Assembly (NCBI GenBank): GCA_046329875.1
Contig: JAXLTT010000005.1
Span: 64,507-128,506, forward strand
Source of the DNA: Bacteroidales bacterium
GTDB lineage: Bacteria; Bacteroidota; Bacteroidia; Bacteroidales; VadinHA17
Direction of reading: 5' to 3'
Length of the DNA stretch: 64,000 nt
The first letter of the stretch is position 1, and each line of letters starts with the position of its first letter. The notes under the pieces are model-generated. The model worked only from the letters and a program-made list of their open reading frames with translations, had not been told where the DNA came from and searched no databases. The position numbers and the translations under genes are program-made. Positions 1 to 64,000 of the stretch are shown here, piece by piece.

Positions 1-1
1 C

Positions 2-1366
2 GGGAAAATTACTGAAACACCCCCGATGAACAGCAGTCTAAGGTATGTTCCCGGAAGGGAGGTGCGGCAACCTGCCACTTACCTCAGTTTTGCATCAACT
101 GAAGGGATACTTAGGGCTGCCGAAAACTGCAATGGTTCAGGCGATTGCCGTAAAACCATTGTAACCGGCGGACTAATGTGCCCAAGTTACATGGCGACAC
201 TTGATGAACGCAATACAACAAGGGCAAGGGCGAATGTTTTACGGGAATTCATGAGCAGACCCGACGAGGATCCATGGGGTCATAAGGAAGTGTACGATAT
301 ACTTGACCTGTGCCTGTCGTGCAAGGGCTGCAAATCTGAATGCCCGTCAAATGTTGACATCGCTAAGATCAAGGCTGAATACCTCCAGCATTATTACGAC
401 CGTAAAGGTGTTCCTTTCCGTTCGTGGCTCGTAGCCTGGTTCCCGTCATTCAACAATATTGGTTCATTGCTTCCTGGTTTTTATAATTTCTTTGTTTCCA
501 ACAAGTTATTCTCATATATTATAAAGAAATCCGTGGGATTTGCCACGGGCAGATCCATACCATTGATTTATAAAACAACGCTGAGGCGATGGATTTCAAA
601 GCATGGCAAAGCGCTTCAGCCTGAATCACCAAAAGGTAGGCTATGCCTTTTTATTGATGAATTCACTAATTATAATGATACGGAAGCCGGGATTGCTGCA
701 TACAGATTATTCACATCCCTTGGATACGAGGTAATTACAGCGGATCACGGCGTATCTGGAAGAACATTTATTTCCAAGGGTCTTGTGCGTAAGGCAGGCA
801 CAATTGCACGAAAGAACATAAGTATTCTTTCGGGCATAATTGACGAAAACACCCCGCTTGTCGGGATAGAACCTTCTGCCCTACTAGGCTTTCGTGATGA
901 GTATCCCGATATGGCCGGAACAGAGCTTGAGGACGCCGCACGCAAACTGGCTGAGAACAGTTTTCTTGCAGATGAATTTATTGCACGTGAGGCAGCTGCC
1001 GGCAGGATAAGTGCTGACAGCTTCACTACGGAAAGCCGGGTATTACTGTTCCATACTCATTGTCAGCAGAAAGCTGTTGGCTCATCAGCATCCCTCGTTT
1101 CTGCACTGGGTCTGCCTGCAAATTACAATGTTAAGGAGATCATGTCGGGTTGCTGTGGCATGGCAGGTTCTTTCGGATATGAAAAGGAACATTTCGAGTT
1201 ATCAAACAAGATCGGAGAACTGGCACTTTTCCCTGAAGTAAGAAAAACAGGACCGGAAGTCATTATTTCCGCTCCAGGCACAAGCTGCAGGCATCATATA
1301 AAGGATGGTACCGGGCGGATTGCTTTGCATCCTGTACAGGTACTCTATGAAGCGCTGAAAAAGTAA
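2..1366 (+). CDS. FAD-linked oxidase / Fe-S oxidoreductase, C-terminal Fe-S + CCG half (YdiJ/GlcF-like); 5' end cut by window edge
   Basis: Frame stays open from nt 2 to the ATG at 26. It carries a ferredoxin-type CLSCKGCKSECP motif and a C-terminal CCG motif (SGCCGMAGSFG). Both are typical of the C-terminal half of large YdiJ-type proteins. Confidence 0.75.
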   Translation, partial: GKITETPPMNSSLRYVPGREVRQPATYLSFASTEGILRAAENCNGSGDCRKTIVTGGLMCPSYMATLDERNTTRARANVLREFMSRPDEDPWGHKEVYDILDLCLSCKGCKSECPSNVDIAKIKAEYLQHYYDRKGVPFRSWLVAWFPSFNNIGSLLPGFYNFFVSNKLFSYIIKKSVGFATGRSIPLIYKTTLRRWISKHGKALQPESPKGRLCLFIDEFTNYNDTEAGIAAYRLFTSLGYEVITADHGVSGRTFISKGLVRKAGTIARKNISILSGIIDENTPLVGIEPSALLGFRDEYPDMAGTELEDAARKLAENSFLADEFIAREAAAGRISADSFTTESRVLLFHTHCQQKAVGSSASLVSALGLPANYNVKEIMSGCCGMAGSFGYEKEHFELSNKIGELALFPEVRKTGPEVIISAPGTSCRHHIKDGTGRIALHPVQVLYEALKK

Positions 1367-1399
1367 GTCGGAAGTCGGAAGATATAGCCTTTAAGACAA

Positions 1400-2179
1400 T
1401 CAGACATTCAGATTGAACTTGTCTGAATCCTTCCATACAGGAAACTTAGTCCTGAACTCCCTGAGCTGCTGAATGTTGAGTTCAGCTGTAATATGACCGG
1501 CATCTGCTTCGGTAAGATTTATCATAATTTTGCCTTTCGGGTCAATGACTGCTGATTCACCTGCATAATGGTTTCCTTCGGGGTCATTTCCAATCCTGTT
1601 AACACCTGCTACAAAGCACTGGTTTTCTATAGCCCTTGCTTTAAGAAGTATATTCCAGACTTCCCTTCTTGATTCCGGCCAGTTTGCTACACACACAAGC
1701 AAATCGTAGTCATTCCTGTTTCTCAGCCATACGGGGAAGCGCAGGTCGTAGCAGATGCAAGGCATTATCCTTAGTCCTCCATAGGATATTACAACCCTTT
1801 CTTTCCCGGCGTTAAAGTTCCTGTCCTCCCCGCCCGGGCCGAACAGGTGTCTTTTATCATATTTATACATGCTGCCATCAGGAGTCGCAAACAGGAACCT
1901 GTTAAGGTGTTTCTGTCCTTCCTTCACGATTATACTACCGCAGACTGCAAGATTATAGTGGCTTGCAATGTTTTTCATCCATGCTGCTGAAGGGCCCTGC
2001 ATTGTTTCTGCAAGATCACGGGATCTCATTGAGAATCCTGTTGTAAACATTTCCGGAAGAACAACAAGATCGGTTGTCCCGGAAAGTTTGCCTATATGCA
2101 TACCAAGGATGTCGAGGTTGGCACTTTTGTCCTCCCAGAATATATCAGTCTGCAAAAGTGTGATACGCATAAACAACAC
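1400..2179 (-). CDS. carbon-nitrogen hydrolase family protein (omega-amidase / YafV-like)
   Basis: N-terminus reads RITLLQTDIFWEDK and the catalytic-Cys context is CICYDLRFP, in a nitrilase-superfamily layout. An alternative ATG lies at 2170. Confidence 0.8.
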   Translation of the reverse strand: MLFMRITLLQTDIFWEDKSANLDILGMHIGKLSGTTDLVVLPEMFTTGFSMRSRDLAETMQGPSAAWMKNIASHYNLAVCGSIIVKEGQKHLNRFLFATPDGSMYKYDKRHLFGPGGEDRNFNAGKERVVISYGGLRIMPCICYDLRFPVWLRNRNDYDLLVCVANWPESRREVWNILLKARAIENQCFVAGVNRIGNDPEGNHYAGESAVIDPKGKIMINLTEADAGHITAELNIQQLREFRTKFPVWKDSDKFNLNV

Positions 2180-2219
2180 AGGCCCCGGAGGGCCTGCTAG
2201 ATTTATATTGTGTGAGTAT

Positions 2220-3380
2220 TTACTTCTTTATCTCCTTATAATAATCACGGAAGATATTATTTATAAGCGGCCTGTAATAGAGCCAGAAGAATCTTCTAAG
2301 GTCGGTGACTTCTTCGGAGTATGAAATTCCTTTTATACCACCGAAGCCTTTGAACCTCGCAGTCCAGAAATCAACCTTGTTTGCTGCAAAGTCACCGCAG
2401 AAGTACCATGTCCTGTGGCTGCTTAATGTATCTGTGATAACAGCAGGGAATACTTTCGGAATCTGGTTTTCAGTAAGAATAGTGTCTCCTATTGCGGTTG
2501 TCTCGAGGCTGTACTGGGAAACAACGGTTGAGCTTTTGGGGTCGATTATATCAAACCATCCGCCAAAACCGATCTTGTCGGCTACGCCGTATTTAACCCT
2601 GTAGCTTGAGTCTGTAGATATGACAGGCAATGCACTTTTGAGCTGTAAACCTTCTTCCATTACGATTATCTCGCTACCCTTAAGCAGAACGATACCTGGT
2701 TTATTGAAGGTCCATGGCTTACGGTACTGTTTCCTGTACATGGCTGTCATCCAGATAGGAAAGTCAGCATTCTCTGTATTTGCAGTATCGAGGGTTGCAA
2801 AGTATTTACCTGTCCATCCGTTGAATTCAATACCAAGTCTTTCTTTAGTCTTGTATCTTTCAAGGTCTGGCGTGGGATAATCGAAGGTATTGTACTCGAG
2901 TATGCAGAGTTTGTTTCTCTTCTGCATTTCAAAAAGGTAGAGGAAATCTACGTTGTTAAGACCCCCGTAGAGTTTCCTTGATCTCCTGCTCTTATTGATT
3001 CCTTTGTACCAGTCGTTGAAGAATACACCGTATGTATCTGTGTAATAAAGGGCATCCGACTTATCCACAACCTTCATGATATCAGGAAGCCTGAGGTTAT
3101 TCTGTTTGTACTGTTTTTCGCGTAATGGCCTGGTCGGAATGAAACCAAAATAGTCTTTTTTGTAAGAATAACTTCCCCCGCTCCTCTTCACGAACCTCTC
3201 ATTTGTAAGGATCCAGGTAAAGGATTTGTGATTTATTCTTTCAAGTGTGGGAACAGTTTTATCCAGGATAATTATATCCATAGGCTTTTTGGCCTGGAAT
3301 GTCCACCTGACTAAACTGATGACAGGCAGGACGAGTAATACTGCCAGTACAATAACAACAATAAGTAGAGGCTTTTTCAT
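2220..3380 (-). CDS. hypothetical protein with a single N-terminal membrane anchor
   Basis: 386-aa ORF with the hydrophobic N-terminus MKKPLLIVVIVLAVLLVLPVISL. It lies 40 nt upstream of, and co-oriented with, the CN-hydrolase gene. I recognise no family motif. Confidence 0.6.
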   Translation of the reverse strand: MKKPLLIVVIVLAVLLVLPVISLVRWTFQAKKPMDIIILDKTVPTLERINHKSFTWILTNERFVKRSGGSYSYKKDYFGFIPTRPLREKQYKQNNLRLPDIMKVVDKSDALYYTDTYGVFFNDWYKGINKSRRSRKLYGGLNNVDFLYLFEMQKRNKLCILEYNTFDYPTPDLERYKTKERLGIEFNGWTGKYFATLDTANTENADFPIWMTAMYRKQYRKPWTFNKPGIVLLKGSEIIVMEEGLQLKSALPVISTDSSYRVKYGVADKIGFGGWFDIIDPKSSTVVSQYSLETTAIGDTILTENQIPKVFPAVITDTLSSHRTWYFCGDFAANKVDFWTARFKGFGGIKGISYSEEVTDLRRFFWLYYRPLINNIFRDYYKEIKK

Positions 3381-3539
3381 AACTGCTTAAATATTTGAAA
3401 ATATTCAAGTATCGTAATTGTCTTCAAACTAATGCTATATCTGATAAACTCAAATTGACCTGTTAAAAGTATTAATTTATTTTTTTTAATGAAAATTATT
3501 TTAGGCCAAATTAGTAAAAATTATTCACATCCCAACATA

Positions 3540-5249
3540 TCAGTAGCCCGCTGCTGAATTGTTTCCTCGCCTGTCCGCACCGCTATATAATATGCCTTTC
3601 CCGTTCCTTAGAATGGCATTGACGCTTCCTATCTGTCCTCTTATTCTTATAATGTACCCCATCCTTTCCAGTCCCGATACAACAAGGCTGTCGGCAGTGC
3701 CTTCTTCCATGAAGACAAGGTCAGGCAGCCACTGATGGTAGAACCTGTTTTCGTCAGTTGCCATACCAATGTCCATCCTGAAGTCGATTACGTTAAGAAT
3801 GTTCTGGAAGACAGTTGTCGGTATTGTTGAGCCCCCTGGTGAGCCTGTAACCATGAATAGTGAATCTCCTTTTGTAATTATTACAGGCGTCATTGAGCTG
3901 AGCATTCTTTTGCCCGGAACAATCGAGTTAGCTTCGCCGCCGGTGAGACCGTACATGTTTGGAAAGCCAGGCTTCACTGAAAAATCATCCATTTCGTTAT
4001 TAAGCAGAAAGCCTGCACCGGCAACTGAAATGCAGGAACCAAATGTGCCGTTTAGTGTTGTTGTGGTTGATACGGCATTCCCTTCACTGTCTACAACAGA
4101 ATAGTGCGTTGTCTCCTCGCTTTCAGCATCTGTGGGATCACCCTGCCGTATAAGTGCAGATGGTGTGGCTTTCCCCAGATCAAAGTCTGACATCCTTTCT
4201 AAAAGATAGCTGCTGTCGGTAAGCCCTTTAACCGGAACTTTGACAAAGTCTGCATCCCCGGCAAAAAATGCCCTGTCGGCAAAAGCTCTTCTTTCAACCT
4301 CTACCATTATATGTATGGAGGCAGTGGAATGAAATTCCTTTTCCTGCAGCCTGAATTTCTCAACCATGCCAAGCATCTGTAGCAGTGCAATGCCGCCTCC
4401 GGATGGTGGAGGAATTGTTATTATTTTGTAACCGTGATAGTTGCCTTCAATCGTGTTTCTCCACACTGAATTGTATGAATCCATATCTTCCTTTGAGATC
4501 AATCCTTTATTGTCTTCCATCTGGTTTACTATCAGCTCAGCTATCTTCCCCGAATAGAACCCTTCCCTGCCCTTATCGCGAATCAGTGTAAGGGTTAATG
4601 CAAGCTCAGGCTGCCTGAAGAGGTCTCCCTCTTTCCATAGCGAGTCTTTGGCAAATGCTGTAGGCTTCCTGTTTCTTGAGAGGAATGCATCCCTTGATCC
4701 GTTCAGCGACCTTGCCTGCCCATCTGAAAGTATATAACCATTCTCTGCAAGGTCTATGGCTGGCTGGATCACATCTTTAAGAGGCAGCCTGCCGTATTTC
4801 CTGTGAGCCTCAAGCAGACCGTCAACAGAACCAGGCACTCCGCTGGCCAGAAAGGTGCTTGTGCTAAGACCTTCCACCGGATTGCCGTTATTATCAAGGT
4901 ACATGTTACGTGTTGCTTTCAGTGGTGCTTTTTCCCTGTAATCAAGAACATTTTTTGTTCCGTCAGCCATTCTTATAAGCATAAAACCGCCGCCGCCAAG
5001 GTTCCCGGCTTCAGGGTAGCAGACAGCAAGTGCAAAGCCTGTGGCAACTGCCGCATCAACAGCATTGCCACCTTTCTTGAGGATCTTTACTCCTGCAATT
5101 GAAGCTTCGCGGTGAGCAGATACAACCATTCCCTTTGATGAGCTGATGTTTCTCCCTGCCTCTATACCGCTAAGGTCCGATGAAGCATTAAAGCACCCTG
5201 TGAGGAGGATTGCAAGAAATGTAAAAAGAATGGTTGCAGATAATTTCAT
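3540..5249 (-). CDS. ggt: gamma-glutamyltransferase (lipoprotein-type signal)
   Basis: Contains the GGGGFM motif and the autoprocessing/catalytic motif ETTHYSVVD. The likely start is MKLSATILFTFLAILLTGC (ATG 5249), which gives a lipobox; the ORF track extends to 5276. Confidence 0.9.
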   Translation of the reverse strand: MKLSATILFTFLAILLTGCFNASSDLSGIEAGRNISSSKGMVVSAHREASIAGVKILKKGGNAVDAAVATGFALAVCYPEAGNLGGGGFMLIRMADGTKNVLDYREKAPLKATRNMYLDNNGNPVEGLSTSTFLASGVPGSVDGLLEAHRKYGRLPLKDVIQPAIDLAENGYILSDGQARSLNGSRDAFLSRNRKPTAFAKDSLWKEGDLFRQPELALTLTLIRDKGREGFYSGKIAELIVNQMEDNKGLISKEDMDSYNSVWRNTIEGNYHGYKIITIPPPSGGGIALLQMLGMVEKFRLQEKEFHSTASIHIMVEVERRAFADRAFFAGDADFVKVPVKGLTDSSYLLERMSDFDLGKATPSALIRQGDPTDAESEETTHYSVVDSEGNAVSTTTTLNGTFGSCISVAGAGFLLNNEMDDFSVKPGFPNMYGLTGGEANSIVPGKRMLSSMTPVIITKGDSLFMVTGSPGGSTIPTTVFQNILNVIDFRMDIGMATDENRFYHQWLPDLVFMEEGTADSLVVSGLERMGYIIRIRGQIGSVNAILRNGKGILYSGADRRGNNSAAGY

Positions 5250-5377
5250 AATATACCAGACTTCAAAAATAGTCAAATGGTCGCATCATGTCCAGGTTTA
5301 TTTTCCGACATATCAACATTTAATTAACCTGGGGGCCATAAAACTCTTTTTGTTACCTTTACCGCAATTAGAATAAA

Positions 5378-6688
5378 ATGCTGGCCAATCAACCTCTAGC
5401 TGAAAGGATGCGTCCCAGGGATCTGAATGATTTCTGCGGACAGGAGCATCTTGTTGGTCCCAATGCAGTTTTGAGAAAGGTAATAGAATCGGGCAATATC
5501 CCTTCCTTTATCCTTTGGGGACCTCCTGGCGTAGGGAAGACTACTCTTGCAGGCATTATTGCAGCCACACTGAAGAGGTCATTTTTTTCACTTAGTGCAG
5601 TTCATTCTGGTGTAAAGGATGTACGGGAGACAATTGAAAAAGCAAAAAAACAGCAGTTCTTCAATAATCCCAACCCGGTTCTATTCATAGATGAAATACA
5701 CAGGTTCAACAAATCACAACAGGACTCACTTTTGGGGGCCGTTGAACAGGGAGTCATAACACTTATCGGTGCCACAACGGAAAACCCGTCATTCGAGGTT
5801 ATTTCACCGCTTCTTTCAAGATGCCAGGTCTATACAATGAAACCTCTTAATGATACTGAACTGAAAGGACTTATTGATAAGGCTGTAAAACAGGATACCT
5901 ACCTGTCTGATCTTGATATTGTAATTGAGGAATATGAAGCACTGCTAAGATTCTCAGGCGGTGATGCCCGGAAGCTTTATAATGCGCTTGAGCTTGTTGT
6001 TACTTCAGTTATGGATGAAGCAGAGGATGGAAAGATCATAATAAGTGATGAAAAAGTGCTTCACCATGTACAGAAAAACCTTGCCCTTTATGATAAGAAT
6101 GGTGAGCAGCACTATGATATAATCTCAGCATTTATAAAATCAATCCGCGGAAGTGACCCAAATGCTGCAGTATACTGGCTTGCAAGGATGGTTGAAGGCG
6201 GCGAGGACCCTAAATTTATTGCAAGGAGGATGGTTATTCTTGCTGCTGAGGACATCGGGCTTGCAAATCCCAACGCCCTTCTTCTTGCGCAGACAGCCTT
6301 CGAGGCTGTTAACATGATTGGCTGGCCCGAATCGAGGATCATCCTTTCTGAAGCTGCAATATACCTTGCAACATCTCCCAAGAGCAACTCATCATGTGCG
6401 GCCATCGACAGTGCGCAGGCGCTGGTAAGGGAAACAGGAGATCTCCCCGTCCCTCTTCACATAAGGAATGCGCCAACAAAGCTTATGAAGAACCTTGGCT
6501 ACGGCAAGGATTACAAGTATGCACATAGTTATGAAGGAAATTTCATACCTGATAATTTTCTTCCTGAGGAGATAAAAGGAACGCATATTTTTGAGCCTGG
6601 TTCCAATCCGAAAGAGGATGAGATAAGAAGGAGACTGGCCAGGATGTGGAAAGATATTTATGATTACGATGATGGCGGAAGTAATTAA
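5378..6688 (+). CDS. rarA: replication-associated recombination protein A (AAA+ ATPase)
   Basis: Walker A GPPGVGKTT, Walker B/sensor FIDEIHRFNKSQQD, and a C-terminal MgsA-type domain (NAAVYWLARM, HIRNAPTKLMK). Confidence 0.9.
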   Translation: MLANQPLAERMRPRDLNDFCGQEHLVGPNAVLRKVIESGNIPSFILWGPPGVGKTTLAGIIAATLKRSFFSLSAVHSGVKDVRETIEKAKKQQFFNNPNPVLFIDEIHRFNKSQQDSLLGAVEQGVITLIGATTENPSFEVISPLLSRCQVYTMKPLNDTELKGLIDKAVKQDTYLSDLDIVIEEYEALLRFSGGDARKLYNALELVVTSVMDEAEDGKIIISDEKVLHHVQKNLALYDKNGEQHYDIISAFIKSIRGSDPNAAVYWLARMVEGGEDPKFIARRMVILAAEDIGLANPNALLLAQTAFEAVNMIGWPESRIILSEAAIYLATSPKSNSSCAAIDSAQALVRETGDLPVPLHIRNAPTKLMKNLGYGKDYKYAHSYEGNFIPDNFLPEEIKGTHIFEPGSNPKEDEIRRRLARMWKDIYDYDDGGSN

Positions 6689-6759
6689 TTTTTATAATTT
6701 TACAAACACAGTTCAAAACATAAAAAGACTGATTACAATTGTTTAACAATAACTATTTT

Positions 6760-7464
6760 ATGAAAAAGCTATTCTTACTTACAACCTGCCTTCTGGCAGC
6801 TGCAGTTATTAACGCCCAGACACTTGAGGAAATCGTAAAGAAGTATTCTGTAGCGAATAAGCTCGATCAGATAACTAATTTCAAGACAATCAAGATCACA
6901 GGCAAAATGTCTATGATGGGAATGGAACTTCCCATGGAAATGTGGATGAAAAATCCTGACAAGATCAAATCTGTTACCAGTTTCAATGGCCAGGAGATAG
7001 TACAGGTATTCGATGGTCAGAAAGGTTATATGCTTAACCCTATGACAGGCTCCTCCACTCCTACTGATATGGATCCTGAAACCGCGGCCAGCCTTAAGCG
7101 CAGCAACCTTTTCCAGAATTACCTTGTAAATTATCTCAAAGAAGGTAAACTGGCACTTGAAGCTGAAGAAGCTGTAAACGGAACACCATGTTTCAAAATC
7201 AAGGTAAGTGCTGACGGCGGTTCAACAATTTACATGTTTGTTGACAAATCTACCTACAGGCTTGTTAAAAACAGTGCAACTGTAAACAACCAGGGTATGG
7301 ATGTGACAGTTGAGTCATTCCCTTCAGACTATAAGGATTTCAACGGTGTTCTTCTTCCTACAAAAACCACAACCTCGGCAAACGGGATGGAATTTGTTCT
7401 TGAGTTCACGAATGTGGAAGTAAATATTCCTATCGAGGACAGCGTTTTTACAATCAAAATGTAA
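6760..7464 (+). CDS. secreted hypothetical protein (possibly LolA-like/lipoprotein-sorting fold)
   Basis: Signal peptide MKKLFLLTTCLLAAAVINAQ if translation starts at ATG 6760; the ORF track starts at 6739. The fold assignment is only an impression and is not verified. Confidence 0.55.
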   Translation: MKKLFLLTTCLLAAAVINAQTLEEIVKKYSVANKLDQITNFKTIKITGKMSMMGMELPMEMWMKNPDKIKSVTSFNGQEIVQVFDGQKGYMLNPMTGSSTPTDMDPETAASLKRSNLFQNYLVNYLKEGKLALEAEEAVNGTPCFKIKVSADGGSTIYMFVDKSTYRLVKNSATVNNQGMDVTVESFPSDYKDFNGVLLPTKTTTSANGMEFVLEFTNVEVNIPIEDSVFTIKM

Positions 7465-7491
7465 TGGGATCAATCCCGGCATAAATAAAGC

Positions 7492-7520
7492 GGGCCGCGA
7501 TATGCGGCCCATTTTATTTT
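7492..7520. terminator. GC-rich hairpin terminator shared by the convergent secreted-protein gene and rnpB
   Basis: GGGCCGC-gatat-GCGGCCC followed by ATTTTATTTT on the plus strand. On the minus strand the same hairpin is followed by GCTTTATTT. Confidence 0.6.
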
Positions 7521-7926
7521 GCAGCCGGCCTGTAAGCCGGATTCTGTGAATGGCCAATCTTCTGCGAGAGAAACCTGGCCCCTTTCCATCATTTATCTAG
7601 CCATGCCATTGCTGGCATGATCATACGACCTACCCCCCGGCATCGGGCGAGCAGCCCTAATAAGCCGGTATACATGGTCTTTCAACCCATGAGTTGTACG
7701 GCACCCCGTGTTGCCACGGGACCCGGTGGGCTCTTACCCCGCCTTTTCACCCTTGCCGGCCGAAGCTTTAGCGAAGGCTGACCTTGCCAAACTCCAATCA
7801 GCGGTTCTTTTCTGTTACATTACTATACCCTCGCGGATATCTTCCCGTTAGGAAGCATGGTGCTCTTTGTTGCCCGGACTTTCCTTTCTGCGCCAACAGG
7901 CGCAGAACGATGGAACAGCCTGCTGC
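7521..7926 (-). ncRNA. rnpB: RNase P RNA, bacterial type A
   Basis: The reverse complement contains GAAAGGAAAGTCCGGGC (plus-strand 7872-7888), AAGGGTGAAAAGGCGGGGTAAGAGCCCACC (7725-7754) and ACAGAATCCGGCTTA (7533-7547). The 5' CAGCAGGCTG and 3' CAGGCCGGCTG ends can form P1. End coordinates are good to about +/-10 nt. Confidence 0.88.
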
Positions 7927-7930
7927 GCTG

Positions 7931-7938
7931 CAAAATTA
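7931..7938 (-). promoter_or_regulatory. Bacteroidota-type -7 box (TAATTTTG) for rnpB
   Basis: Plus-strand CAAAATTA is the reverse complement of TAATTTTG, which matches TAnnTTTG. It sits about 5 nt upstream of the inferred rnpB 5' end. Confidence 0.5.
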
Positions 7939-7983
7939 GAATATTTTAATGAAATATATACTTTTGCTCCGGAGCAAAAGAAA

Positions 7984-8080
7984 CCCTTTGTGTACTTAGT
8001 GGGTACTTTGTGTTACTTTGTGGTTAAATTGTTTTTTACCACAAAGGATCACTAAGTAAGAACAAAGGTCCACAAAGGAA
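7984..8080. repeat. CTTTGTG / CACAAAG word cluster (3 direct + 3 inverted copies) with a central 9-bp-stem hairpin
   Basis: CTTTGTG at 7986, 8006 and 8016; CACAAAG or ACAAAG at 8040, 8062 and 8071. The stem CTTTGTGGT (8016-8024) pairs with ACCACAAAG (8038-8046). Confidence 0.7.
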
Positions 8081-8105
8081 GAGCTGTTTTTAAAAACAAG
8101 GTCGC

Positions 8106-9311
8106 ATGTTATCTCATATTTCCCCTGAATACTATTATAACCTGCCTGAGGAGAGGATTGCCCAGTATCCCCTGCCCGAGAGGGATCTTTCAAAAATGCT
8201 TGTTTACAGGGATGGCGAAATATCAACTGATATATTCAGGAATGCTGCTGACTATATACCACACGGTTCCTTGCTTGTCTTCAATAATACAAAAGTCATA
8301 AGGGCCAGGCTTATTTTCAGGAAGGATTCAGGTGCACGAATTGAAATATTCTGCCTGGAGCCATCAGACCCCGCTGATTATTCAGTTTCTTTTTCTTCAC
8401 GCAACAGAGTGGAATGGAAATGTCTAGTCGGCAACCTTAAGAGATGGAAATCCGGTCCGCTTGAACTTGACTTTAAAAGCGATAACAGAAGATTCAGGCT
8501 TATTGCTGAACGCATTTCAGGAGACGGTGACTCATCGGTTATCAGGTTCACATGGGATAACGGGGATCTCACTTTTGGCGACATAATTGAATCGGCAGGC
8601 CATATTCCCCTTCCGCCTTATATAAACAGGGATGATGAAGATTCGGATAATGTAACATACCAGACAATATATTCACTTGTAAAAGGCTCTGTTGCCGCAC
8701 CGACTGCCGGTCTTCATTTTACAAGGAAAGTATTTGATGAGCTCGATAAAAAGGATATTGAACGTGCATACCTTACACTGCATGTAGGCGCCGGAACATT
8801 TCAGCCTGTTAAAGACGGTAATCTCACGGAACATAAAATGCATACTGAGCATTTTTATGTAACAGCAGAAACTATAGAATCACTTATAAAAAAATCCGGG
8901 AAGATCATTGCAGTTGGCACAACCTCTGTCAGAACTCTTGAAAGCTTATACTGGATAGGCTGCAAGCTGGGTGACGGTAAGGTTCACGGAACGACTGATC
9001 TTTTTACAGGGCAATGGGATCCATACGAAAGCAATGATGGTCCCGACCCCAGCCAGGCACTCGAAAATATACTCGATTATATGTCGGCAAATGGTCTGAA
9101 AGCCCTGCATGCTCCAACAAGGATAATAATTGTTCCGGGCTACAGGTTCAGGATCACAAATGGTATCATCACAAATTTTCACCAGCCCGGGAGCACCCTG
9201 CTCCTTCTTGTTTCAGCGTGGGTCGGAGAAAAGTGGACTGATATTTACAGGTATGCTCTTGATAACGGTTTCAGGTTTCTTAGTTACGGGGACAGTTCTC
9301 TGTTGCTTTAA
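8106..9311 (+). CDS. queA: S-adenosylmethionine:tRNA ribosyltransferase-isomerase
   Basis: N-terminal YNLPEERIAQYPLPERDLSKMLV plus the GTTSVRTLES and FRFLSYGDSSLL motifs typical of QueA. Confidence 0.9.
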   Translation: MLSHISPEYYYNLPEERIAQYPLPERDLSKMLVYRDGEISTDIFRNAADYIPHGSLLVFNNTKVIRARLIFRKDSGARIEIFCLEPSDPADYSVSFSSRNRVEWKCLVGNLKRWKSGPLELDFKSDNRRFRLIAERISGDGDSSVIRFTWDNGDLTFGDIIESAGHIPLPPYINRDDEDSDNVTYQTIYSLVKGSVAAPTAGLHFTRKVFDELDKKDIERAYLTLHVGAGTFQPVKDGNLTEHKMHTEHFYVTAETIESLIKKSGKIIAVGTTSVRTLESLYWIGCKLGDGKVHGTTDLFTGQWDPYESNDGPDPSQALENILDYMSANGLKALHAPTRIIIVPGYRFRITNGIITNFHQPGSTLLLLVSAWVGEKWTDIYRYALDNGFRFLSYGDSSLLL

Positions 9312-9333
9312 GGCGAAAGTATAAAGGCGAAAG
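9311..9333 (+). repeat. two AGGCGAAAG words 14 nt apart, starting in the queA stop codon
   Basis: AGGCGAAAG at 9311-9319 and at 9325-9333. Confidence 0.7.
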
Positions 9334-9425
9334 AGGGCCGAGCGTTAATAAATTGCCTGAATGGCAATTTTAGCGAGGAGCCAGGATGCAGCGATGGCTG
9401 CAAAAGGCACAAGCTACGAAGAACT

Positions 9426-9472
9426 TACACAGAGGTACACAGAGGTTCACAGAGTTACACAGAGATTCAAAG
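9426..9472. repeat. CACAGAG heptamer word cluster (4 copies at 10-11 nt spacing plus a degenerate copy)
   Basis: The sequence reads tacacagaggtacacagaggttcacagagttacacagagattcaaagaag. Confidence 0.75.
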
Positions 9473-9523
9473 AAGTGGATATCAGACTGCCAGCCTTCGC
9501 AAAAGCTTCGGCTGCCAAAGCAA

Positions 9524-9644
9524 GACTGCACGACTGGCAAGACCTGCAAGACCTGCAAGACTGGCAAGACTGGCACGACCGGCACGACCGGCACGACCGG
9601 CACGACTGGCAAGACCTGCAAGACCTGCACGACCGGCACGACCT
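9524..9644. repeat. 9-bp tandem repeat GACYKGCAM, about 13 copies
   Basis: gactggcaa gacctgcaa gacctgcaa gactggcaa gactggcac gaccggcac x3 gactggcaa gacctgcaa gacctgcac gaccggcac gacc. Confidence 0.85.
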
Positions 9645-9759
9645 TCTTAGATTAGAACCAATCTAAATATGCTCAGACCATGAGTCTGGAGACAGCATAC
9701 AGTCTTTAATTCTTTGTTTTTATTATGTTTTTTCCTTACTTGCCGGCAAATTCATTTAT

Positions 9760-10008
9760 ATGAGCGATAACAGGATGATGGATCAGGTAACGGCTGTATT
9801 CGGGCTGTTTATGACTGTTTTTTATATCGGGATAGGCATCTATATAGCTTTCATTGTTGAGCTCAATATGGATAAGACGCTAAAGTCTTTTTTCGGGATA
9901 ATGATGATCCTTTACGGAATTTACAGGGGATTCAGAACTTTCCAGAAATTCAGGGAATCATTCTCCCGGAGAGGAAGATATGAAAATGATTTCAGGAACA
10001 AAGATTAA
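9760..10008 (+). CDS. small two-TM membrane protein (hypothetical)
   Basis: 82-aa ORF with two hydrophobic helices and a basic C-terminal tail. It sits directly upstream of the PstS-like/Ton cluster. Confidence 0.45.
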   Translation: MSDNRMMDQVTAVFGLFMTVFYIGIGIYIAFIVELNMDKTLKSFFGIMMILYGIYRGFRTFQKFRESFSRRGRYENDFRNKD

Positions 10009-10057
10009 TTGATTTGCGCAATATGGTTGGCATATACTTTGCTGTTACAGGTTTAAG

Positions 10058-11116
10058 ATGTTAAACTTCGAAAAAATTATGAATATGAGCAGAGTATTTT
10101 TTACGCAAAATTTTAGTATTATTGCGAGCCGTGTTAAAAGTTTTCACTTTAGCGGCTTTACTGGAACCATCGGGGAATTTAAATTGAGGAACTTAACTTA
10201 TATATTGCTTGCCGGGCTTTTTATTTCCCTTGCATCATGCACGGGTGGAGGCTCTGCACCCAAGGAGACTCCCACCAGCGGGAACATAAAGATCCTCGTT
10301 GATGAATCGTTCAAACCACTTATCGAAACCGAGGTGAGTACTTTTATGGGCCTTTATATGAATGCCAGTATAAAGCCAGTATTTAAACCTGAGGTTGATG
10401 TGGTAAACGATTTCATGGCCGACTCCTCGCAGGTAATGATAACAACCTGGAAACTTACAGAAGACCAGATTAAATATCTTCGCGACACACTTATTTACCC
10501 CCGCACAGCAACATTTGCATGGGATGCCATTGCACTGGTTATAAATAAGGATAATCCTGACTCACTTCTCACATTTGATGAGGTTAAGGATATTTTCAAA
10601 GGAAGGATCACCGACTGGAACCAGATTGACAAGAAGTCAAAGCTTGGCCAGGTGAGAGTTGTATTTGATAATCCAAGGTCGGGCAATATAAGGTACTTCA
10701 AGGACAGGTTTGATATAAAGGGCCAGCTGCCTGAAAATTTCTACGCTAAGAAATCCAATCCTGAAGTAATTGATTTCGTTGAAAACAATAAGGATGCCAT
10801 CGGTATTGTAAGTGCAAACTGGATCAGTGATAAGGATGATTCACTGAGCAGGGCTTTCACAAACAGGATTAAGGTTGTTGCAGTTTCTCAGCAATATTCT
10901 GATGAAGATGCGTTTTACAGGCCAAAGCAGGGCAATATTTATGATAAATCATACCCCTTCGTACGTGAGATTTATATAATTTCGAGGGAAACTTTCTGGG
11001 GCCTTGGTTCAGGTTTCATGAATTTTGCCTGTGCCGAGACTGGCCAGAGGATTGTGCTTAAATCAGGACTTGTACCTGCTACCATGCCTATAAGGCTGGT
11101 GCAGATAAAACATTAA
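10058..11116 (+). CDS. PstS-family periplasmic-binding-protein-like lipoprotein
   Basis: PBP type-2 fold impression (IKILVDESFKPL, DAIGIVSANWI). A lipobox signal MRNLTYILLAGLFISLASC results if translation starts at in-frame TTG 10184, so the true start is probably 10184 and not 10058. Confidence 0.65.
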   Translation: MLNFEKIMNMSRVFFTQNFSIIASRVKSFHFSGFTGTIGEFKLRNLTYILLAGLFISLASCTGGGSAPKETPTSGNIKILVDESFKPLIETEVSTFMGLYMNASIKPVFKPEVDVVNDFMADSSQVMITTWKLTEDQIKYLRDTLIYPRTATFAWDAIALVINKDNPDSLLTFDEVKDIFKGRITDWNQIDKKSKLGQVRVVFDNPRSGNIRYFKDRFDIKGQLPENFYAKKSNPEVIDFVENNKDAIGIVSANWISDKDDSLSRAFTNRIKVVAVSQQYSDEDAFYRPKQGNIYDKSYPFVREIYIISRETFWGLGSGFMNFACAETGQRIVLKSGLVPATMPIRLVQIKH

Positions 11117-11160
11117 AAGTAAAAAGGTAAAAGGTAAAAGGCAAAAGTGAAGAAGTTAAG
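11117..11160 (+). repeat. 7-nt periodic purine-rich tandem (AGGYAAA-like) immediately after the stop codon
   Basis: aagtaaa a aggtaaa aggtaaa aggcaaa agtgaag aagttaag. Confidence 0.7.
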
Positions 11161-11225
11161 AAAGAAATGAATAACCAATTTCAGGTAACATTATAAATAT
11201 AACTGGTAATATAAATTTAAAAATC

Positions 11226-13475
11226 ATGAAACGTTCGAGTTTAAAGTCGGGTCTGTTACTTACGGGAATGATGTTTATGATTCTCTTCGCTGGTAACAAA
11301 CTTGTTGGTCAGGATCTTAAATCCGCCATTCAGTTAACACGAAGTGAGGCTTATGATAAAGCAGGGGAAATGTTTTCCCAGCTGATTCAGAAAGAACCGG
11401 GTAACAGCAAGTATTATTTCTTTTACGGTGAGAATAAGCTCCAGGACTATTTTTCTGATACAATCTCCAACTCACTTCCAAATTTTGCAAAGGAAGCAAA
11501 GGAATTATATGATAAAGGTGTAAGCATCAATCCGAATGAGCCGCTAAACTATGTTGGTCTTGCAAAAGTTGCATTCTACCTTGGCGACAACAGTAAGGCA
11601 GAGGAAATGCGTAACAAGGCAAAGAGTTTTCTTCTTCCTTACAAGAGCATCAAGAAGATGACCCCTGCAGCACCGGATTATGCATATATCCTGGCAAAAA
11701 TTGCGGAATCTTATATATCAGCTACTTTCAAGGTTGATACCTCAAAAGCACTTCCGCTGCTGAGGCAGGCAATTTCGATTGATTCAAAGAATCCGGATAT
11801 CTATCTTATCGCCGGTGATATTTTCAACCTTAAAAATGACGGGTCCAATTCGATTAAGAATTATAACCTTGCCCAGGAATACAATCCCAACTCCCCTACT
11901 GCAAACATGAAGATCGGGAGTATCTATGTAAAAGCAAGGAACCTTTCCGCAGCTATACCTTATTTTGAACAGGCTATCTCCCTGAACGCTAATTATGCGC
12001 CGGCTTACAGGGAACTGGGAGCTCTCTATTCAATGGCAAGAAGGTATGAGGATGCAAAAAAATATTTTGAGAAATATCTTGAACTTACACAGGGTAACAT
12101 CCCTGCCAAAATCAGCTATGTACGTTCACTCTACTTTGCAGGTGAATACGACCAGGTTATCAAGAATATCGAGGATATCTTCAAGGTTGACCAGTCAAAA
12201 GCTTACCTGAACCGTCTTGCAGGTTTCTCAGCATATGAGAAAAAAGATGCTGATTACAACAAGGCTCTTATGTACATGGATAACCTCTTCAAGAATGTAT
12301 CCCCAGACCTTATTATAAAGAGAGACTATCTTTACCTTGCAAGAATACTTCTGAAAAAGAACCAGAATTATCCAAACCTTATTAAAGACAGGGATAAGCA
12401 GGGTGCACAGCTCGACAAGGACAAGGCAAAATACGCTTCTGCTCCGGCAGCCGAGAAGACAAAACTCAAACCGGGCCTTGACACTCTTACAGCAAGAGTC
12501 GGAAGACTTGACAAACAGATAGCAAATGCTGATAAGGATATTACAAGGGCATTCGGGGAATTCAACAAGGCACTGGCTTTCGATCCTGAAGATATGTCAG
12601 TACTCACTGAAATGGCAAATGCATACTATAACTACAAGAGGTATGATATGGCTGCAAAAACATGGTCAAAGCTTATTGCCCTTGGCAAGAATGAGCCGAA
12701 AGACTACATGCAGCTTGGCAGGTGGTACCTTAATGCTGAGAACTACAAATCAGCCGATTCAGTGTTCATGGATCTTATTGCAAAGAACCCAAAGCTTATT
12801 GAAGCTTATGTGTTTGATGCAAGGACTTACGCAAGGATGGAAGGCGATCCGAAAGTCGGGACAGCCAAACCAAAATTTGAAAAACTTCTCGATGTAGCTT
12901 CTGCTGACTCTGTAAAGAACGCTGAGGCTATTATGGAAGCACTGCAGTACCTTGGGTATAATAATATGTCGAATGAGAACTATGCAAAGGCAAAAGATTA
13001 TTACGCCAGGATGGTAACTCTTGATCCTTCAAACAAGGATTACAAGACCAGGGGTTATTCAGGTCTTGCACAGGTTGAGACAGCAGCTTCAACTAAGGAA
13101 AAGCAGTACGATGCAAAAGTACCTTACCTGAACAGGGCTGAAGAGAACTACAGCAAGATACTTGCTTATGACCCGAATAATGAAGGTGTAAAAAGTTCTA
13201 TCAAATACATTCAGGATTACAGGGCGCAGGTTATAAAAGGTATCAACCCGAATGAACTTAAAGGTGTCATCAAGAACGCTGCCGGTCAGCCGGTCGCAAA
13301 TGCATCGATAAGGGTTAAAGACACTGCCGCTGAGACCTACTCAAACGCAACTGGTGCCTTTAAATTTGAGATTCCTAAAGACTCAGAATCCCTGATTATA
13401 ACAGCACCGGGTTACAAAACCAAGGAGGTGCCGGTAACAAGGCCACTTAAGCCGATGACAATTACACTTGAATAA
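11226..13475 (+). CDS. TPR-repeat protein with a C-terminal carboxypeptidase-regulatory-like (CarboxypepD_reg) domain
   Basis: Signal-like N-terminus and many TPR-type repeats (YNLAQEY, AISLNANYAPAYRELG and others). The C-terminal GVIKNAAGQPVANASIRVKDT...APGYKTKEV is typical of the CarboxypepD_reg fold. Confidence 0.8.
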   Translation: MKRSSLKSGLLLTGMMFMILFAGNKLVGQDLKSAIQLTRSEAYDKAGEMFSQLIQKEPGNSKYYFFYGENKLQDYFSDTISNSLPNFAKEAKELYDKGVSINPNEPLNYVGLAKVAFYLGDNSKAEEMRNKAKSFLLPYKSIKKMTPAAPDYAYILAKIAESYISATFKVDTSKALPLLRQAISIDSKNPDIYLIAGDIFNLKNDGSNSIKNYNLAQEYNPNSPTANMKIGSIYVKARNLSAAIPYFEQAISLNANYAPAYRELGALYSMARRYEDAKKYFEKYLELTQGNIPAKISYVRSLYFAGEYDQVIKNIEDIFKVDQSKAYLNRLAGFSAYEKKDADYNKALMYMDNLFKNVSPDLIIKRDYLYLARILLKKNQNYPNLIKDRDKQGAQLDKDKAKYASAPAAEKTKLKPGLDTLTARVGRLDKQIANADKDITRAFGEFNKALAFDPEDMSVLTEMANAYYNYKRYDMAAKTWSKLIALGKNEPKDYMQLGRWYLNAENYKSADSVFMDLIAKNPKLIEAYVFDARTYARMEGDPKVGTAKPKFEKLLDVASADSVKNAEAIMEALQYLGYNNMSNENYAKAKDYYARMVTLDPSNKDYKTRGYSGLAQVETAASTKEKQYDAKVPYLNRAEENYSKILAYDPNNEGVKSSIKYIQDYRAQVIKGINPNELKGVIKNAAGQPVANASIRVKDTAAETYSNATGAFKFEIPKDSESLIITAPGYKTKEVPVTRPLKPMTITLE

Positions 13476-13615
13476 TATAGAGTTAATTAACAATTTTTAA
13501 TAACAGGTAATAGGGTTTACATAATAGTTAACGGTCTTATAAAGAGACCCTGACAAGTGCATAAGAGGTTGGATAACATTTAGACCCCTTAAGTTGGAAA
13601 ATTAAAATTCTGATT

Positions 13616-13623
13616 TATATTTG
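13616..13623 (+). promoter_or_regulatory. Bacteroidota-type -7 box (TATATTTG) for exbB
   Basis: Matches TAnnTTTG, 39 nt upstream of ATG 13663. Confidence 0.5.
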
Positions 13624-13662
13624 CAAACTGTAGAAATTCTTAACCTAAACAATAAATAAAAA

Positions 13663-14484
13663 ATGAGTAAACAAGGTACTTCTTTCAGAGACACGTTGCA
13701 GAATATATTTGCAACAAGCGCTATTTTAATAGCATTTATCGTTGCCTATATCCTTTTCACACAGGTAATGGGTAGTCCTGTTAACTTCAAGGGCGGAAAC
13801 ATCCATGGTGAACCGATTCAGGGTAACTATTTAGGTATCATTTATAAAGGTGGTGCTATCGTTCCTATTCTTATGACATGCGTTCTTTCGCTGATTATCT
13901 TCACATTCGAAAGGTTCTTCACCCTTTCAAGAGCTAAAGGTAAAGGCAGGCTTAACAGCTTTGTACGTAAACTCCAGGATCTTCTTGCAGAAGACAAGAT
14001 TGAAGAAGCAATGGAAGCTTGCGACAAACAGAAAGGTTCACTTGCAAACGTTATGAAAGCTGGTCTGGTTCGTTACCGTGACCTTCAGAAAGACAAGGAA
14101 CTTGAAAAAGATCAGAAGATCCTTTCTATCCAGAAAGCATTTGAAGAAGCTACAGCTCTTGAACTTCCGATGCTTGGCAGGAACATGGTTATCTTCTCAA
14201 CACTTGCATCGATCTCCGTTCTTATCGGTCTTATCGGAACAGTGCTTGGTATGATCAAGGCATTTGCTGCTCTTGCACAGTCTGGCGCACCCGATTCACT
14301 TGCTCTTGCAACCGGTATCTCCGAAGCTCTTGTTAACACAGCATTCGGTATCACGGGGTCAACCCTTTCAATTATCATGTACAACTATTTCTCATCAACA
14401 ATAGATAGCTATACATTTAAGATTGACGAAGCAGGTTTCAGTCTTACCCAGACATTTGCTGCTTCACTCAAGAGTGGCAACTAA
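13663..14484 (+). CDS. exbB: MotA/TolQ/ExbB proton-channel protein
   Basis: Three TM helices and the LIGLIGTVLGMIKAF signature, followed by exbD paralogs and tonB. Confidence 0.88.
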   Translation: MSKQGTSFRDTLQNIFATSAILIAFIVAYILFTQVMGSPVNFKGGNIHGEPIQGNYLGIIYKGGAIVPILMTCVLSLIIFTFERFFTLSRAKGKGRLNSFVRKLQDLLAEDKIEEAMEACDKQKGSLANVMKAGLVRYRDLQKDKELEKDQKILSIQKAFEEATALELPMLGRNMVIFSTLASISVLIGLIGTVLGMIKAFAALAQSGAPDSLALATGISEALVNTAFGITGSTLSIIMYNYFSSTIDSYTFKIDEAGFSLTQTFAASLKSGN

Positions 14485-14529
14485 GAACAGGATTTATCTT
14501 TTGGTTCAAAACAATTAAAAGAACAAACA

Positions 14530-15171
14530 ATGCCAAAGATTAAATTACCAACAAAGTCACCACATATCGACATGACGCCGATGGTGGACCTGTTCTCCCT
14601 GCTGCTTACATTCTTTATGCTCACAGGGACCTTCAGGCCACAGGAACCGGTTCCTGTTGATACGCCTTACTCTGTATCAGAAAAACCTACCAGCGACTTC
14701 AATAACTTTATTGTAGTTCTTTCAAAAGATGGTAAGGTATTCATCAATTTTGATAACGGTCCGGATACTCTTCTTAAGTACAGGGCAAAAGTTCTGGAAG
14801 AGATGGGTAAAGCATATAACATTGAATTCACCCCTGAGGAACTCAGAAAATTCGCAAAAGGTAACGAGTCATTCGGGTGCCCCATCGAAAAGATGAAGGA
14901 CTACCTGGCTGCAACTAACTTTGAGAAACGCTCTGAGCTCCAGAAGGATGGAATTCCCATCGACTCCACCAACAACCAGCTTTCAAACTGGGTCCTCTAC
15001 ATGAGGCAGGTTAACCCGCAGGTTAATGCAAGCATTAAAGGAGATGGTCTTACCGAGTATCCTGTTGTCAAGAAAGTGCTGGATATACTCCAGAATAAGA
15101 ATATCAACAGGTTTAACCTGGTCACGAACCTCGAGGCTGTTAAAGTAACGGAAGACAAAACACAGAAGTAA
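14530..15171 (+). CDS. exbD: ExbD/TolR biopolymer transport protein
   Basis: N-terminal IDMTPMVDLFSLLLTFFM motif. Confidence 0.85.
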   Translation: MPKIKLPTKSPHIDMTPMVDLFSLLLTFFMLTGTFRPQEPVPVDTPYSVSEKPTSDFNNFIVVLSKDGKVFINFDNGPDTLLKYRAKVLEEMGKAYNIEFTPEELRKFAKGNESFGCPIEKMKDYLAATNFEKRSELQKDGIPIDSTNNQLSNWVLYMRQVNPQVNASIKGDGLTEYPVVKKVLDILQNKNINRFNLVTNLEAVKVTEDKTQK

Positions 15172-15172
15172 C

Positions 15173-15844
15173 ATGGCAGAGATTATTCAAGAGGAAAAAC
15201 ACGAAGGTGGGAAGCGTAAGCCAAAGAAACACGGTACCCACATCGACATGACGCCAATGGTTGACCTTATGTGTCTTCTCATTACGTTCTTCATGCTCAC
15301 ACTGGCGTTCAGCAAGCCTAAAATAATGGAGATTGTACTACCTGAAAAACTGAAGAAGAATGAAAAGGTAGATGCTCCCAAGGCTGTTGGAAGCCGTACG
15401 ATAAACCTGATCCTAGGTCCGGAAAACAAAATCTATTACTACAACGGGAAAGCTGATGATCCAAAAACAGCTCCCCCGCTCCAGGTAGCAGATTTCAGCA
15501 GCGGACCCGGCGGTATCAGGGAGATGCTCCTTGAAAGGAACAAAGCCCTTTTCAAAAAGATCCAGCAGTTCCAGGACGACATTACATCAGGGAAGATTGT
15601 TATGCCCCGCGACTCTGTCACCCCTGCACTGAGGAAACTTAAGAATGATGATGATACAGGGCCTATTGTGCTTATAAAAGCTTATAAGACGTCGAACTAC
15701 GGTAATTTCGTCGATATTCTCGATGAGATGTCTATAATCGGTATAGCCCGTTATACCTTCATGGATATTAACTGGGTGGAAGAGAAAATGATCGAGGATA
15801 AACTCGGTATAGTTTCCACTACTACCCGGCCAAACCAGAGATAA
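15173..15844 (+). CDS. exbD: ExbD/TolR biopolymer transport protein (second paralog)
   Basis: IDMTPMVDLMCLLITFFM motif; starts 1 nt after the stop of the previous gene. Confidence 0.85.
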   Translation: MAEIIQEEKHEGGKRKPKKHGTHIDMTPMVDLMCLLITFFMLTLAFSKPKIMEIVLPEKLKKNEKVDAPKAVGSRTINLILGPENKIYYYNGKADDPKTAPPLQVADFSSGPGGIREMLLERNKALFKKIQQFQDDITSGKIVMPRDSVTPALRKLKNDDDTGPIVLIKAYKTSNYGNFVDILDEMSIIGIARYTFMDINWVEEKMIEDKLGIVSTTTRPNQR

Positions 15845-15862
15845 CCCATAAAAAACATTATT

Positions 15863-16639
15863 ATGGCAAAGGAAAAATACAATGCACCCTCGTTCGACGA
15901 CATAGTCTTCGAATTGAGGAACAAGGAATACGGCGCGTACAAGATTAGGAAGAGATACCACAGGAACCTTTTAATAGGTATGATTATAGGTGTTCTGGTT
16001 ATTGCAACTGCCGTAATCGCACCATACATCAACGCAAAGGTACTTGAGAACAAACAGAAAAAAGCCGAAAGGCAGGTACAGCTCCAGATGGAGAACCTCG
16101 ACCAGCCCCAGGAAACTGTTGCTCCTCCTCCTCCCCCTCCTCCACCTCCTGCTGAAACAGTAGCCCAGGTACGTTATGTCCCGCCGGTGATCGTTGACTC
16201 GATCAAACCGGAGGAAAACAAGCAGTTCATGACAGCCGACCAGGCAAGTGTTGAGGTTAAGAATACAGAGGTTACTGTTCAGGAAACAGTTCAGGAAGAG
16301 GTAAAGGAAGAAGAAGCTCCTACCGAAGTGTTCGTTGTGGTTGAAGAAATGCCGTCATTCCCGGGAGGTGACAAAGCCCTTATGGATTATATAAACAGCA
16401 ATATCAATTATCCTGAGATTGCAAAAGAAAATAACATACAGGGTAGAGTAATCCTGCGCTTCTGCGTTACCTACAAAGGTTCTGTAGACCAGGTTACTGT
16501 TCTTAAACCGGTTGACCCGGCTCTCGACAATGAAGCTATCAGAGTTATCAAATCACTTCCTCCATGGAAACCCGGTAAGCAGGGCGGAAAACCAGTTAAC
16601 GTCTGGTACAGCGTGCCTGTTACCTTCCAGCTGAAGTAA
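15863..16639 (+). CDS. tonB: TonB-family energy transducer
   Basis: N-terminal TM anchor, a proline-rich spacer (APPPPPPPPPAE), and a C-terminal TonB_C-type domain (MPSFPGGDKALMDYINSNINYPEIAKENNIQGRVILRF). Confidence 0.88.
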   Translation: MAKEKYNAPSFDDIVFELRNKEYGAYKIRKRYHRNLLIGMIIGVLVIATAVIAPYINAKVLENKQKKAERQVQLQMENLDQPQETVAPPPPPPPPPAETVAQVRYVPPVIVDSIKPEENKQFMTADQASVEVKNTEVTVQETVQEEVKEEEAPTEVFVVVEEMPSFPGGDKALMDYINSNINYPEIAKENNIQGRVILRFCVTYKGSVDQVTVLKPVDPALDNEAIRVIKSLPPWKPGKQGGKPVNVWYSVPVTFQLK

Positions 16640-16659
16640 CATGACTCCGACAATAAATA

Positions 16660-16689
16660 AAAAAGCTGCCCGCAAGGCAGCTTTTTTTA
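16660..16689. terminator. rho-independent-type hairpin between the convergent tonB and flx/hdr operons
   Basis: AAAAAGCTGCC-cgcaa-GGCAGCTTTTT, flanked by an A-run and a T-run, so it is usable on both strands. Confidence 0.7.
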
Positions 16690-16693
16690 TTTT

Positions 16694-16799
16694 GACCTCA
16701 CCCTAAATCCCTCTCCCAGGGGAGAGGGACTTAAAGAGCAAAATTGAAATATTATGAGCTCCCCTTCTCCCCCGGGAGAAGGGGCCGGGGGATGAGGTA
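16694..16799. repeat. inverted pair of REP-like GC-rich hairpin elements
   Basis: Copy A is gACCTCACCCtaaaTCCCTCTCCcaggGGAGAGGGAc (16694-16730). Copy B is CCCCTTCTCCcccgGGAGAAGGGGccGGGGGATGAGGTa (16761-16799). The reverse complement of B is co-linear with A. Confidence 0.75.
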
Positions 16800-17636
16800 T
16801 TAGTATTCGTCAGGCAGCTCTTTCAGCTGTGCAAGCGTGAACACCGGTCCATCCTTGCAAACATAAACCTTGCCCACGTTGCATCTTCCGCATTTACCGA
16901 AGCCGCACTTCATCCTGTTCTCAAGTGTAGTGTAAATATTGTTATCAGTGAAACCTAGCTTGTCAAGCACAGGGAAAGTGTATTTTATCATTACAGGCGG
17001 ACCGCAGACAATTGCTATAGTATCCTTTGATGATGGTGCAACTTTTTCTACTATTGTCGGAACAAAGCCAATCTCACCCTTCCAGTCAGGAGATTCCCCT
17101 CCGGGATCTACTGTTGTAATGAGTTTAACGTCCTTCATCTCTTCCCAGGCCTGGAGCTCGTGCTTGTACACAAGGTCTTTCACTGTCCTGGCACCATAGA
17201 TAATAGTTATATCCTTGAAATTTGACCTGAGGTCGAGTGCATTCCAGATTACGCATCTCATTGGAGGAAGAGCTATTCCACCTGCTATGAACAGTAGGCT
17301 TTTCCCTTTCCATTCATCAATAGGAAAGATATTTCCGTAAGGACCCCTGAATCCGACAATGCTACCCTCCTCGCAACCCGCCAATGCGTTTGTTACCCTT
17401 CCTGTCTGGCGGAATGTACATTCTATGTAACCTTTCCTTGTAGGGGAAGATGCAATGCAGAAGGTCGACTCACCTACCCCGAACACGGAATATTCGCCGA
17501 ACTGACCTGCCTTGAAATCAAACTTTTCAGCATCGGCTTCATTGACAAATTTCAGCATAAAGGTCTTCACACCGGGCGCTTCATAGGTCACCCTTTCGAT
17601 CCTCATCTGGTATGGTGTGTAAATATTGTCGGTCAT
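16800..17636 (-). CDS. FAD/NAD(P)-binding oxidoreductase with a C-terminal [2Fe-2S] motif (FlxA-like / sulfhydrogenase gamma / AsrB-like)
   Basis: Ferredoxin-reductase-type layout (GQFGEYSVFG, LLFIAGGIALPP) with a C-terminal CGFGKCGRCNV...C cluster motif. The start overlaps the stop of the upstream gene. Confidence 0.8.
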   Translation of the reverse strand: MTDNIYTPYQMRIERVTYEAPGVKTFMLKFVNEADAEKFDFKAGQFGEYSVFGVGESTFCIASSPTRKGYIECTFRQTGRVTNALAGCEEGSIVGFRGPYGNIFPIDEWKGKSLLFIAGGIALPPMRCVIWNALDLRSNFKDITIIYGARTVKDLVYKHELQAWEEMKDVKLITTVDPGGESPDWKGEIGFVPTIVEKVAPSSKDTIAIVCGPPVMIKYTFPVLDKLGFTDNNIYTTLENRMKCGFGKCGRCNVGKVYVCKDGPVFTLAQLKELPDEY

Positions 17637-18658
17637 ACTGTAACCTCCTGGATAGAAATTAAATGTTCTAGAATATTCATGTCAACCGGGCAACCCCTTG
17701 AGCAACGGCCACAACCAGTGCAGCCAAATACAGAAAGTCTTTCCGGCATATAAGAAAACTTGTGCATGATCCTTTGTCTCCACCTCTGCGACTGAACCTC
17801 GCGCGGGTTATGCCCCGATGTATGGAGTGTAAAGAGAGAAAAACCGCATGAATCCCAGGTCCTTACCCTTCTTCCTGCCTTACCATGCGATTCATCCTGT
17901 ATATCAAAACAGGCGCAGGTCGGACAGACATAGGCGCATGCGCCGCAGCCAATGCACCTGAGAGACTGCTTAAGCCATTCTTCGCTTTCAAAGAATTTAT
18001 CGAGTTTGTTCCTTATCTCTTCATGGTTGAATTTTACAGGAATCGATGCGAGGTAATTATCTTTTATCGCACCATTGTCCTTTTCGAAAATGTCGGGAAC
18101 AAGGTTCATTAATGCAATTCCCTTTTCTGATATTATCTCGGCAAGATAATCACCACCGGCTCCGAGCCTTGTCAGAAGGATATCACTTCCTTCGGTGTTG
18201 CCCGGGTTTCCGCCTACAGAAGTACAGAAACAGTACTCATCAGCTGTGCTGCAGCTGAAACTTATAAGAGTTGTTTTGTCAACCCTTGCATTATATATTT
18301 CGTCCTTTGTATCCCAGTTGAATATAGCCCCGAGTTCTCCTTTACCCATTGCATCACAGGGCCTGATTCCCCACACAACGGATTCCCTTATGACTTTCAT
18401 ATCGAACGGATTCACCTCAACTCCATCCTTGTTCTTTATATAACCGAGCACCTTCTCGGTTCTTGGGAATGAAACCTCTTTTGACGACTGTGTGGTCTGG
18501 ATATAGTCAGATGCAAGATCTGAGTATTCCTTTACAACCCTGAATGAGGTGATATTATTTCTTGTTACCGGGGCATAAACCTGCTTCCCGGCATTGACAA
18601 GTGCCTGGAAAAGTTTTGGAAGAGATTCTTTCCGGACGGATCTTCTTTCGATACTCAT
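17633..18658 (-). CDS. 4Fe-4S dicluster protein (FlxB-like / sulfhydrogenase beta / AsrA-like)
   Basis: CIGCGACAYVCPTCACFD and CTGCGRCSRGCP motifs. Confidence 0.75.
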   Translation of the reverse strand: MSIERRSVRKESLPKLFQALVNAGKQVYAPVTRNNITSFRVVKEYSDLASDYIQTTQSSKEVSFPRTEKVLGYIKNKDGVEVNPFDMKVIRESVVWGIRPCDAMGKGELGAIFNWDTKDEIYNARVDKTTLISFSCSTADEYCFCTSVGGNPGNTEGSDILLTRLGAGGDYLAEIISEKGIALMNLVPDIFEKDNGAIKDNYLASIPVKFNHEEIRNKLDKFFESEEWLKQSLRCIGCGACAYVCPTCACFDIQDESHGKAGRRVRTWDSCGFSLFTLHTSGHNPREVQSQRWRQRIMHKFSYMPERLSVFGCTGCGRCSRGCPVDMNILEHLISIQEVTV

Positions 18659-18661
18659 CTT

Positions 18662-19462
18662 TTATTTTATAAAGTTTTCCTTATCGTCTGGTTTAAAAGT
18701 TGACATCAGGTGATCGCCTGACAATACCGGCTGGTAGCCGCCGAAATGTTTTTTCGCATCCTCTATCATTCTCTTATTAAGGAGATTGAAAGGTATTCCA
18801 AGCGGGCAGGCATTGGAACATGAATCACAGTCGATGCATCTTCCGATCAGGTGAACAGCTCTCATTATATGCCATTCGAGGTTACCTGACGGAGTTGACG
18901 GAACCGGTATCCACTGGGGCTGGTTGAATTCAACTGTGCACCTGTGGCAATAGCACATCGGGCATGCTGCCCTGCAGGCATAGCATTTGAAGCAGGGTTC
19001 AAGTTCTTTAAGCCAGAACTGCCATCTTTCCTCAGTAGTCATTTTCTCGAGCTTTTCAAGCATGTCCCGGTTTTTCTGATCTATCTCGAGTTCGAACTGG
19101 TGAACATATTTTTCAATTTCGGAGAAGGATCCAAACTCAATTACCTTGCTGTCGGGAGTTATGCCTATAACCTTAAGTGTGGCTTCTGTAACCTGGTTTT
19201 CCCTGGCGAGCTGAATTATGCTTCTCATCACAGGGAGGGTTGCGGTAATGCCCATCACCCCGAGGTGTTTCACTTCATGCTTTGTAATATAGACGGCAAG
19301 GTTCTGAACACACCTGCTGTCGAAAATAAGCTTGTCTGTATCTTCGGGTGTCATTGCAAAGTGAGCTCTCGGCTGACCAGCCGTACCTTCACAATAACCT
19401 ATGAGTACCTTAACGGCACCTGATTTCAACAGCTCTTTCGCTTTGTTTCTCAGTTCATCCAT
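18662..19462 (-). CDS. 4Fe-4S cluster protein (FlxC-like)
   Basis: CFKCYACRAACPMCYC and CIDCDSCSNACP motifs. It sits between the MvhD-like and FlxB-like genes. Confidence 0.7.
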   Translation of the reverse strand: MDELRNKAKELLKSGAVKVLIGYCEGTAGQPRAHFAMTPEDTDKLIFDSRCVQNLAVYITKHEVKHLGVMGITATLPVMRSIIQLARENQVTEATLKVIGITPDSKVIEFGSFSEIEKYVHQFELEIDQKNRDMLEKLEKMTTEERWQFWLKELEPCFKCYACRAACPMCYCHRCTVEFNQPQWIPVPSTPSGNLEWHIMRAVHLIGRCIDCDSCSNACPLGIPFNLLNKRMIEDAKKHFGGYQPVLSGDHLMSTFKPDDKENFIK

Positions 19463-19904
19463 TGCTTTCAGCTGTTTGTGATTGATTGATCATCTGTTTA
19501 TAGTTGTTATAAGGACCCATCTTCCTGATCTCGGTTACAGTATTATTAACCACGTCGGCCCATTTGGCTCCCTCGGCTGCTGATACCCACGAGAATTTAA
19601 CACGGTTTATGTCAACTCCCATGAAGTCGCAAAGTTCCCTGAACATTATCCAGCGGCGCCTTGCATGGAAATTACCTGATGTATAGTGGCAGTCGTTTGG
19701 ATGGCAGCCTGAGACTATTATACCATCGGCTCCTTCGTCGAAAGCCTTCAGCAAAAGCATATAATCGATCCTTCCCGTACATGGGAATCTTATGATCCTT
19801 ACGTTTGATGCATACTTGATCCTGCTCGTACCTGTGAGGTCAGCACCAGCGTAGGTACACCAGTTACAGACGAAAGCGACGATCCTTGGTTCAAATTCAG
19901 CCAT
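19455..19904 (-). CDS. mvhD: methyl-viologen-reducing hydrogenase delta subunit-like protein (MvhD/FlxD)
   Basis: RIVAFVCNWCTYAGADLTG and FPCTGRID motifs typical of MvhD. Confidence 0.85.
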   Translation of the reverse strand: MAEFEPRIVAFVCNWCTYAGADLTGTSRIKYASNVRIIRFPCTGRIDYMLLLKAFDEGADGIIVSGCHPNDCHYTSGNFHARRRWIMFRELCDFMGVDINRVKFSWVSAAEGAKWADVVNNTVTEIRKMGPYNNYKQMINQSQTAESNG

Positions 19905-19916
19905 ATATAAAATACA

Positions 19917-21920
19917 TTAATATTCGTTCAATAATGCCATTACTTCAGAGTACACCTGGTCGTGTGTATAACCCTGTATGTCTATAGCCTTGGTCCTGCA
20001 GAATGCCACGCAGGTTCCGCAGCCCTGGCAAAGACCCGGGTTGACCCTTGCAAGTTTCTTTATTGTCTCACCGTTCCTGTTTTTAATCTCCTCCCATTCT
20101 ATTGCCTGGTACGGGCAGGTTGAGAGGCATAATCCGCAGCCCACGCAAATTGAATATACAGGGGCCGGCTGCCTGTTAACCACAGCAATCAGCGGTTCCC
20201 TTGTAAGCTCATTCTGTGAGAATAATGCGGCCACCTTAACGGCTGCACCTGATGCCATTGCGACTGATTCAGGGATATCTTTAGGAGCCTGGCAGGCACC
20301 GGCAAGAAAGATACCAGCTGTGTTTGTTTCAACCGGTTTCAGTTTTGGATGGGCCTCGGCGAAGAAATGGTATGAGTCGTATGAACAGTGAAGTTTCTGT
20401 GCAAGTGATTCTGAGCCCTCGTTGGCCACTCCTGCTGTAGCGAGTACTACCATGTCAGCCTCAATATCCACAGGCATTGCCCCCAGAAGTGTATCGGCAC
20501 CTTTTACTATAAGTTTGCCGTTCTTTTCATATATCCTTGAAACCCTTCCTCTTACATAATTTACTCCATCATCCTCAATAGCCCTTCTCACGAACTCCTC
20601 GTACATCTTCCCTCCTGCCCTTATATCCATGTAGAACACGTAAGATTTGCCGCCGTGTACCTTATGCTGGTAAAGCATTGCGTGCTTGGCTGTGTACATG
20701 CAGCAGATCTTTGAGCAATAAGGAATTCCTTTTGCCGGATCTCTTGAACCTGCACATGCAATGAAAACTATCTTTTCAGGGACTTTGCCATCGGAAGGAC
20801 GTTTAATCTCACCAAGGGTTGGTCCTGATGCTGATGCCAGCCTCTCAAACTGCAGACCTGTAATAACATCCGGATATTTACCGAAACCATATTCAGGGAA
20901 GAAGTCGGGCTGTTTGACTGTAAAGCCTGTAGCGAGGACTATTGCGCCGATTTCATGTTCTACAATTTCGTCGGCCTGGTCGAACCTGATAGCCTTTGTA
21001 GGGCATACAATTTCACAGACCTTACATTTTCCTTTAATATAATAGGTGCAATGTTTCCTGTCAATTACCGGTTTGTTTGGAACAGCCTGTGGGAAAGGCA
21101 CATAGATTGCAGGACGGAATCCAAGTCCTTCATTGAACTCGCTTGGTATCTTCTTAACCGGGCATTTTGTTGTGCAGAGCCCGCATCCTGTACAGAGTTT
21201 TTCATCAAGGCTCTTTGATTTCTTCCTGATCTTCGCCTTGAAATTACCTATAAAGCCTTCGAGGCTTTCGAGTTCGGCGTATGTGTAAAGCGTGATATTC
21301 GGATGCTGGGCAACCTCAACCATCCTTGGAGTGAGGATACACTGTGAACAGTCGAGTGTCGGGAAGGTCTCCGAGAGCTGTGACATATGGCCGCCTATTG
21401 AAGGTTCCTTTTCGACGAGGATCACCTTATGGCCTGTGTTTGCTATATCAAGGCTTGCCTGGATCCCGGCAATTCCTCCGCCAATAACAAGTGCTGTTTT
21501 TGTTACAGGTACCTTTATTGCATTCAGCGAAGTATTCTTCTTTACTTTTTCAACAAGTACTCTTACAAGATCGGTAGCCTTGTCGGTTGTGGGTTCACCC
21601 TTTTCATGCACCCATGAACAGTGTTCCCTGAGGTTTGCCATTTCGCACAGGTAAGGATTAAGCCCGGCTTCAGCACATGCTTTCCTGAAAGTCGGCTCGT
21701 GCATCCTCGGCGAACATGCAGCTACAACAACCCCGGTAAGGCCCTTCTCAGCTATGGCAGCCTTGATAAGACTCTGACCCGGATCGGAGCACATGTATTT
21801 ATAATCAACACTATGCACAACACCATCGTACTTTCCGGCGGCCTCGGCAACCTTTTCGCAGTCGACTGTGGCACTTATGTTCTCCCCGCAATGGCAGACA
21901 AATACTCCAATTTTTGACAT
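19917..21920 (-). CDS. hdrA: heterodisulfide reductase subunit A-like flavoprotein
   Basis: N-terminal IGVFVCHCGENIS, FAD dinucleotide motif ALVIGGGIAGIQASLD, and several CxxCxxCxxxCP ferredoxin motifs (CTGCGLCTTKCP, CVGCGLCLSTCP, CQGCGTCVAFC). Confidence 0.9.
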   Translation of the reverse strand: MSKIGVFVCHCGENISATVDCEKVAEAAGKYDGVVHSVDYKYMCSDPGQSLIKAAIAEKGLTGVVVAACSPRMHEPTFRKACAEAGLNPYLCEMANLREHCSWVHEKGEPTTDKATDLVRVLVEKVKKNTSLNAIKVPVTKTALVIGGGIAGIQASLDIANTGHKVILVEKEPSIGGHMSQLSETFPTLDCSQCILTPRMVEVAQHPNITLYTYAELESLEGFIGNFKAKIRKKSKSLDEKLCTGCGLCTTKCPVKKIPSEFNEGLGFRPAIYVPFPQAVPNKPVIDRKHCTYYIKGKCKVCEIVCPTKAIRFDQADEIVEHEIGAIVLATGFTVKQPDFFPEYGFGKYPDVITGLQFERLASASGPTLGEIKRPSDGKVPEKIVFIACAGSRDPAKGIPYCSKICCMYTAKHAMLYQHKVHGGKSYVFYMDIRAGGKMYEEFVRRAIEDDGVNYVRGRVSRIYEKNGKLIVKGADTLLGAMPVDIEADMVVLATAGVANEGSESLAQKLHCSYDSYHFFAEAHPKLKPVETNTAGIFLAGACQAPKDIPESVAMASGAAVKVAALFSQNELTREPLIAVVNRQPAPVYSICVGCGLCLSTCPYQAIEWEEIKNRNGETIKKLARVNPGLCQGCGTCVAFCRTKAIDIQGYTHDQVYSEVMALLNEY

Positions 21921-21941
21921 ATGGGTTTAATTATCCGTTTA

Positions 21942-22787
21942 CTATTGAATTTTTACAGGTACAAAATGACGCTGGAGACCAAGGGCTTTTTTATCAAGTC
22001 CCATGGCCAGTCCTACAACCTGGGACACGTACAGTACAGGCACATCAATCTTTTCACCCAGGTAATCATTAATTGCCCCGCGACGCATATCAAGATTCGA
22101 GTGACACATCGGGCAGGCAACAATAAGAGCCTCTGCACCCCTGTCAACAGCATCTTTAACTATCTCACCCGACAACCTTCCAACAGAACTTGTACGGGAT
22201 ACAGAGAGACCTGCTCCGCAGCATTCTGTTTTGAAAGCCCAGTCCACTGGTGTAGCCCCGGCTTTGAGGCAGAGTTCGTCCATTGTCTGGGGATCCTCTT
22301 CCCTGTCGAACTGGAGAATAGCGTGAGGTCTTACAAGCAGGCAGCCGTAATAGCATGCCACCTTATGATCGAATGGTTTTGTGATCTTCCCTTCAAGGTT
22401 CGGAAGAATGTATTTCTCAAGGAACTGGATAATATTTATTATCTCAACAGATCCTGTATATTCCATTTTATTTTCTTTAACAACAGCCTCGCCAAGGTGA
22501 GGATGTGCTGCAAGCTCATGCTTTGTTACCTTAAGCCTGCTGTAGCATGCTGCACATGGTACAAGCACTTCCTTCAGGCCCTGTTTTTCAGCAAGGGAAA
22601 GTATTCTTGCCGGAAGCGCAAGCGAAAGGTTTTTATTAAGGTTATGAGCCGCTGTTGCTCCGCAGCAGTTCCAGTCCTCTATCTCGATGGTCTGCACCCC
22701 GCAGGCTTCTGCAACTGCAAGTACAGATTCTGTGTACTCGCGTGATGAGCCTTTGAGTGAACAACCTGGATATAATCCTATGGTCAT
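21942..22787 (-). CDS. hdrB: heterodisulfide reductase subunit B-like protein (two CCG domains)
   Basis: CCG motifs WNCCGATAAH and TECCGAGLS. The likely start MTIGLYPGCSLKG (ATG 22787) lies 1 nt after the hdrC stop; the ORF track extends to 22826. Confidence 0.85.
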   Translation of the reverse strand: MTIGLYPGCSLKGSSREYTESVLAVAEACGVQTIEIEDWNCCGATAAHNLNKNLSLALPARILSLAEKQGLKEVLVPCAACYSRLKVTKHELAAHPHLGEAVVKENKMEYTGSVEIINIIQFLEKYILPNLEGKITKPFDHKVACYYGCLLVRPHAILQFDREEDPQTMDELCLKAGATPVDWAFKTECCGAGLSVSRTSSVGRLSGEIVKDAVDRGAEALIVACPMCHSNLDMRRGAINDYLGEKIDVPVLYVSQVVGLAMGLDKKALGLQRHFVPVKIQ

Positions 22788-22788
22788 A

Positions 22789-23355
22789 TTATTTCCTGTT
22801 TTTCGATTTTTTAAATATTGATGCAACAGCCGACCTGTCCCTTATCATCTCGGGGAAGATATTGAGTTTGCCCCTTACAAGCATTTTGGGTGCCAGTATC
22901 ATGTCCTGCATAAGCTTGAGGGTTCTTGCCTTATAGTCTACAAGTAGTCCTATCTCGTAGAGTCTTCCTGTAAGCTTAATAGAGTTGAGGAATGATTTAT
23001 GGAATGCGAGTATTTTTTTTGCATCGGGATGTACTTTCTTCTCGGCTAGAGATTTCTGCCTCAGGAAATCCATCATCTGGGGAATGTCAATGCTCATCGG
23101 GCACCTTGCGTAGCACATCTCGCAGGTAAGGCATACCCATATAGAGAATGACCTTAGTACTTTCTCCTCCAGTTCAGGGTCTCCTGTCTGCAGCATCCTC
23201 ATAATATAACTGGGCGGATAATCCATTTCGCCCGACAAGGGACAACCTGCAGAACACTTACCGCACTGGTAGCATTTGCTTACTGCAACGCCTGTATTAC
23301 CAAGCACCTCTCCTGGCAGTCCGGGTAACGTTGCATGATGTGTTTCTGAGCTCAT
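22789..23355 (-). CDS. hdrC: heterodisulfide reductase subunit C-like 4Fe-4S protein
   Basis: CYQCGKCSAGCP and CLTCEMCYARCP motifs. It is the first gene of the minus-strand operon. Confidence 0.85.
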   Translation of the reverse strand: MSSETHHATLPGLPGEVLGNTGVAVSKCYQCGKCSAGCPLSGEMDYPPSYIMRMLQTGDPELEEKVLRSFSIWVCLTCEMCYARCPMSIDIPQMMDFLRQKSLAEKKVHPDAKKILAFHKSFLNSIKLTGRLYEIGLLVDYKARTLKLMQDMILAPKMLVRGKLNIFPEMIRDRSAVASIFKKSKNRK

Positions 23356-23392
23356 ATTCTGATCTTAATTTAACCTTCTGTTAATTGACTAA

Positions 23393-23400
23393 CAAAAGTA
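23393..23400 (-). promoter_or_regulatory. Bacteroidota-type -7 box (TACTTTTG) for the hdrC operon
   Basis: Plus-strand CAAAAGTA is the reverse complement of TACTTTTG. It lies 37 nt upstream of ATG 23355. Confidence 0.45.
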
Positions 23401-23612
23401 GTTTAAATATTTTCATGTAGTGTGCAATGAAAGACAGCTTATTCTTGAACAAAAAAAATATCAGTGTTGAAAATTTGTTTATTTATTTTCAGACAATATT
23501 TTATATAATTCAGTTATTCAATTGGTTAACCGCTGTTTTGCAATCATTGCACAAAGAACTAAAAAGACTGTTTTTTGCCATGATTTTTGATGATTCTTGT
23601 CAGTTCAATGAT

Positions 23613-23624
23613 TGACATATGTCA
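23613..23624. promoter_or_regulatory. perfect 12-bp palindrome TGACATATGTCA (candidate operator)
   Basis: Self-complementary sequence in the middle of the 528-bp divergent intergenic region. Confidence 0.3.
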
Positions 23625-23786
23625 TTATTCTGCTCCCATTTCGGTGTCATCCGGACGATGCAAAAAGCCTGCTGAGATTCATAATTTATTGATTCAATTT
23701 TATTTATCATTTTTACTGCATGTATGATGACTGACAGTATTGAAAATCCTTATCTTCACTTACTGTTTAATACCTGTAAAAATTGA

Positions 23787-23802
23787 TGTGATATATATCA
23801 CT
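23787..23802. promoter_or_regulatory. CRP/FNR-family-like site TGTGA-N6-TCACT (core GTGATATATATCAC is a perfect palindrome)
   Basis: Matches TGTGAN6TCACA at 9 of 10 positions. Its centre lies about 50 nt upstream of the nuoA -7 box. Confidence 0.35.
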
Positions 23803-23844
23803 CCATTGATCTGTTACAGATTTCACAATCCAGAAATATTATCC

Positions 23845-23852
23845 TATTTTTG
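23845..23852 (+). promoter_or_regulatory. Bacteroidota-type -7 box (TATTTTTG) for nuoA
   Basis: Matches TAnnTTTG, 30 nt upstream of ATG 23883. Confidence 0.5.
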
Positions 23853-23882
23853 TGCCACTTTGAAAAATAAACCTGTCAGAAT

Positions 23883-24233
23883 ATGAGTAATGAATGGCTA
23901 GTTCTTTTCTTCCTGGTAGGAGCAATATTTGTAGGGGCTGTTCTTGTATTTTCCGGCCTCGTATCGCCAAAATCCACCAACCCGGTAAAGTATGATCCTT
24001 ATGAATGTGGTATCCCCACAAAGGGAGTCACATGGCTTCAGTTCAACGTAGGTTATTACCTGTTTGCCATCCTCTTTCTTGTTTTCGATGTCGAGACAGT
24101 CCTTGTATTTCCCTGGGCTGTTGTAATGAAAGAAATCGGAATGGTGGCTTTTGTTGAAATACTGATCTTCTTTGTTATCCTGGGTCTCGGGCTGCTCTAT
24201 GCCTGGAAAAAACACGCTCTTGTATGGGAATAA
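23883..24233 (+). CDS. nuoA: NADH-quinone oxidoreductase subunit A
   Basis: 116 aa with three TM helices and the YECGIP motif. It is the first gene of the nuo operon. Confidence 0.9.
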
Positions 24234-24784
24234 AAGGAATGAAAAAGGAAGAATTCAAGGACAATGAATCCCTTGAGCTTCTTAAACAATCGGGAACAAA
24301 CGTTCTGTTAACAACAATAGATGACGTTATTAACTGGGGAAGAAAGAATTCCCTCTGGCCTCTGACTTTCGCGACAAGCTGTTGCGGAATCGAAATGATG
24401 GCGACCGGCGCACCGCGTCACGACTTCGCCAGGTTCGGAATGGAGGTCTATCGTGCCAGCCCCAGGCAGGCCGATGTTATTGTAGTTGCAGGTACCATAG
24501 TAAATAAGATGGCTCCTGTGCTGAAACGTCTTTACGACCAGATGTCTGAACCCAAGTATGTAATTGCAATGGGTGCCTGCGCGATTTCAGGAGGCCCGTT
24601 CTTCCTCAATTCGTACAGCGTAATAAAAGGTGTTGAGCATGTGATACCTGTTGATGTATATGTTCCGGGTTGCCCTCCCCGTCCTGAAGCTCTTCTTTAT
24701 GGAATGCTTCAGCTGCAAAGGCTGATCGAAACTGAAGATATCAAGTCTCGCAGGGCACGGAGCTCAGCACATAATTCAAAGTAA
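24224..24784 (+). CDS. nuoB: NADH-quinone oxidoreductase subunit B
   Basis: N2-cluster ligand motifs SCCGIEMM and GCPPRPE. An alternative start lies at 24239. Confidence 0.92.
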
Positions 24785-24806
24785 ATCTCCAGAAACATTT
24801 TGATAT

Positions 24807-25262
24807 ATGGATAAGAAACAACTTTGTGACTTTGTAAAAGCACTCAACCCTGACGCTGAAGTAAAGGAAGGGAGACAGTATGCTGAAGTCACAGTAGCAG
24901 CCGGATCCTTTCATTCACTGGCAAAAGAACTAAGGGAAAACAAGGAGACTCACTTTGATTACCTTGTCAGCCTTAGCGGGGTTGACTATGGAACTGAACT
25001 GGGAGTTGTCTGCCATCTTAATTCAACGAAATACGGGCATATGCTTGTACTGAAGACAAGGGCAGCCGGACGCGAAAATCCTGTACTCGACAGCCTCACC
25101 GATATATGGGCAACAGCCGAGTACCACGAAAGGGAAGTTTATGATCTCCTTGGAATAAAGTTCAATAACCATCCCGACCTGAGGAGGCTTTTCCTCGACA
25201 GTTCATGGGGTTATCCATTGAGAAAAGACTATGTTGATGATATTAATATTGTCAGTAAATAA
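24807..25262 (+). CDS. nuoC: NADH-quinone oxidoreductase subunit C
   Basis: AEYHEREVYDLLGIKFNNHPDLRRL motif. Confidence 0.9.
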   Translation: MDKKQLCDFVKALNPDAEVKEGRQYAEVTVAAGSFHSLAKELRENKETHFDYLVSLSGVDYGTELGVVCHLNSTKYGHMLVLKTRAAGRENPVLDSLTDIWATAEYHEREVYDLLGIKFNNHPDLRRLFLDSSWGYPLRKDYVDDINIVSK

Positions 25263-25264
25263 TT

Positions 25265-26389
25265 ATGGAAGATATTAAAAGAGATACCATAATCGACGAA
25301 CAGGAGGAGTATGTAATAAACATGGGCCCCCAGCATCCGTCGACACACGGAGTACTAAGGCTCGTGGTATCGCTGAAAGGTGAGATAGTAAAGAATGTTC
25401 AGCCGCATATAGGCTACATTCACAGGGGTATTGAAAAGATGTGCGAAAGCATTACCTATCCCCAGATTATTCACCTTACAGACAGGATGGACTACCTGTC
25501 AGCGAATATTAACAATGAGGCAGTGTCTCTCTGCGTTGAAAAAGCTCTTGATGTTGAAATACCCGACAGGATAAAGATCATCAGGACGATACTCGCCGAA
25601 CTTACAAGGATTCAGTCTCACCAGCTTTTCTGGTCATCATTCGGTATGGATCTCGGCGGTCTTACCTGCTTCTTTTACGGGCTTCGCGACCGCGAAAAAA
25701 TCCTGGATATTTTTGAGGAGACCACCGGTGGCAGGATGATAAACAGCTACAACTGCCCGGGAGGATTTATGTATGATATCCATCCGAATTTCCAGAAGAA
25801 GGTAAAAGAGTTCATAAAGTACTTCAGGAAAGTTCTTCCCGAATACGATGCGGTTCTTACAGGAAACGTTATTTTCCGTGAAAGGACAATGGATATAGGC
25901 ATCCTTTCACTTGAGGATGCAATTTCCTATGGTGTAACGGGTCCATCCGGCAGAGCTTCAGGATTTTCATGCGATGTAAGAAAGCACGATCCTTACAGTG
26001 CATATCACATGGTAAAATTCAATGAGATTACATATACAAAAGGCGATACCTACCACAGGTACCTTGCAAGGATTGAGGAGATGAAAGAGTCGATGAATAT
26101 AATCGAACAGCTCATTGACAATATTCCTGAAGGCCCATATGCAGTTAAAATGAAACCGGTTATCAAACTGCCGGAGGGTGAATACTTCCAGCGTGTTGAG
26201 ACTGCAAGGGGTGAACTTGATGTATATATAGTAAGCGACGGTAACAAGAATCCTTACAGGATAAAGTTCAGAACACCAAGTTTCGTTAACCTTGGAGTAA
26301 TGAATCATATATCAAAGGATTTCAAAATTGCTGACCTTGTTGCCATAAGCGGTTCACTCGACCTTGTGATTCCTGATATTGACAGGTAA
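25265..26389 (+). CDS. nuoD: NADH-quinone oxidoreductase subunit D
   Basis: NMGPQHPSTHGVLRL and HRGIEK motifs. Confidence 0.92.
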   Translation: MEDIKRDTIIDEQEEYVINMGPQHPSTHGVLRLVVSLKGEIVKNVQPHIGYIHRGIEKMCESITYPQIIHLTDRMDYLSANINNEAVSLCVEKALDVEIPDRIKIIRTILAELTRIQSHQLFWSSFGMDLGGLTCFFYGLRDREKILDIFEETTGGRMINSYNCPGGFMYDIHPNFQKKVKEFIKYFRKVLPEYDAVLTGNVIFRERTMDIGILSLEDAISYGVTGPSGRASGFSCDVRKHDPYSAYHMVKFNEITYTKGDTYHRYLARIEEMKESMNIIEQLIDNIPEGPYAVKMKPVIKLPEGEYFQRVETARGELDVYIVSDGNKNPYRIKFRTPSFVNLGVMNHISKDFKIADLVAISGSLDLVIPDIDR

Positions 26390-26394
26390 AACAA

Positions 26395-26495
26395 GGCGAA
26401 AGGCGAAAGGCAAAAGGCAGAAGGCTGAGGGGGAAGGCAGAAGGAAGAAGTAGAATACAAAACAACGAAATAACAGAATAACGAAATAACAACTA
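26395..26495 (+). repeat. purine-rich tandem repeats in the nuoD-nuoH spacer: GGCRAAA-like 7-mers (about 8 copies) then AACRAAAT-like 8-mers (4 copies)
   Basis: ggcgaaa ggcgaaa ggcaaaa ggcagaa ggctgag ggggaa ggcagaa ggaagaa (26395-26449), then aacgaaat aacagaat aacgaaat aacaacta (26464-26495). Confidence 0.8.
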
Positions 26496-26501
26496 CAAGT
26501 T

Positions 26502-27638
26502 ATGCGGTTTGAAATGATTGCAAGTTTACTGACAGCGTTGAAAGGACCATGGTGGAAGGTCATATATGACTTTTCATCGCTGACCAGGGGGATTGACGAA
26601 TGGCTGAGGAATGCCATGTCACCTTTCTGGACCGTGGTGATTGAAATGCTGATAATTGGTGTTCTGATCCTCCTGTTTTATGCACTTATCGGGCTCTTCC
26701 TGGTTTACGCTGAAAGGAAGGTCTGTGCATTTATGCAGAACAGGCTTGGTCCGAACAGGGTCGGTCCATTTGGTCTCTTTCAGACAATAGCCGACCTTAT
26801 AAAGCTCCTCTTTGTTGAGCTTGTTCCCATAAAGAATGCCGATAAATTCCTTTTCAACGTTGCACCATTTATTGTAATAATAGCCTCATTCATGGCCATT
26901 GCTGCGATCCCGTTTGCAAAGGGACTGCATGCTATTGACCTTAATATTGGTGTTCTCTACGTTATTGCTGTTTCGGCCATGGGTGTTATAGGTGTACTGC
27001 TTGCAGGCTGGTCGAGCAACAATAAATATTCACTGATTGGCGCTATGCGAAGCGGTGCACAGATTGTCAGTTATGAACTTTCTGTAGGACTGGCTCTTGT
27101 TACAGTAGTAATACTTGCCGGTTCGATGCAACTGTCGGAGATAGTTGAAGCACAAAGAACAGGCTGGTTCATTTTCAAGGGTCATATCCCTGCTTTCATT
27201 GCATTCATTATTTTCCTTATATCAAGCACTGCCGAGACTAACCGTGGTCCTTTTGACCTTGCTGAAGCTGAATCTGAACTTACAGCCGGTTTCCATACAG
27301 AGTATTCAGGGATAAAATTTGCATTCTTCTTCCTTGCCGAATATATGAACATGTTCATAGTTGCATCAATTGCAGCAACTGTATTCCTCGGTGGATGGAT
27401 GCCGTTCCATGTTGGCAACTGGGAAGGGTTTAACCATGTTATGGACTTTATTCCTCCTTTTATATGGTATATCGGTAAAACATTCTTTGTGATCTTCATG
27501 ATGATGTGGTTCAAATGGACCTTTCCAAGGCTCAGGATCGACCAGCTTCTTACACTTGAATGGAAATACCTGCTTCCTATTAATATAGTGAATGTGCTTA
27601 TTATGGCTTTTGTTGTCCTGATGGGCTGGCATTTCTAG
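26502..27638 (+). CDS. nuoH: NADH-quinone oxidoreductase subunit H
   Basis: AERKVCAFMQNRLGPNRVGP motif in a polytopic protein. Confidence 0.9.
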   Translation: MRFEMIASLLTALKGPWWKVIYDFSSLTRGIDEWLRNAMSPFWTVVIEMLIIGVLILLFYALIGLFLVYAERKVCAFMQNRLGPNRVGPFGLFQTIADLIKLLFVELVPIKNADKFLFNVAPFIVIIASFMAIAAIPFAKGLHAIDLNIGVLYVIAVSAMGVIGVLLAGWSSNNKYSLIGAMRSGAQIVSYELSVGLALVTVVILAGSMQLSEIVEAQRTGWFIFKGHIPAFIAFIIFLISSTAETNRGPFDLAEAESELTAGFHTEYSGIKFAFFFLAEYMNMFIVASIAATVFLGGWMPFHVGNWEGFNHVMDFIPPFIWYIGKTFFVIFMMMWFKWTFPRLRIDQLLTLEWKYLLPINIVNVLIMAFVVLMGWHF

Positions 27639-27666
27639 AATTCAGGACAGTAATAAAATATTATAT

Positions 27667-28146
27667 ATGAACAATATAACACAATATTTCAAAGACATCT
27701 TCAGCGGGCTATGGTCTCTTATGAAAGGGATGAGAGTCACAGGGGGCTATTTCTTCAGTCCCGGTAAGATTGTCACACAGAAGTATCCCAACAACCGTAA
27801 GGAACTTGTAATGTTCGAGAGGTTCAAGGGAGAGGTGGTTATGCCACATAATGAGAATAACGAGCATAAGTGCACCGGTTGCGGAATATGCGAGATTAAC
27901 TGCCCGAATGGTACAATTACTGTCATACCAAAGACAATTGTCACAGAAGACGGAAAGAAGAAACGCATTATAGATCAGCATATTTACAGGCTGGGAATGT
28001 GCACGTTCTGCGGTCTTTGCGTGAAGACATGTCCATCAAATGCCCTCGATTTCTCACAGGAATTTGAGCATGCTGTCTTCAACAGGCAGCTGCTAACCAA
28101 AGTATTGAATAAACCGGGTTCACAATTAATGAAAGGAGTTGAGTGA
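27667..28146 (+). CDS. nuoI: NADH-quinone oxidoreductase subunit I
   Basis: Two 4Fe-4S motifs, CTGCGICEINCP and CTFCGLCVKTCP. Confidence 0.9.
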   Translation: MNNITQYFKDIFSGLWSLMKGMRVTGGYFFSPGKIVTQKYPNNRKELVMFERFKGEVVMPHNENNEHKCTGCGICEINCPNGTITVIPKTIVTEDGKKKRIIDQHIYRLGMCTFCGLCVKTCPSNALDFSQEFEHAVFNRQLLTKVLNKPGSQLMKGVE

Positions 28147-28688
28147 TGACATCAAACCAGATTATGTTCGTACTGTTTTCTGTTATGATCGTTGTTTTCT
28201 CGATCCTGACAGTCACAACCCGGAGAATACTCCGCGCTGCTTCTTACCTTCTTTTTGTGCTCGTCTCCACATCAGGGCTTTACTTCATGCTTAACTACCA
28301 GTTCATGGCTGCAGTTCAGCTTACACTGTATGCAGGTGGTATCGTGGTTCTCATAATATTCTCAATCCTGCTTACGAGTCACATTAGCCAGAAATTTGAG
28401 CCTGTTGGCATGAAGAAGACGATCTTCTCAGCACTGGCCGCCCTGGCCGGTGCCATTCTGAGTATTATAACAATACTTGATTATAAGTTTGATGCAACAA
28501 CATCAGCCGCAGCTGAGGTTAACATGAAACTCATAGGGAAAAGTCTCCTTTCGGTTGATGCCGACGGGTATATACTCCCGTTCGAGGTTATCTCGATACT
28601 TCTTATTGCAGCGATGGTCGGTGCAATTGTAGTCGCCAAGAAAAGCGGCCCGGGTAAATCAGAAACACAGAACTTAACAAAGGAATAA
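28143..28688 (+). CDS. nuoJ: NADH-quinone oxidoreductase subunit J
   Basis: Membrane protein at the canonical operon position. It carries the AAVQLTLYAGGIVVL motif, and its start overlaps the nuoI stop. Confidence 0.85.
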   Translation: MMTSNQIMFVLFSVMIVVFSILTVTTRRILRAASYLLFVLVSTSGLYFMLNYQFMAAVQLTLYAGGIVVLIIFSILLTSHISQKFEPVGMKKTIFSALAALAGAILSIITILDYKFDATTSAAAEVNMKLIGKSLLSVDADGYILPFEVISILLIAAMVGAIVVAKKSGPGKSETQNLTKE

Positions 28689-28689
28689 T

Positions 28690-29007
28690 ATGAATTCAGG
28701 AATCCCAATGCAATATTTTCTGGTCCTGGCAACAGTGATGTTCTTCGTCGGGATCTATGGCTTTCTGACAAGGAGGAATCTTATAACCATCCTTATGTCG
28801 GTTGAACTGATCCTGAATTCGGTCAATATCAACCTGATGGCATTTAACAGGTTTCTGTTCCCCCATAAGCTGGAAGGAATGTTCTTCAGTCTCTTCGTGA
28901 TAGCCGTTGCTGCTTCCGAAGCTGCTGTTGCAATAGCGCTTATTATTAATATATACAGGCGCTTCACCACTATCAACGTGGAAGACGTTCATGAAATGAG
29001 ATACTAA
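28690..29007 (+). CDS. nuoK: NADH-quinone oxidoreductase subunit K
   Basis: 105 aa with three TM helices, the MSVELILNSVN motif and the conserved AAAEAAVA-type helix (AASEAAVAIAL). Confidence 0.88.
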   Translation: MNSGIPMQYFLVLATVMFFVGIYGFLTRRNLITILMSVELILNSVNINLMAFNRFLFPHKLEGMFFSLFVIAVAASEAAVAIALIINIYRRFTTINVEDVHEMRY

Positions 29008-29024
29008 CGACACAAGAACACGAT

Positions 29025-30944
29025 ATGACAAATTTCGGTTATACAATCTGGATACCACTTATTCCCTTTATTGCTTTTCTTGTGCTTGGTCTTTCCGGGC
29101 ATAAGCTCAAAGCAAAACTTTCGGGACTTATAGGTACCTGTGGCCTCGGGCTGGTTGCCCTCCTCTCCTATTTCACAGCATACCAGTATTTCTTCGTTTC
29201 CGGTAAGGTCGAAGATACATACCAGAAGGTGGAGGCATTCAATACTGTATGGCTTCAGCTCACTGATAAACTGCATATAGATCTTGGCGTTCTTCTCGAC
29301 CCGATCTCGGTGATGATGCTTGTTGTGATAAGCACTGTATCACTGATGGTGCATATTTACAGTATAGGCTACATGAAGGGCGAAAAAGGCTATGAAAGAT
29401 TCTTTGCCTTCCTTTCTCTCTTTACATTTTCAATGCTCGGTCTTGTGCTCGCCACAAATATTTTCCAGATGTATATTTTCTGGGAACTTGTCGGGGTATC
29501 ATCTTACCTTCTTATTGGTTTCTACTATGAGAGACCATCAGCAATAAGGGCTGCAAAGAAGGCATTTATTGTAACGAGATTTGCCGACATGGGTTTCCTT
29601 ATCGGTATCCTGATGCTTTCTTTCATTACAGGAACCTTTGATTTCAAAACCCTTACCGATCCATCAGGTACAGCAATAACACAGGGATCAGGAGCAGCAT
29701 TCCTTGGTCTTTCAGTTATGACCTGGTCGATGATCTTTGTATACATGGGTGGGGTCGGTAAATCAGCAATGATGCCGTTCCACATATGGCTTCCTGATGC
29801 AATGGAAGGCCCGACTCCCGTATCTGCACTTATTCACGCCGCAACAATGGTTGTTGCCGGTGTATACCTGGTTGCCAGGATGTTCCCGATATATGCAATA
29901 TCGGCCCCGGCTGCCCTTGAAGTTGTTGCCTGGGTTGGTGCAATATCTTCGCTCTTCGCGGCTATTATAGCATGTACACAGACGGATATAAAACGTGTTC
30001 TTGCCTACTCGACTATGTCGCAGATAGGCTACATGATGCTTGCACTTGGTGTTTCGGGTTACGGAGGACATGAAGGTCTTGGTTATATGGCATCCATGTT
30101 CCACCTTTTCACACACGCAATGTTTAAAGCCCTCCTCTTCCTTGGAGCCGGTGCAATCATACATGCCGTTCACAGCAATTACATGACAGATATGGGAGGA
30201 TTGAGGAAGTACCTTCCGATCACGCATATAACTTTCCTTATAGCATGTCTTACAATTGCCGGTATCCCACCCCTTTCAGGCTTCTTCAGCAAGGATGAAA
30301 TACTTGCTGCAGCATTTGAGCACAACAAGGCATTATGGGCAATTGAATTTATTGTCGCAGGTCTGACCGCTTTCTATATGTTCAGGCTCTATTTCAACGT
30401 GTTCTGGGGCAGGGATACACATTATCATCATACCCCTCACGAGGCTCCGGCAGTAATGACTGTGCCCCTCATGATACTTGCAGTCGCATCTGTTTTCACA
30501 GGTTTTATTCCTTTCGATAAACTTGTTACAACCGATGGAAAGGAATTCACTACAGAGATAGAGATGATAGTCGCCATACCATCAGTGCTTATTGGACTCG
30601 TCGGCATATTCACTGCGTGGATAATGTACAAGAAGGAAACAGCTATACCTGACAAGATCGCATCAACATTCAGGTATTCATATAAGTGGGCTTATAATAA
30701 GTTTTACTTTGACGAGCTCTATCTGTTTGTTACAAAGAAAATTATATTCAGGTATATATCAACCCCCATAGCATGGTTTGACCGCCACATTGTGGATGGT
30801 ACAATGAACAGGATAGCAGAGGTGACTCAGCATGTTTCATACAGGATAAGGGGATTCCAGTCCGGCCAGATACAGAAATATGCGTTTGTATTCGTATCAG
30901 GTGTAATTGCCCTGGCCTTACTGATAATTTATTTTTGGAAGTAG
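29025..30944 (+). CDS. nuoL: NADH-quinone oxidoreductase subunit L
   Basis: 639-aa antiporter-like subunit with WLPDAMEGPTPVSALIHAATMV. Confidence 0.9.
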   Translation: MTNFGYTIWIPLIPFIAFLVLGLSGHKLKAKLSGLIGTCGLGLVALLSYFTAYQYFFVSGKVEDTYQKVEAFNTVWLQLTDKLHIDLGVLLDPISVMMLVVISTVSLMVHIYSIGYMKGEKGYERFFAFLSLFTFSMLGLVLATNIFQMYIFWELVGVSSYLLIGFYYERPSAIRAAKKAFIVTRFADMGFLIGILMLSFITGTFDFKTLTDPSGTAITQGSGAAFLGLSVMTWSMIFVYMGGVGKSAMMPFHIWLPDAMEGPTPVSALIHAATMVVAGVYLVARMFPIYAISAPAALEVVAWVGAISSLFAAIIACTQTDIKRVLAYSTMSQIGYMMLALGVSGYGGHEGLGYMASMFHLFTHAMFKALLFLGAGAIIHAVHSNYMTDMGGLRKYLPITHITFLIACLTIAGIPPLSGFFSKDEILAAAFEHNKALWAIEFIVAGLTAFYMFRLYFNVFWGRDTHYHHTPHEAPAVMTVPLMILAVASVFTGFIPFDKLVTTDGKEFTTEIEMIVAIPSVLIGLVGIFTAWIMYKKETAIPDKIASTFRYSYKWAYNKFYFDELYLFVTKKIIFRYISTPIAWFDRHIVDGTMNRIAEVTQHVSYRIRGFQSGQIQKYAFVFVSGVIALALLIIYFWK

Positions 30945-30965
30945 TTTAAGAAAAGCAGGTTAACA

Positions 30966-32471
30966 ATGAGTATACTGACACTTTTTATCGTAATTCCCGT
31001 ACTTACAATAACAGGGATCGTTCTTGTAAAGGATGTTCGCCAGACGAGGCTTGTATCTGCTATCGGAATGGGCTTTCAGCTCATCCTGGCAGGAATACTT
31101 GTCTATATGTACCTGTCTGAAAGGCATGCAGGCAATACTGCCGAAATGCTCTTCACACAGAATGTGACCTGGTTCAAGAGTCTGAATATAGCCTACGCCA
31201 TCGGTGTTGACGGTATCTCAGTAGCGATGATCGCCCTGACGTCAATTGTTGTTTTTGCCGGGATCTTCGCTTCGTGGGAAGTTGAGTTTCTTACAAAGGA
31301 ATTCTTTATATCGCTGATCCTTCTTGCAACCGGTGTATTCGGGTTCTTTATCTCTATTGACCTGTTTACAATGTTTCTTTTTTACGAGCTTGCTGTTATC
31401 CCGATGTACCTGCTTATCGGTATCTGGGGCAGCGGACCAAAGGACTATTCGGCAATGAAGCTTACCCTTATGCTTATGGGAGGCTCCGCACTTCTGCTTG
31501 TAGGTCTTCTTGGCATATATTTCAATTCAGCTCCTGACGGAGGCAGGCTTACATTCAATATTCTTGAGATCTCGAAAGTTACAATACCCATGTCGGCCCA
31601 GAGGCTTTTCTTCCCGCTTACTTTTGTTGGATTCGGAGTTCTCGGAGCCCTCTTCCCATTCCATACATGGTCACCCGACGGACACGCTTCAGCACCTACA
31701 GCGGTATCTATGCTGCATGCCGGAGTACTTATGAAGCTTGGAGGCTACGGTGCTTTCAGGGTAGCTATTTTCCTTATGCCTGAGGCTGCAAAGGAACTTT
31801 CATGGATCTTTATAATTCTGACCTCAATAAGTGTTGTTTACGGTGCCTTTGGTGCTGTTGTACAGAAAGACCTGAAGTATATTAATGCTTACTCATCTGT
31901 TAGTCATTGCGGACTCGTTCTTTTCGCAGTTCTTATGATGAACCAGACAGCGATGAACGGTGCGATTATCCAGATGATTTCACATGGCCTTATGACGGCT
32001 CTCTTCTTTGCCCTTATCGGGATGATTTATGGAAGGACCCATACAAGGATGATTAATGAGATGGGTGGATTGATGAAGATAATCCCCTTCCTTTCTGTAT
32101 GTTATGTGATTGCCGGTCTTGCATCACTTGGTCTTCCCGGACTCAGCGGGTTCGTAGCAGAGATGACAGTCTTTGTCGGCGCTTTCCAGCATACTGATGT
32201 TTTCCACAGGGTAGTTACAATAGTAGCCGTTTCATCGATTGTAATCACTGCGGTTTATATCCTGAGGGTTATTGCAATACTCCTTCTTGGTTCTGAAACC
32301 CGTGAGCATTACGATCATATGAAAGATGCCAGGTGGTTCGAAAAGGTTTCAGCGGTAACACTTATCAGTGCAGTGGCTGCAATAGGTCTTGCCCCTTTCT
32401 GGCTTTCATCGATGATCGGGATAAGCCTTAAACCGGTTATTGACAAGATACTTGCTGTGATCCCGATGTAA
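30966..32471 (+). CDS. nuoM: NADH-quinone oxidoreductase subunit M
   Basis: Antiporter-like subunit with FHTWSPDGHASAPTAVSMLHAGVLMKLG. Confidence 0.9.
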   Translation: MSILTLFIVIPVLTITGIVLVKDVRQTRLVSAIGMGFQLILAGILVYMYLSERHAGNTAEMLFTQNVTWFKSLNIAYAIGVDGISVAMIALTSIVVFAGIFASWEVEFLTKEFFISLILLATGVFGFFISIDLFTMFLFYELAVIPMYLLIGIWGSGPKDYSAMKLTLMLMGGSALLLVGLLGIYFNSAPDGGRLTFNILEISKVTIPMSAQRLFFPLTFVGFGVLGALFPFHTWSPDGHASAPTAVSMLHAGVLMKLGGYGAFRVAIFLMPEAAKELSWIFIILTSISVVYGAFGAVVQKDLKYINAYSSVSHCGLVLFAVLMMNQTAMNGAIIQMISHGLMTALFFALIGMIYGRTHTRMINEMGGLMKIIPFLSVCYVIAGLASLGLPGLSGFVAEMTVFVGAFQHTDVFHRVVTIVAVSSIVITAVYILRVIAILLLGSETREHYDHMKDARWFEKVSAVTLISAVAAIGLAPFWLSSMIGISLKPVIDKILAVIPM

Positions 32472-32499
32472 TAATGTTGAATACAGTTAAAAACAAGAT

Positions 32500-33921
32500 A
32501 TGAGCTTAGACAATTTACTCCTGATGCGGCATGAACTGCTACTTACAGTGGCAGCCATGTTAGTACTTATACTGGAGATCTTCATGGATGCTTCAAAGAA
32601 GAAATCCATCAGTACAATTACTGTAATAATGTATGCCGTTATCACAGCTGCCGGATTCCTTCCTTCCCAGCCCGGAACACTATTTGGCGGCATGTATGTT
32701 ACTTCCGCCACAACAGTGATAATGAAGAATATCCTGAATATCGGGGCACTTATAGTATTCATGCAGTCTGTTACATGGCTTAACAAACCCGAAAACAGTG
32801 AAAGGATAAGCGAATACTTTATCCTGCTTATATCAACACTTGTTGGTATGAACTTCATGATCAGTTCTGGGCATTTCCTTATGTTCTACATAGGGATTGA
32901 ACTCGCAACAATTCCGATTGCAGCCCTCTCCGCATATGAAAGGTACAGGAATAATTCTGCCGAAGCCGGTATCAAGCTGATACTCTCTTCTGCCCTCTCA
33001 TCAGGAATACTTATTTACGGCCTGTCGATGATCTACGGGACAACAGGTACATTGTATTTCGCCGAAGTACAAAAGGTATTTACTGGGAATAACCTGCAGA
33101 TACTTGGATTCATTTTCTTCTTTGCCGGCATGGCTTTCAAACTTTCAATAGTGCCCTTCCATCTATGGACAGCAGACGTTTATGAAGGATCACCTGTCAA
33201 TGTGACCTCATACCTGTCAGTTATATCAAAGGGAGCAGCAGCGTTCATATTCATAATAATTCTGTTTACAGTTTTCCCTGTAATAATGAAGTCATGGCAG
33301 AAGACTATCTACGTCACAGCTATTCTTACAATGACTATTGGTAACCTTTTTGCCATAAGGCAGCAGAACATAAAGAGATTCCTTGCCTTCTCATCAATAT
33401 CACAGGCTGGCTATCTCCTGCTTGGCTTCATCGGCGGAAACCAGCTTGGTATGGCATCTGTCATTTACTATGTACTTGTATATATTTTCTCCAACCTGGG
33501 CGCCTTCGGTGTTGCAGCGGCCATATCAAATGCATCGGGAAAAGAGAATATAAGCGATTACAATGGTCTTTACCATACAAACCCATCTCTCAGTCTTATA
33601 ATGACACTTGCTCTTTTCTCGCTTGCAGGGATTCCCCCTGTTGCAGGATTCTTTGGCAAGTTCTTCCTGTTTACCGCAGCAGCTGAGAAAGGATTTTACC
33701 TTCTTGTACTTATAGCAGTTCTGAATACGATAATCTCACTTTATTATTACCTTCTTGTTGTGAAGGCAATGTTCATAAACAAGAGTGACACACCAGTAGA
33801 AAAATTCAGAAGCGATTTCTTCACAAAGCTGGCACTTATGGTATGCGTTGCAGGTATTTTTGCAACAGGATTTGCAAGCGTGATATTCGAACTCATTAAA
33901 AACCTCAGTTACGGAGTCTGA
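32500..33921 (+). CDS. nuoN: NADH-quinone oxidoreductase subunit N
   Basis: Antiporter-like subunit with PFHLWTADVYEGSP, in the last canonical operon position. Confidence 0.9.
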   Translation: MSLDNLLLMRHELLLTVAAMLVLILEIFMDASKKKSISTITVIMYAVITAAGFLPSQPGTLFGGMYVTSATTVIMKNILNIGALIVFMQSVTWLNKPENSERISEYFILLISTLVGMNFMISSGHFLMFYIGIELATIPIAALSAYERYRNNSAEAGIKLILSSALSSGILIYGLSMIYGTTGTLYFAEVQKVFTGNNLQILGFIFFFAGMAFKLSIVPFHLWTADVYEGSPVNVTSYLSVISKGAAAFIFIIILFTVFPVIMKSWQKTIYVTAILTMTIGNLFAIRQQNIKRFLAFSSISQAGYLLLGFIGGNQLGMASVIYYVLVYIFSNLGAFGVAAAISNASGKENISDYNGLYHTNPSLSLIMTLALFSLAGIPPVAGFFGKFFLFTAAAEKGFYLLVLIAVLNTIISLYYYLLVVKAMFINKSDTPVEKFRSDFFTKLALMVCVAGIFATGFASVIFELIKNLSYGV

Positions 33922-33934
33922 AAAAAGAATAGAT

Positions 33935-34300
33935 ATGGCACTTACTAATGCAAAACAGATAATAGCCGAAATCGACGGTGTAAGATGTTCAGTTGTTGAA
34001 ACAGGCGCATCGCTTGAGCGGGCGGCTTTCCTGAGGGACCTTCTTGAATTCAATAATCTCGAGGTAAAAGAGCTTAAAGAGCCGGTAGCAGAGGGCGCAG
34101 AACAGAAATATACGATCGCGGTAACTGATATTAAGTTCAACCCGGTTTTTGCAGTTTATGACTGCAGCCTTAAAATGAGGGAAGGCGGTTATGTAACCCC
34201 GGGTTACTGGAACCAGGAATGTGTAAAATGCGACAGGCGGTACTGGATCAGGAGGAGGCAGAGAAAAGCTCCTGCAGAACCTAATGAAGTATTACAGTAG
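33935..34300 (+). CDS. hypothetical soluble protein trailing the nuo operon
   Basis: 121-aa ORF starting 13 nt after the nuoN stop, on the same strand, before the terminator. It has a CxxC (ECVKCD) and a basic C-terminal tail. I recognise no family. Confidence 0.55.
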   Translation: MALTNAKQIIAEIDGVRCSVVETGASLERAAFLRDLLEFNNLEVKELKEPVAEGAEQKYTIAVTDIKFNPVFAVYDCSLKMREGGYVTPGYWNQECVKCDRRYWIRRRQRKAPAEPNEVLQ

Positions 34301-34303
34301 AAT

Positions 34304-34332
34304 AAAAAAAGGCGCTTATATGGCGCCTTTTT
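34304..34332. terminator. bidirectional hairpin terminator between the convergent nuo-operon end and ltaE
   Basis: AAAAAAAGGCGC-ttatatg-GCGCCTTTTTT. The ltaE stop codon lies in the loop. Confidence 0.7.
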
Positions 34333-35362
34333 TCATTTCTTTCAATAGAAGATCCGCAAAACCGGCAATATCTTCCTCCGTCGTGTCCCAGCTCGTCATC
34401 CAGCGGTATTCGGATTTCTCTTCATCCCACGGGTAGAAGAAATAGTGCTTTCTCAGCTCTTCAGCAACCGTTTTTGGAAGTATGACAAAAACACCGTTTG
34501 CTTCGACTTTCTGAGTGACTTTTATACCTTCAATATTCTTTACCTTTTCATATAAGATCCCTGCCATCCTGTTTGAATGTGTGGCATTCGACTTCCACAG
34601 TTCATTCCTGAAGAATGCAATATACTGCGAAGAGATGAATCTCATTTTTGATGCAAGCTGCATACCCTGTTTCCTGAGGTATTTGAAATCATCCGAGAGG
34701 CCGGGTCTCAGGAAGCATACTGCCTCGCCGAACATCATCCCGTTCTTTGTACCTCCGAATGAAAGCAGGTCCACACCCGCATCGGTCGTAAATGCCCTGA
34801 AAGGAAGGTTCAGGGTTACAGCGGCATTTGAGATCCTTGCTCCGTCCATGTGGAGCAGCATGTTGTTGCCATGTGCATAATCGGCAAGTTTCCTGATCTC
34901 CCCTGCAGTATATACTGTACCCATTTCCGAGGACTGGGTAATTGAGATTACTTTTGGCTGGGCGTGATGTTCAAAGCCGAAACCGTGGACATGTTTCTTA
35001 ACGAGATCGACAGTGAGTTTCCCGTCCGGCGTGTCGACAGTCAGGACTTTGCATCCGGTGAATTTTTCAGGTGCGCCGCACTCATCCATCTGGATATGGG
35101 CCGTTGATGCTGTTATAACTGAGTTCCATGAGCGTGTTATCCCGGCAAGACCCAGGACATTCGCTGCAGTTCCTGTGAACACAAAATAAACATCTGTATC
35201 ATTACCGAATAATTCCCTGAAAATTTCCCTTGCCTTTTCAGTATAAACATCACCTCCGTATCCAATTGCATGTCCTGTATTGGCTTTTTCAATCTCCCTC
35301 AGAATGTCGGGGTGCACACCCGCATTATTATCACTCGCAAATCCCCTTTTCATGTGTTCCAT
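34316..35362 (-). CDS. ltaE: low-specificity L-threonine aldolase (beta-eliminating lyase family, PLP-dependent)
   Basis: N-terminal FASDNNAGVHPDIL and a PLP-lysine context SFGGTKNG. Confidence 0.85.
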   Translation of the reverse strand: MEHMKRGFASDNNAGVHPDILREIEKANTGHAIGYGGDVYTEKAREIFRELFGNDTDVYFVFTGTAANVLGLAGITRSWNSVITASTAHIQMDECGAPEKFTGCKVLTVDTPDGKLTVDLVKKHVHGFGFEHHAQPKVISITQSSEMGTVYTAGEIRKLADYAHGNNMLLHMDGARISNAAVTLNLPFRAFTTDAGVDLLSFGGTKNGMMFGEAVCFLRPGLSDDFKYLRKQGMQLASKMRFISSQYIAFFRNELWKSNATHSNRMAGILYEKVKNIEGIKVTQKVEANGVFVILPKTVAEELRKHYFFYPWDEEKSEYRWMTSWDTTEEDIAGFADLLLKEMKKGAI

Positions 35363-35464
35363 ATTGTTTAAAGTTAAACGCAGAGGTCGCAGCCAGGCTA
35401 TTTACCTGTTTCGCCTGCGCACCCTGCGTTTGTTCTGTATGCTCTTATTGTTTACCTGTATAAA

Positions 35465-36532
35465 TTATCTTCCTATTATTTTACCAAGGTACTCCCTTGC
35501 AAACTTAACCTGTTCATCTACATACTGAATGCCTGCCCTTGTGTGGTCTTCGTTGAGTACAGGATGACAGAGTTCAAATGTGAAGTACCCGTTATATCCT
35601 ATCTCATTCATCAGGCCGATATAATGTGCATAATCAGGATTTTTGCCGCCTGCATAATAATCAAGTATCACAGGTTTGAGGCTGCCATCTTTATCACGGT
35701 AATATTCGCCGCCAAAGTGAGAGTGCACCTGCAGGTTTCCGACTGTCCTGACAGCATTTGCAACATAGTCTTTGTCGAGATTATCCATAATAGGAAGATC
35801 AAGACATATCTTGAGCCATGGTGAGTTAACCTCTTTTACAAGATCGTAGGTGTCTTTCCATGTCCTGATAAGCGGGGCATGGTTCTGGAGGGCCATAACA
35901 ATTCCGAACTCCTCTCCCATTTTAGCGGCTTCCTTAAGTCCTTCCTTAACGAAGTTCCACCTGTCGAGCCTTGTTGCAAAAGGATACTGACTTTCAAAGG
36001 TGTAGAAATTGCCCCTTGTAAGATCATATGTGCCAACACCTTCATGGATTACAACGCCAGGCCAGGCCACAAAAAGCCTCACTATTTTAGCCCCCAGGTC
36101 TTTTGCAAGTTTAACGGTTTCACGAACCATAAGAAGCTGGCATTCGCGGTGCTCCGGTACCGGGCTGGAAAAGTCGTTATTCGCTGCAACTGCAGGTATT
36201 TCCAGTCCGTTCTTGATAATTGAATTCACCATTTCATCCCTCCTCTTTTTATCGAGGTCGAGTGGGCAGCCCATTGGACGCTTGTTATCGAGTTCAACAC
36301 CGTCGAATCCGAAGTCCCGGGCTCTCTTGCAGAATTCTTCAAAAGTAAGTGCTGAGCCGGTATACCAGATTCCGCCATAGGTGATTGAATACAGGCCCAG
36401 CTTTATTTTTGATGGCCCTGCAGGTACTGTTTCTGATACCGCTGGTTTATCACCAGCTGAAGGTTTGATTCCTCCAAGCATCGCAGCCCCGGCTGCAACG
36501 CCTGATGTTTCAATGAATTTCCTCCTGTCCAT
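35465..36532 (-). CDS. sugar phosphate isomerase/epimerase (xylose-isomerase-like TIM barrel) with a Tat-type signal
   Basis: N-terminus MDRRKFIETSGVAAGAAMLGG (RRxF twin-arginine motif). The remainder gives a TIM-barrel AP-endonuclease-2-family impression (FGFDGVELD, VRLFVAWPG). Confidence 0.7.
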   Translation of the reverse strand: MDRRKFIETSGVAAGAAMLGGIKPSAGDKPAVSETVPAGPSKIKLGLYSITYGGIWYTGSALTFEEFCKRARDFGFDGVELDNKRPMGCPLDLDKKRRDEMVNSIIKNGLEIPAVAANNDFSSPVPEHRECQLLMVRETVKLAKDLGAKIVRLFVAWPGVVIHEGVGTYDLTRGNFYTFESQYPFATRLDRWNFVKEGLKEAAKMGEEFGIVMALQNHAPLIRTWKDTYDLVKEVNSPWLKICLDLPIMDNLDKDYVANAVRTVGNLQVHSHFGGEYYRDKDGSLKPVILDYYAGGKNPDYAHYIGLMNEIGYNGYFTFELCHPVLNEDHTRAGIQYVDEQVKFAREYLGKIIGR

Positions 36533-36556
36533 AGTTAAGGTTTTTATTAAGGTTGG

Positions 36557-36763
36557 TTAGTTAGTGTCCTTCTTTTTCTTCCTTGCAAACCATAGCATTA
36601 CCGAGCCAAATACAAGCATAAGAAGACCCATGTAAATATTAACATTCACACCCAGTGATTTCTGGTAAAGTGATGTGTCACCCATCGTGAAGAGGCCGTA
36701 TCCTGTAACAAGAACGCCGAATATTGTGAACATTAGTCCGATTGGAAGCCTGATATCAACCAT
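36557..36763 (-). CDS. small two-TM membrane protein downstream of the SSS transporter
   Basis: 68 aa with two hydrophobic helices and a KKKKD tail. It starts 12 nt after the transporter stop. Confidence 0.5.
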   Translation of the reverse strand: MVDIRLPIGLMFTIFGVLVTGYGLFTMGDTSLYQKSLGVNVNIYMGLLMLVFGSVMLWFARKKKKDTN

Positions 36764-36775
36764 TTCTCTTTCCTC

Positions 36776-38500
36776 CTACCAAAGTAATACAGTGAATATT
36801 ATAAAGATTATTCCAACAATCAGGGCAAGGCCTGCAGGACGCTGGTACCATGGCGCATCCTTTTCAACATCATGTGGTGTAAGCGAATATACAAGACCTT
36901 TGAGTTCGCTTTCTGCCTTAAGCTGCTTTGTTAATAGTGAAAGTACCACGGTAACAATAGTCGCCACGGAGAACGCTATTATCGCAGCCCAGAAATTCTG
37001 GGCCATCTCAACCGGGTAAGTGTGAATATGGCCAAGCCATCCTCCCTTGAAGAAAGTTGTTGCACCATCCGGAATAGTGAGACCGTGATGGAGCAGTGCT
37101 ATCACGAAACCTGTCAGCAGGCCGGTAAATGCAGCATGCCCGGTTGTTCTTTTCCAGAACATCCCGAGGAAGATCACGGCGAAAAGCGGCGCGTTGATCA
37201 TCGAGAATATAGTCTGCAGGAAGTCCATAATATTCCCGAATTTGCTTGCAATATAAGCCGAAGCAATACTCAGCAGGACGCCGGCAACTGTTGCTATTCT
37301 TCCAACTCTAAGGTAATGCCTGTCATCAGCCTCGGTATCGTCAGTTCTTTTCCTTATGTAACTCTGGTATATATCATAGGTCCAGACTGTGTTGAAGGCC
37401 GATACGTTGCCCGCCATACCTGACATGAATGAAGCAAGCAGTGCAGTTATTCCGAGCCCCAGGACACCTGTTGGAAGGTAGTGCTTCAGCAGCATTATGA
37501 TTGTGTAGTCGTATATAGGTTTTCCGCTGACCGGATCAGTTGGAAGGCTGAATCCGCTTGCAGGATTACTCATCAGTATAAGAGCGATGATACCTGGTAC
37601 AATAATTATGAAGGGCAGGAACATCTTTGGCAAGCCTCCTATAAGAGGCACTTTCCTTGCAGCAGTTTTTGATTCAGCTGCGAATGCCCTCTGGACAATA
37701 AGAAAGTTTGTACACCAGTATCCGAATGCAAGAACGAAACCAAGGCCAAAAAATGCCCCGAACCATTCCACTCCCATCGGGTTCGCCGCAGAACTGCCTG
37801 TGTATTTCCATGTTGACAGATAAGTATCAGGTGCAAAATGAGCAGGTGTAACCAATGCAATCTTTTCTTTCAGTCCAGCCCAGCCGCCTACATCTTTCAG
37901 GCTGAGAAATCCGAGTGGTAAAAGCCCTATTACTATGATAAAGAACTGGATAACCTCGTTGTAAATGGCTGATGAAAGTCCACCAAGGTAAGTGTAGGTG
38001 AGAACTATAAGTGCGGATATCCAGAGGCTTATGTTGAAATCCCAGCCGAGAACCTTTTCCATAAGTATTGCAAGGGCATACATCGAAATCCCTGATGCAA
38101 GGATTGTCATTACGGCAAACAGGATTGCATTCAGGCCCCTTGTTTTTTCATCGTACCTGAGCTTAAGAAACTCAGGGACCGACCTTGCCCTTGAACCATA
38201 ATAGAAAGGCATCATGAAGAGAGCGAGGAAGATCATAGCCGGTATTGCCCCTATGAGATAAAAGTGAGCGGTCATCATACCGTACTTGGCTCCGGAGCCG
38301 CACATTCCCATTACTTCGAGTGCCCCGAGGTTCGCAGAGATGAAAGCAAGCCCGGCAACCCAGGCAGGGATAGATCTCCCGGCCTCGAGGAAGGCATTTG
38401 CATTTTTCATGTAGCGCCTGAGGAACCATCCGATGCCCAGTACAAAAAGAAAATAGATTATCATAATAAGATAATCTAACAAGCCAAGCTCAACTTTCAT
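36776..38500 (-). CDS. sodium:solute symporter family (SSS/SGLT-type) transporter
   Basis: 574-aa polytopic protein with an SSS-family look (GRSIPAWVAGLAFISANLGALE, GGLSSAIYNEVIQ). Confidence 0.85.
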   Translation of the reverse strand: MKVELGLLDYLIMIIYFLFVLGIGWFLRRYMKNANAFLEAGRSIPAWVAGLAFISANLGALEVMGMCGSGAKYGMMTAHFYLIGAIPAMIFLALFMMPFYYGSRARSVPEFLKLRYDEKTRGLNAILFAVMTILASGISMYALAILMEKVLGWDFNISLWISALIVLTYTYLGGLSSAIYNEVIQFFIIVIGLLPLGFLSLKDVGGWAGLKEKIALVTPAHFAPDTYLSTWKYTGSSAANPMGVEWFGAFFGLGFVLAFGYWCTNFLIVQRAFAAESKTAARKVPLIGGLPKMFLPFIIIVPGIIALILMSNPASGFSLPTDPVSGKPIYDYTIIMLLKHYLPTGVLGLGITALLASFMSGMAGNVSAFNTVWTYDIYQSYIRKRTDDTEADDRHYLRVGRIATVAGVLLSIASAYIASKFGNIMDFLQTIFSMINAPLFAVIFLGMFWKRTTGHAAFTGLLTGFVIALLHHGLTIPDGATTFFKGGWLGHIHTYPVEMAQNFWAAIIAFSVATIVTVVLSLLTKQLKAESELKGLVYSLTPHDVEKDAPWYQRPAGLALIVGIIFIIFTVLLW

Positions 38501-38614
38501 GTTCTTTAATTGAAATTTGTTTGATCCTTTCCTTATACATTAGTCAAGATTGTACATCCTGTATAGTAAAAATACACTATATGCCCGAGTAATAATGATT
38601 TTTTTAACCTTTAT

Positions 38615-39385
38615 TTGCAAAAAAAGAGTGTGAAGAAAAGGTACTTCATATTCCTGTCCTACAAGGGTACTTCCTATCATGGATGGCAGGTACAGCCAAA
38701 CGGTGTGACTGTACAGCAGATACTTGATGAATCTCTGTCAACAGTACTTGGTGAGGAGATCCGTACCACGGGAGCCGGCCGGACTGACACAGGTGTACAT
38801 GCCCTCGTTTTTTGTGCTCATTTCGATTCTGAAAGGGGGAAACTTCTTTCAGACAATAACTTCATTTACAGGCTTAACCGCTTCCTGCCCAGGGATATTT
38901 CAGTATCGGAGATCAGGCAGGTGAAAGATGATGCCAATGCCCGTTTCAGTGCTGTTTCACGGACTTATAAGTATTATATTACAAGGAGGAAAGATCCTTT
39001 TACTGAAGATGCTGCATGGTACCTTCACGGGGAGCTCAATATTAAGGCGATGAACAAAGCTTCGGAGCTATTGCTGAAGCACACTGATTTTACAAGTTTC
39101 AGCAAGCTCCACACCGATGTTAAGACGAATAATTGCAGGATATACTCGGCAGTATGGGAAGAAAAAGATGGAATGCTTGTGTTCACTATCTGCGCCGACA
39201 GGTTCCTGAGGAATATGGTGAGGGCAATTACAGGCACCATGGTGGAGATCGGATTCGGAAAACTTAGTGTGGAACAGTTCGAGGAGATCATAAAACTCAG
39301 GGATCGCGGAAAGGCAGGAAAATCTGCCCCTGCCAAAGGCCTTTTCCTTACAGATATAAAATACCCTGACGATATTTTTATTTAG
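38615..39385 (+). CDS. truA: tRNA pseudouridine(38-40) synthase
   Basis: RYFIFLSYKGTSYHGWQVQ and the catalytic GAGRTDTGVHA motif. The real start is probably GTG 38630 and not TTG 38615. Confidence 0.9.
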   Translation: MQKKSVKKRYFIFLSYKGTSYHGWQVQPNGVTVQQILDESLSTVLGEEIRTTGAGRTDTGVHALVFCAHFDSERGKLLSDNNFIYRLNRFLPRDISVSEIRQVKDDANARFSAVSRTYKYYITRRKDPFTEDAAWYLHGELNIKAMNKASELLLKHTDFTSFSKLHTDVKTNNCRIYSAVWEEKDGMLVFTICADRFLRNMVRAITGTMVEIGFGKLSVEQFEEIIKLRDRGKAGKSAPAKGLFLTDIKYPDDIFI

Positions 39386-40146
39386 AGTGAAGGATCATTC
39401 CATATCTGCCATGATCTTTCAGCCTGGAGGTGAAGCATCCTGAGTCCACCTGTAACAGTACTTCCCCTTTCAAGTCCTTTTGCCAGGAAGGTCGTAAGCT
39501 CCGGGTTATAAACAAGATCATAAAGGATATGCTCTTTTCCAATTCTGCTGTAATCGATATCCGGACAGCCGGCGACTGCAGGGAACATACCGAGCGGTGT
39601 TGTATTGATAATAAGTTTATGGCTTTCAATGATTTCTGCGGTCAGCTCTTCGTATGTCAATGATGAACCGGTTTTGGTCCTTGATACATTCATGAATTCA
39701 ATTCCGAGTTCATTTAATACATACCTGACGGCGAGCGAACTCCCGCCTGTACCGAGTACCAGTGCAGTATAATCCATCCCTTGAAGAAGGGGAACAAGTG
39801 ATTCCCTGAAGCCGTATACGTCACTGTTGAAACCTTTGGTTGCGCCGCCTTGTCTTACCTTCACAACATTCACGGCTCCTATATCTTTGGCTTCAGGTGA
39901 TATTTCCGACAGGTACCTGATAACCTCCTGTTTATATGGTATTGTAACATTGAGGCCCGTAATTCCTGGTGTATTTATAAGCAGGCTGGGGAAAAACTCA
40001 ATTTTCTCAATCGGGTAATTGTCATAGGAAGCATCGCTTATACCTTCTGCAGCAAATTTTTCAGAGAAATATTTCCTTGAAAAAGAATGACCAAGCGGAT
40101 ATCCTATCAGGCCAAATCTGCGCATTTGCAAACTGTTTACTGCCAA
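39382..40146 (-). CDS. aroE: shikimate dehydrogenase
   Basis: FGLIGYPLGHSFS, NVTIPYK and LVLGTGGSS motifs. The probable start is ATG 40125. The 3' end overlaps truA convergently by 4 nt. Confidence 0.88.
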   Translation of the reverse strand: MAVNSLQMRRFGLIGYPLGHSFSRKYFSEKFAAEGISDASYDNYPIEKIEFFPSLLINTPGITGLNVTIPYKQEVIRYLSEISPEAKDIGAVNVVKVRQGGATKGFNSDVYGFRESLVPLLQGMDYTALVLGTGGSSLAVRYVLNELGIEFMNVSRTKTGSSLTYEELTAEIIESHKLIINTTPLGMFPAVAGCPDIDYSRIGKEHILYDLVYNPELTTFLAKGLERGSTVTGGLRMLHLQAERSWQIWNDPSL

Positions 40147-40172
40147 CTGCTAATTGCCTTTTGGCAACTGTA

Positions 40173-40943
40173 TTATTTCAGGTTATCGGGGAGGAACTGG
40201 AAGAAAGTATCGCCCCTGAGTCCAACCCTCAGTGTTTCGAGTGAAATAATCTCATTAGGAGCAATATTCCCGAGGTTTACATTTGCACCGAAGTGCTTTA
40301 TGAACCACGCCTGCTGTGATTTTATCGGAGCTTCCCAGATTACATTCTCCAGTTTGACATGGGTTGAGATGGCATCGATTATCTTATGGTTAATTGAACC
40401 ATCTTCGTTATATATGCCTGTTGTACCTGATTCCCTTGCTTCCGCAATCACTTTTACTGAACCGGCATCAAGTTCTGATTTCATCATAGCAACCCACTGG
40501 TCGGGTGTGTACACAACCTCCTTCTTTTTGGAGCCCACCTCTGATATTACAGTTGCAATCCTGGAGAGCTTGTTTATATAGCTGAGTTTTTCCTCATGTT
40601 CAATATCGTAAGAGCCATCAGAGATCTCAACAAGCGTAATCTCATGTTTCTTTATGAATTCAACGAAATCGTCGAACATCCGGCGGATAATAAACGCCTC
40701 GAAAAGTGTGCCGCCGAAGTAAGGGATCGTCCCGGCTTTCTTGTATATCTTGATTTTCTTTTCAAAACCGGGGGTTACAAGAGAGGTCCCGAATCCAAGC
40801 TTCACATAATCGGTGTATTCACTTCCAACCGACATAAAGTCTTCAGCTTCTCTCAGGCTCAGACCTTTATCCATTACCATTGTAAGGCCATGGTTCCTTG
40901 GCTTTTGTGGTCGTTCAGGAATGAAAGGTAGTATGGTTTTCAT
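40173..40943 (-). CDS. comA: (2R)-phospho-3-sulfolactate synthase family protein (ComA homolog)
   Basis: Co-linear with my recollection of archaeal ComA: GLTMVMDKGL, VKLGFGTS, GGTLFE, VEISDGS, VIWEAPIKSQQ and the C-terminal ISLETLRVGLRGDTF. Confidence 0.8.
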   Translation of the reverse strand: MKTILPFIPERPQKPRNHGLTMVMDKGLSLREAEDFMSVGSEYTDYVKLGFGTSLVTPGFEKKIKIYKKAGTIPYFGGTLFEAFIIRRMFDDFVEFIKKHEITLVEISDGSYDIEHEEKLSYINKLSRIATVISEVGSKKKEVVYTPDQWVAMMKSELDAGSVKVIAEARESGTTGIYNEDGSINHKIIDAISTHVKLENVIWEAPIKSQQAWFIKHFGANVNLGNIAPNEIISLETLRVGLRGDTFFQFLPDNLK

Positions 40944-40944
40944 T

Positions 40945-42357
40945 TTATTCGGGTTTAATCTTGTTGATCAGCTTCTTTATCTTCTTATCTGCAATTGCCT
41001 CGGGGAAGAGGTCCTTATACTCTTCAAAAAGTTCAGGTTCCAGTTCCAGCGCGGTTGAAAGGTGATTATAAGCTGACTGGTATTTACCTGCATATAGATA
41101 AAGGGAAGCCATAAGGAAATTTATACCTGGAAGATCGCCGGTTATCCTGTATGCTTTTTCAAACACAGGCAGGGCTTTCAATGTAAGTTCCTCTCCTATT
41201 ATAAGTCTTGCCATATCCGACCATGCTTCATCATAGAAGGCATCCATCCTGAGAGCATCGCGGAAATGCCTGAGGGCTCCTTTAATATCACCTTTCATGA
41301 AAAGCGATTTACCTGTAAGGTATACTATCTCGGGATTTTCAGGATCCAGTTCGAGTGCTTTCCTGAAATATACAAGGCTCTTGCCGGCGTTCCCCGAGTT
41401 CATTGCGATGACACCCAGACCGATCCATGGATCTGCAAACTCAGGTGCCATGTCAATGGCTTCGGTATAGTATTTTCTTGCCAGCTGAACCCTGTCGGTC
41501 TTTTCATAGCACTCTGCGAGGTAAGTTATAGCCTCAAAACTTTCTGGCTCATTTTCTAGGTATTCGTGATATACGGGTATTGCCTCCGCATATCTTTCCA
41601 GGTTACTCAGGATATTGCCTTTGTTGAACAAAGCAAAGCTGTTCTGGCTATTCACGGCGAGAGCATAATCGTAAGCCTCAAGTGCTTTCTGATGTTGCTC
41701 CATCTTGTTGTAAATTATACCGAGATTGTACCATGCACTGTCTGAGAATGGCTCTTCCTCAAGATATTTGTGATAGTATTTTACTGCGTTTTCGTAGTCG
41801 TGGATCTTTTCGTAGGCATATGCCAGGTCGTAAATATGCGCAACAAATCCGGGCTCTAGTTCGAGCAGGCGCCTCAGGTAAGGAATCAGTTGTTCATAGT
41901 AGTTCAGATTCTGAAGAACTGATGTTATTGAAAACAAGATGTTTTCGATATCCTCAGAGTCTTTAGTGAGGGCAATATCGAACATTTTCTTTGCACCTGC
42001 GGCATCACCGAGAATGCCAAGGGCTGTCCCCTTTACTATGTATATCTCGTGGTTTCCGGGTTCAATGTTCTCAAGTTTCTTAAGTATACGGAGAGCCTCA
42101 ACTGCCCTTCCCCTGTCGAGAAGCACCCTTGCCTTGCGCAGCTGTATGGATACTGAATTCGGATGCTGGCTGCTCGCAATTGATGCTGCTTCAAATGCAG
42201 TAGCAGGATTATTGCTCTCTATATAGAAATCAATGATTGTTTCAAATTCAATAACATCGAAGAAGAAATTCTCATTATTCTTCTTCATCTTCTCGAAACG
42301 CTGAACTACCTCACGGATCTCCTCCTCATGTGATATGCCGAACTTGTCCTCTTCCAT
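40945..42357 (-). CDS. TPR-repeat protein
   Basis: 470 aa with multiple TPR units (AWYNLGIIYNKMEQHQKALEAYDYALAVNSQN and others). It ends 1 nt before the comA start. Confidence 0.8.
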   Translation of the reverse strand: MEEDKFGISHEEEIREVVQRFEKMKKNNENFFFDVIEFETIIDFYIESNNPATAFEAASIASSQHPNSVSIQLRKARVLLDRGRAVEALRILKKLENIEPGNHEIYIVKGTALGILGDAAGAKKMFDIALTKDSEDIENILFSITSVLQNLNYYEQLIPYLRRLLELEPGFVAHIYDLAYAYEKIHDYENAVKYYHKYLEEEPFSDSAWYNLGIIYNKMEQHQKALEAYDYALAVNSQNSFALFNKGNILSNLERYAEAIPVYHEYLENEPESFEAITYLAECYEKTDRVQLARKYYTEAIDMAPEFADPWIGLGVIAMNSGNAGKSLVYFRKALELDPENPEIVYLTGKSLFMKGDIKGALRHFRDALRMDAFYDEAWSDMARLIIGEELTLKALPVFEKAYRITGDLPGINFLMASLYLYAGKYQSAYNHLSTALELEPELFEEYKDLFPEAIADKKIKKLINKIKPE

Positions 42358-42378
42358 CTTTCACGCGCTAATGAGAAG

Positions 42379-42386
42379 CAAAATTA
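42379..42386 (-). promoter_or_regulatory. Bacteroidota-type -7 box (TAATTTTG) for the TPR/comA/aroE transcription unit
   Basis: Plus-strand CAAAATTA, 21 nt upstream of ATG 42357. Confidence 0.45.
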
Positions 42387-42542
42387 ATACTATTTTCCAG
42401 AAGCCCTTTAGAGCCCTTTTTCAATTATTAACATTTTGATTATTTTTCAAACACCTGGCAATTAGGCTTGTACGGATGAGACTCAAATATTTTTATAACT
42501 TTTTATCAATACCACGCAACCGCGGGTAGCAAAATATCATCT

Positions 42543-42550
42543 TATGTTTG
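42543..42550 (+). promoter_or_regulatory. orphan Bacteroidota-type -7 box (TATGTTTG)
   Basis: Matches TAnnTTTG. It lies about 65 nt upstream of a plus-strand intrinsic terminator and 140 nt upstream of the next ATG, which has its own -7 box. Confidence 0.4.
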
Positions 42551-42556
42551 TATTTA

Positions 42557-42638
42557 AATCCGTACCCTCATACCCAATATACCCTAGAATTAACCTAAAT
42601 TCTAACTTCGGGAACCGGGCCTCAAAACCCGGTTTTTT
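42557..42638 (+). ncRNA. candidate small RNA (about 80 nt) bounded by a -7 box and an intrinsic terminator
   Basis: Hairpin TAGAATT-aaccta-AATTCTA (42585-42604), then AACCGGG-cctcaaaa-CCCGGTT plus TTTT (42613-42638). I recognise no family, and the ends are inferred. Confidence 0.35.
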
Positions 42639-42658
42639 CATTCATGGGAATATATTAA

Positions 42659-42666
42659 TATATTTG
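42659..42666 (+). promoter_or_regulatory. Bacteroidota-type -7 box (TATATTTG) for the PD40 lipoprotein gene
   Basis: Matches TAnnTTTG, 24 nt upstream of ATG 42691. Confidence 0.5.
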
Positions 42667-42690
42667 TATCACGTTCCAATTAAAAGGAAA

Positions 42691-43692
42691 ATGAAGAAAA
42701 TATCAGGTCTTGCAGTAATTCTGTCTGTTTGCATCTTCTCATTCCTGCTCCTGCTGTCTTCTGGCTGCAAGAAAAAGGAAAATCCCATAAAGTATCAGTA
42801 TGGTACTTTCTCCGACTCTGTTTATAATCTCGAAGGGATAAACAGTGCCTACGATGATAAGAACTCCACAGTTTATTCATTACCTGGCAGTGTGCCGATA
42901 ATATTTTCCTCAAACAGGGGAAGCAGCGGCGGCCAGTTTGACCTTGTCACAGGCCTTATAACCTTCACTTTTGATCAGACCAACGGTAATTTTGACCTCA
43001 GCAGCACAATGAGTACAGACCCTTTCTATAATGCCATTGCGAATAAGGCAAACACAGCCGGTGATGATCTTGGTCCATATACAAGTTTTGTGTCGTCTGA
43101 TGGATATGAATACCTGTTTGTTACATCAGCCGGAGCAGGCTCCCAGCTTGACCTGTTTTTTGAGAGGTACCTTCCAAAATCGGGAAATAATACCCCGGTC
43201 ATTACAGGTCCGAACCCTGTTACAGTACTGAACAGCAGCAGCGATGATGCATATTTCAGTTTTGACTCAAACCAGGATTCTGTTTACTTCTGTTCTACAC
43301 GATCCGGCAACTATGATATATATGTACATCACAGGCCCGACACAATCCTGTTCAGGAACTGGCTTGCGCTGCCGGCAGCAAGCTCCGATCTAGTTGACAG
43401 CCTTAACAGTTCTGCTGAAGACAAATGCCCTTTTGTTTACAGGAATATAATGGTATTCTCATCAAACCGGGCTGGTGGTCTTGGCGGATATGACCTGTAT
43501 TATTCTCTGTTTATAAATGGCAAATGGAATGCTCCTGTCAATTTCGGACCTCCGGTTAATACCGAACATAACGAGTACAGGCCGATTATAGGCACTGCAA
43601 CAAACTATACAAACAGGTTTATGATCTTTTCCTCCGACAGACCAGGCGGAAAGGGTGGTTATGATCTCTATTTTACCGGGTTAAATCTTTAA
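42691..43692 (+). CDS. lipoprotein with TolB-like PD40 (WD40-like beta-propeller) repeats
   Basis: Lipobox signal MKKISGLAVILSVCIFSFLLLLSSGC. Repeated PD40 signatures: FSSNRGSSGGQFDL, FSSNRAGGLGGYDLYYS and FSSDRPGGKGGYDLYFT. The ORF track's 42544 start is an upstream extension. Confidence 0.8.
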   Translation: MKKISGLAVILSVCIFSFLLLLSSGCKKKENPIKYQYGTFSDSVYNLEGINSAYDDKNSTVYSLPGSVPIIFSSNRGSSGGQFDLVTGLITFTFDQTNGNFDLSSTMSTDPFYNAIANKANTAGDDLGPYTSFVSSDGYEYLFVTSAGAGSQLDLFFERYLPKSGNNTPVITGPNPVTVLNSSSDDAYFSFDSNQDSVYFCSTRSGNYDIYVHHRPDTILFRNWLALPAASSDLVDSLNSSAEDKCPFVYRNIMVFSSNRAGGLGGYDLYYSLFINGKWNAPVNFGPPVNTEHNEYRPIIGTATNYTNRFMIFSSDRPGGKGGYDLYFTGLNL

Positions 43693-43693
43693 A

Positions 43694-44569
43694 CTATAAG
43701 TCTTTCCTTGACGTAGCCAGCAATGTATTTTTGAGAAGGGATACTCTTGTCATAGGTCCAACGCCGCCCGGAACAGGGGTTATGAAACTGCACCTGGGGG
43801 CAACAGTGTCAAAATCAACATCACCTGAAAGTTTCCAGCCAGATTTCGTTCCCGGGGCCTCTACCCTTGTAGTTCCAACATCTATAACAACAGCTCCTTC
43901 TTTAACCATGCCGGCTTTTACAAAACCCGGTGAGCCAATTGCTGCGATTATTATGTCGGCACGCCTGACAATTTCTTCAATATTGCGCGAGCGGCTGTGA
44001 ACGACAGTTACGCTTGCATCTATCCCCTTTTGTGAAAGAAGTATGCTTACAGGTCTGCCAACAATGTTGGAGCGGCCGACAACAACACAGTTTTTGCCAG
44101 CTGTTTCAATCCTGTACCTCTTGATTAATTCCACTATCCCGTAAGGAGTTGCCGGAAGGAAGCATGGCAGGCCAAGTACCATCCGTCCGATGTTCTCGGG
44201 GTGAAAGCCGTCGGCATCCTTTGCCGGATCTATCATCTCGATAATTGCAGCTTCCGGAATATGTGATGGCAGTGGCAGCTGTACAATGAAGCCGTCGATG
44301 TCATCGTCATTATTCAATTCATTTATTTTGCCCGTGAGGACTGAACTGCTTATATCTGAAGGGTATCGGATGAGAGTTGACCGGAAGCCAACCTCGTGGC
44401 AGTCTTTCACCTTGTTTGCGACATAGGTTTCACTTGAACCGTCATTACCGACAAGAATTGCAGCAAGGTGAGGTACCTTTTTATTAGCCGCAATCCTCTC
44501 CTTTACAGCTGCTGCTATTTCCAGCCTGATATCGGAAGCGGTTTTCTTTCCGTCGATTAGGGTATACAT
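43694..44569 (-). CDS. folD: bifunctional methylenetetrahydrofolate dehydrogenase/cyclohydrolase
   Basis: [15 protein letters not shown] and [12 protein letters not shown] motifs. Confidence 0.92.
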
Positions 44570-44578
44570 TGTGTAAGA

Positions 44579-45898
44579 TTATCTCCTGCCGATGAGCTTT
44601 GCCTTGTTCCCGCTCTTTGTGACCATTTTCATCATCTTCCTGGTCTCGTCAAACTGTTTAAGAAGCCTGTTTACCTCCTGCACTGAAGTGCCGCTTCCTT
44701 CGGCAATCCTTTTCCTTCTTGAACCGTTAAGAATGGCTGGATTCTGCCTTTCCATCGGTGTCATACTTCGTATTATGGCTTCAATTCCTTTGAAAGCGTT
44801 GTCATCTATATCAAGGTCCTTCACAGCTTTTCCGACTCCCGGAATCATAGACATAAGGTCCTTGACGTTCCCCATTTTCTTAATCTGCTGTATCTGGGCA
44901 ATGAAATCATCGAAGTCGAACTGATCCTTAGCAATCTTCTTCTGCAGTTTTCTTGCCTCTTCCTGGTCGAACTGTTCCTGGGCTTTTTCAACAAGAGAAA
45001 CAATATCACCCATCCCGAGTATCCTGTCGGCCATCCTCTGGGGATAGAAGATATCGATGGCGTCCATTTTCTCCCCGGAGCTGACAAACTTAATCGGTTT
45101 GTTTACTACTGATTTAATAGAGAGGGCGGCACCACCCCTTGTATCACCGTCTAGTTTTGTGAGAACAACACCGTCGAAATCGAGCCTGTCATTGAATTCC
45201 TTTGCAGTGTTTACAGCATCCTGGCCTGTCATTGAATCAACAACAAAGAGTATTTCGTGCGGGGAAACTGCCGATTTAACGGCTGCTATCTCCTTCATCA
45301 TCTCCTCGTCAACAGCAAGCCGGCCCGCCGTGTCAATAATAACTATATCACGGCCGGTCATTTTTGCTTCCTTAACCGCATTTTTTGCAATAGCGACAGG
45401 ATTCAGGTTACCTTCCTCTGTATATACCGGTATTTCGATCTGCTGGCCAAGTACTTTCAGCTGTTCAATAGCTGCAGGCCTGTAAACGTCGCCGGCAACA
45501 AGCAGGGGATTCTTACCCCTTTTGCTTTTTAACCATTTTGCAAGTTTACCGCTGAATGTTGTTTTACCCGAGCCCTGGAGACCAGCAATAAGAATGACAG
45601 AAGGGTTAATCTTTATATTGATATCTGTCTTATCGGCACCCATAAGTTCAACAAGCTCGTCGTGGACGATTTTTACCATCATCTGCGACGGGTTGACTGC
45701 TTTAAGTACCTCCTGGCCGAGAGCTTTCTGCTTAACTGTATCTGTGAATTGCTTTGCTATTTTGAAGTTCACATCGGCATCAAGGAGAGCCCTTCTGACC
45801 TCCTTCAGTGTTTCAGCAACATTTATCTCTGTGATCCTTCCTTCTCCTTTAAGCATTTTAAAGGAGCGCTCAAGCCTTTCACTTAAATTCTCAAACAT
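44579..45898 (-). CDS. ffh: signal recognition particle protein
   Basis: GTPase motifs [14 protein letters not shown] and TKLDGD, plus a Met-rich M domain. Confidence 0.93.
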
Positions 45899-45919
45899 TA
45901 TTTATAGTAGTTTTCGTTA

Positions 45920-47707
45920 TTACATTCTTTCCGGCATTTCAATACCAAGCAGCGACATTCCGCTGTTTAGTATTTCGCATACCGATTGCGATAATGAGAG
46001 CCTGAAGCTCCTTATAACCGGATCCGCCTCACCAAGTATTGAATAATCGTGATAGAACTGGTTGTATTCCCTTGCAAGCTCATAGCAATAGTTGGCAATT
46101 AATGCCGGGCTGAAGCTTGTTCCAGCCTCTGAGACCACGGGTGCGAATTTGAGCATAAGCTTAAGAAGTCCAGCCTCCTTCGCAGCCGGTTTCAGCTCAG
46201 AAAGCTCAGGCAGGCTCGAAGAGATGCCTGTCGTTTCAGCCTTTTTCAAAACCGACCTTATCCTTGCATAAGTATACTGGATGAAGGGACCTGTATTTCC
46301 ATTGAAATCGATCGACTCCGAAGGATTGAATGTCATATTCTTCTTCGGGTCAACTTTCAAAATAAAATACTTAAGCGCCCCGAGACCTATTTTACGGAAG
46401 ATCTCCTCTTTTTCAAAATCGCTGTAGTTTTCAAGTTTACCAAGTTCAAGGGAAACTTCCCTTGATGTATCAATCATTTCGGTTATCAGATCGTCGGCGT
46501 CAACTACTGTACCTTCACGGGATTTCATTTTTCCTTCCGGCAGTTCCACCATTCCGTAAGAAAAATGGATAATGCCTTCAGACCAGCTGTAACCCATCTT
46601 TTTAAGTACGGCACGTAATACCTGGAAGTGGTAGTTCTGCTCATTTCCAACTACATAAAGGCATTTGTCGAAGTTGTACTGGTTGTGCCTGAGCATTGCT
46701 GTTCCAAGGTCCTGGGTCATGTAAACAGCTGTACCATCAGAGCGAAGCAGGAGTTTCTGGTCAAGTCCCTCTGAAGTCATGTCGGCCCATACTGATCCGT
46801 CAGGGTTCCTGTAAAGTACTTTATCTTCGAGAGCTTTCCATACTATCTCCTTACCGTCCATATAGGTTTCGGATTCATAGTATATTATGTCGAAATCAAC
46901 TCCAAGACGGGCGTAGGTTTCGTCAAAACCTGCATAAACCCATGAATTCATTTTCTTCCAGAGCTCTATTACTTCAGGGTCACCGGCCTCCCATTTAACA
47001 AGCATCTCACGCGCTTCAACCATCAGTGGAGCTGAGTTTCTGGCTTCTTCCTCCCCAATTCCCCTGGCTATAAGTTCCTCTGCTTCCTTTTTTAATTGCT
47101 TCTCGAAGAGAACGTAATATTTACCAACTAGGTGGTCGCCCTTCATTCCTGCTGAAGTCGGGGTCTCGCCATTTCCATATTTCTGCCAGGCGAGCATTGA
47201 TTTACAGATATGAATGCCCCTGTCGTTAACAATATTGGTCTTTATGACTTTATGGCCGCAGGCTGTAAGAATCCTGTACAGTGAATATCCAAGAAGGTTA
47301 TTCCTTATATGACCAAGATGAAGCGGCTTATTCGTGTTTGGCGATGAATACTCAACCATAATAACTTCAGGCGAAGCTGTTTTGCAGCTTTCAAGAAAAT
47401 TGCCGCTCTTAATAAGCTTTTCATATTCACCAAGCCACCATTTTTCTGAAATTACAAGGTTCAGAAAGCCCTTGATCACATTATAGCCGGAAATGAGGCT
47501 GAAGTTCTCAACAAGCCATTTTCCAATGCTTTCAGCTGTTTGTTCCGGTGTGATTTTTGAATACCTGAGAACAGGGAAAACAACGAAAGTGAAATCACCT
47601 TCGAATTCCTTTCTTGTCTCCTGAATCTGCACAAGTTTTTCATCAACTTCGCAGTTATACAGGAATCCGACAGCTTCCTTTACTTTTTCCCTTATCAGTT
47701 CTTCCAT
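45920..47707 (-). CDS. argS: arginine--tRNA ligase
   Basis: HIGH-region motif SSPNTNKPLHLGHIRN and a C-terminal anticodon-binding (DALR-type) domain. The likely start is MEELIREK (ATG 47707); the ORF track extends to 47782. Confidence 0.92.
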   Translation of the reverse strand: MEELIREKVKEAVGFLYNCEVDEKLVQIQETRKEFEGDFTFVVFPVLRYSKITPEQTAESIGKWLVENFSLISGYNVIKGFLNLVISEKWWLGEYEKLIKSGNFLESCKTASPEVIMVEYSSPNTNKPLHLGHIRNNLLGYSLYRILTACGHKVIKTNIVNDRGIHICKSMLAWQKYGNGETPTSAGMKGDHLVGKYYVLFEKQLKKEAEELIARGIGEEEARNSAPLMVEAREMLVKWEAGDPEVIELWKKMNSWVYAGFDETYARLGVDFDIIYYESETYMDGKEIVWKALEDKVLYRNPDGSVWADMTSEGLDQKLLLRSDGTAVYMTQDLGTAMLRHNQYNFDKCLYVVGNEQNYHFQVLRAVLKKMGYSWSEGIIHFSYGMVELPEGKMKSREGTVVDADDLITEMIDTSREVSLELGKLENYSDFEKEEIFRKIGLGALKYFILKVDPKKNMTFNPSESIDFNGNTGPFIQYTYARIRSVLKKAETTGISSSLPELSELKPAAKEAGLLKLMLKFAPVVSEAGTSFSPALIANYCYELAREYNQFYHDYSILGEADPVIRSFRLSLSQSVCEILNSGMSLLGIEMPERM

Positions 47708-47728
47708 TTGCAGCTCAAATTTCAGCCG

Positions 47729-47736
47729 CAAATATA
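47729..47736 (-). promoter_or_regulatory. Bacteroidota-type -7 box (TATATTTG) for argS
   Basis: Plus-strand CAAATATA, 21 nt upstream of ATG 47707. This also supports the shorter argS start. Confidence 0.5.
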
Positions 47737-47885
47737 ATATTTTAAAACTTTGATAACCAACCAGCCAGTAGCAAACAGCCAATAAAAATCACGGCATCAA
47801 TTTGCTTTCTGTGAAATGACCGAAATATTTGACAACCGTTCATTACTTTTTGATGAAGAGACAAATCATATATTAAAAGAAGTCA

Positions 47886-47893
47886 TACATTTG
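47886..47893 (+). promoter_or_regulatory. Bacteroidota-type -7 box (TACATTTG) for the DUF1987 gene
   Basis: Matches TAnnTTTG, 43 nt upstream of ATG 47937. Confidence 0.45.
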
Positions 47894-47936
47894 GCTATGT
47901 TGTTGTGATACAACAGCGGAACAGAAAATTACCGAG

Positions 47937-48392
47937 ATGGAAAGTAAAAACCTTTTAATTGATCCGACCTCCAAGACACCACTGGTCGATTTCAATGCCC
48001 TGACCGGAGACCTCATCCTGTCGGGTCGATCCATCCCGGAGAATGCCACTGAACTTTATGATCCGCTTCTTAAATGGGTTAATGACTATCTCAAATCACC
48101 GCGAAAAACAACCAATTTCAGGATCAATCTTGAATACTTCAATACGGCTTCGTCTATCTGGCTCGCGAAGATTGTAAAAGCATTAAGCAGGATGACCGAT
48201 CCCGAAAATGTTCTTTTCATCCATCTCTATTTTAATATCGAGGAATTCGATAATATGGAGACCGAAGATCTCAGGGATACAATCAGTCCGGTTGTTGATA
48301 TAATGAGTGATGCAGTCATCAGTATCGGTGTGAAGATATATGGCACCGATGAAAAAGGTGAGATAATCAAGGAATCAATGGTTCTTATCTGA
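47937..48392 (+). CDS. SiaC-family (DUF1987) protein
   Basis: Family-typical N-terminus (IDPTSKTPLVDFNALTGDLILSGRSIPENATELYDPLLKWVNDYL) and the LEYFNTASS segment. Confidence 0.75.
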   Translation: MESKNLLIDPTSKTPLVDFNALTGDLILSGRSIPENATELYDPLLKWVNDYLKSPRKTTNFRINLEYFNTASSIWLAKIVKALSRMTDPENVLFIHLYFNIEEFDNMETEDLRDTISPVVDIMSDAVISIGVKIYGTDEKGEIIKESMVLI

Positions 48393-48466
48393 CCTTCTTT
48401 TTTTAAGATTTCCCGGCCCCTTGTTTTGCATTTTTGGACTACCTTTAGTAGGTAAATTGCATCGTT

Positions 48467-49972
48467 ATGTGCAGGTACCGGATTATTATTCTATTAACTG
48501 CAATTCAGATAAATATGTTCGCACAGAACCAGCCGGTTGACAGGGAACCATATGCTGCAGGCAGATTCTACGCCTCTGACAGCGAAACCCTGAGGAAAGA
48601 TTTGGCATCTCTTTTCAGCGCCGCAGTAAAGCCAGGCAAGGATCTGCCTGTAAGGGCAATCATAGTACCACATGCCGGGTACGTTTTTTCAGGCAAGACT
48701 GCTGCAAGTGCATTTTCTGCTATCTCACCGGCCGCGGAGTACAGTAATATCTTCATAATAGGATCAAGCCATGTTGCAGCCTTTGATGGAGTATCCGTAT
48801 ATGGCAGCGGTGATTTTATAACTCCTCTCGGAAAGGTAAAAGTCAATACTGAAATATCTCAAAAGCTAAAGGAATTAAAACTGTTCCGCTTCCCCGAATC
48901 TGTCCAGGCAAGGGAACACAGCATAGAAGTTCAGCTGCCTTTCATACAGTACTATTTCAGGAAGGTCCCTCCTGTTGTTCCGATTGTTATTGGCACCGAT
49001 GACCCCGAAAAAATAAAAGAAATAGCTGCAGCATTAAAGCCATATTTTCGCCAGGAAAACCTGTTTATTATAAGCTCGGATTTTTCACATTACCCTCCAT
49101 ACAGGGATGCCGTAATTATCGATGACCTGACAGCAGGCAGCATTGTGTCCAAAAATCCGGCTGCCTTCCTTGAGACTCTGGGCGCCAATAGCCGCAAAAA
49201 TATAAATGGGCTGGCGACAAGCATGTGCGGATGGACCTCAGGCCTTGCCCTTATTTACCTGTCGATGGATGATCCGAAACTGGAGTTTAGAAAGATTGAT
49301 TACACAAATTCGGGGGATTCAAAGTATGGTGACAGGGAAGGCGTTGTTGGTTATAACGCAATTGTCCTTTATGAAAACAAAAGTCCGAAGGGAGAAAAAG
49401 CCCATGACGACAGTGAAGTTAAATTCACAGATGACGAAATTGACCAGCTTTTCTCAATAGCAAGAGGCAGTATAAAAAGCAAATTCAGCACTGGAAGGCA
49501 CCAGGTTGTGGATGCTTCGAAAATATCCCCTGCTCTGAAGAAGAACATGGGCGCTTTCGTTACACTAAAAATTGACGGGATGCTCAGGGGGTGTATCGGG
49601 CAGTTCACAGCCGACAGGCCCCTGTTCGAAGTCGTAAACGATATGGCTTACGAATCAGCATTCAGTGATGGACGCTTTGATCCGCTTACCCAGGGAGAAT
49701 TTCAGAAAGTTGAGATCGAAATATCTGTACTCGGACCTTTAAAGAAAATAAAAGATATATCGGAGATCATTCCGGGCCGTCATGGAATCTATATTAAAAA
49801 GGACTTCAGGTCAGGTACAATGCTCCCCCAGGTTCTGACTGAAAATCACTGGACACTCGAGCAGTTCCTTGGTTATACTTCACGTGAAAAGGCCGGGCTT
49901 GGCTGGGACGGCTGGAAGAATGCCGATCTTTATATCTATGAAGCCGTAGTCCTTGAAGAAAGAAAGAAGTGA
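48467..49972 (+). CDS. AmmeMemoRadiSam system protein B (Memo-like) fused to protein A (AMMECR1-like), with a signal-like N-terminus
   Basis: Memo half: YASDSETLRKDL...IVPHAGYVFSG...FIISSDFSHY. AMMECR1 half: GAFVTLKIDGMLRGCIGQF...GIYIKKDFRSGTMLPQV. The N-terminus is MCRYRIIILLTAIQINMFAQ. Confidence 0.85.
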   Translation: MCRYRIIILLTAIQINMFAQNQPVDREPYAAGRFYASDSETLRKDLASLFSAAVKPGKDLPVRAIIVPHAGYVFSGKTAASAFSAISPAAEYSNIFIIGSSHVAAFDGVSVYGSGDFITPLGKVKVNTEISQKLKELKLFRFPESVQAREHSIEVQLPFIQYYFRKVPPVVPIVIGTDDPEKIKEIAAALKPYFRQENLFIISSDFSHYPPYRDAVIIDDLTAGSIVSKNPAAFLETLGANSRKNINGLATSMCGWTSGLALIYLSMDDPKLEFRKIDYTNSGDSKYGDREGVVGYNAIVLYENKSPKGEKAHDDSEVKFTDDEIDQLFSIARGSIKSKFSTGRHQVVDASKISPALKKNMGAFVTLKIDGMLRGCIGQFTADRPLFEVVNDMAYESAFSDGRFDPLTQGEFQKVEIEISVLGPLKKIKDISEIIPGRHGIYIKKDFRSGTMLPQVLTENHWTLEQFLGYTSREKAGLGWDGWKNADLYIYEAVVLEERKK

Positions 49973-52398
49973 CGATGTACCATGTTGAAGCCATCGGTCT
50001 TACTTCATTATTGCTTTATCTTTTAAGCTTTTCAGCATACAGGAACGGACTGATCAGCAAGGCTTCACACAGGAAGGCCTGGAACATACTGCTTGCCGGA
50101 TCCTTCCTCTTTGCAGCTCTTGCTGGTATCTTCCTCGCCCTTCAGGCTTCATACAAATGGGAAATTCAATTTGTAAAGCCACTGCTTAAATGGCATGTTG
50201 AATTTGGGATAGCGCTGGCTTTCACAGGAAGCTATCATTTAATATTTCACCTGCCATATTTCTTTGGCCGGAAGGAAAGTTTCCAACCTGTTGATCCTCC
50301 TGTAAATAACAGTTTATCAGGAAAAGAAGCTATAAGAAATAACCTGCTGGTAATCGGCTTTGTAAGTACATCAGTCCAGTTGCTGCTAATGAGAGAGGTT
50401 CTCAACCTGGCAGGAGGTTATGAACTGATCTCGGGCATTTTTCTTGCTTCATGGCTCACGGGATCAGCGGCAGGATCAACTGCTGCAAGATACTCAGGTG
50501 TATATTATATAAGAAAGCTCAATTTCCTTTTTGGAACCGCAATTATAATTTCATTGCTCCTGATTCCTCTCCTGTCCGGGCTGTTTCTTGAGAAAGGAGA
50601 AACACCGTCGTTCTTCCTGTCTGTGATTTATACAGTTATTGTACTGCTCCCCTTCACATTTATTTCGGGCTTCACTTTTACAAGAATCCTGATTGTTGCG
50701 TCCGCTGCCCGGACCTGCAAGCCAGGCTCTTCTTTTTCCATTGAAACCGCAGGTGGTATTATCGGAGGAATCACTGTGACTATCCTGAGTCATAACCTTC
50801 TTGGAACATATCAGCTATTGGCCATTATTTTAATCCTGTATTTTTTTTACTGGATAACCACCTTTATATCAGGAAATCCCAGGGTATTAATTTCCACACT
50901 TTCAGCTGCAATAATTCTGGTTATTGCAGTTATTTTTCTGAAACCGGATGTGTTTATGCGCGGCCTTCTGATGCAGGGTATAAAAGTGACACGATCTGCC
51001 GATACACAATATGGTAACATCACAACAGGTGAATACTCAGGAGAACAGGCCATATACTATAACCAGCGCCTGCTGGCATGGTCGGGTAATGAGGCCGAAA
51101 GGGAGGAGAATGTTCATTATGCAATGCTTCAGCATCCGGATCCGAAAAAGGTACTCGTAATTTCAGGCGATCTGAATGCAATAATACAGGAAGTACAAAA
51201 GTACAAGCCTGAAAAGGTTACTTATGTTGAGAGGGACCCTGGACTGCTCGCGATTTTAAAGGAAAATAGTAAGATAAACTCTTCCGGTGTAACTGTAATC
51301 AATGCCGATCCATACCATTACATGACTGAAACAGGTGATTCATGGGATGTCATATTGATGCTCGAAGCTCCTCCTTCCACATTGCTTTTGAACAGGATGT
51401 ATACAACCGATTTTTTCAGGATTGCAGCCCTCCGGCTCAAGGGTAAAGGGATCTTTATGTGTTCTCCTGGTCCTGGTGAGAATTATTTCAACACTGAATC
51501 AAGGGCCCTGTATTCCTCTATTTATAATTCAATGGCATCTGCATTCAGAAATGTTGTACCTGTTATAGGGAACAGGCTTTATTTAATTGCTTCTGATGAT
51601 TCAGTATCCACCGGGATATGCTCACTTGTTGATAAGCGTGGTATAAGGAATACATATGTAAGCAGCGACTTCCTGGCTGATGACATAATTAAATCAAGGA
51701 GCAGTGCATTTCTTTCAGGGCTTGACCCTGCTGAGAAATCTAATACACTTGATTTCCCTGTCGCCTGCCTGTGGTTTCAGAAATATAACCTGAGCAGGTC
51801 GCTTACCGGGCTGGTACCGGTACTGATTCTTATAATAGTACTCTTTATAATGCCGTCTTTAACAGTGAGAAGGAGGCATCTTCCTATGTATTTTTCAGCA
51901 GCAGCACTGGCCGGCTTCGAGATAATTGCACTGGTTCTCCTCCAGTCGTCTGCAGGCAATATATACCAGGGTTCGGGGCTTATAATAGCATCGGCCATGG
52001 CAGGATTGGCGGCAGGTGCAGGAATAAACAGGGTGTTCTTTGCCAGGTACAGGCTCTATGCCCTTACAGCAGTAATGTTCATAGTATATTTCTCATATTC
52101 ATTCATTGTTGATCTGATCCTGGAGTCGAACCCCGGGACTCCCGGAATATTTATTATTTCTACGCTGGTTCTTGTTCCGGCTTTCTTTACAGGACAGTTA
52201 TTCAGGGTGTTAAGCGAGTCTCTTGAAGATGATAAACTCTCCGGGCTGTACAGTGCTGATCTTAAGGGATCAGCATTATGTTTTGCACTTACGGCAGGTG
52301 TTGCAGTTCCGGCTGCAGGGCTGCACAGCTCTGTGTTAATTATAGCTGGTTTTGCACTGGCTGCTTTACTTTCAGTACCATTGCGAGGCAATGCATAG
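49969..52398 (+). CDS. polytopic membrane protein with a central spermidine-synthase-like domain (fused membrane/SpeE-like family)
   Basis: Many TM helices lie on both sides of a soluble segment co-linear with SpeE (KVLVISGDLNAIIQEVQKYKPEKVTYVERDPGLL; WDVILMLEAPPS...YTTDFFRIAALRLKGKGIF). The start is either GTG 49969, overlapping the upstream stop, or ATG 49975. Confidence 0.75.
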   Translation: MTMYHVEAIGLTSLLLYLLSFSAYRNGLISKASHRKAWNILLAGSFLFAALAGIFLALQASYKWEIQFVKPLLKWHVEFGIALAFTGSYHLIFHLPYFFGRKESFQPVDPPVNNSLSGKEAIRNNLLVIGFVSTSVQLLLMREVLNLAGGYELISGIFLASWLTGSAAGSTAARYSGVYYIRKLNFLFGTAIIISLLLIPLLSGLFLEKGETPSFFLSVIYTVIVLLPFTFISGFTFTRILIVASAARTCKPGSSFSIETAGGIIGGITVTILSHNLLGTYQLLAIILILYFFYWITTFISGNPRVLISTLSAAIILVIAVIFLKPDVFMRGLLMQGIKVTRSADTQYGNITTGEYSGEQAIYYNQRLLAWSGNEAEREENVHYAMLQHPDPKKVLVISGDLNAIIQEVQKYKPEKVTYVERDPGLLAILKENSKINSSGVTVINADPYHYMTETGDSWDVILMLEAPPSTLLLNRMYTTDFFRIAALRLKGKGIFMCSPGPGENYFNTESRALYSSIYNSMASAFRNVVPVIGNRLYLIASDDSVSTGICSLVDKRGIRNTYVSSDFLADDIIKSRSSAFLSGLDPAEKSNTLDFPVACLWFQKYNLSRSLTGLVPVLILIIVLFIMPSLTVRRRHLPMYFSAAALAGFEIIALVLLQSSAGNIYQGSGLIIASAMAGLAAGAGINRVFFARYRLYALTAVMFIVYFSYSFIVDLILESNPGTPGIFIISTLVLVPAFFTGQLFRVLSESLEDDKLSGLYSADLKGSALCFALTAGVAVPAAGLHSSVLIIAGFALAALLSVPLRGNA

Positions 52399-52419
52399 TT
52401 CCTTAATAATTACTTATAA

Positions 52420-53562
52420 ATGGATAATCTTAAGCATGGAATTTCAAAACGCGACTTCCTGAGAAAATGCTCGGTTTTATCAGCATGTGCCCTGATATCA
52501 CCAGGTGACATGCTTGTGACCCCGGGCGGACAGGAGCGCGACAGGTCGCTAAGGAAAATTGCAATGTTCCAGGAGGAGACTGCCAGGGGCATAATGTGCA
52601 GGATATGCCCGAATGAGTGCGTTCTGAAGGAAGGTGAAGTAAGCAAATGCAATAACAGGAAGGTTTACAAATCGCAGCTCTACACGATGGCTTACGGGAA
52701 TCCGTGCTCGGTTGCAATAGATCCGGTTGAGAAAAAACCATTATATCATTTTTATCCGGGTTCAAGGGCTTTTTCAATAGCCACCGCCGGGTGTAATCTT
52801 GTTTGCCTTAACTGCCAGAACTGGACAATTTCCCAGACAAGCCCTGATAAGACTGTAAATACAGAACTTATGCCAGGCTCCGTGGCTGAACAGGCAGCAG
52901 CCAGTAACTGCAGGTCAATTGCTTATACCTATTCCGAGCCAAATACTTTTTATGAATATGCCCTGGATACTGCAGTTGCCGCAAGAAAAAAAGGGATTAA
53001 GAACATTTTCAAGTCAAATGGCTATATAAATCCTGAACCCCTTAAAAAGATTTGTGAGGTGATCGACGCGGCTAATATAGATCTAAAGGCGATAACTGAA
53101 AGCACTTATCTGAAACTTACTGGCGGCAAGCTCCAGCCTGTTCTTGACAGCCTTAAGATATACAAGGAAATGGGTGTCTGGCTTGAAATCACGAACCTTG
53201 TAATACCGCAATGGACAGATAAAACAGATGAGATAAGGAATATGTGCAGATGGCTTGCAGATAACGGGCTTGCTGAAGTTCCCATTCATTTCAGCAGGTT
53301 CTACCCTATGCATAAACTTGAACAACTCCCTCCTACTCCTGTTGAACTTCTTAACCGTGCTGCAGATATTGCAAATGAGGAAGGGCTGATGTATGTTTAT
53401 ACAGGAAATGTACCGGGGAATGAAAGATCCGATACAAAGTGTCATTCCTGCGGTACAACAGTTGTTAAAAGGCAGGGATTCAGGGTGGTGGCCAATACAA
53501 TAAAAAAGGGATCATGCCCGAAATGCAATACAAGGATACACGGGGTCTGGAACATGGATTAA
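52420..53562 (+). CDS. AmmeMemoRadiSam system radical SAM enzyme (PflA-like) with a Tat-like N-terminal extension
   Basis: CxxxCxxC radical SAM motif GCNLVCLNCQNW, preceded by DPVEKKPLYHFYPGS. It has an N-terminal Cys-rich CRICPNEC segment and a C-terminal CHSCG...CPKC. The N-terminal extension is SKRDFLRKCSVLSACALISPG. Confidence 0.85.
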   Translation: MDNLKHGISKRDFLRKCSVLSACALISPGDMLVTPGGQERDRSLRKIAMFQEETARGIMCRICPNECVLKEGEVSKCNNRKVYKSQLYTMAYGNPCSVAIDPVEKKPLYHFYPGSRAFSIATAGCNLVCLNCQNWTISQTSPDKTVNTELMPGSVAEQAAASNCRSIAYTYSEPNTFYEYALDTAVAARKKGIKNIFKSNGYINPEPLKKICEVIDAANIDLKAITESTYLKLTGGKLQPVLDSLKIYKEMGVWLEITNLVIPQWTDKTDEIRNMCRWLADNGLAEVPIHFSRFYPMHKLEQLPPTPVELLNRAADIANEEGLMYVYTGNVPGNERSDTKCHSCGTTVVKRQGFRVVANTIKKGSCPKCNTRIHGVWNMD

Positions 53563-55596
<2,034 letters not shown>

Positions 55597-55643
55597 ATAT
55601 TAATTTTTGCCCTACATTTCCAAAAATCTTTTAGGTTTGTATT

Positions 55644-56204
55644 ATGGAACTGTTTAAAAATTTTCGTCTGAACCGTGGTCAATCTGTATTGCGTAAAAAA
55701 CTTTCCAGGACCAGGCGTAAGAAATTCAGGGGGAACATTTCCTCGGCTAAAAGGATCGGCCTTATCTGGGATGCCTCAAACCCTGATGAATTCAGTGTAC
55801 TCTCCCAGTTTCACCAGAAGCTTGCTGAAAGGAACATAGACCTGTCAATACTTGGCTACTATCCTGCCAAAGAGATTCCGGATAAAATCACTGCAATCCG
55901 TTACCTTGTATGTCTCAAGACGCAGGATCTGAATTATACTTTCAGGCCGGTAAGTGATGAAGCCTCCAGGTTCATAAGTTCAGGATTCGATATCCTTATA
56001 GATGCAAATTTCCGGAATCATTTCCCTCTTGAATATATCTCAACACTTTCTGACGCAGGATTCAAGGTAGGGATCTTTGATAATGGCTATAAACAACCCC
56101 AGTTTGACCTGATGATTGATGTGGACAGGAAGAGCGGATTGAACAATTACCTTGAACAGGTGGTTCATTATCTGGAAATGATTAATACAAGCCAGAATAA
56201 ATAA
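55644..56204 (+). CDS. conserved hypothetical protein (ligA-dapA spacer gene)
   Basis: 186-aa ORF with coding-like composition. A -7-like TAGGTTTG box at 55632-55639 lies only 4 nt from the ATG, which suggests either a leaderless mRNA or a different start. I do not confidently recognise a family. Confidence 0.55.
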   Translation: MELFKNFRLNRGQSVLRKKLSRTRRKKFRGNISSAKRIGLIWDASNPDEFSVLSQFHQKLAERNIDLSILGYYPAKEIPDKITAIRYLVCLKTQDLNYTFRPVSDEASRFISSGFDILIDANFRNHFPLEYISTLSDAGFKVGIFDNGYKQPQFDLMIDVDRKSGLNNYLEQVVHYLEMINTSQNK

Positions 56205-56219
56205 GCTAAAAGTGTACAG

Positions 56220-57098
56220 ATGAAAAAGCTGAAAGGAACGGGTGTAGCTATCGTCACACCATTTAAAAGCGACATGAGCATTGACTTCACAGCCTTTGGC
56301 AGGGTAGTTAACCATGTAATCAAGGGAGGTGTGAATTATATTGTGGCGATGGGCACAACAGGTGAATCTGTAACTCTGACAAAAGACGAAAAGAAGGCCG
56401 TTGTAAGCTATGTAATCGAAGCAATTGACGGTCGTGTTCCGCTTGTAGTAGGGATTGGCGGTAACAATACCCAGGAAATAATCAACCAGATAAGGGGCAT
56501 CGATTTCAAGGGAATTGATGCAATATTGTCTGTTTCTCCATATTACAATAAACCCAGTCAGCGCGGGATATTTCAGCACTTCAAGGCAATAGCAACATGC
56601 TCGCCGGTGCCTGTAATAATTTACAATGTCCCTGGCAGGACAGGGAGCAATATTTCTGCAGAAACAACCTTGCAGCTTGCACATGAGTGCGAGAACATTG
56701 TTGCAGTAAAAGAAGCTTCGGGCAACATGGAACAGATAATGAAGATAGTCCGTGGAAAGCCTGAAAACTTTGGTGTCATTTCCGGTGATGATATGAACAC
56801 CCTTCCAATTATAGCCGCAGGTGGCAGTGGTGTTATCTCCGTTCTGGCAAATGCATATCCTGCTGAGTGGAGCGAGATGGTAAACCAGTGCATGAAATCA
56901 AACTTCAAGGCCGCAAGGGAAATTCAATTCCGCTTCCTTGAAATGATGGAACTGCTTTTTATAGATGGAAGTCCCGCCGGCGTTAAAGCAATGCTTAACA
57001 ATATGAATCTCTGCCAGAATACTCTCAGGCTCCCGCTTGTACCTGTCAGCAGGACAGTGTACTCGAGGATCCAGAAAGCAATGGAAGAGATAAAGTAA
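56220..57098 (+). CDS. dapA: 4-hydroxy-tetrahydrodipicolinate synthase
   Basis: GTGVAIVTPF, GTTGES and IIYNVPGRTG motifs. Confidence 0.92.
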   Translation: MKKLKGTGVAIVTPFKSDMSIDFTAFGRVVNHVIKGGVNYIVAMGTTGESVTLTKDEKKAVVSYVIEAIDGRVPLVVGIGGNNTQEIINQIRGIDFKGIDAILSVSPYYNKPSQRGIFQHFKAIATCSPVPVIIYNVPGRTGSNISAETTLQLAHECENIVAVKEASGNMEQIMKIVRGKPENFGVISGDDMNTLPIIAAGGSGVISVLANAYPAEWSEMVNQCMKSNFKAAREIQFRFLEMMELLFIDGSPAGVKAMLNNMNLCQNTLRLPLVPVSRTVYSRIQKAMEEIK

Positions 57099-57100
57099 TC

Positions 57101-60100
57101 CTACATTCCGGCAGGTGCTGACGCTCCTGGCTGTGACTGCCCGTGACAGTTTTTGTATTTCTTACCACTTCCGCATGGACAGGGGTCGTTCCTTCCTACT
57201 TTCTTATCAACCCTCACAGGTTCAGTTTTTCTGCCCTGCTCTCCTCCCCCTCCGGTGCTGCTGTATTGTGAGAAGTCGCTTTTTGAAGCCCTCATATTGC
57301 TCATGTCAACCTGCCTCTTTCTTTCAGCTTCCTTTACCTGCTCCGGATTCTGGGTCGGAATATGACCCTTCATCAGGGTGCTTACAACATCCTTGTTGAC
57401 CTTTGTTACCATGTTGCGGAACAACTCGTAGGATTCGAACTTGTAGATGAGCAGCGGATCCTTCTGTTCATATGTGGCGTTCTGTACCGACTGTTTAAGC
57501 TCATCCATCTCCCTCAGGTGCTCCTTCCATTCGTCATCTATAGTGGCCAGTACAACTGTTTTTTCATATGCCCTTGCAAGCTCTTTTCCCTTGGTCTCAA
57601 CAGTCGATTTCAGGTTTGTAACAACCTGGAACACCTTGAACCCGTCGGAGATTGGAACCACAACATTTTCATATATGTGGGACATCCTCTCATGAACGTC
57701 CTTCAGTACAGGATATGCCTGTGCTGATATTGCTTCTTCTTTTCTTTTGTAGGTTTCAAGAACCTTGTCGTATACACTTGCGGTGATATCGGATGTGGCC
57801 TGTCTTGCAAATTCTTCCCTGCCTACAGGTGAATCCATTGAAAATGACCTGATAAGGTCAAAGTCAAATCCTTCAAAATCACCATCCTTATGATAAGTTT
57901 CAACAAGTGATTCGGTGACATCATACATCATGTTTGCAACGTCGACGGTAAGCCGTTCGCCGAGAAGGGCATGTTTTCTTTTCTTGTAGATCACCTCGCG
58001 TTGTGAGTTCATCACGTCATCATATTCAAGCAGTCGTTTCCTTATGCCGAAGTTGTTCTCCTCAACTTTTTTCTGTGCCCTCTCTATAGATTTTGTGATC
58101 ATTGAATGCTGGATCATTTCACCATCTTTAAGGCCGAGCCTGTCCATGATGCCAGCTATTCTTTCTGAACCGAAAAGTCTCATAAGCTCATCTTCAAGTG
58201 AGACGAAGAACTGCGACGAACCCGGGTCTCCCTGTCTTCCTGCACGACCTCTCAGCTGCCTGTCGACCCTCCTTGATTCATGACGTTCTGTACCGATAAT
58301 TGCCAGACCACCGGCAGCTTTTACTTCAGGTGTCAGTTTTATATCGGTTCCCCTACCAGCCATGTTGGTTGCAATAGTAATTGTACCTTTCTTTCCTGCC
58401 TCTGCAACAATTTCTGCTTCCCTCTGGTGAAGCTTGGCATTCAGGACATTATGTTTCAGCCCTTTCATCTTGAGCATCCTGCTCAGAAGCTCGGATATCT
58501 CAACAGAAGTTGTACCTACAAGAACAGGTCTTCCCTCGTTATACATCTTCTGAATTTCATCGATGACAGCGTTATATTTTTCCCTCTTTGTTTTATAAAC
58601 AATATCTTCCCTGTCGTTCCTTATACATGGAACATTAGTGGGTATCACAACCACATCAAGTTTGTAGATATTCCAGAGTTCACCGGCTTCAGTTTCTGCT
58701 GTACCTGTCATACCGGCAAGTTTGTGGTACATCCTGAAATAGTTCTGAAGCGTTATGGTTGCATAGGTCTGTGTTGCGGCCTCGACCTTTACATTTTCCT
58801 TTGCTTCTATTGCCTGGTGGAGCCCGTCTGAATACCTCCTGCCTTCAAGAATACGTCCTGTCTGTTCATCAACAATCTTAACCTTGTTATCCATCACAAC
58901 GTACTCATCGTCTTTTTCGAAGAGAGTATATGCTTTAAGCAACTGGGTAAGTGTGTGAACCCTGTCGGACTTTACTGAATAATCCTGTAACAGTTCATCC
59001 TTTGCAAGAAGCTTATCGCGGTCTGACATTGTTGATTTTTCGAGTTCAGCGATCCTTGAACCGACATCCGGGAGAATAAAGAAGCTTGAATCTTCGACAG
59101 ATGTTGAGATCAGGTCCAGACCTTTTTCGGTAAGCTCTATTGTATTGGCTTTTTCATCAATAATAAAGTACAGCTCATCAGTAACCTTAGGCATCTCCTT
59201 GCTGTTGTTCTGCATGTAATAGTTCTCAGTCTTCAGCAGGAGTGTCTTATTCCCTTCTTCGCTAAGGAACTTTATAAGTGCATTATTTTTTGGAAGACCT
59301 TTGAAGGCACGAAGAAGAAGCAGTCCACCTTCCTCAGACTTATCTTCAGAAATAAGTTTCTTGGCATCTGCAAGTATCTGTGTAACCAGTCGTTTCTGTG
59401 CCGATACAAGTTTTTCAACCTTTGGTTTCAGCTCGTCAAACTGCTGGTTATCTGCCTGCGCTGTAGGACCGGAAATAATAAGCGGGGTCCTTGCATCATC
59501 GATAAGAACAGAGTCAACCTCGTCCACAATTGCATAGTGATGCCTTCTCTGGACAAGGTCTTCGGGATTTATAGCCATATTATCCCTCAGGTAGTCGAAG
59601 CCAAATTCGTTATTTGTGCCGAATGTAATATCGGCAAGGTAGGCCTTTCTCCTGTCGGCCGAGTTTGGCTGGTGTTTATCAATACAATCAACAGTAAGGC
59701 CATGGAACTCATATATCGGGCCCATCCACTCCGAGTCCCTCTTTGAAAGGTAGTCGTTTACAGTTACAATATGGACGCCACGTCCGGCAAGTGCATTCAG
59801 GAATACAGGAAGTGTCGCAACAACAGTTTTACCTTCACCTGTTGCCATCTCTGCAATTTTACCTTTATGAAGGGCTACGCCTCCGATCAGCTGAACATCG
59901 TAATGTACCATGTCCCAGGTGATCTCGTTTCCGCCTGCTATCCATTTGTTAGACCACTCAGCCGAGTTGCCTTTAATTGTAACAGAAGGCCTTGTTGCTG
60001 CCAGGTCCCTGTCATATTGTCTTGCTGTAACTTCAAGCACACTGTGTTCCTTGAATCTCCTGGCAGTCTCTTTAACAATAGCAAAAGCCTTTGGGAGAGC

Positions 60101-60421
60101 TGCGTCGAGTATGCCTTCAAGTTTCTGTTCTATATTCTTCTCGAGCTTATCTATCTTATTGTATATCTCTTCTTTGGCATAAACATCTTCTTCTGCTTCA
60201 GCTTTTTCTTTCAGTTTGCGTATCTCGTCTTCATCTTCCGCTATACCCTTAAGAATTTCGTTCCTGAGTTCTGCCGTTTTGTCTCTTAACTCGTCATTGG
60301 TCAGGTTCTGAAGAAGTGAATATTCCTTATGTACCTTTTCTACATAAGGTTCTATCTCCTTCATATCACGCTCATACTTGTTACCAAGAAAAAGACCAAG
60401 AACCTTTGTTACTATGCTCAT
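57101..60421 (-). CDS. secA: preprotein translocase ATPase SecA
   Basis: Walker [38 protein letters not shown] and the C-terminal zinc motif [14 protein letters not shown]. Confidence 0.95.
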
Positions 60422-60455
60422 TTTGAAGCTTTTTACTGTTATTTTAAATCATCCG

Positions 60456-60463
60456 CAAAATTA
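60456..60463 (-). promoter_or_regulatory. Bacteroidota-type -7 box (TAATTTTG) for secA
   Basis: Plus-strand CAAAATTA, 34 nt upstream of ATG 60421. Confidence 0.45.
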
Positions 60464-60537
60464 GACTATTTTAAATAATCTGAAACCTGCGGCCAAATAT
60501 AATATCAAAAACCCAGCCAATAATTTTCAGTCGCTTA

Positions 60538-62961
60538 TCACCTGATTTTTGCATACCTCATGATGGTCTGCATATTACCCCTGCTTATAATTATGAAATA
60601 AATACCAGGTGGCTGGTCACTTATATTAATTGCATCTCCGGGGTTAAGCTGGCCTTTTAGGATAGGTTTACCGGATATCATAACAATCTCAAACCGTACC
60701 GGCCTTGTGTCGGTGCCGGTTTGAATATAAATATTGCCATCACCGGGGTTTGGGTAAAGATTCATCTGATCGGCTTTATTTTCAGGAACAGCGTCGAGGA
60801 TTGATCTGATACTTAGATCATCAATTACCCATCCCCAGCCGTGTGCATACGGATCAGAAAACAGCCTGAACCTGATCAACAGTGTATCGCCCTTGCTGAA
60901 TTTTGTGAAAGTTGTTGATGTTATCATGTGGTCCTCATACAGTGATGCAGTTCCCTTGAATGTAGAGTTGGATCCTGTAATCGCACTGTTGTAATCATGC
61001 AGGAAGATAGCCGAGATGCGGCTATCGTAGCCAGCTTCCAGCGGAAACCAGTCGGTGCCGAAATTCCTTGACGCCTCTACAACAACATAATCGTAGAAAT
61101 CGGGCGACCCGTATACTGATCCTGCCTCACCAGGTTCAACAAGCACAACTTCTTTCCATGTCATTACAAGGCCGGCGCTGTCGGTCTTAACAGGATGTTT
61201 GAGAACAGATGTGTAAACTATGCTGTCATTATCACGCTCAGGACTTGCATAGGGATGCGTTGTATGAAGCGCAGGATCGGGGAAACCTGTAAGGGTTATA
61301 ATAGAAAAACCGTTATTAATAAAATCACCGGATGAATTACTGAATGTTGTGTTATATGAGCTCACAATGCCCAGTGTCTCCTGGACCTTTACTGTATGAT
61401 ACCCGGTGGATGGTGAATAACCTTTATTTGCCATCGAGGAGCTGTCCCTGGCAATTATCCTGTACTGCACTGAATCAGAGCCTGTCAGCTGAAGTTCCTT
61501 AAGCCGGAGCTTGCAACTATACGAATTTGCCGAGTCATGAGTCATTCCGGAATATAGGAAGGCGCCGTCATTCTTCCGGTATTCAATATACACACTATCC
61601 ACACCGATATTGTCTGTAGCCTCTGCTGACAGCCTTACCGAGGGTGCAATATCCAATACGTTTGGTGGCGGACGGTGACTTACAACTGGCTTGATTGTAT
61701 CTGTGCCCGTTGTGAATTCATAAGTAATACCGGGTGCGGTTGAAGGGAGCTGATAAACCCTGTTAAAATAATCGGTTACAATAATATAATAACTTAACCT
61801 TGTATTGTAGGATGGAATTCCAAGTGCAAGTCTGAATGTATCGTCTGATGATGGTGGAACAAACCAGCTTGTGTCGGAAGTAATAAACCTGTCGGTTGAC
61901 CAAACCAGCCCGACGTGGTTCCTGTCGAAAGAAGTATCTGACCTGACTACAGTTTTAAAAAGCGCTGTAGCAATGGTATCCTCTGTGTCAGTAAATGGTT
62001 TATGAAATATTCTTGTGTCGATCCATCCAAGATCAGCAAGTATCGACCTGGTTATGCTTCCCGGGTTATGAATGGCTTCCTGGAAACCAATAAAAGGGGT
62101 CATTAGTGCAAGTGAATCTGCAACAGAGTTCTCATTTATATGCGAGATGCTTGATCCTGAATCCCAGGTTGAAGGGGCATAGAGTTTCACCCTGTTCTGA
62201 AGAACCTTACCCCTGAAATATATATTGTTGCCTGTAAGGGCAGTGTACAGTTTCCCTGAGTTGTTTGTGTACCAGGCTGGGTCTGTAAGGCCGTGCCCGC
62301 TCCCATCCTCCACAAAAGTATCGTAAATAAGTGACGGATCACCGCGTGTTCCTGAACTGGCGTTTGTAGAAAAGGTACTTATAAACCCAAGGCCATGACA
62401 CAATTCGTGTAGTACAACAGTTACCAGGTCGTATTTACCTACCGGGACAATTCCGTTTGTTCCGGTATACCAGCTGGTACCGCTGTTTACAGTCATTACT
62501 ATATCGCCATCGGTGTCGTTATTGAATTTCTCTCCACTGATCTTTTCAGCCAGTGCAATAGGATAGTAAACATCAGGCCGTGGTGCATTGAATTGTGAGC
62601 CAGGAATGAAATCTGTTGCTCCTGACTGTGCAAGTACTCCGGTTGTTGATATTGGTGCCCAGCTGGCCTTAATTGTGAAAGAGACATTCTTTGGGAGAAC
62701 AGACTGAAGAATGTCAACGGCATACTGGAAAGCCGTTTTAGCCGAAGCTGTAAATCCGGTGTAATATACTGTGATTCCCGCTCCTTTCCTGCCCGCTGAC
62801 TCCATGAATTCTTTTGGCGGTGGTACATAAACCCTGTTTGGCTTTCCGGAACCATAAGTAACTGATGAATGATTCAATAACTTATTAACATCCTGCCCAT
62901 AAAGAACTGTCCCGGCTGCAAGCAACCAGGGCAGTATGAATTTCATAAGGATTTGTTTCAT
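60538..62961 (-). CDS. secreted HExxH zinc-metalloprotease-like protein with a T9SS C-terminal sorting domain
   Basis: Signal peptide MKFILPWLLAAGTVLYGQ, metalloprotease motif VVLHELCHGLGF, and a C-terminal Por/T9SS CTD-type segment (NLYPNPGDGNIYIQ...PPGIYFIIISRGN). Confidence 0.8.
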   Translation of the reverse strand: MKQILMKFILPWLLAAGTVLYGQDVNKLLNHSSVTYGSGKPNRVYVPPPKEFMESAGRKGAGITVYYTGFTASAKTAFQYAVDILQSVLPKNVSFTIKASWAPISTTGVLAQSGATDFIPGSQFNAPRPDVYYPIALAEKISGEKFNNDTDGDIVMTVNSGTSWYTGTNGIVPVGKYDLVTVVLHELCHGLGFISTFSTNASSGTRGDPSLIYDTFVEDGSGHGLTDPAWYTNNSGKLYTALTGNNIYFRGKVLQNRVKLYAPSTWDSGSSISHINENSVADSLALMTPFIGFQEAIHNPGSITRSILADLGWIDTRIFHKPFTDTEDTIATALFKTVVRSDTSFDRNHVGLVWSTDRFITSDTSWFVPPSSDDTFRLALGIPSYNTRLSYYIIVTDYFNRVYQLPSTAPGITYEFTTGTDTIKPVVSHRPPPNVLDIAPSVRLSAEATDNIGVDSVYIEYRKNDGAFLYSGMTHDSANSYSCKLRLKELQLTGSDSVQYRIIARDSSSMANKGYSPSTGYHTVKVQETLGIVSSYNTTFSNSSGDFINNGFSIITLTGFPDPALHTTHPYASPERDNDSIVYTSVLKHPVKTDSAGLVMTWKEVVLVEPGEAGSVYGSPDFYDYVVVEASRNFGTDWFPLEAGYDSRISAIFLHDYNSAITGSNSTFKGTASLYEDHMITSTTFTKFSKGDTLLIRFRLFSDPYAHGWGWVIDDLSIRSILDAVPENKADQMNLYPNPGDGNIYIQTGTDTRPVRFEIVMISGKPILKGQLNPGDAINISDQPPGIYFIIISRGNMQTIMRYAKIR

Positions 62962-63479
62962 CAGGCCTGTCCGTTTGCCCCGGCAGAGGCTGCAGGTCTT
63001 CTGAGGCTAAGGATATCCCTGTCAAAAACATACAGGTTTGCTGGACCGACGAGCTTGAGTTTGTCGATTACAGTCCTCACTGATGCTTCCTCCTCAATTT
63101 GTTCAGTTACGAACCACTGTAGAAAGTTATGGGTGTTGTAATCCTTTTCCTCGAGTGTCAGGTGAACGATATCGTTTATACTTGCAGTTATAAACTCTTC
63201 GTGTTTAAGCACTTCATTGAAGAGGTCCTCGGGATTTTTGAACTCTGAAGCAGGTTTTTTGAATGCCGGAACAACTGCCGTTCCTCCCCTTTCATTAATA
63301 TACTTTATGAATTTAAGAAAATGGATTCTTTCTTCTTCAGCCTGGGCATAGAGCCATGCTGCGATACCAGGGTAGCCGTTGTTCTCAGCCCATGATGCCA
63401 TCGACAGGTAAAGATTTGACGAAAAGCCCTCCCGTTCAACCTGCCTGTTACACAGATCTTCAACTTTCTTCTTAAGCAT
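62961..63479 (-). CDS. ftnA: non-heme ferritin
   Basis: Ferroxidase-centre pattern (EREGFSSNLYLSMASW...EEERIHFLKF...LEEKDYNTHNFLQWFVTEQIEEE). The stop shares one nucleotide with the downstream protease ATG. Confidence 0.88.
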   Translation of the reverse strand: MLKKKVEDLCNRQVEREGFSSNLYLSMASWAENNGYPGIAAWLYAQAEEERIHFLKFIKYINERGGTAVVPAFKKPASEFKNPEDLFNEVLKHEEFITASINDIVHLTLEEKDYNTHNFLQWFVTEQIEEEASVRTVIDKLKLVGPANLYVFDRDILSLRRPAASAGANGQA

Positions 63480-63502
63480 TGTCGTGAATTTTTGTTATTT
63501 GA

Positions 63503-63886
63503 TTATTTATTTGACTGCTGATTCTCGATTATCTCGTCAACTTTGAGAATGAGTGTGTTAATTGAAAAAGGTTTTGAAAAGATCTCATCAGCTCCAAGCG
63601 CCCTTGCCATGTTCAGGTAGTTTCCTGGTCCGGCCTTCCCTCCACCTGATATTGCTATAATCTTTATAGAAGGTTTTAGTTCCTTGAATCTCATAATTAC
63701 CTTGAGACCATCCTCGTCCGGCATGATGATATCTGTTATAACCAGGTCAACAAGAGAAGGTTTGAACCTGGCCAGAGCTTCTTTTCCGTTTGAAGCTTCA
63801 AGAACAGAATATTTTCGCCTAAGGAAGGATACTTTCAGCATCTCCCTGAGATCATTATCATCTTCAACTATTAGTATTCCGGCCAT
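63503..63886 (-). CDS. single-domain response regulator (CheY-like receiver)
   Basis: ILIVEDD..., phospho-acceptor context LVITDIIMP, and KP in FSKPFS. Confidence 0.85.
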   Translation of the reverse strand: MAGILIVEDDNDLREMLKVSFLRRKYSVLEASNGKEALARFKPSLVDLVITDIIMPDEDGLKVIMRFKELKPSIKIIAISGGGKAGPGNYLNMARALGADEIFSKPFSINTLILKVDEIIENQQSNK

Positions 63887-63892
63887 ATTTCT

Positions 63893-64000
63893 TCAGACTA
63901 AAGACATTTGAATTGCATTCTGCATTTCTTTCAGAGAAACTGGTTTTATCAGAACCTGTTTTGCAACTCCCGAATTTAGTAATTTTTCTTTAGTTATATA
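63893..64000 (-). CDS. 3' end of a gene ending in a receiver domain (response regulator or hybrid histidine kinase); 5' part outside the window
   Basis: My translation of the minus strand gives ...ITKEKLLNSGVAKQVLIKPVSLKEMQNAIQMSLV*. This is a typical receiver C-terminus (G-x-x-x-x-L-x-KP-x-x-x-x-E-L). The stop lies 7 nt before the next ATG. Confidence 0.5.
   Translation of the reverse strand, partial: YITKEKLLNSGVAKQVLIKPVSLKEMQNAIQMSLV

What the first reader, a model, noticed from the sequence alone, without database searches (positions are those of the whole stretch)
48467..53562. AmmeMemoRadiSam locus with an embedded 809-aa polytopic spermidine-synthase-like protein
Three tightly packed co-directional genes make up this locus.
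1. A Memo(B)-AMMECR1(A) fusion.
2. An 809-aa multi-TM protein whose start either overlaps the fusion's stop (GTGA, 49969-49972) or sits 2 nt after it (ATG 49975). Its soluble core is co-linear with spermidine synthase.
3. The PflA-like radical SAM partner, 21 nt further on.

The AMMECR1/Memo/radical-SAM trio is a comparative-genomics-defined system with no known substrate or product. I am not aware of a description in which a membrane aminopropyltransferase-like protein sits inside it.

The glycine-rich dcSAM loop, which I recall as GGGDG-type in bona fide SpeE, reads SGDLN here. The domain may therefore act as a binding or scaffold module and not as a transferase.

The N-terminal helices carry several histidines (HRKAWN, KWHVEFG, YHLIFH). 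These could ligate a cofactor.

The arrangement suggests a membrane-associated modification machine.
Basis: partly seen in the sequence, partly recalled or inferred. Interest (0 to 1): 0.7.

Follow-up and report, generated by a model that had tools for sequence, protein, structure and literature searches.

The report
Exported AmmeMemoRadiSam system with membrane partner
This locus is a widespread but apparently undescribed version of the enigmatic Memo/AMMECR1/radical-SAM system, in which all parts are predicted to face the periplasm and a 17-helix membrane protein with a catalytically disabled spermidine-synthase-like domain is a constant extra component, which implies radical-SAM chemistry outside the cytoplasm.

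Summary
Three co-directional genes encode a Memo-AMMECR1 fusion (48467-49972), a polytopic protein with a SpeE-fold core (true start ATG 49975, 807 aa) and the AmmeMemoRadiSam radical SAM enzyme (52420-53562).

The membrane gene is not a chance neighbour. Relatives only 28-45% identical, from Bacteroidota, Ignavibacteriales, KSB1 and an Acidobacteriia-labelled MAG, sit next to the same two genes in 32 of 35 loci with enough flank. Flanks and gene orientation differ between these loci. Six canonical amrS loci have no such gene.

The membrane protein has three parts:
- an optional three-helix, four-histidine module;
- two homologous six-helix halves in a 6+2+6 MFS-like layout;
- a SpeE-fold domain between the two central helices, predicted periplasmic.

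The domain keeps adenosyl-binding positions but lacks the aminopropyltransferase aspartates.

The fusion carries a Sec-type signal peptide. The radical SAM enzyme carries a Tat-like signal (KR in Bacteroidota, RR elsewhere). Canonical versions have neither.

Best reading: an exported variant of the system whose membrane subunit supplies or positions SAM, and perhaps electrons. The linkage is shown. Localisation and role are inferred. Substrate and product remain unknown.

The parts
48467..49972 (+). amrB-amrA fusion: Memo (B) plus AMMECR1 (A), 501 aa
   Evidence: Pfam Memo at aa 28-299 and AMMECR1 at aa 330-494. TIGR04336 and TIGR04335 score above their cutoffs. The RGCIG motif (aa 374-378) and the DGRF motif (aa 401-404) are present. 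These are the AMMECR1 active-site motifs described in PMC2034487.
48467..48523 (+). Predicted Sec signal peptide of the fusion (MCRYRIIILLTAIQINMFA|QNQ)
   Evidence: The TIGR04336 model starts at aa 26, so the first 25 aa are an extension. All 81 orthologues listed have M[RK], a hydrophobic core and [SA]|Q. Distant orthologues have the same signal or a Cys-x-x-Q lipobox-like version. The Ideonella canonical fusion has no such extension. The cleavage site follows the Bacteroidetes Q-rule, which I cite from memory.
49975..52398 (+). MEM: 807-aa polytopic membrane protein with a SpeE-fold domain
   Evidence: ORF. Start inferred from homologues. AlphaFold gives 17 TM helices plus a soluble domain. 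Its relatives are annotated as 'fused MFS/spermidine synthase', NF037959.
49975..50259 (+). N-terminal three-helix module with conserved histidines H32, H74, H88 and H92 (plus W36 and N37)
   Evidence: These residues are invariant. In one search, H74 is >=90% conserved and the others are invariant. The module is present in about half of the family representatives, 67 of 134. DUF4405 matches are sub-threshold in 6 of 10 members, best E 5.9e-4, and span the whole 66-position model. DUF4405 has been shown to bind heme b (PMC11334425). The AlphaFold model is weakest in this region, pLDDT 42-75.
50323..50871 (+). First six-helix repeat (TM4-TM9), the MFS-like N-half
   Evidence: hhalign of the N-half against the C-half gives 98.3% probability, E 2e-14, over 171 columns. 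An isolated model of this half plus TM10 (aa 112-330) has pLDDT 88. Most of its top 50 Foldseek hits are MFS transporters, but the best E is only 0.13. Family-wide conserved polar residues are Q135, R140, E150 and E257.
50878..50940 (+). Central helix TM10 (cytoplasm to periplasm)
   Evidence: AlphaFold helix. The preceding loop is K/R-rich: 1.7 in the window clade and 2.0 family-wide.
50980..51744 (+). SpeE-fold soluble domain, predicted periplasmic
   Evidence: Fold evidence is. The location rests on two arguments: the positive-inside rule and the domain's position between the two extra central helices of a 6+2+6 layout. Conserved positions are G398, E419, D445, D458, E377/E378/H381 and N473-R474. 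The catalytic-aspartate equivalents are L463 and P466.
51802..51858 (+). Central helix TM11 (periplasm to cytoplasm)
   Evidence: AlphaFold helix. It is followed by VRRR, with a mean of 2.8 K/R in the window clade.
51871..52371 (+). Second six-helix repeat (TM12-TM17), the MFS-like C-half
   Evidence: hhalign result. Conserved residues are Q657, G661, Y759 and D762. The YSxDLxGS motif mirrors YAxESxGS in the N-half.
52420..53562 (+). amrS: AmmeMemoRadiSam radical SAM enzyme, 380 aa
   Evidence: TIGR04337 scores 363.5 against a cutoff of 220. Motifs present: CNLVCLNC at aa 125-132, an N-terminal CRICPNEC, and C-terminal CHSC and CPKC. The closest solved structure is PflA at E 2e-9.
52420..52581 (+). 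N-terminal extension of amrS with a Tat-like signal (S-K-R-D-F-L-R-K at aa 9-16, then a mildly hydrophobic stretch)
   Evidence: The TIGR04337 match starts at aa 55. The KR.F[LI][KR] motif is present in 74 of 75 window-clade orthologues. In the distant set, 52 of 60 have KR and 1 has RR. Six of the other seven have the motif in variant form or upstream of a non-ATG start, and the seventh (L162) is a misplaced-start fragment. KSB1, an Acidobacteriia-labelled MAG and L147 have true RR. All six canonical amrS lack the extension.

Best explanation
The locus encodes an exported, membrane-bound variant of the AmmeMemoRadiSam system. It has a dedicated extra subunit, here called MEM.

Shown by the data:
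- MEM, the Memo-AMMECR1 fusion and the radical SAM enzyme form one conserved three-gene module. This holds across several phylum-level labels and does not depend on the surrounding synteny.

Inferred from sequence signals:
- The fusion is exported by Sec.
- The Fe-S radical SAM enzyme is exported, or membrane-anchored, by Tat.
- MEM's SpeE-fold domain sits on the periplasmic side, in the loop between the two central helices of a 14-helix MFS-like core.
- All catalytic parts therefore meet at the outer face of the inner membrane.

Inferred mechanism:
- MEM provides what radical SAM chemistry lacks outside the cytoplasm.
- Its transporter-like core moves SAM, or exchanges SAM for 5'-deoxyadenosine, MTA or SAH.
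- Its SpeE-derived domain holds the adenosyl ligand next to the radical SAM enzyme. This domain keeps the adenosyl-binding half of the site but has lost the aminopropyl-transfer aspartates.
- In the long forms, including the window protein, the N-terminal four-histidine module may carry electrons across the membrane through heme b.

The substrate and product of the Memo/AMMECR1/radical SAM chemistry stay unknown.

My confidence by step: linkage as a module about 0.9, periplasmic location about 0.65, SAM or electron supply role about 0.35.
For: Linkage
- All 85 window-clade loci (L001-L085) keep the order fusion-MEM-rSAM wherever flank exists.
- MEM relatives only 28-34% identical to the window protein are embedded in the same way with unrelated flanks. 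Examples are L086 and L088, KSB1 L172 and the Acidobacteriia-labelled L173.
- A metagenome scan used patterns taken only from MEM, so it was not biased toward the other genes. It gave 80 loci. With L086-L088 that makes 83, of which 74 have the fusion and/or rSAM adjacent. Of the 35 with enough flank on both sides, 32 have both.
- Orientation varies: the fusion is divergent in 15 loci.
- No other gene family recurs in these neighbourhoods. The commonest is found in 11 of 83 loci.
- Six canonical amrS loci on plasmids have no MEM within 6 kb.

Localisation
- Signal peptides are present on all fusions listed.
- The KR/RR-x-F-L-K signal is present on nearly all MEM-linked rSAM enzymes and on none of the six canonical ones.
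- In L086, a neighbouring oxidoreductase has a canonical SRREFITK signal, so that organism appears to use Tat.
- K/R content alternates cleanly between loops in 134 family representatives: 1.2-3.6 per 'in' loop against 0.0-0.4 per 'out' loop from TM4 onward. The soluble domain falls on the 'out' side.
- The two 6-TM halves are homologous and parallel. The domain lies between two extra central helices.

Domain chemistry
- The SpeE fold is supported.
- Conserved positions are G398, E419 (equivalent to the ribose-binding acid), D445 (equivalent to the adenine-binding acid) and the EE..H motif.
- The family loop is SGG[ILV][ST]G, with a hydrophobic residue where SpeE has the dcSAM-selecting Asp. 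From memory, this is the change seen in SAM-using putrescine N-methyltransferase.
- The catalytic aspartates are not conserved.

Transporter likeness
- NCBI names the family 'fused MFS/spermidine synthase'.
- Most of the top 50 Foldseek hits of the half-domain model are MFS transporters.

Histidine module
- Its histidines are conserved.
- It gives sub-threshold DUF4405 and cytochrome-b-type hits.
- DUF4405 is a heme-b protein proposed to serve extracytosolic electron transfer.
Against: - No experiment bears on any step.
- SAM is not known to occur in the periplasm, and I know of no MFS-type SAM exporter.
- Heme b potentials are usually too high to reduce a radical SAM cluster.
- Half of the family lacks the histidine module, and no substitute gene is conserved nearby.
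- The Tat motif is KR, not RR, in nearly all Bacteroidota and Ignavibacteria sequences. This could mean weak export or no export.
- In the window's own clade the glycine-rich loop has decayed to SGDLNA, so adenosyl binding may be weakened here.
- The MFS fold signal is not statistically significant (best E 0.13). There is no Pfam MFS hit.
- The DUF4405 hits are below the gathering score.
- One MEM gene stands alone in a 6.2-Mb contig (L087).
- Topology rests on the positive-inside rule and on architecture, not on a dedicated predictor or on data.
Confidence: 0.5

Rival explanations
1. MEM handles the pathway's substrate, not the cofactor. Its MFS-like core exports or flips a small molecule or lipid. 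The exported enzymes then modify that molecule, and the SpeE-fold domain performs one more SAM-dependent alkyl or methyl transfer on it.
For: The domain has a class-I methyltransferase/SpeE fold with a largely intact nucleotide site in most of the family. About half of the family keeps an acidic residue at the second catalytic position: E in 40 and D in 24 of 134. The core has a transporter-like layout. The abstract of Burroughs et al. 2019, which I recall from memory and could not read here, links Memo contexts to isoprenoid modification. That would fit a membrane partner.
Against: Canonical cytoplasmic systems have no methyltransferase-like member, so an extra transfer step is not intrinsic to the pathway. 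A periplasmic transferase would still need SAM outside the cell. The first catalytic Asp is N or L in most members. The window clade has lost the glycine-rich loop.
Confidence: 0.22
2. The system is split across the membrane. The KR motif does not drive export but tethers the radical SAM enzyme at the cytoplasmic face. MEM passes the enzyme's product to the periplasmic Memo-AMMECR1 fusion and SpeE-like domain.
For: KR replaces RR in nearly all Bacteroidota sequences, while another Tat substrate in the same contig keeps RR. SAM and low-potential reductants are available only in the cytoplasm (general knowledge). In Segatella the fusion has a signal-like N-terminus while amrS has none, so split localisation may exist elsewhere.
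Against: Orthologues in KSB1, an Acidobacteriia-labelled MAG and L147 have true RR motifs at the same position. Apart from the first arginine, the motif matches the Tat consensus at every position, and a typical mildly hydrophobic stretch follows it. Natural KR Tat signals on Fe-S proteins are known, for example Salmonella TtrB and the plant Rieske protein (from memory).
Confidence: 0.15
3. MEM is only a membrane anchor or scaffold that gathers the exported enzymes. It transports nothing and binds no ligand.
For: The window clade's decayed nucleotide loop argues against ligand binding there. MEM evolves faster (45-49% identity) than the fusion (57-62%) or the radical SAM enzyme (68-72%) within the clade.
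Against: Buried polar residues in the membrane (Q135, R140, E150, E257, Q657, D762) and nucleotide-site residues (G398, E419, D445) are conserved in at least 88% of 134 representatives. That is more than a scaffold would need.
Confidence: 0.1
4. MEM is a genuine membrane-bound polyamine aminopropyltransferase, and its position inside the locus is an accident of conserved synteny.
For: The Pfam Spermine_synth hit lies above the gathering score. JGI annotates relatives as 'spermidine synthase'. The whole folD-to-secA block is syntenic in 58 of the 85 window-clade loci.
Against: Linkage persists where synteny is lost and across phyla. The catalytic aspartates and the GGGDG acid are absent. All NCBIfam aminopropyltransferase models score far below cutoff, for example 65.7 against 472. 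The domain is predicted to face the periplasm, where dcSAM is not known to occur.
Confidence: 0.03

Closest known systems
Canonical AmmeMemoRadiSam system (amrA/amrB/amrS; TIGR04335, TIGR04336, TIGR04337)
   Same: All three family models are matched above cutoff. The AMMECR1 RGCIG and DxRF motifs and the radical SAM CxxxCxxC motif are kept. The B-A fusion next to amrS also occurs in canonical loci of Segatella and Ideonella. The function is unknown in both versions.
   Different: The canonical loci examined (six amrS loci, two with an adjacent B-A fusion) have no membrane gene between or beside the genes and no Tat-like extension on amrS. The Ideonella fusion has no signal peptide. In the window locus every product carries an export or topology signal, and MEM is a constant extra member.
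NCBIfam NF037959 'fused MFS/spermidine synthase'
   Same: Relatives of the window protein at phmmer E of about 1e-70 to 1e-99 are members or borderline: P0184 scores 68.1 and P0204 scores 50.0 against a cutoff of 40, and P0140 scores 39.7. NCBI names many of them so.
   Different: The window protein itself gives no NF037959 hit at E<=0.01. The model covers only the N-half plus the SpeE domain (480 positions). The name says nothing about the C-terminal six helices, the histidine module, the periplasmic placement or the link to AmmeMemoRadiSam. I found no paper on the family.
Polyamine aminopropyltransferases (SpeE, thermospermine synthase; PRK03612 membrane-anchored form)
   Same: They share the fold (Foldseek E 1e-10, target TM 0.61-0.74). 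The ribose- and adenine-contacting acids are kept (E419, D445). PRK03612 aligns over the last helices plus the domain.
   Different: The GGGDG acid and both catalytic aspartates are missing. Scores are far below every equivalog cutoff. The domain is inserted between two transporter halves and is predicted to be periplasmic.
14-helix (DHA2-type) MFS transporters
   Same: Both have two homologous, parallel six-helix bundles joined by two extra central helices. Most top fold matches of the half-domain are MFS transporters.
   Different: The fold match is not significant (E>=0.13), and there is no Pfam MFS hit. I know of no MFS transporter that carries a 250-residue enzyme-fold domain in the central periplasmic loop.
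DUF4405/FezC/MsrQ-type heme-b membrane cytochromes
   Same: Both have conserved histidines in transmembrane helices. DUF4405 matches span the whole model in 6 of 10 members, though below threshold. That family binds heme b and is proposed to feed extracytosolic redox enzymes (PMC11334425).
   Different: The score is below the gathering threshold: 12.6 bits against 26.7 for the window protein. The module has three helices rather than six. No PDB relative was found. Heme binding is untested.
Pyruvate formate-lyase activating enzyme (PflA)
   Same: It is the closest solved structure to amrS (3c8f, E 2e-9), and the TIGR02493 model gives a partial match.
   Different: amrS scores 60 against a cutoff of 232 for PFLA. 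It has extra N-terminal and C-terminal cysteine motifs and, in this locus, a Tat-like signal.

Membership tests
AmmeMemoRadiSam system | Protein B (Memo-like) matches TIGR04336 above cutoff | tested here: met
   215.8 bits against a cutoff of 26, aa 26-300
AmmeMemoRadiSam system | Protein A (AMMECR1-like) matches TIGR04335 above cutoff, with RGChG and DxR[aromatic] motifs | tested here: met
   157.9 bits against a cutoff of 99. RGCIG at aa 374-378 and DGRF at aa 401-404. The motifs are defined in PMC2034487.
AmmeMemoRadiSam system | Radical SAM partner matches TIGR04337 above cutoff, with CxxxCxxC | tested here: met
   363.5 bits against a cutoff of 220. CNLVCLNC at aa 125-132.
AmmeMemoRadiSam system | The genes for A, B and the radical SAM enzyme are neighbours | tested here: met
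   They share one strand. The gaps are 2 nt and 21 nt, with MEM in between.
AmmeMemoRadiSam system | Layout of the canonical loci examined: soluble proteins without export signals and no membrane partner | tested here: not met
   The fusion has a signal peptide and amrS a Tat-like signal, with MEM embedded. All six canonical amrS loci lack the amrS signal and MEM, and the Ideonella fusion lacks a signal peptide.
Polyamine aminopropyltransferase (SpeE) | SpeE/class-I methyltransferase-like fold | tested here: met
   Pfam PF01564 scores 48.2 against 22.9. PDB profile E 4e-16. Foldseek E 1e-10 with target TM 0.61-0.74.
Polyamine aminopropyltransferase (SpeE) | Score above NCBIfam equivalog cutoffs | tested here: not met
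   PRK03612 scores 65.7 against 472, PRK00811 45.9 against 260, TIGR00417 41.6 against 249.6.
Polyamine aminopropyltransferase (SpeE) | GGG(D/E)G loop whose acidic residue selects dcSAM | tested here: not met
   The window protein has SGDLNA and the family has SGG[ILV][ST]G. The role of the acid is cited from memory of the SpeE and PMT literature.
Polyamine aminopropyltransferase (SpeE) | Two catalytic or amine-binding aspartates in the D-[SL]-x-D-P segment | tested here: not met
   The window protein has L463 and P466. In the family, position 463 is N in 71, L in 13 and D in 12 of 134. Position 466 is E in 40, P in 37 and D in 24 of 134.
Polyamine aminopropyltransferase (SpeE) | Catalytic domain in the cytoplasm, where dcSAM is made | tested here: not met
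   The domain is predicted periplasmic by the positive-inside rule and by the 6+2+6 architecture. This is a prediction, not a measurement.
NF037959 fused MFS/spermidine synthase | HMM score at or above 40 bits | tested here: inconclusive
   The window protein gives no hit at E<=0.01. Its homologues P0184 (68.1) and P0204 (50.0) pass, and P0140 (39.7) is borderline. Homology of the window protein to these is clear, at E 1e-70 to 1e-99.
Major facilitator superfamily | Two homologous six-helix bundles with the MFS fold | tested here: inconclusive
   The internal repeat is clear: hhalign 98.3%, E 2e-14. Most top fold matches are MFS transporters, but the best E is 0.13 with query TM 0.44-0.53. There is no Pfam MFS_1 hit at E<=1.
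Tat (twin-arginine) substrates | S/T-R-R-x-F-L-K motif followed by a mildly hydrophobic region on a cofactor-containing protein | tested here: inconclusive
   The window protein has S-K-R-D-F-L-R-K. KR occurs in 74 of 75 window-clade and 52 of 60 distant sequences. True RR occurs in L147, L172 and L173. The Fe-S content of amrS is inferred from its family.
Tat (twin-arginine) substrates | Tat translocase encoded in the genome | not testable with these tools
   Only 64 kb of this genome is available. Indirect hint: a canonical SRREFITK signal on a neighbouring oxidoreductase in L086.
DUF4405-type heme-b cytochromes | Pfam PF14358 above the gathering score of 26.7 | tested here: not met
   The window module scores 11.6-12.6 bits. 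Six of 10 relatives match below threshold, best E 5.9e-4.
DUF4405-type heme-b cytochromes | Conserved histidines in transmembrane helices; heme b binding | tested here: inconclusive
   The histidines are conserved. Heme binding cannot be tested here.

The most novel reading that the evidence does not exclude
Radical SAM chemistry takes place outside the cytoplasm. A Tat-exported AmmeMemoRadiSam enzyme and a Sec-exported Memo-AMMECR1 fusion work at the periplasmic face of the inner membrane. They are served by a single membrane protein that exports or exchanges SAM through an MFS-like core. That protein holds SAM in a SpeE-derived, catalytically retired domain. In its long form it also conducts electrons through a heme-b histidine module.
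Probability: 0.3. Interest if true: 0.9.

Novelty: new variant of a known kind. Interest (0 to 1): 0.78.

Why it matters
AMMECR1 and Memo are conserved from archaea to humans and are linked to human disease. Neither has a known reaction. Their bacterial partnership with a radical SAM enzyme has been the main clue since 2007 (PMC2034487).

A variant in which every part is predicted to be exported argues against a nucleic-acid substrate, at least for this variant. It points instead to an envelope or membrane target.

As far as I know, it would also be the first case of radical SAM chemistry outside the cytoplasm. That raises two concrete questions: how do SAM and low-potential electrons reach the periplasm? 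The embedded membrane protein offers a candidate for both.

The module is compact: three genes, with clear signals. It can therefore be tested directly by localisation assays, ligand binding and transport assays.

Tried and rejected
1. Window-clade synteny as evidence of linkage. I rejected it as uninformative on its own. In 58 of 85 loci the whole folD-to-secA block is syntenic. I therefore went to relatives at 28-45% identity.

2. SiaC-family gene upstream as a fifth component. Rejected. It is absent from all 83 distant loci.

3. Search for any further conserved neighbour, by clustering 631 flanking ORFs. Nothing recurs in more than 11 of 83 loci.

4. Lipoprotein reading of the fusion's signal. 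It is not consistent. Many sequences have Cys-x-x-Q, which fits signal peptidase I with Q at +1 equally well. I left the signal as 'exported'.

5. Lipobox in the amrS signal. Not consistent on inspection.

6. PDB relatives of the histidine module. Only chance-level hits, E>=0.5.

7. Pfam hits for the two membrane halves of the window protein. None, even at E<=10.

8. Pfam MFS hits for five relatives. None at E<=1.

9. Apparent absence of the KR signal in L135, L150 and L164. This was an artefact of taking the first ATG. The motif lies upstream, behind a non-ATG start.

10. Literature. Nothing relevant on AmmeMemoRadiSam function, on the MEM family or on exported radical SAM enzymes. Burroughs et al. 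2019 could not be fetched.

11. Other Tat-motif proteins in the 64-kb window. None apart from amrS.

Full report
**What is in the window**

- The first (48467-49972, 501 aa) is a Memo-AMMECR1 fusion. It matches Pfam Memo and AMMECR1. It matches the AmmeMemoRadiSam B and A models above their cutoffs, 215.8 against 26 and 157.9 against 99.
- The third (52420-53562, 380 aa) matches the system's radical SAM model, 363.5 against a cutoff of 220.
- Between them lies a long polytopic ORF. Its GTG at 49969 overlaps the fusion's stop, and an ATG follows at 49975.
- All aligned homologues begin or align at MYHV. I therefore take ATG 49975 as the start, which gives 807 aa.
- The gap from this ORF to the radical SAM gene is 21 nt.

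I call the middle protein MEM and use 807-aa numbering throughout.

**The SpeE-like core**

- Pfam Spermine_synth matches above the gathering score, 48.2 against 22.9.
- A profile of 12 family members finds only aminopropyltransferases in PDB, best 6bq2 at E 4e-16.
- An AlphaFold model (pLDDT 75.6, pTM 0.79) returns only aminopropyltransferases among its top 50 Foldseek hits. The best is E 1e-10, with target TM 0.61-0.74.

The fold claim therefore holds. Membership in the enzyme family does not.

- Every NCBIfam aminopropyltransferase model scores far below cutoff, for example 65.7 against 472.
- The printed alignment puts iSGdlk opposite GGGEG, and l-llpPP opposite the catalytic GDLADP.
- In 134 family representatives the loop is SGG[ILV][ST]G.
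- Aligned without gaps to the SpeE D-S-T-D-P consensus as I recall it, the first catalytic position is N (71), L (13) or D (12). The second is E (40), P (37) or D (24).
- Well kept are G398, E419 (opposite the ribose-binding acid), D445 (opposite the adenine-binding acid) and an EE..H motif opposite SpeE's YHE..H.

My reading is that the adenosyl-binding half of the site survives and the aminopropyl-transfer half does not. The window's own clade has further decayed the loop to SGDLNA.

**Is the membrane gene really part of the system?**

The window clade alone cannot answer this.

- Of the relatives in species-representative genomes (202 found), the 80 kept, plus L001-L005, keep the three-gene order wherever flank exists.
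- In 58 of those 85 loci the whole folD-ffh-argS ... ligA-dapA-secA block is syntenic as well.

I therefore searched 1.84 billion cluster representatives. That search gave 1029 hits at E<=1e-30, in three tiers:
- about 805 aa at 36-45% identity;
- 820-857 aa at 28-34% identity;
- about 700-730 aa, aligned only from residue ~120 onward, so lacking the N-terminal module.

NCBI names many of these 'fused MFS/spermidine synthase'.

Contexts of distant members:
- P0140 (31% identical to the window protein) sits between a Memo-AMMECR1 fusion and an amrS with entirely different flanks.
- An Ignavibacteriales-labelled contig shows fusion then MEM before the contig ends.
- A KSB1 contig and an Acidobacteriia-labelled contig show fusion-MEM-amrS.
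- One MEM in a 6.2-Mb contig stands alone.

A metagenome scan used peptide patterns taken only from MEM and returned 80 loci. I searched their ORFs with HMMs built from the window-clade proteins.
- Counting L086-L088 as well, 74 of 83 loci have the fusion and/or amrS adjacent.
- Of the 35 with at least 1.8 kb upstream and 1.5 kb downstream, 32 have both. That is 12 of 14 long forms and 19 of 20 short forms.
- The fusion is on the opposite strand in 15 loci, so the linkage survives rearrangement.
- No other gene family recurs. The commonest is in 11 of 83 loci, and SiaC is in none.
- Conversely, six canonical amrS loci on plasmids have no MEM within 6 kb. They come from Segatella, Ideonella, Trichlorobacter, Sinorhizobium, Methylocystis and Mycobacterium.

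**Architecture of MEM**

- The model has ten helices, a soluble domain (about aa 336-590) and seven more helices.
- Profile-profile comparison of TM4-TM9 with TM12-TM17 gives 98.3% probability, E 2e-14, over 171 columns. Matching motifs include YAxESxGS and YSxDLxGS.
- The core is therefore two homologous, parallel six-helix bundles. They are joined by TM10, the soluble domain and TM11. This is the 6+2+6 plan of 14-helix MFS transporters.
- A separate model of the first bundle plus TM10 (aa 112-330; pLDDT 88) matches mostly MFS transporters among its top 50 hits. No hit is significant, with best E 0.13.
- Pfam gives no MFS hit.
- Buried polar residues Q135, R140, E150, E257, Q657 and D762 are conserved in at least 94% of 134 representatives.

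**Topology and export signals**

- Mean K+R per loop alternates cleanly from TM4 onward, both in the window clade and in 134 family representatives. 'In' loops have 1.2-3.6 and 'out' loops 0.0-0.4.
- The loops on the far side of TM10 and TM11 are K/R-rich.
- The parallel-repeat layout independently puts anything between the two central helices on the side opposite the repeat termini. The soluble domain is therefore predicted to be periplasmic.

The fusion:
- It has an N-terminal extension relative to the family model, which starts at aa 26.
- In all 81 orthologues listed the extension reads as a signal peptide ending [SA]|Q.
- Distant orthologues have the same signal or a Cys-x-x-Q version.

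The radical SAM enzyme:
- It has a 54-aa extension carrying S-K-R-D-F-L-R-K and a mildly hydrophobic stretch.
- The motif is present in 74 of 75 window-clade sequences and in 53 of 60 distant ones by regular expression.
- Six of the other seven distant sequences have it in variant form or upstream of a non-ATG start. The seventh (L162) is a misplaced-start fragment.
- It is KR in Bacteroidota-type loci. It is true RR in L147, the KSB1 locus and the Acidobacteriia-labelled locus.
- In L086 a neighbouring oxidoreductase carries SRREFITK while amrS carries TKREFLKR. KR is therefore specific to amrS.

All six canonical amrS lack the extension, and the Ideonella fusion lacks a signal peptide. The Segatella fusion, oddly, has a signal-like N-terminus.

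**The histidine module**

- H32, H74, H88 and H92, together with W36 and N37, are conserved in every alignment that includes the module. H74 is >=90% conserved in A2 and invariant in the other alignments.
- The module is present in 67 of 134 representatives.
- Long and short forms are as similar to each other as to their own kind, so the module has been gained or lost repeatedly.
- Six of 10 members give sub-threshold DUF4405 matches that cover the whole model, best E 5.9e-4. Scattered weak hits go to other heme-b membrane families.
- DUF4405 was shown to bind heme b and was proposed to carry electrons to extracytosolic enzymes (PMC11334425).
- This is a lead, not a finding. No PDB relative appeared, and the AlphaFold model is weakest in this region.

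**How it most likely works**

- Shown: a conserved three-gene, five-domain module.
- Inferred from signals: all catalytic parts face the periplasm.
- Inferred by logic: when a radical SAM system moves out of the cytoplasm it loses access to SAM and to a low-potential reductant. The one gene that appears together with the export signals is MEM.
- MEM combines a transporter-like core, an adenosyl-binding fold stripped of its transferase residues and, in half the cases, a candidate heme module.
- I therefore favour a supply-and-positioning role for MEM.

Rivals:
- a substrate exporter with an extra alkyl-transfer step;
- a split system in which amrS stays inside the cell;
- a plain scaffold.

The plain spermidine-synthase reading is effectively excluded.

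**Relation to what is known**

- The AMMECR1/dioxygenase-like/radical SAM neighbourhood and its fusions were described in 2007 and read as a possible RNA base modification (PMC2034487).
- Later work referred to 'Memo-Ammecr1 systems' (PMC7159879).
- No structure of an amrS exists. PflA is the nearest.
- I found no mention of a membrane SpeE-like partner or of exported radical SAM enzymes.
- I could not read Burroughs et al. 2019. From memory, its abstract extends Memo contexts toward isoprenoid modification, so prior notice cannot be excluded.
- I file the locus as a new variant of a known kind.

**Caveats**

- Localisation rests on motifs, the positive-inside rule and architecture.
- No dedicated signal or topology predictor, multimer model or whole genome was available.
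- Taxon labels are those of MAG depositors.
- The canonical comparison set is small: six loci, all on plasmids.

Noticed in passing
window 47937-48392 (+): A SiaC-family regulatory phosphoprotein gene (PF09345, 84.3 bits) lies 74 nt upstream of the fusion. tblastn finds it there in nearly all window-clade loci that have upstream flank (not in L011 or L067). It is absent from all 83 distant MEM loci. It is a clade-specific neighbour, not part of the module.
   Followed up: yes
L025 10530-12926 (-); also L039, L079: In L025 an opposite-strand 798-aa ORF that reads as an FtsX/MacB-type ABC permease (by inspection; no HMM run) lies between MEM and amrS. L039 and L079 have a gap of the same size (~2.8 kb) that I did not inspect. 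In these genomes amrS cannot be co-transcribed with MEM.
   Followed up: partly
L169 4408-6825 (Segatella hominis plasmid NZ_CP137560): This locus shows a third layout. The amrB-A fusion has a hydrophobic, signal-like N-terminus (MRKIVLVVLLTMCMMMEA). The adjacent amrS is short (295 aa), has no KR/RR signal and lacks the C-terminal Cys motifs. There is no MEM.
   Followed up: partly
L086 1978-3372 (-) and 9642-10781 (+): In one contig a GFO_IDH_MocA oxidoreductase has a canonical SRREFITK Tat signal while amrS has TKREFLKR. The K-for-R change is therefore specific to amrS, not a lineage habit. Why KR is kept in about 126 of 135 Bacteroidota-type sequences is unexplained.
   Followed up: partly
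L087 7001-9526: An 841-aa long-form MEM in a 6.2-Mb contig has no fusion or amrS within 7 kb. Its neighbours are a TonB-dependent receptor gene and a citrate synthase gene. Whether the partner genes lie elsewhere in that genome could not be checked.
   Followed up: no
window 45920-47782 (-) and 53572-55596 (+): The mechanical ORF starts of argS (TTG, 620 aa) and ligA (TTG, 674 aa) are probably too far upstream. Called homologues are 595 aa and 668-669 aa.
   Followed up: no
window 43694-60421 against L001-L085: Within the syntenic block MEM is the fastest-evolving gene. It shows 45-49% identity. The fusion shows 57-62%, amrS 68-72% and ffh/secA 85-90%.
   Followed up: partly
L147 7926-13176: This locus has a different gene order: MEM, amrS, then a weaker-scoring Memo-AMMECR1 protein (269 bits). 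That protein has a long N-terminal extension and a membrane-anchor-like stretch. The amrS here has a true SRREFIKK signal.
   Followed up: no
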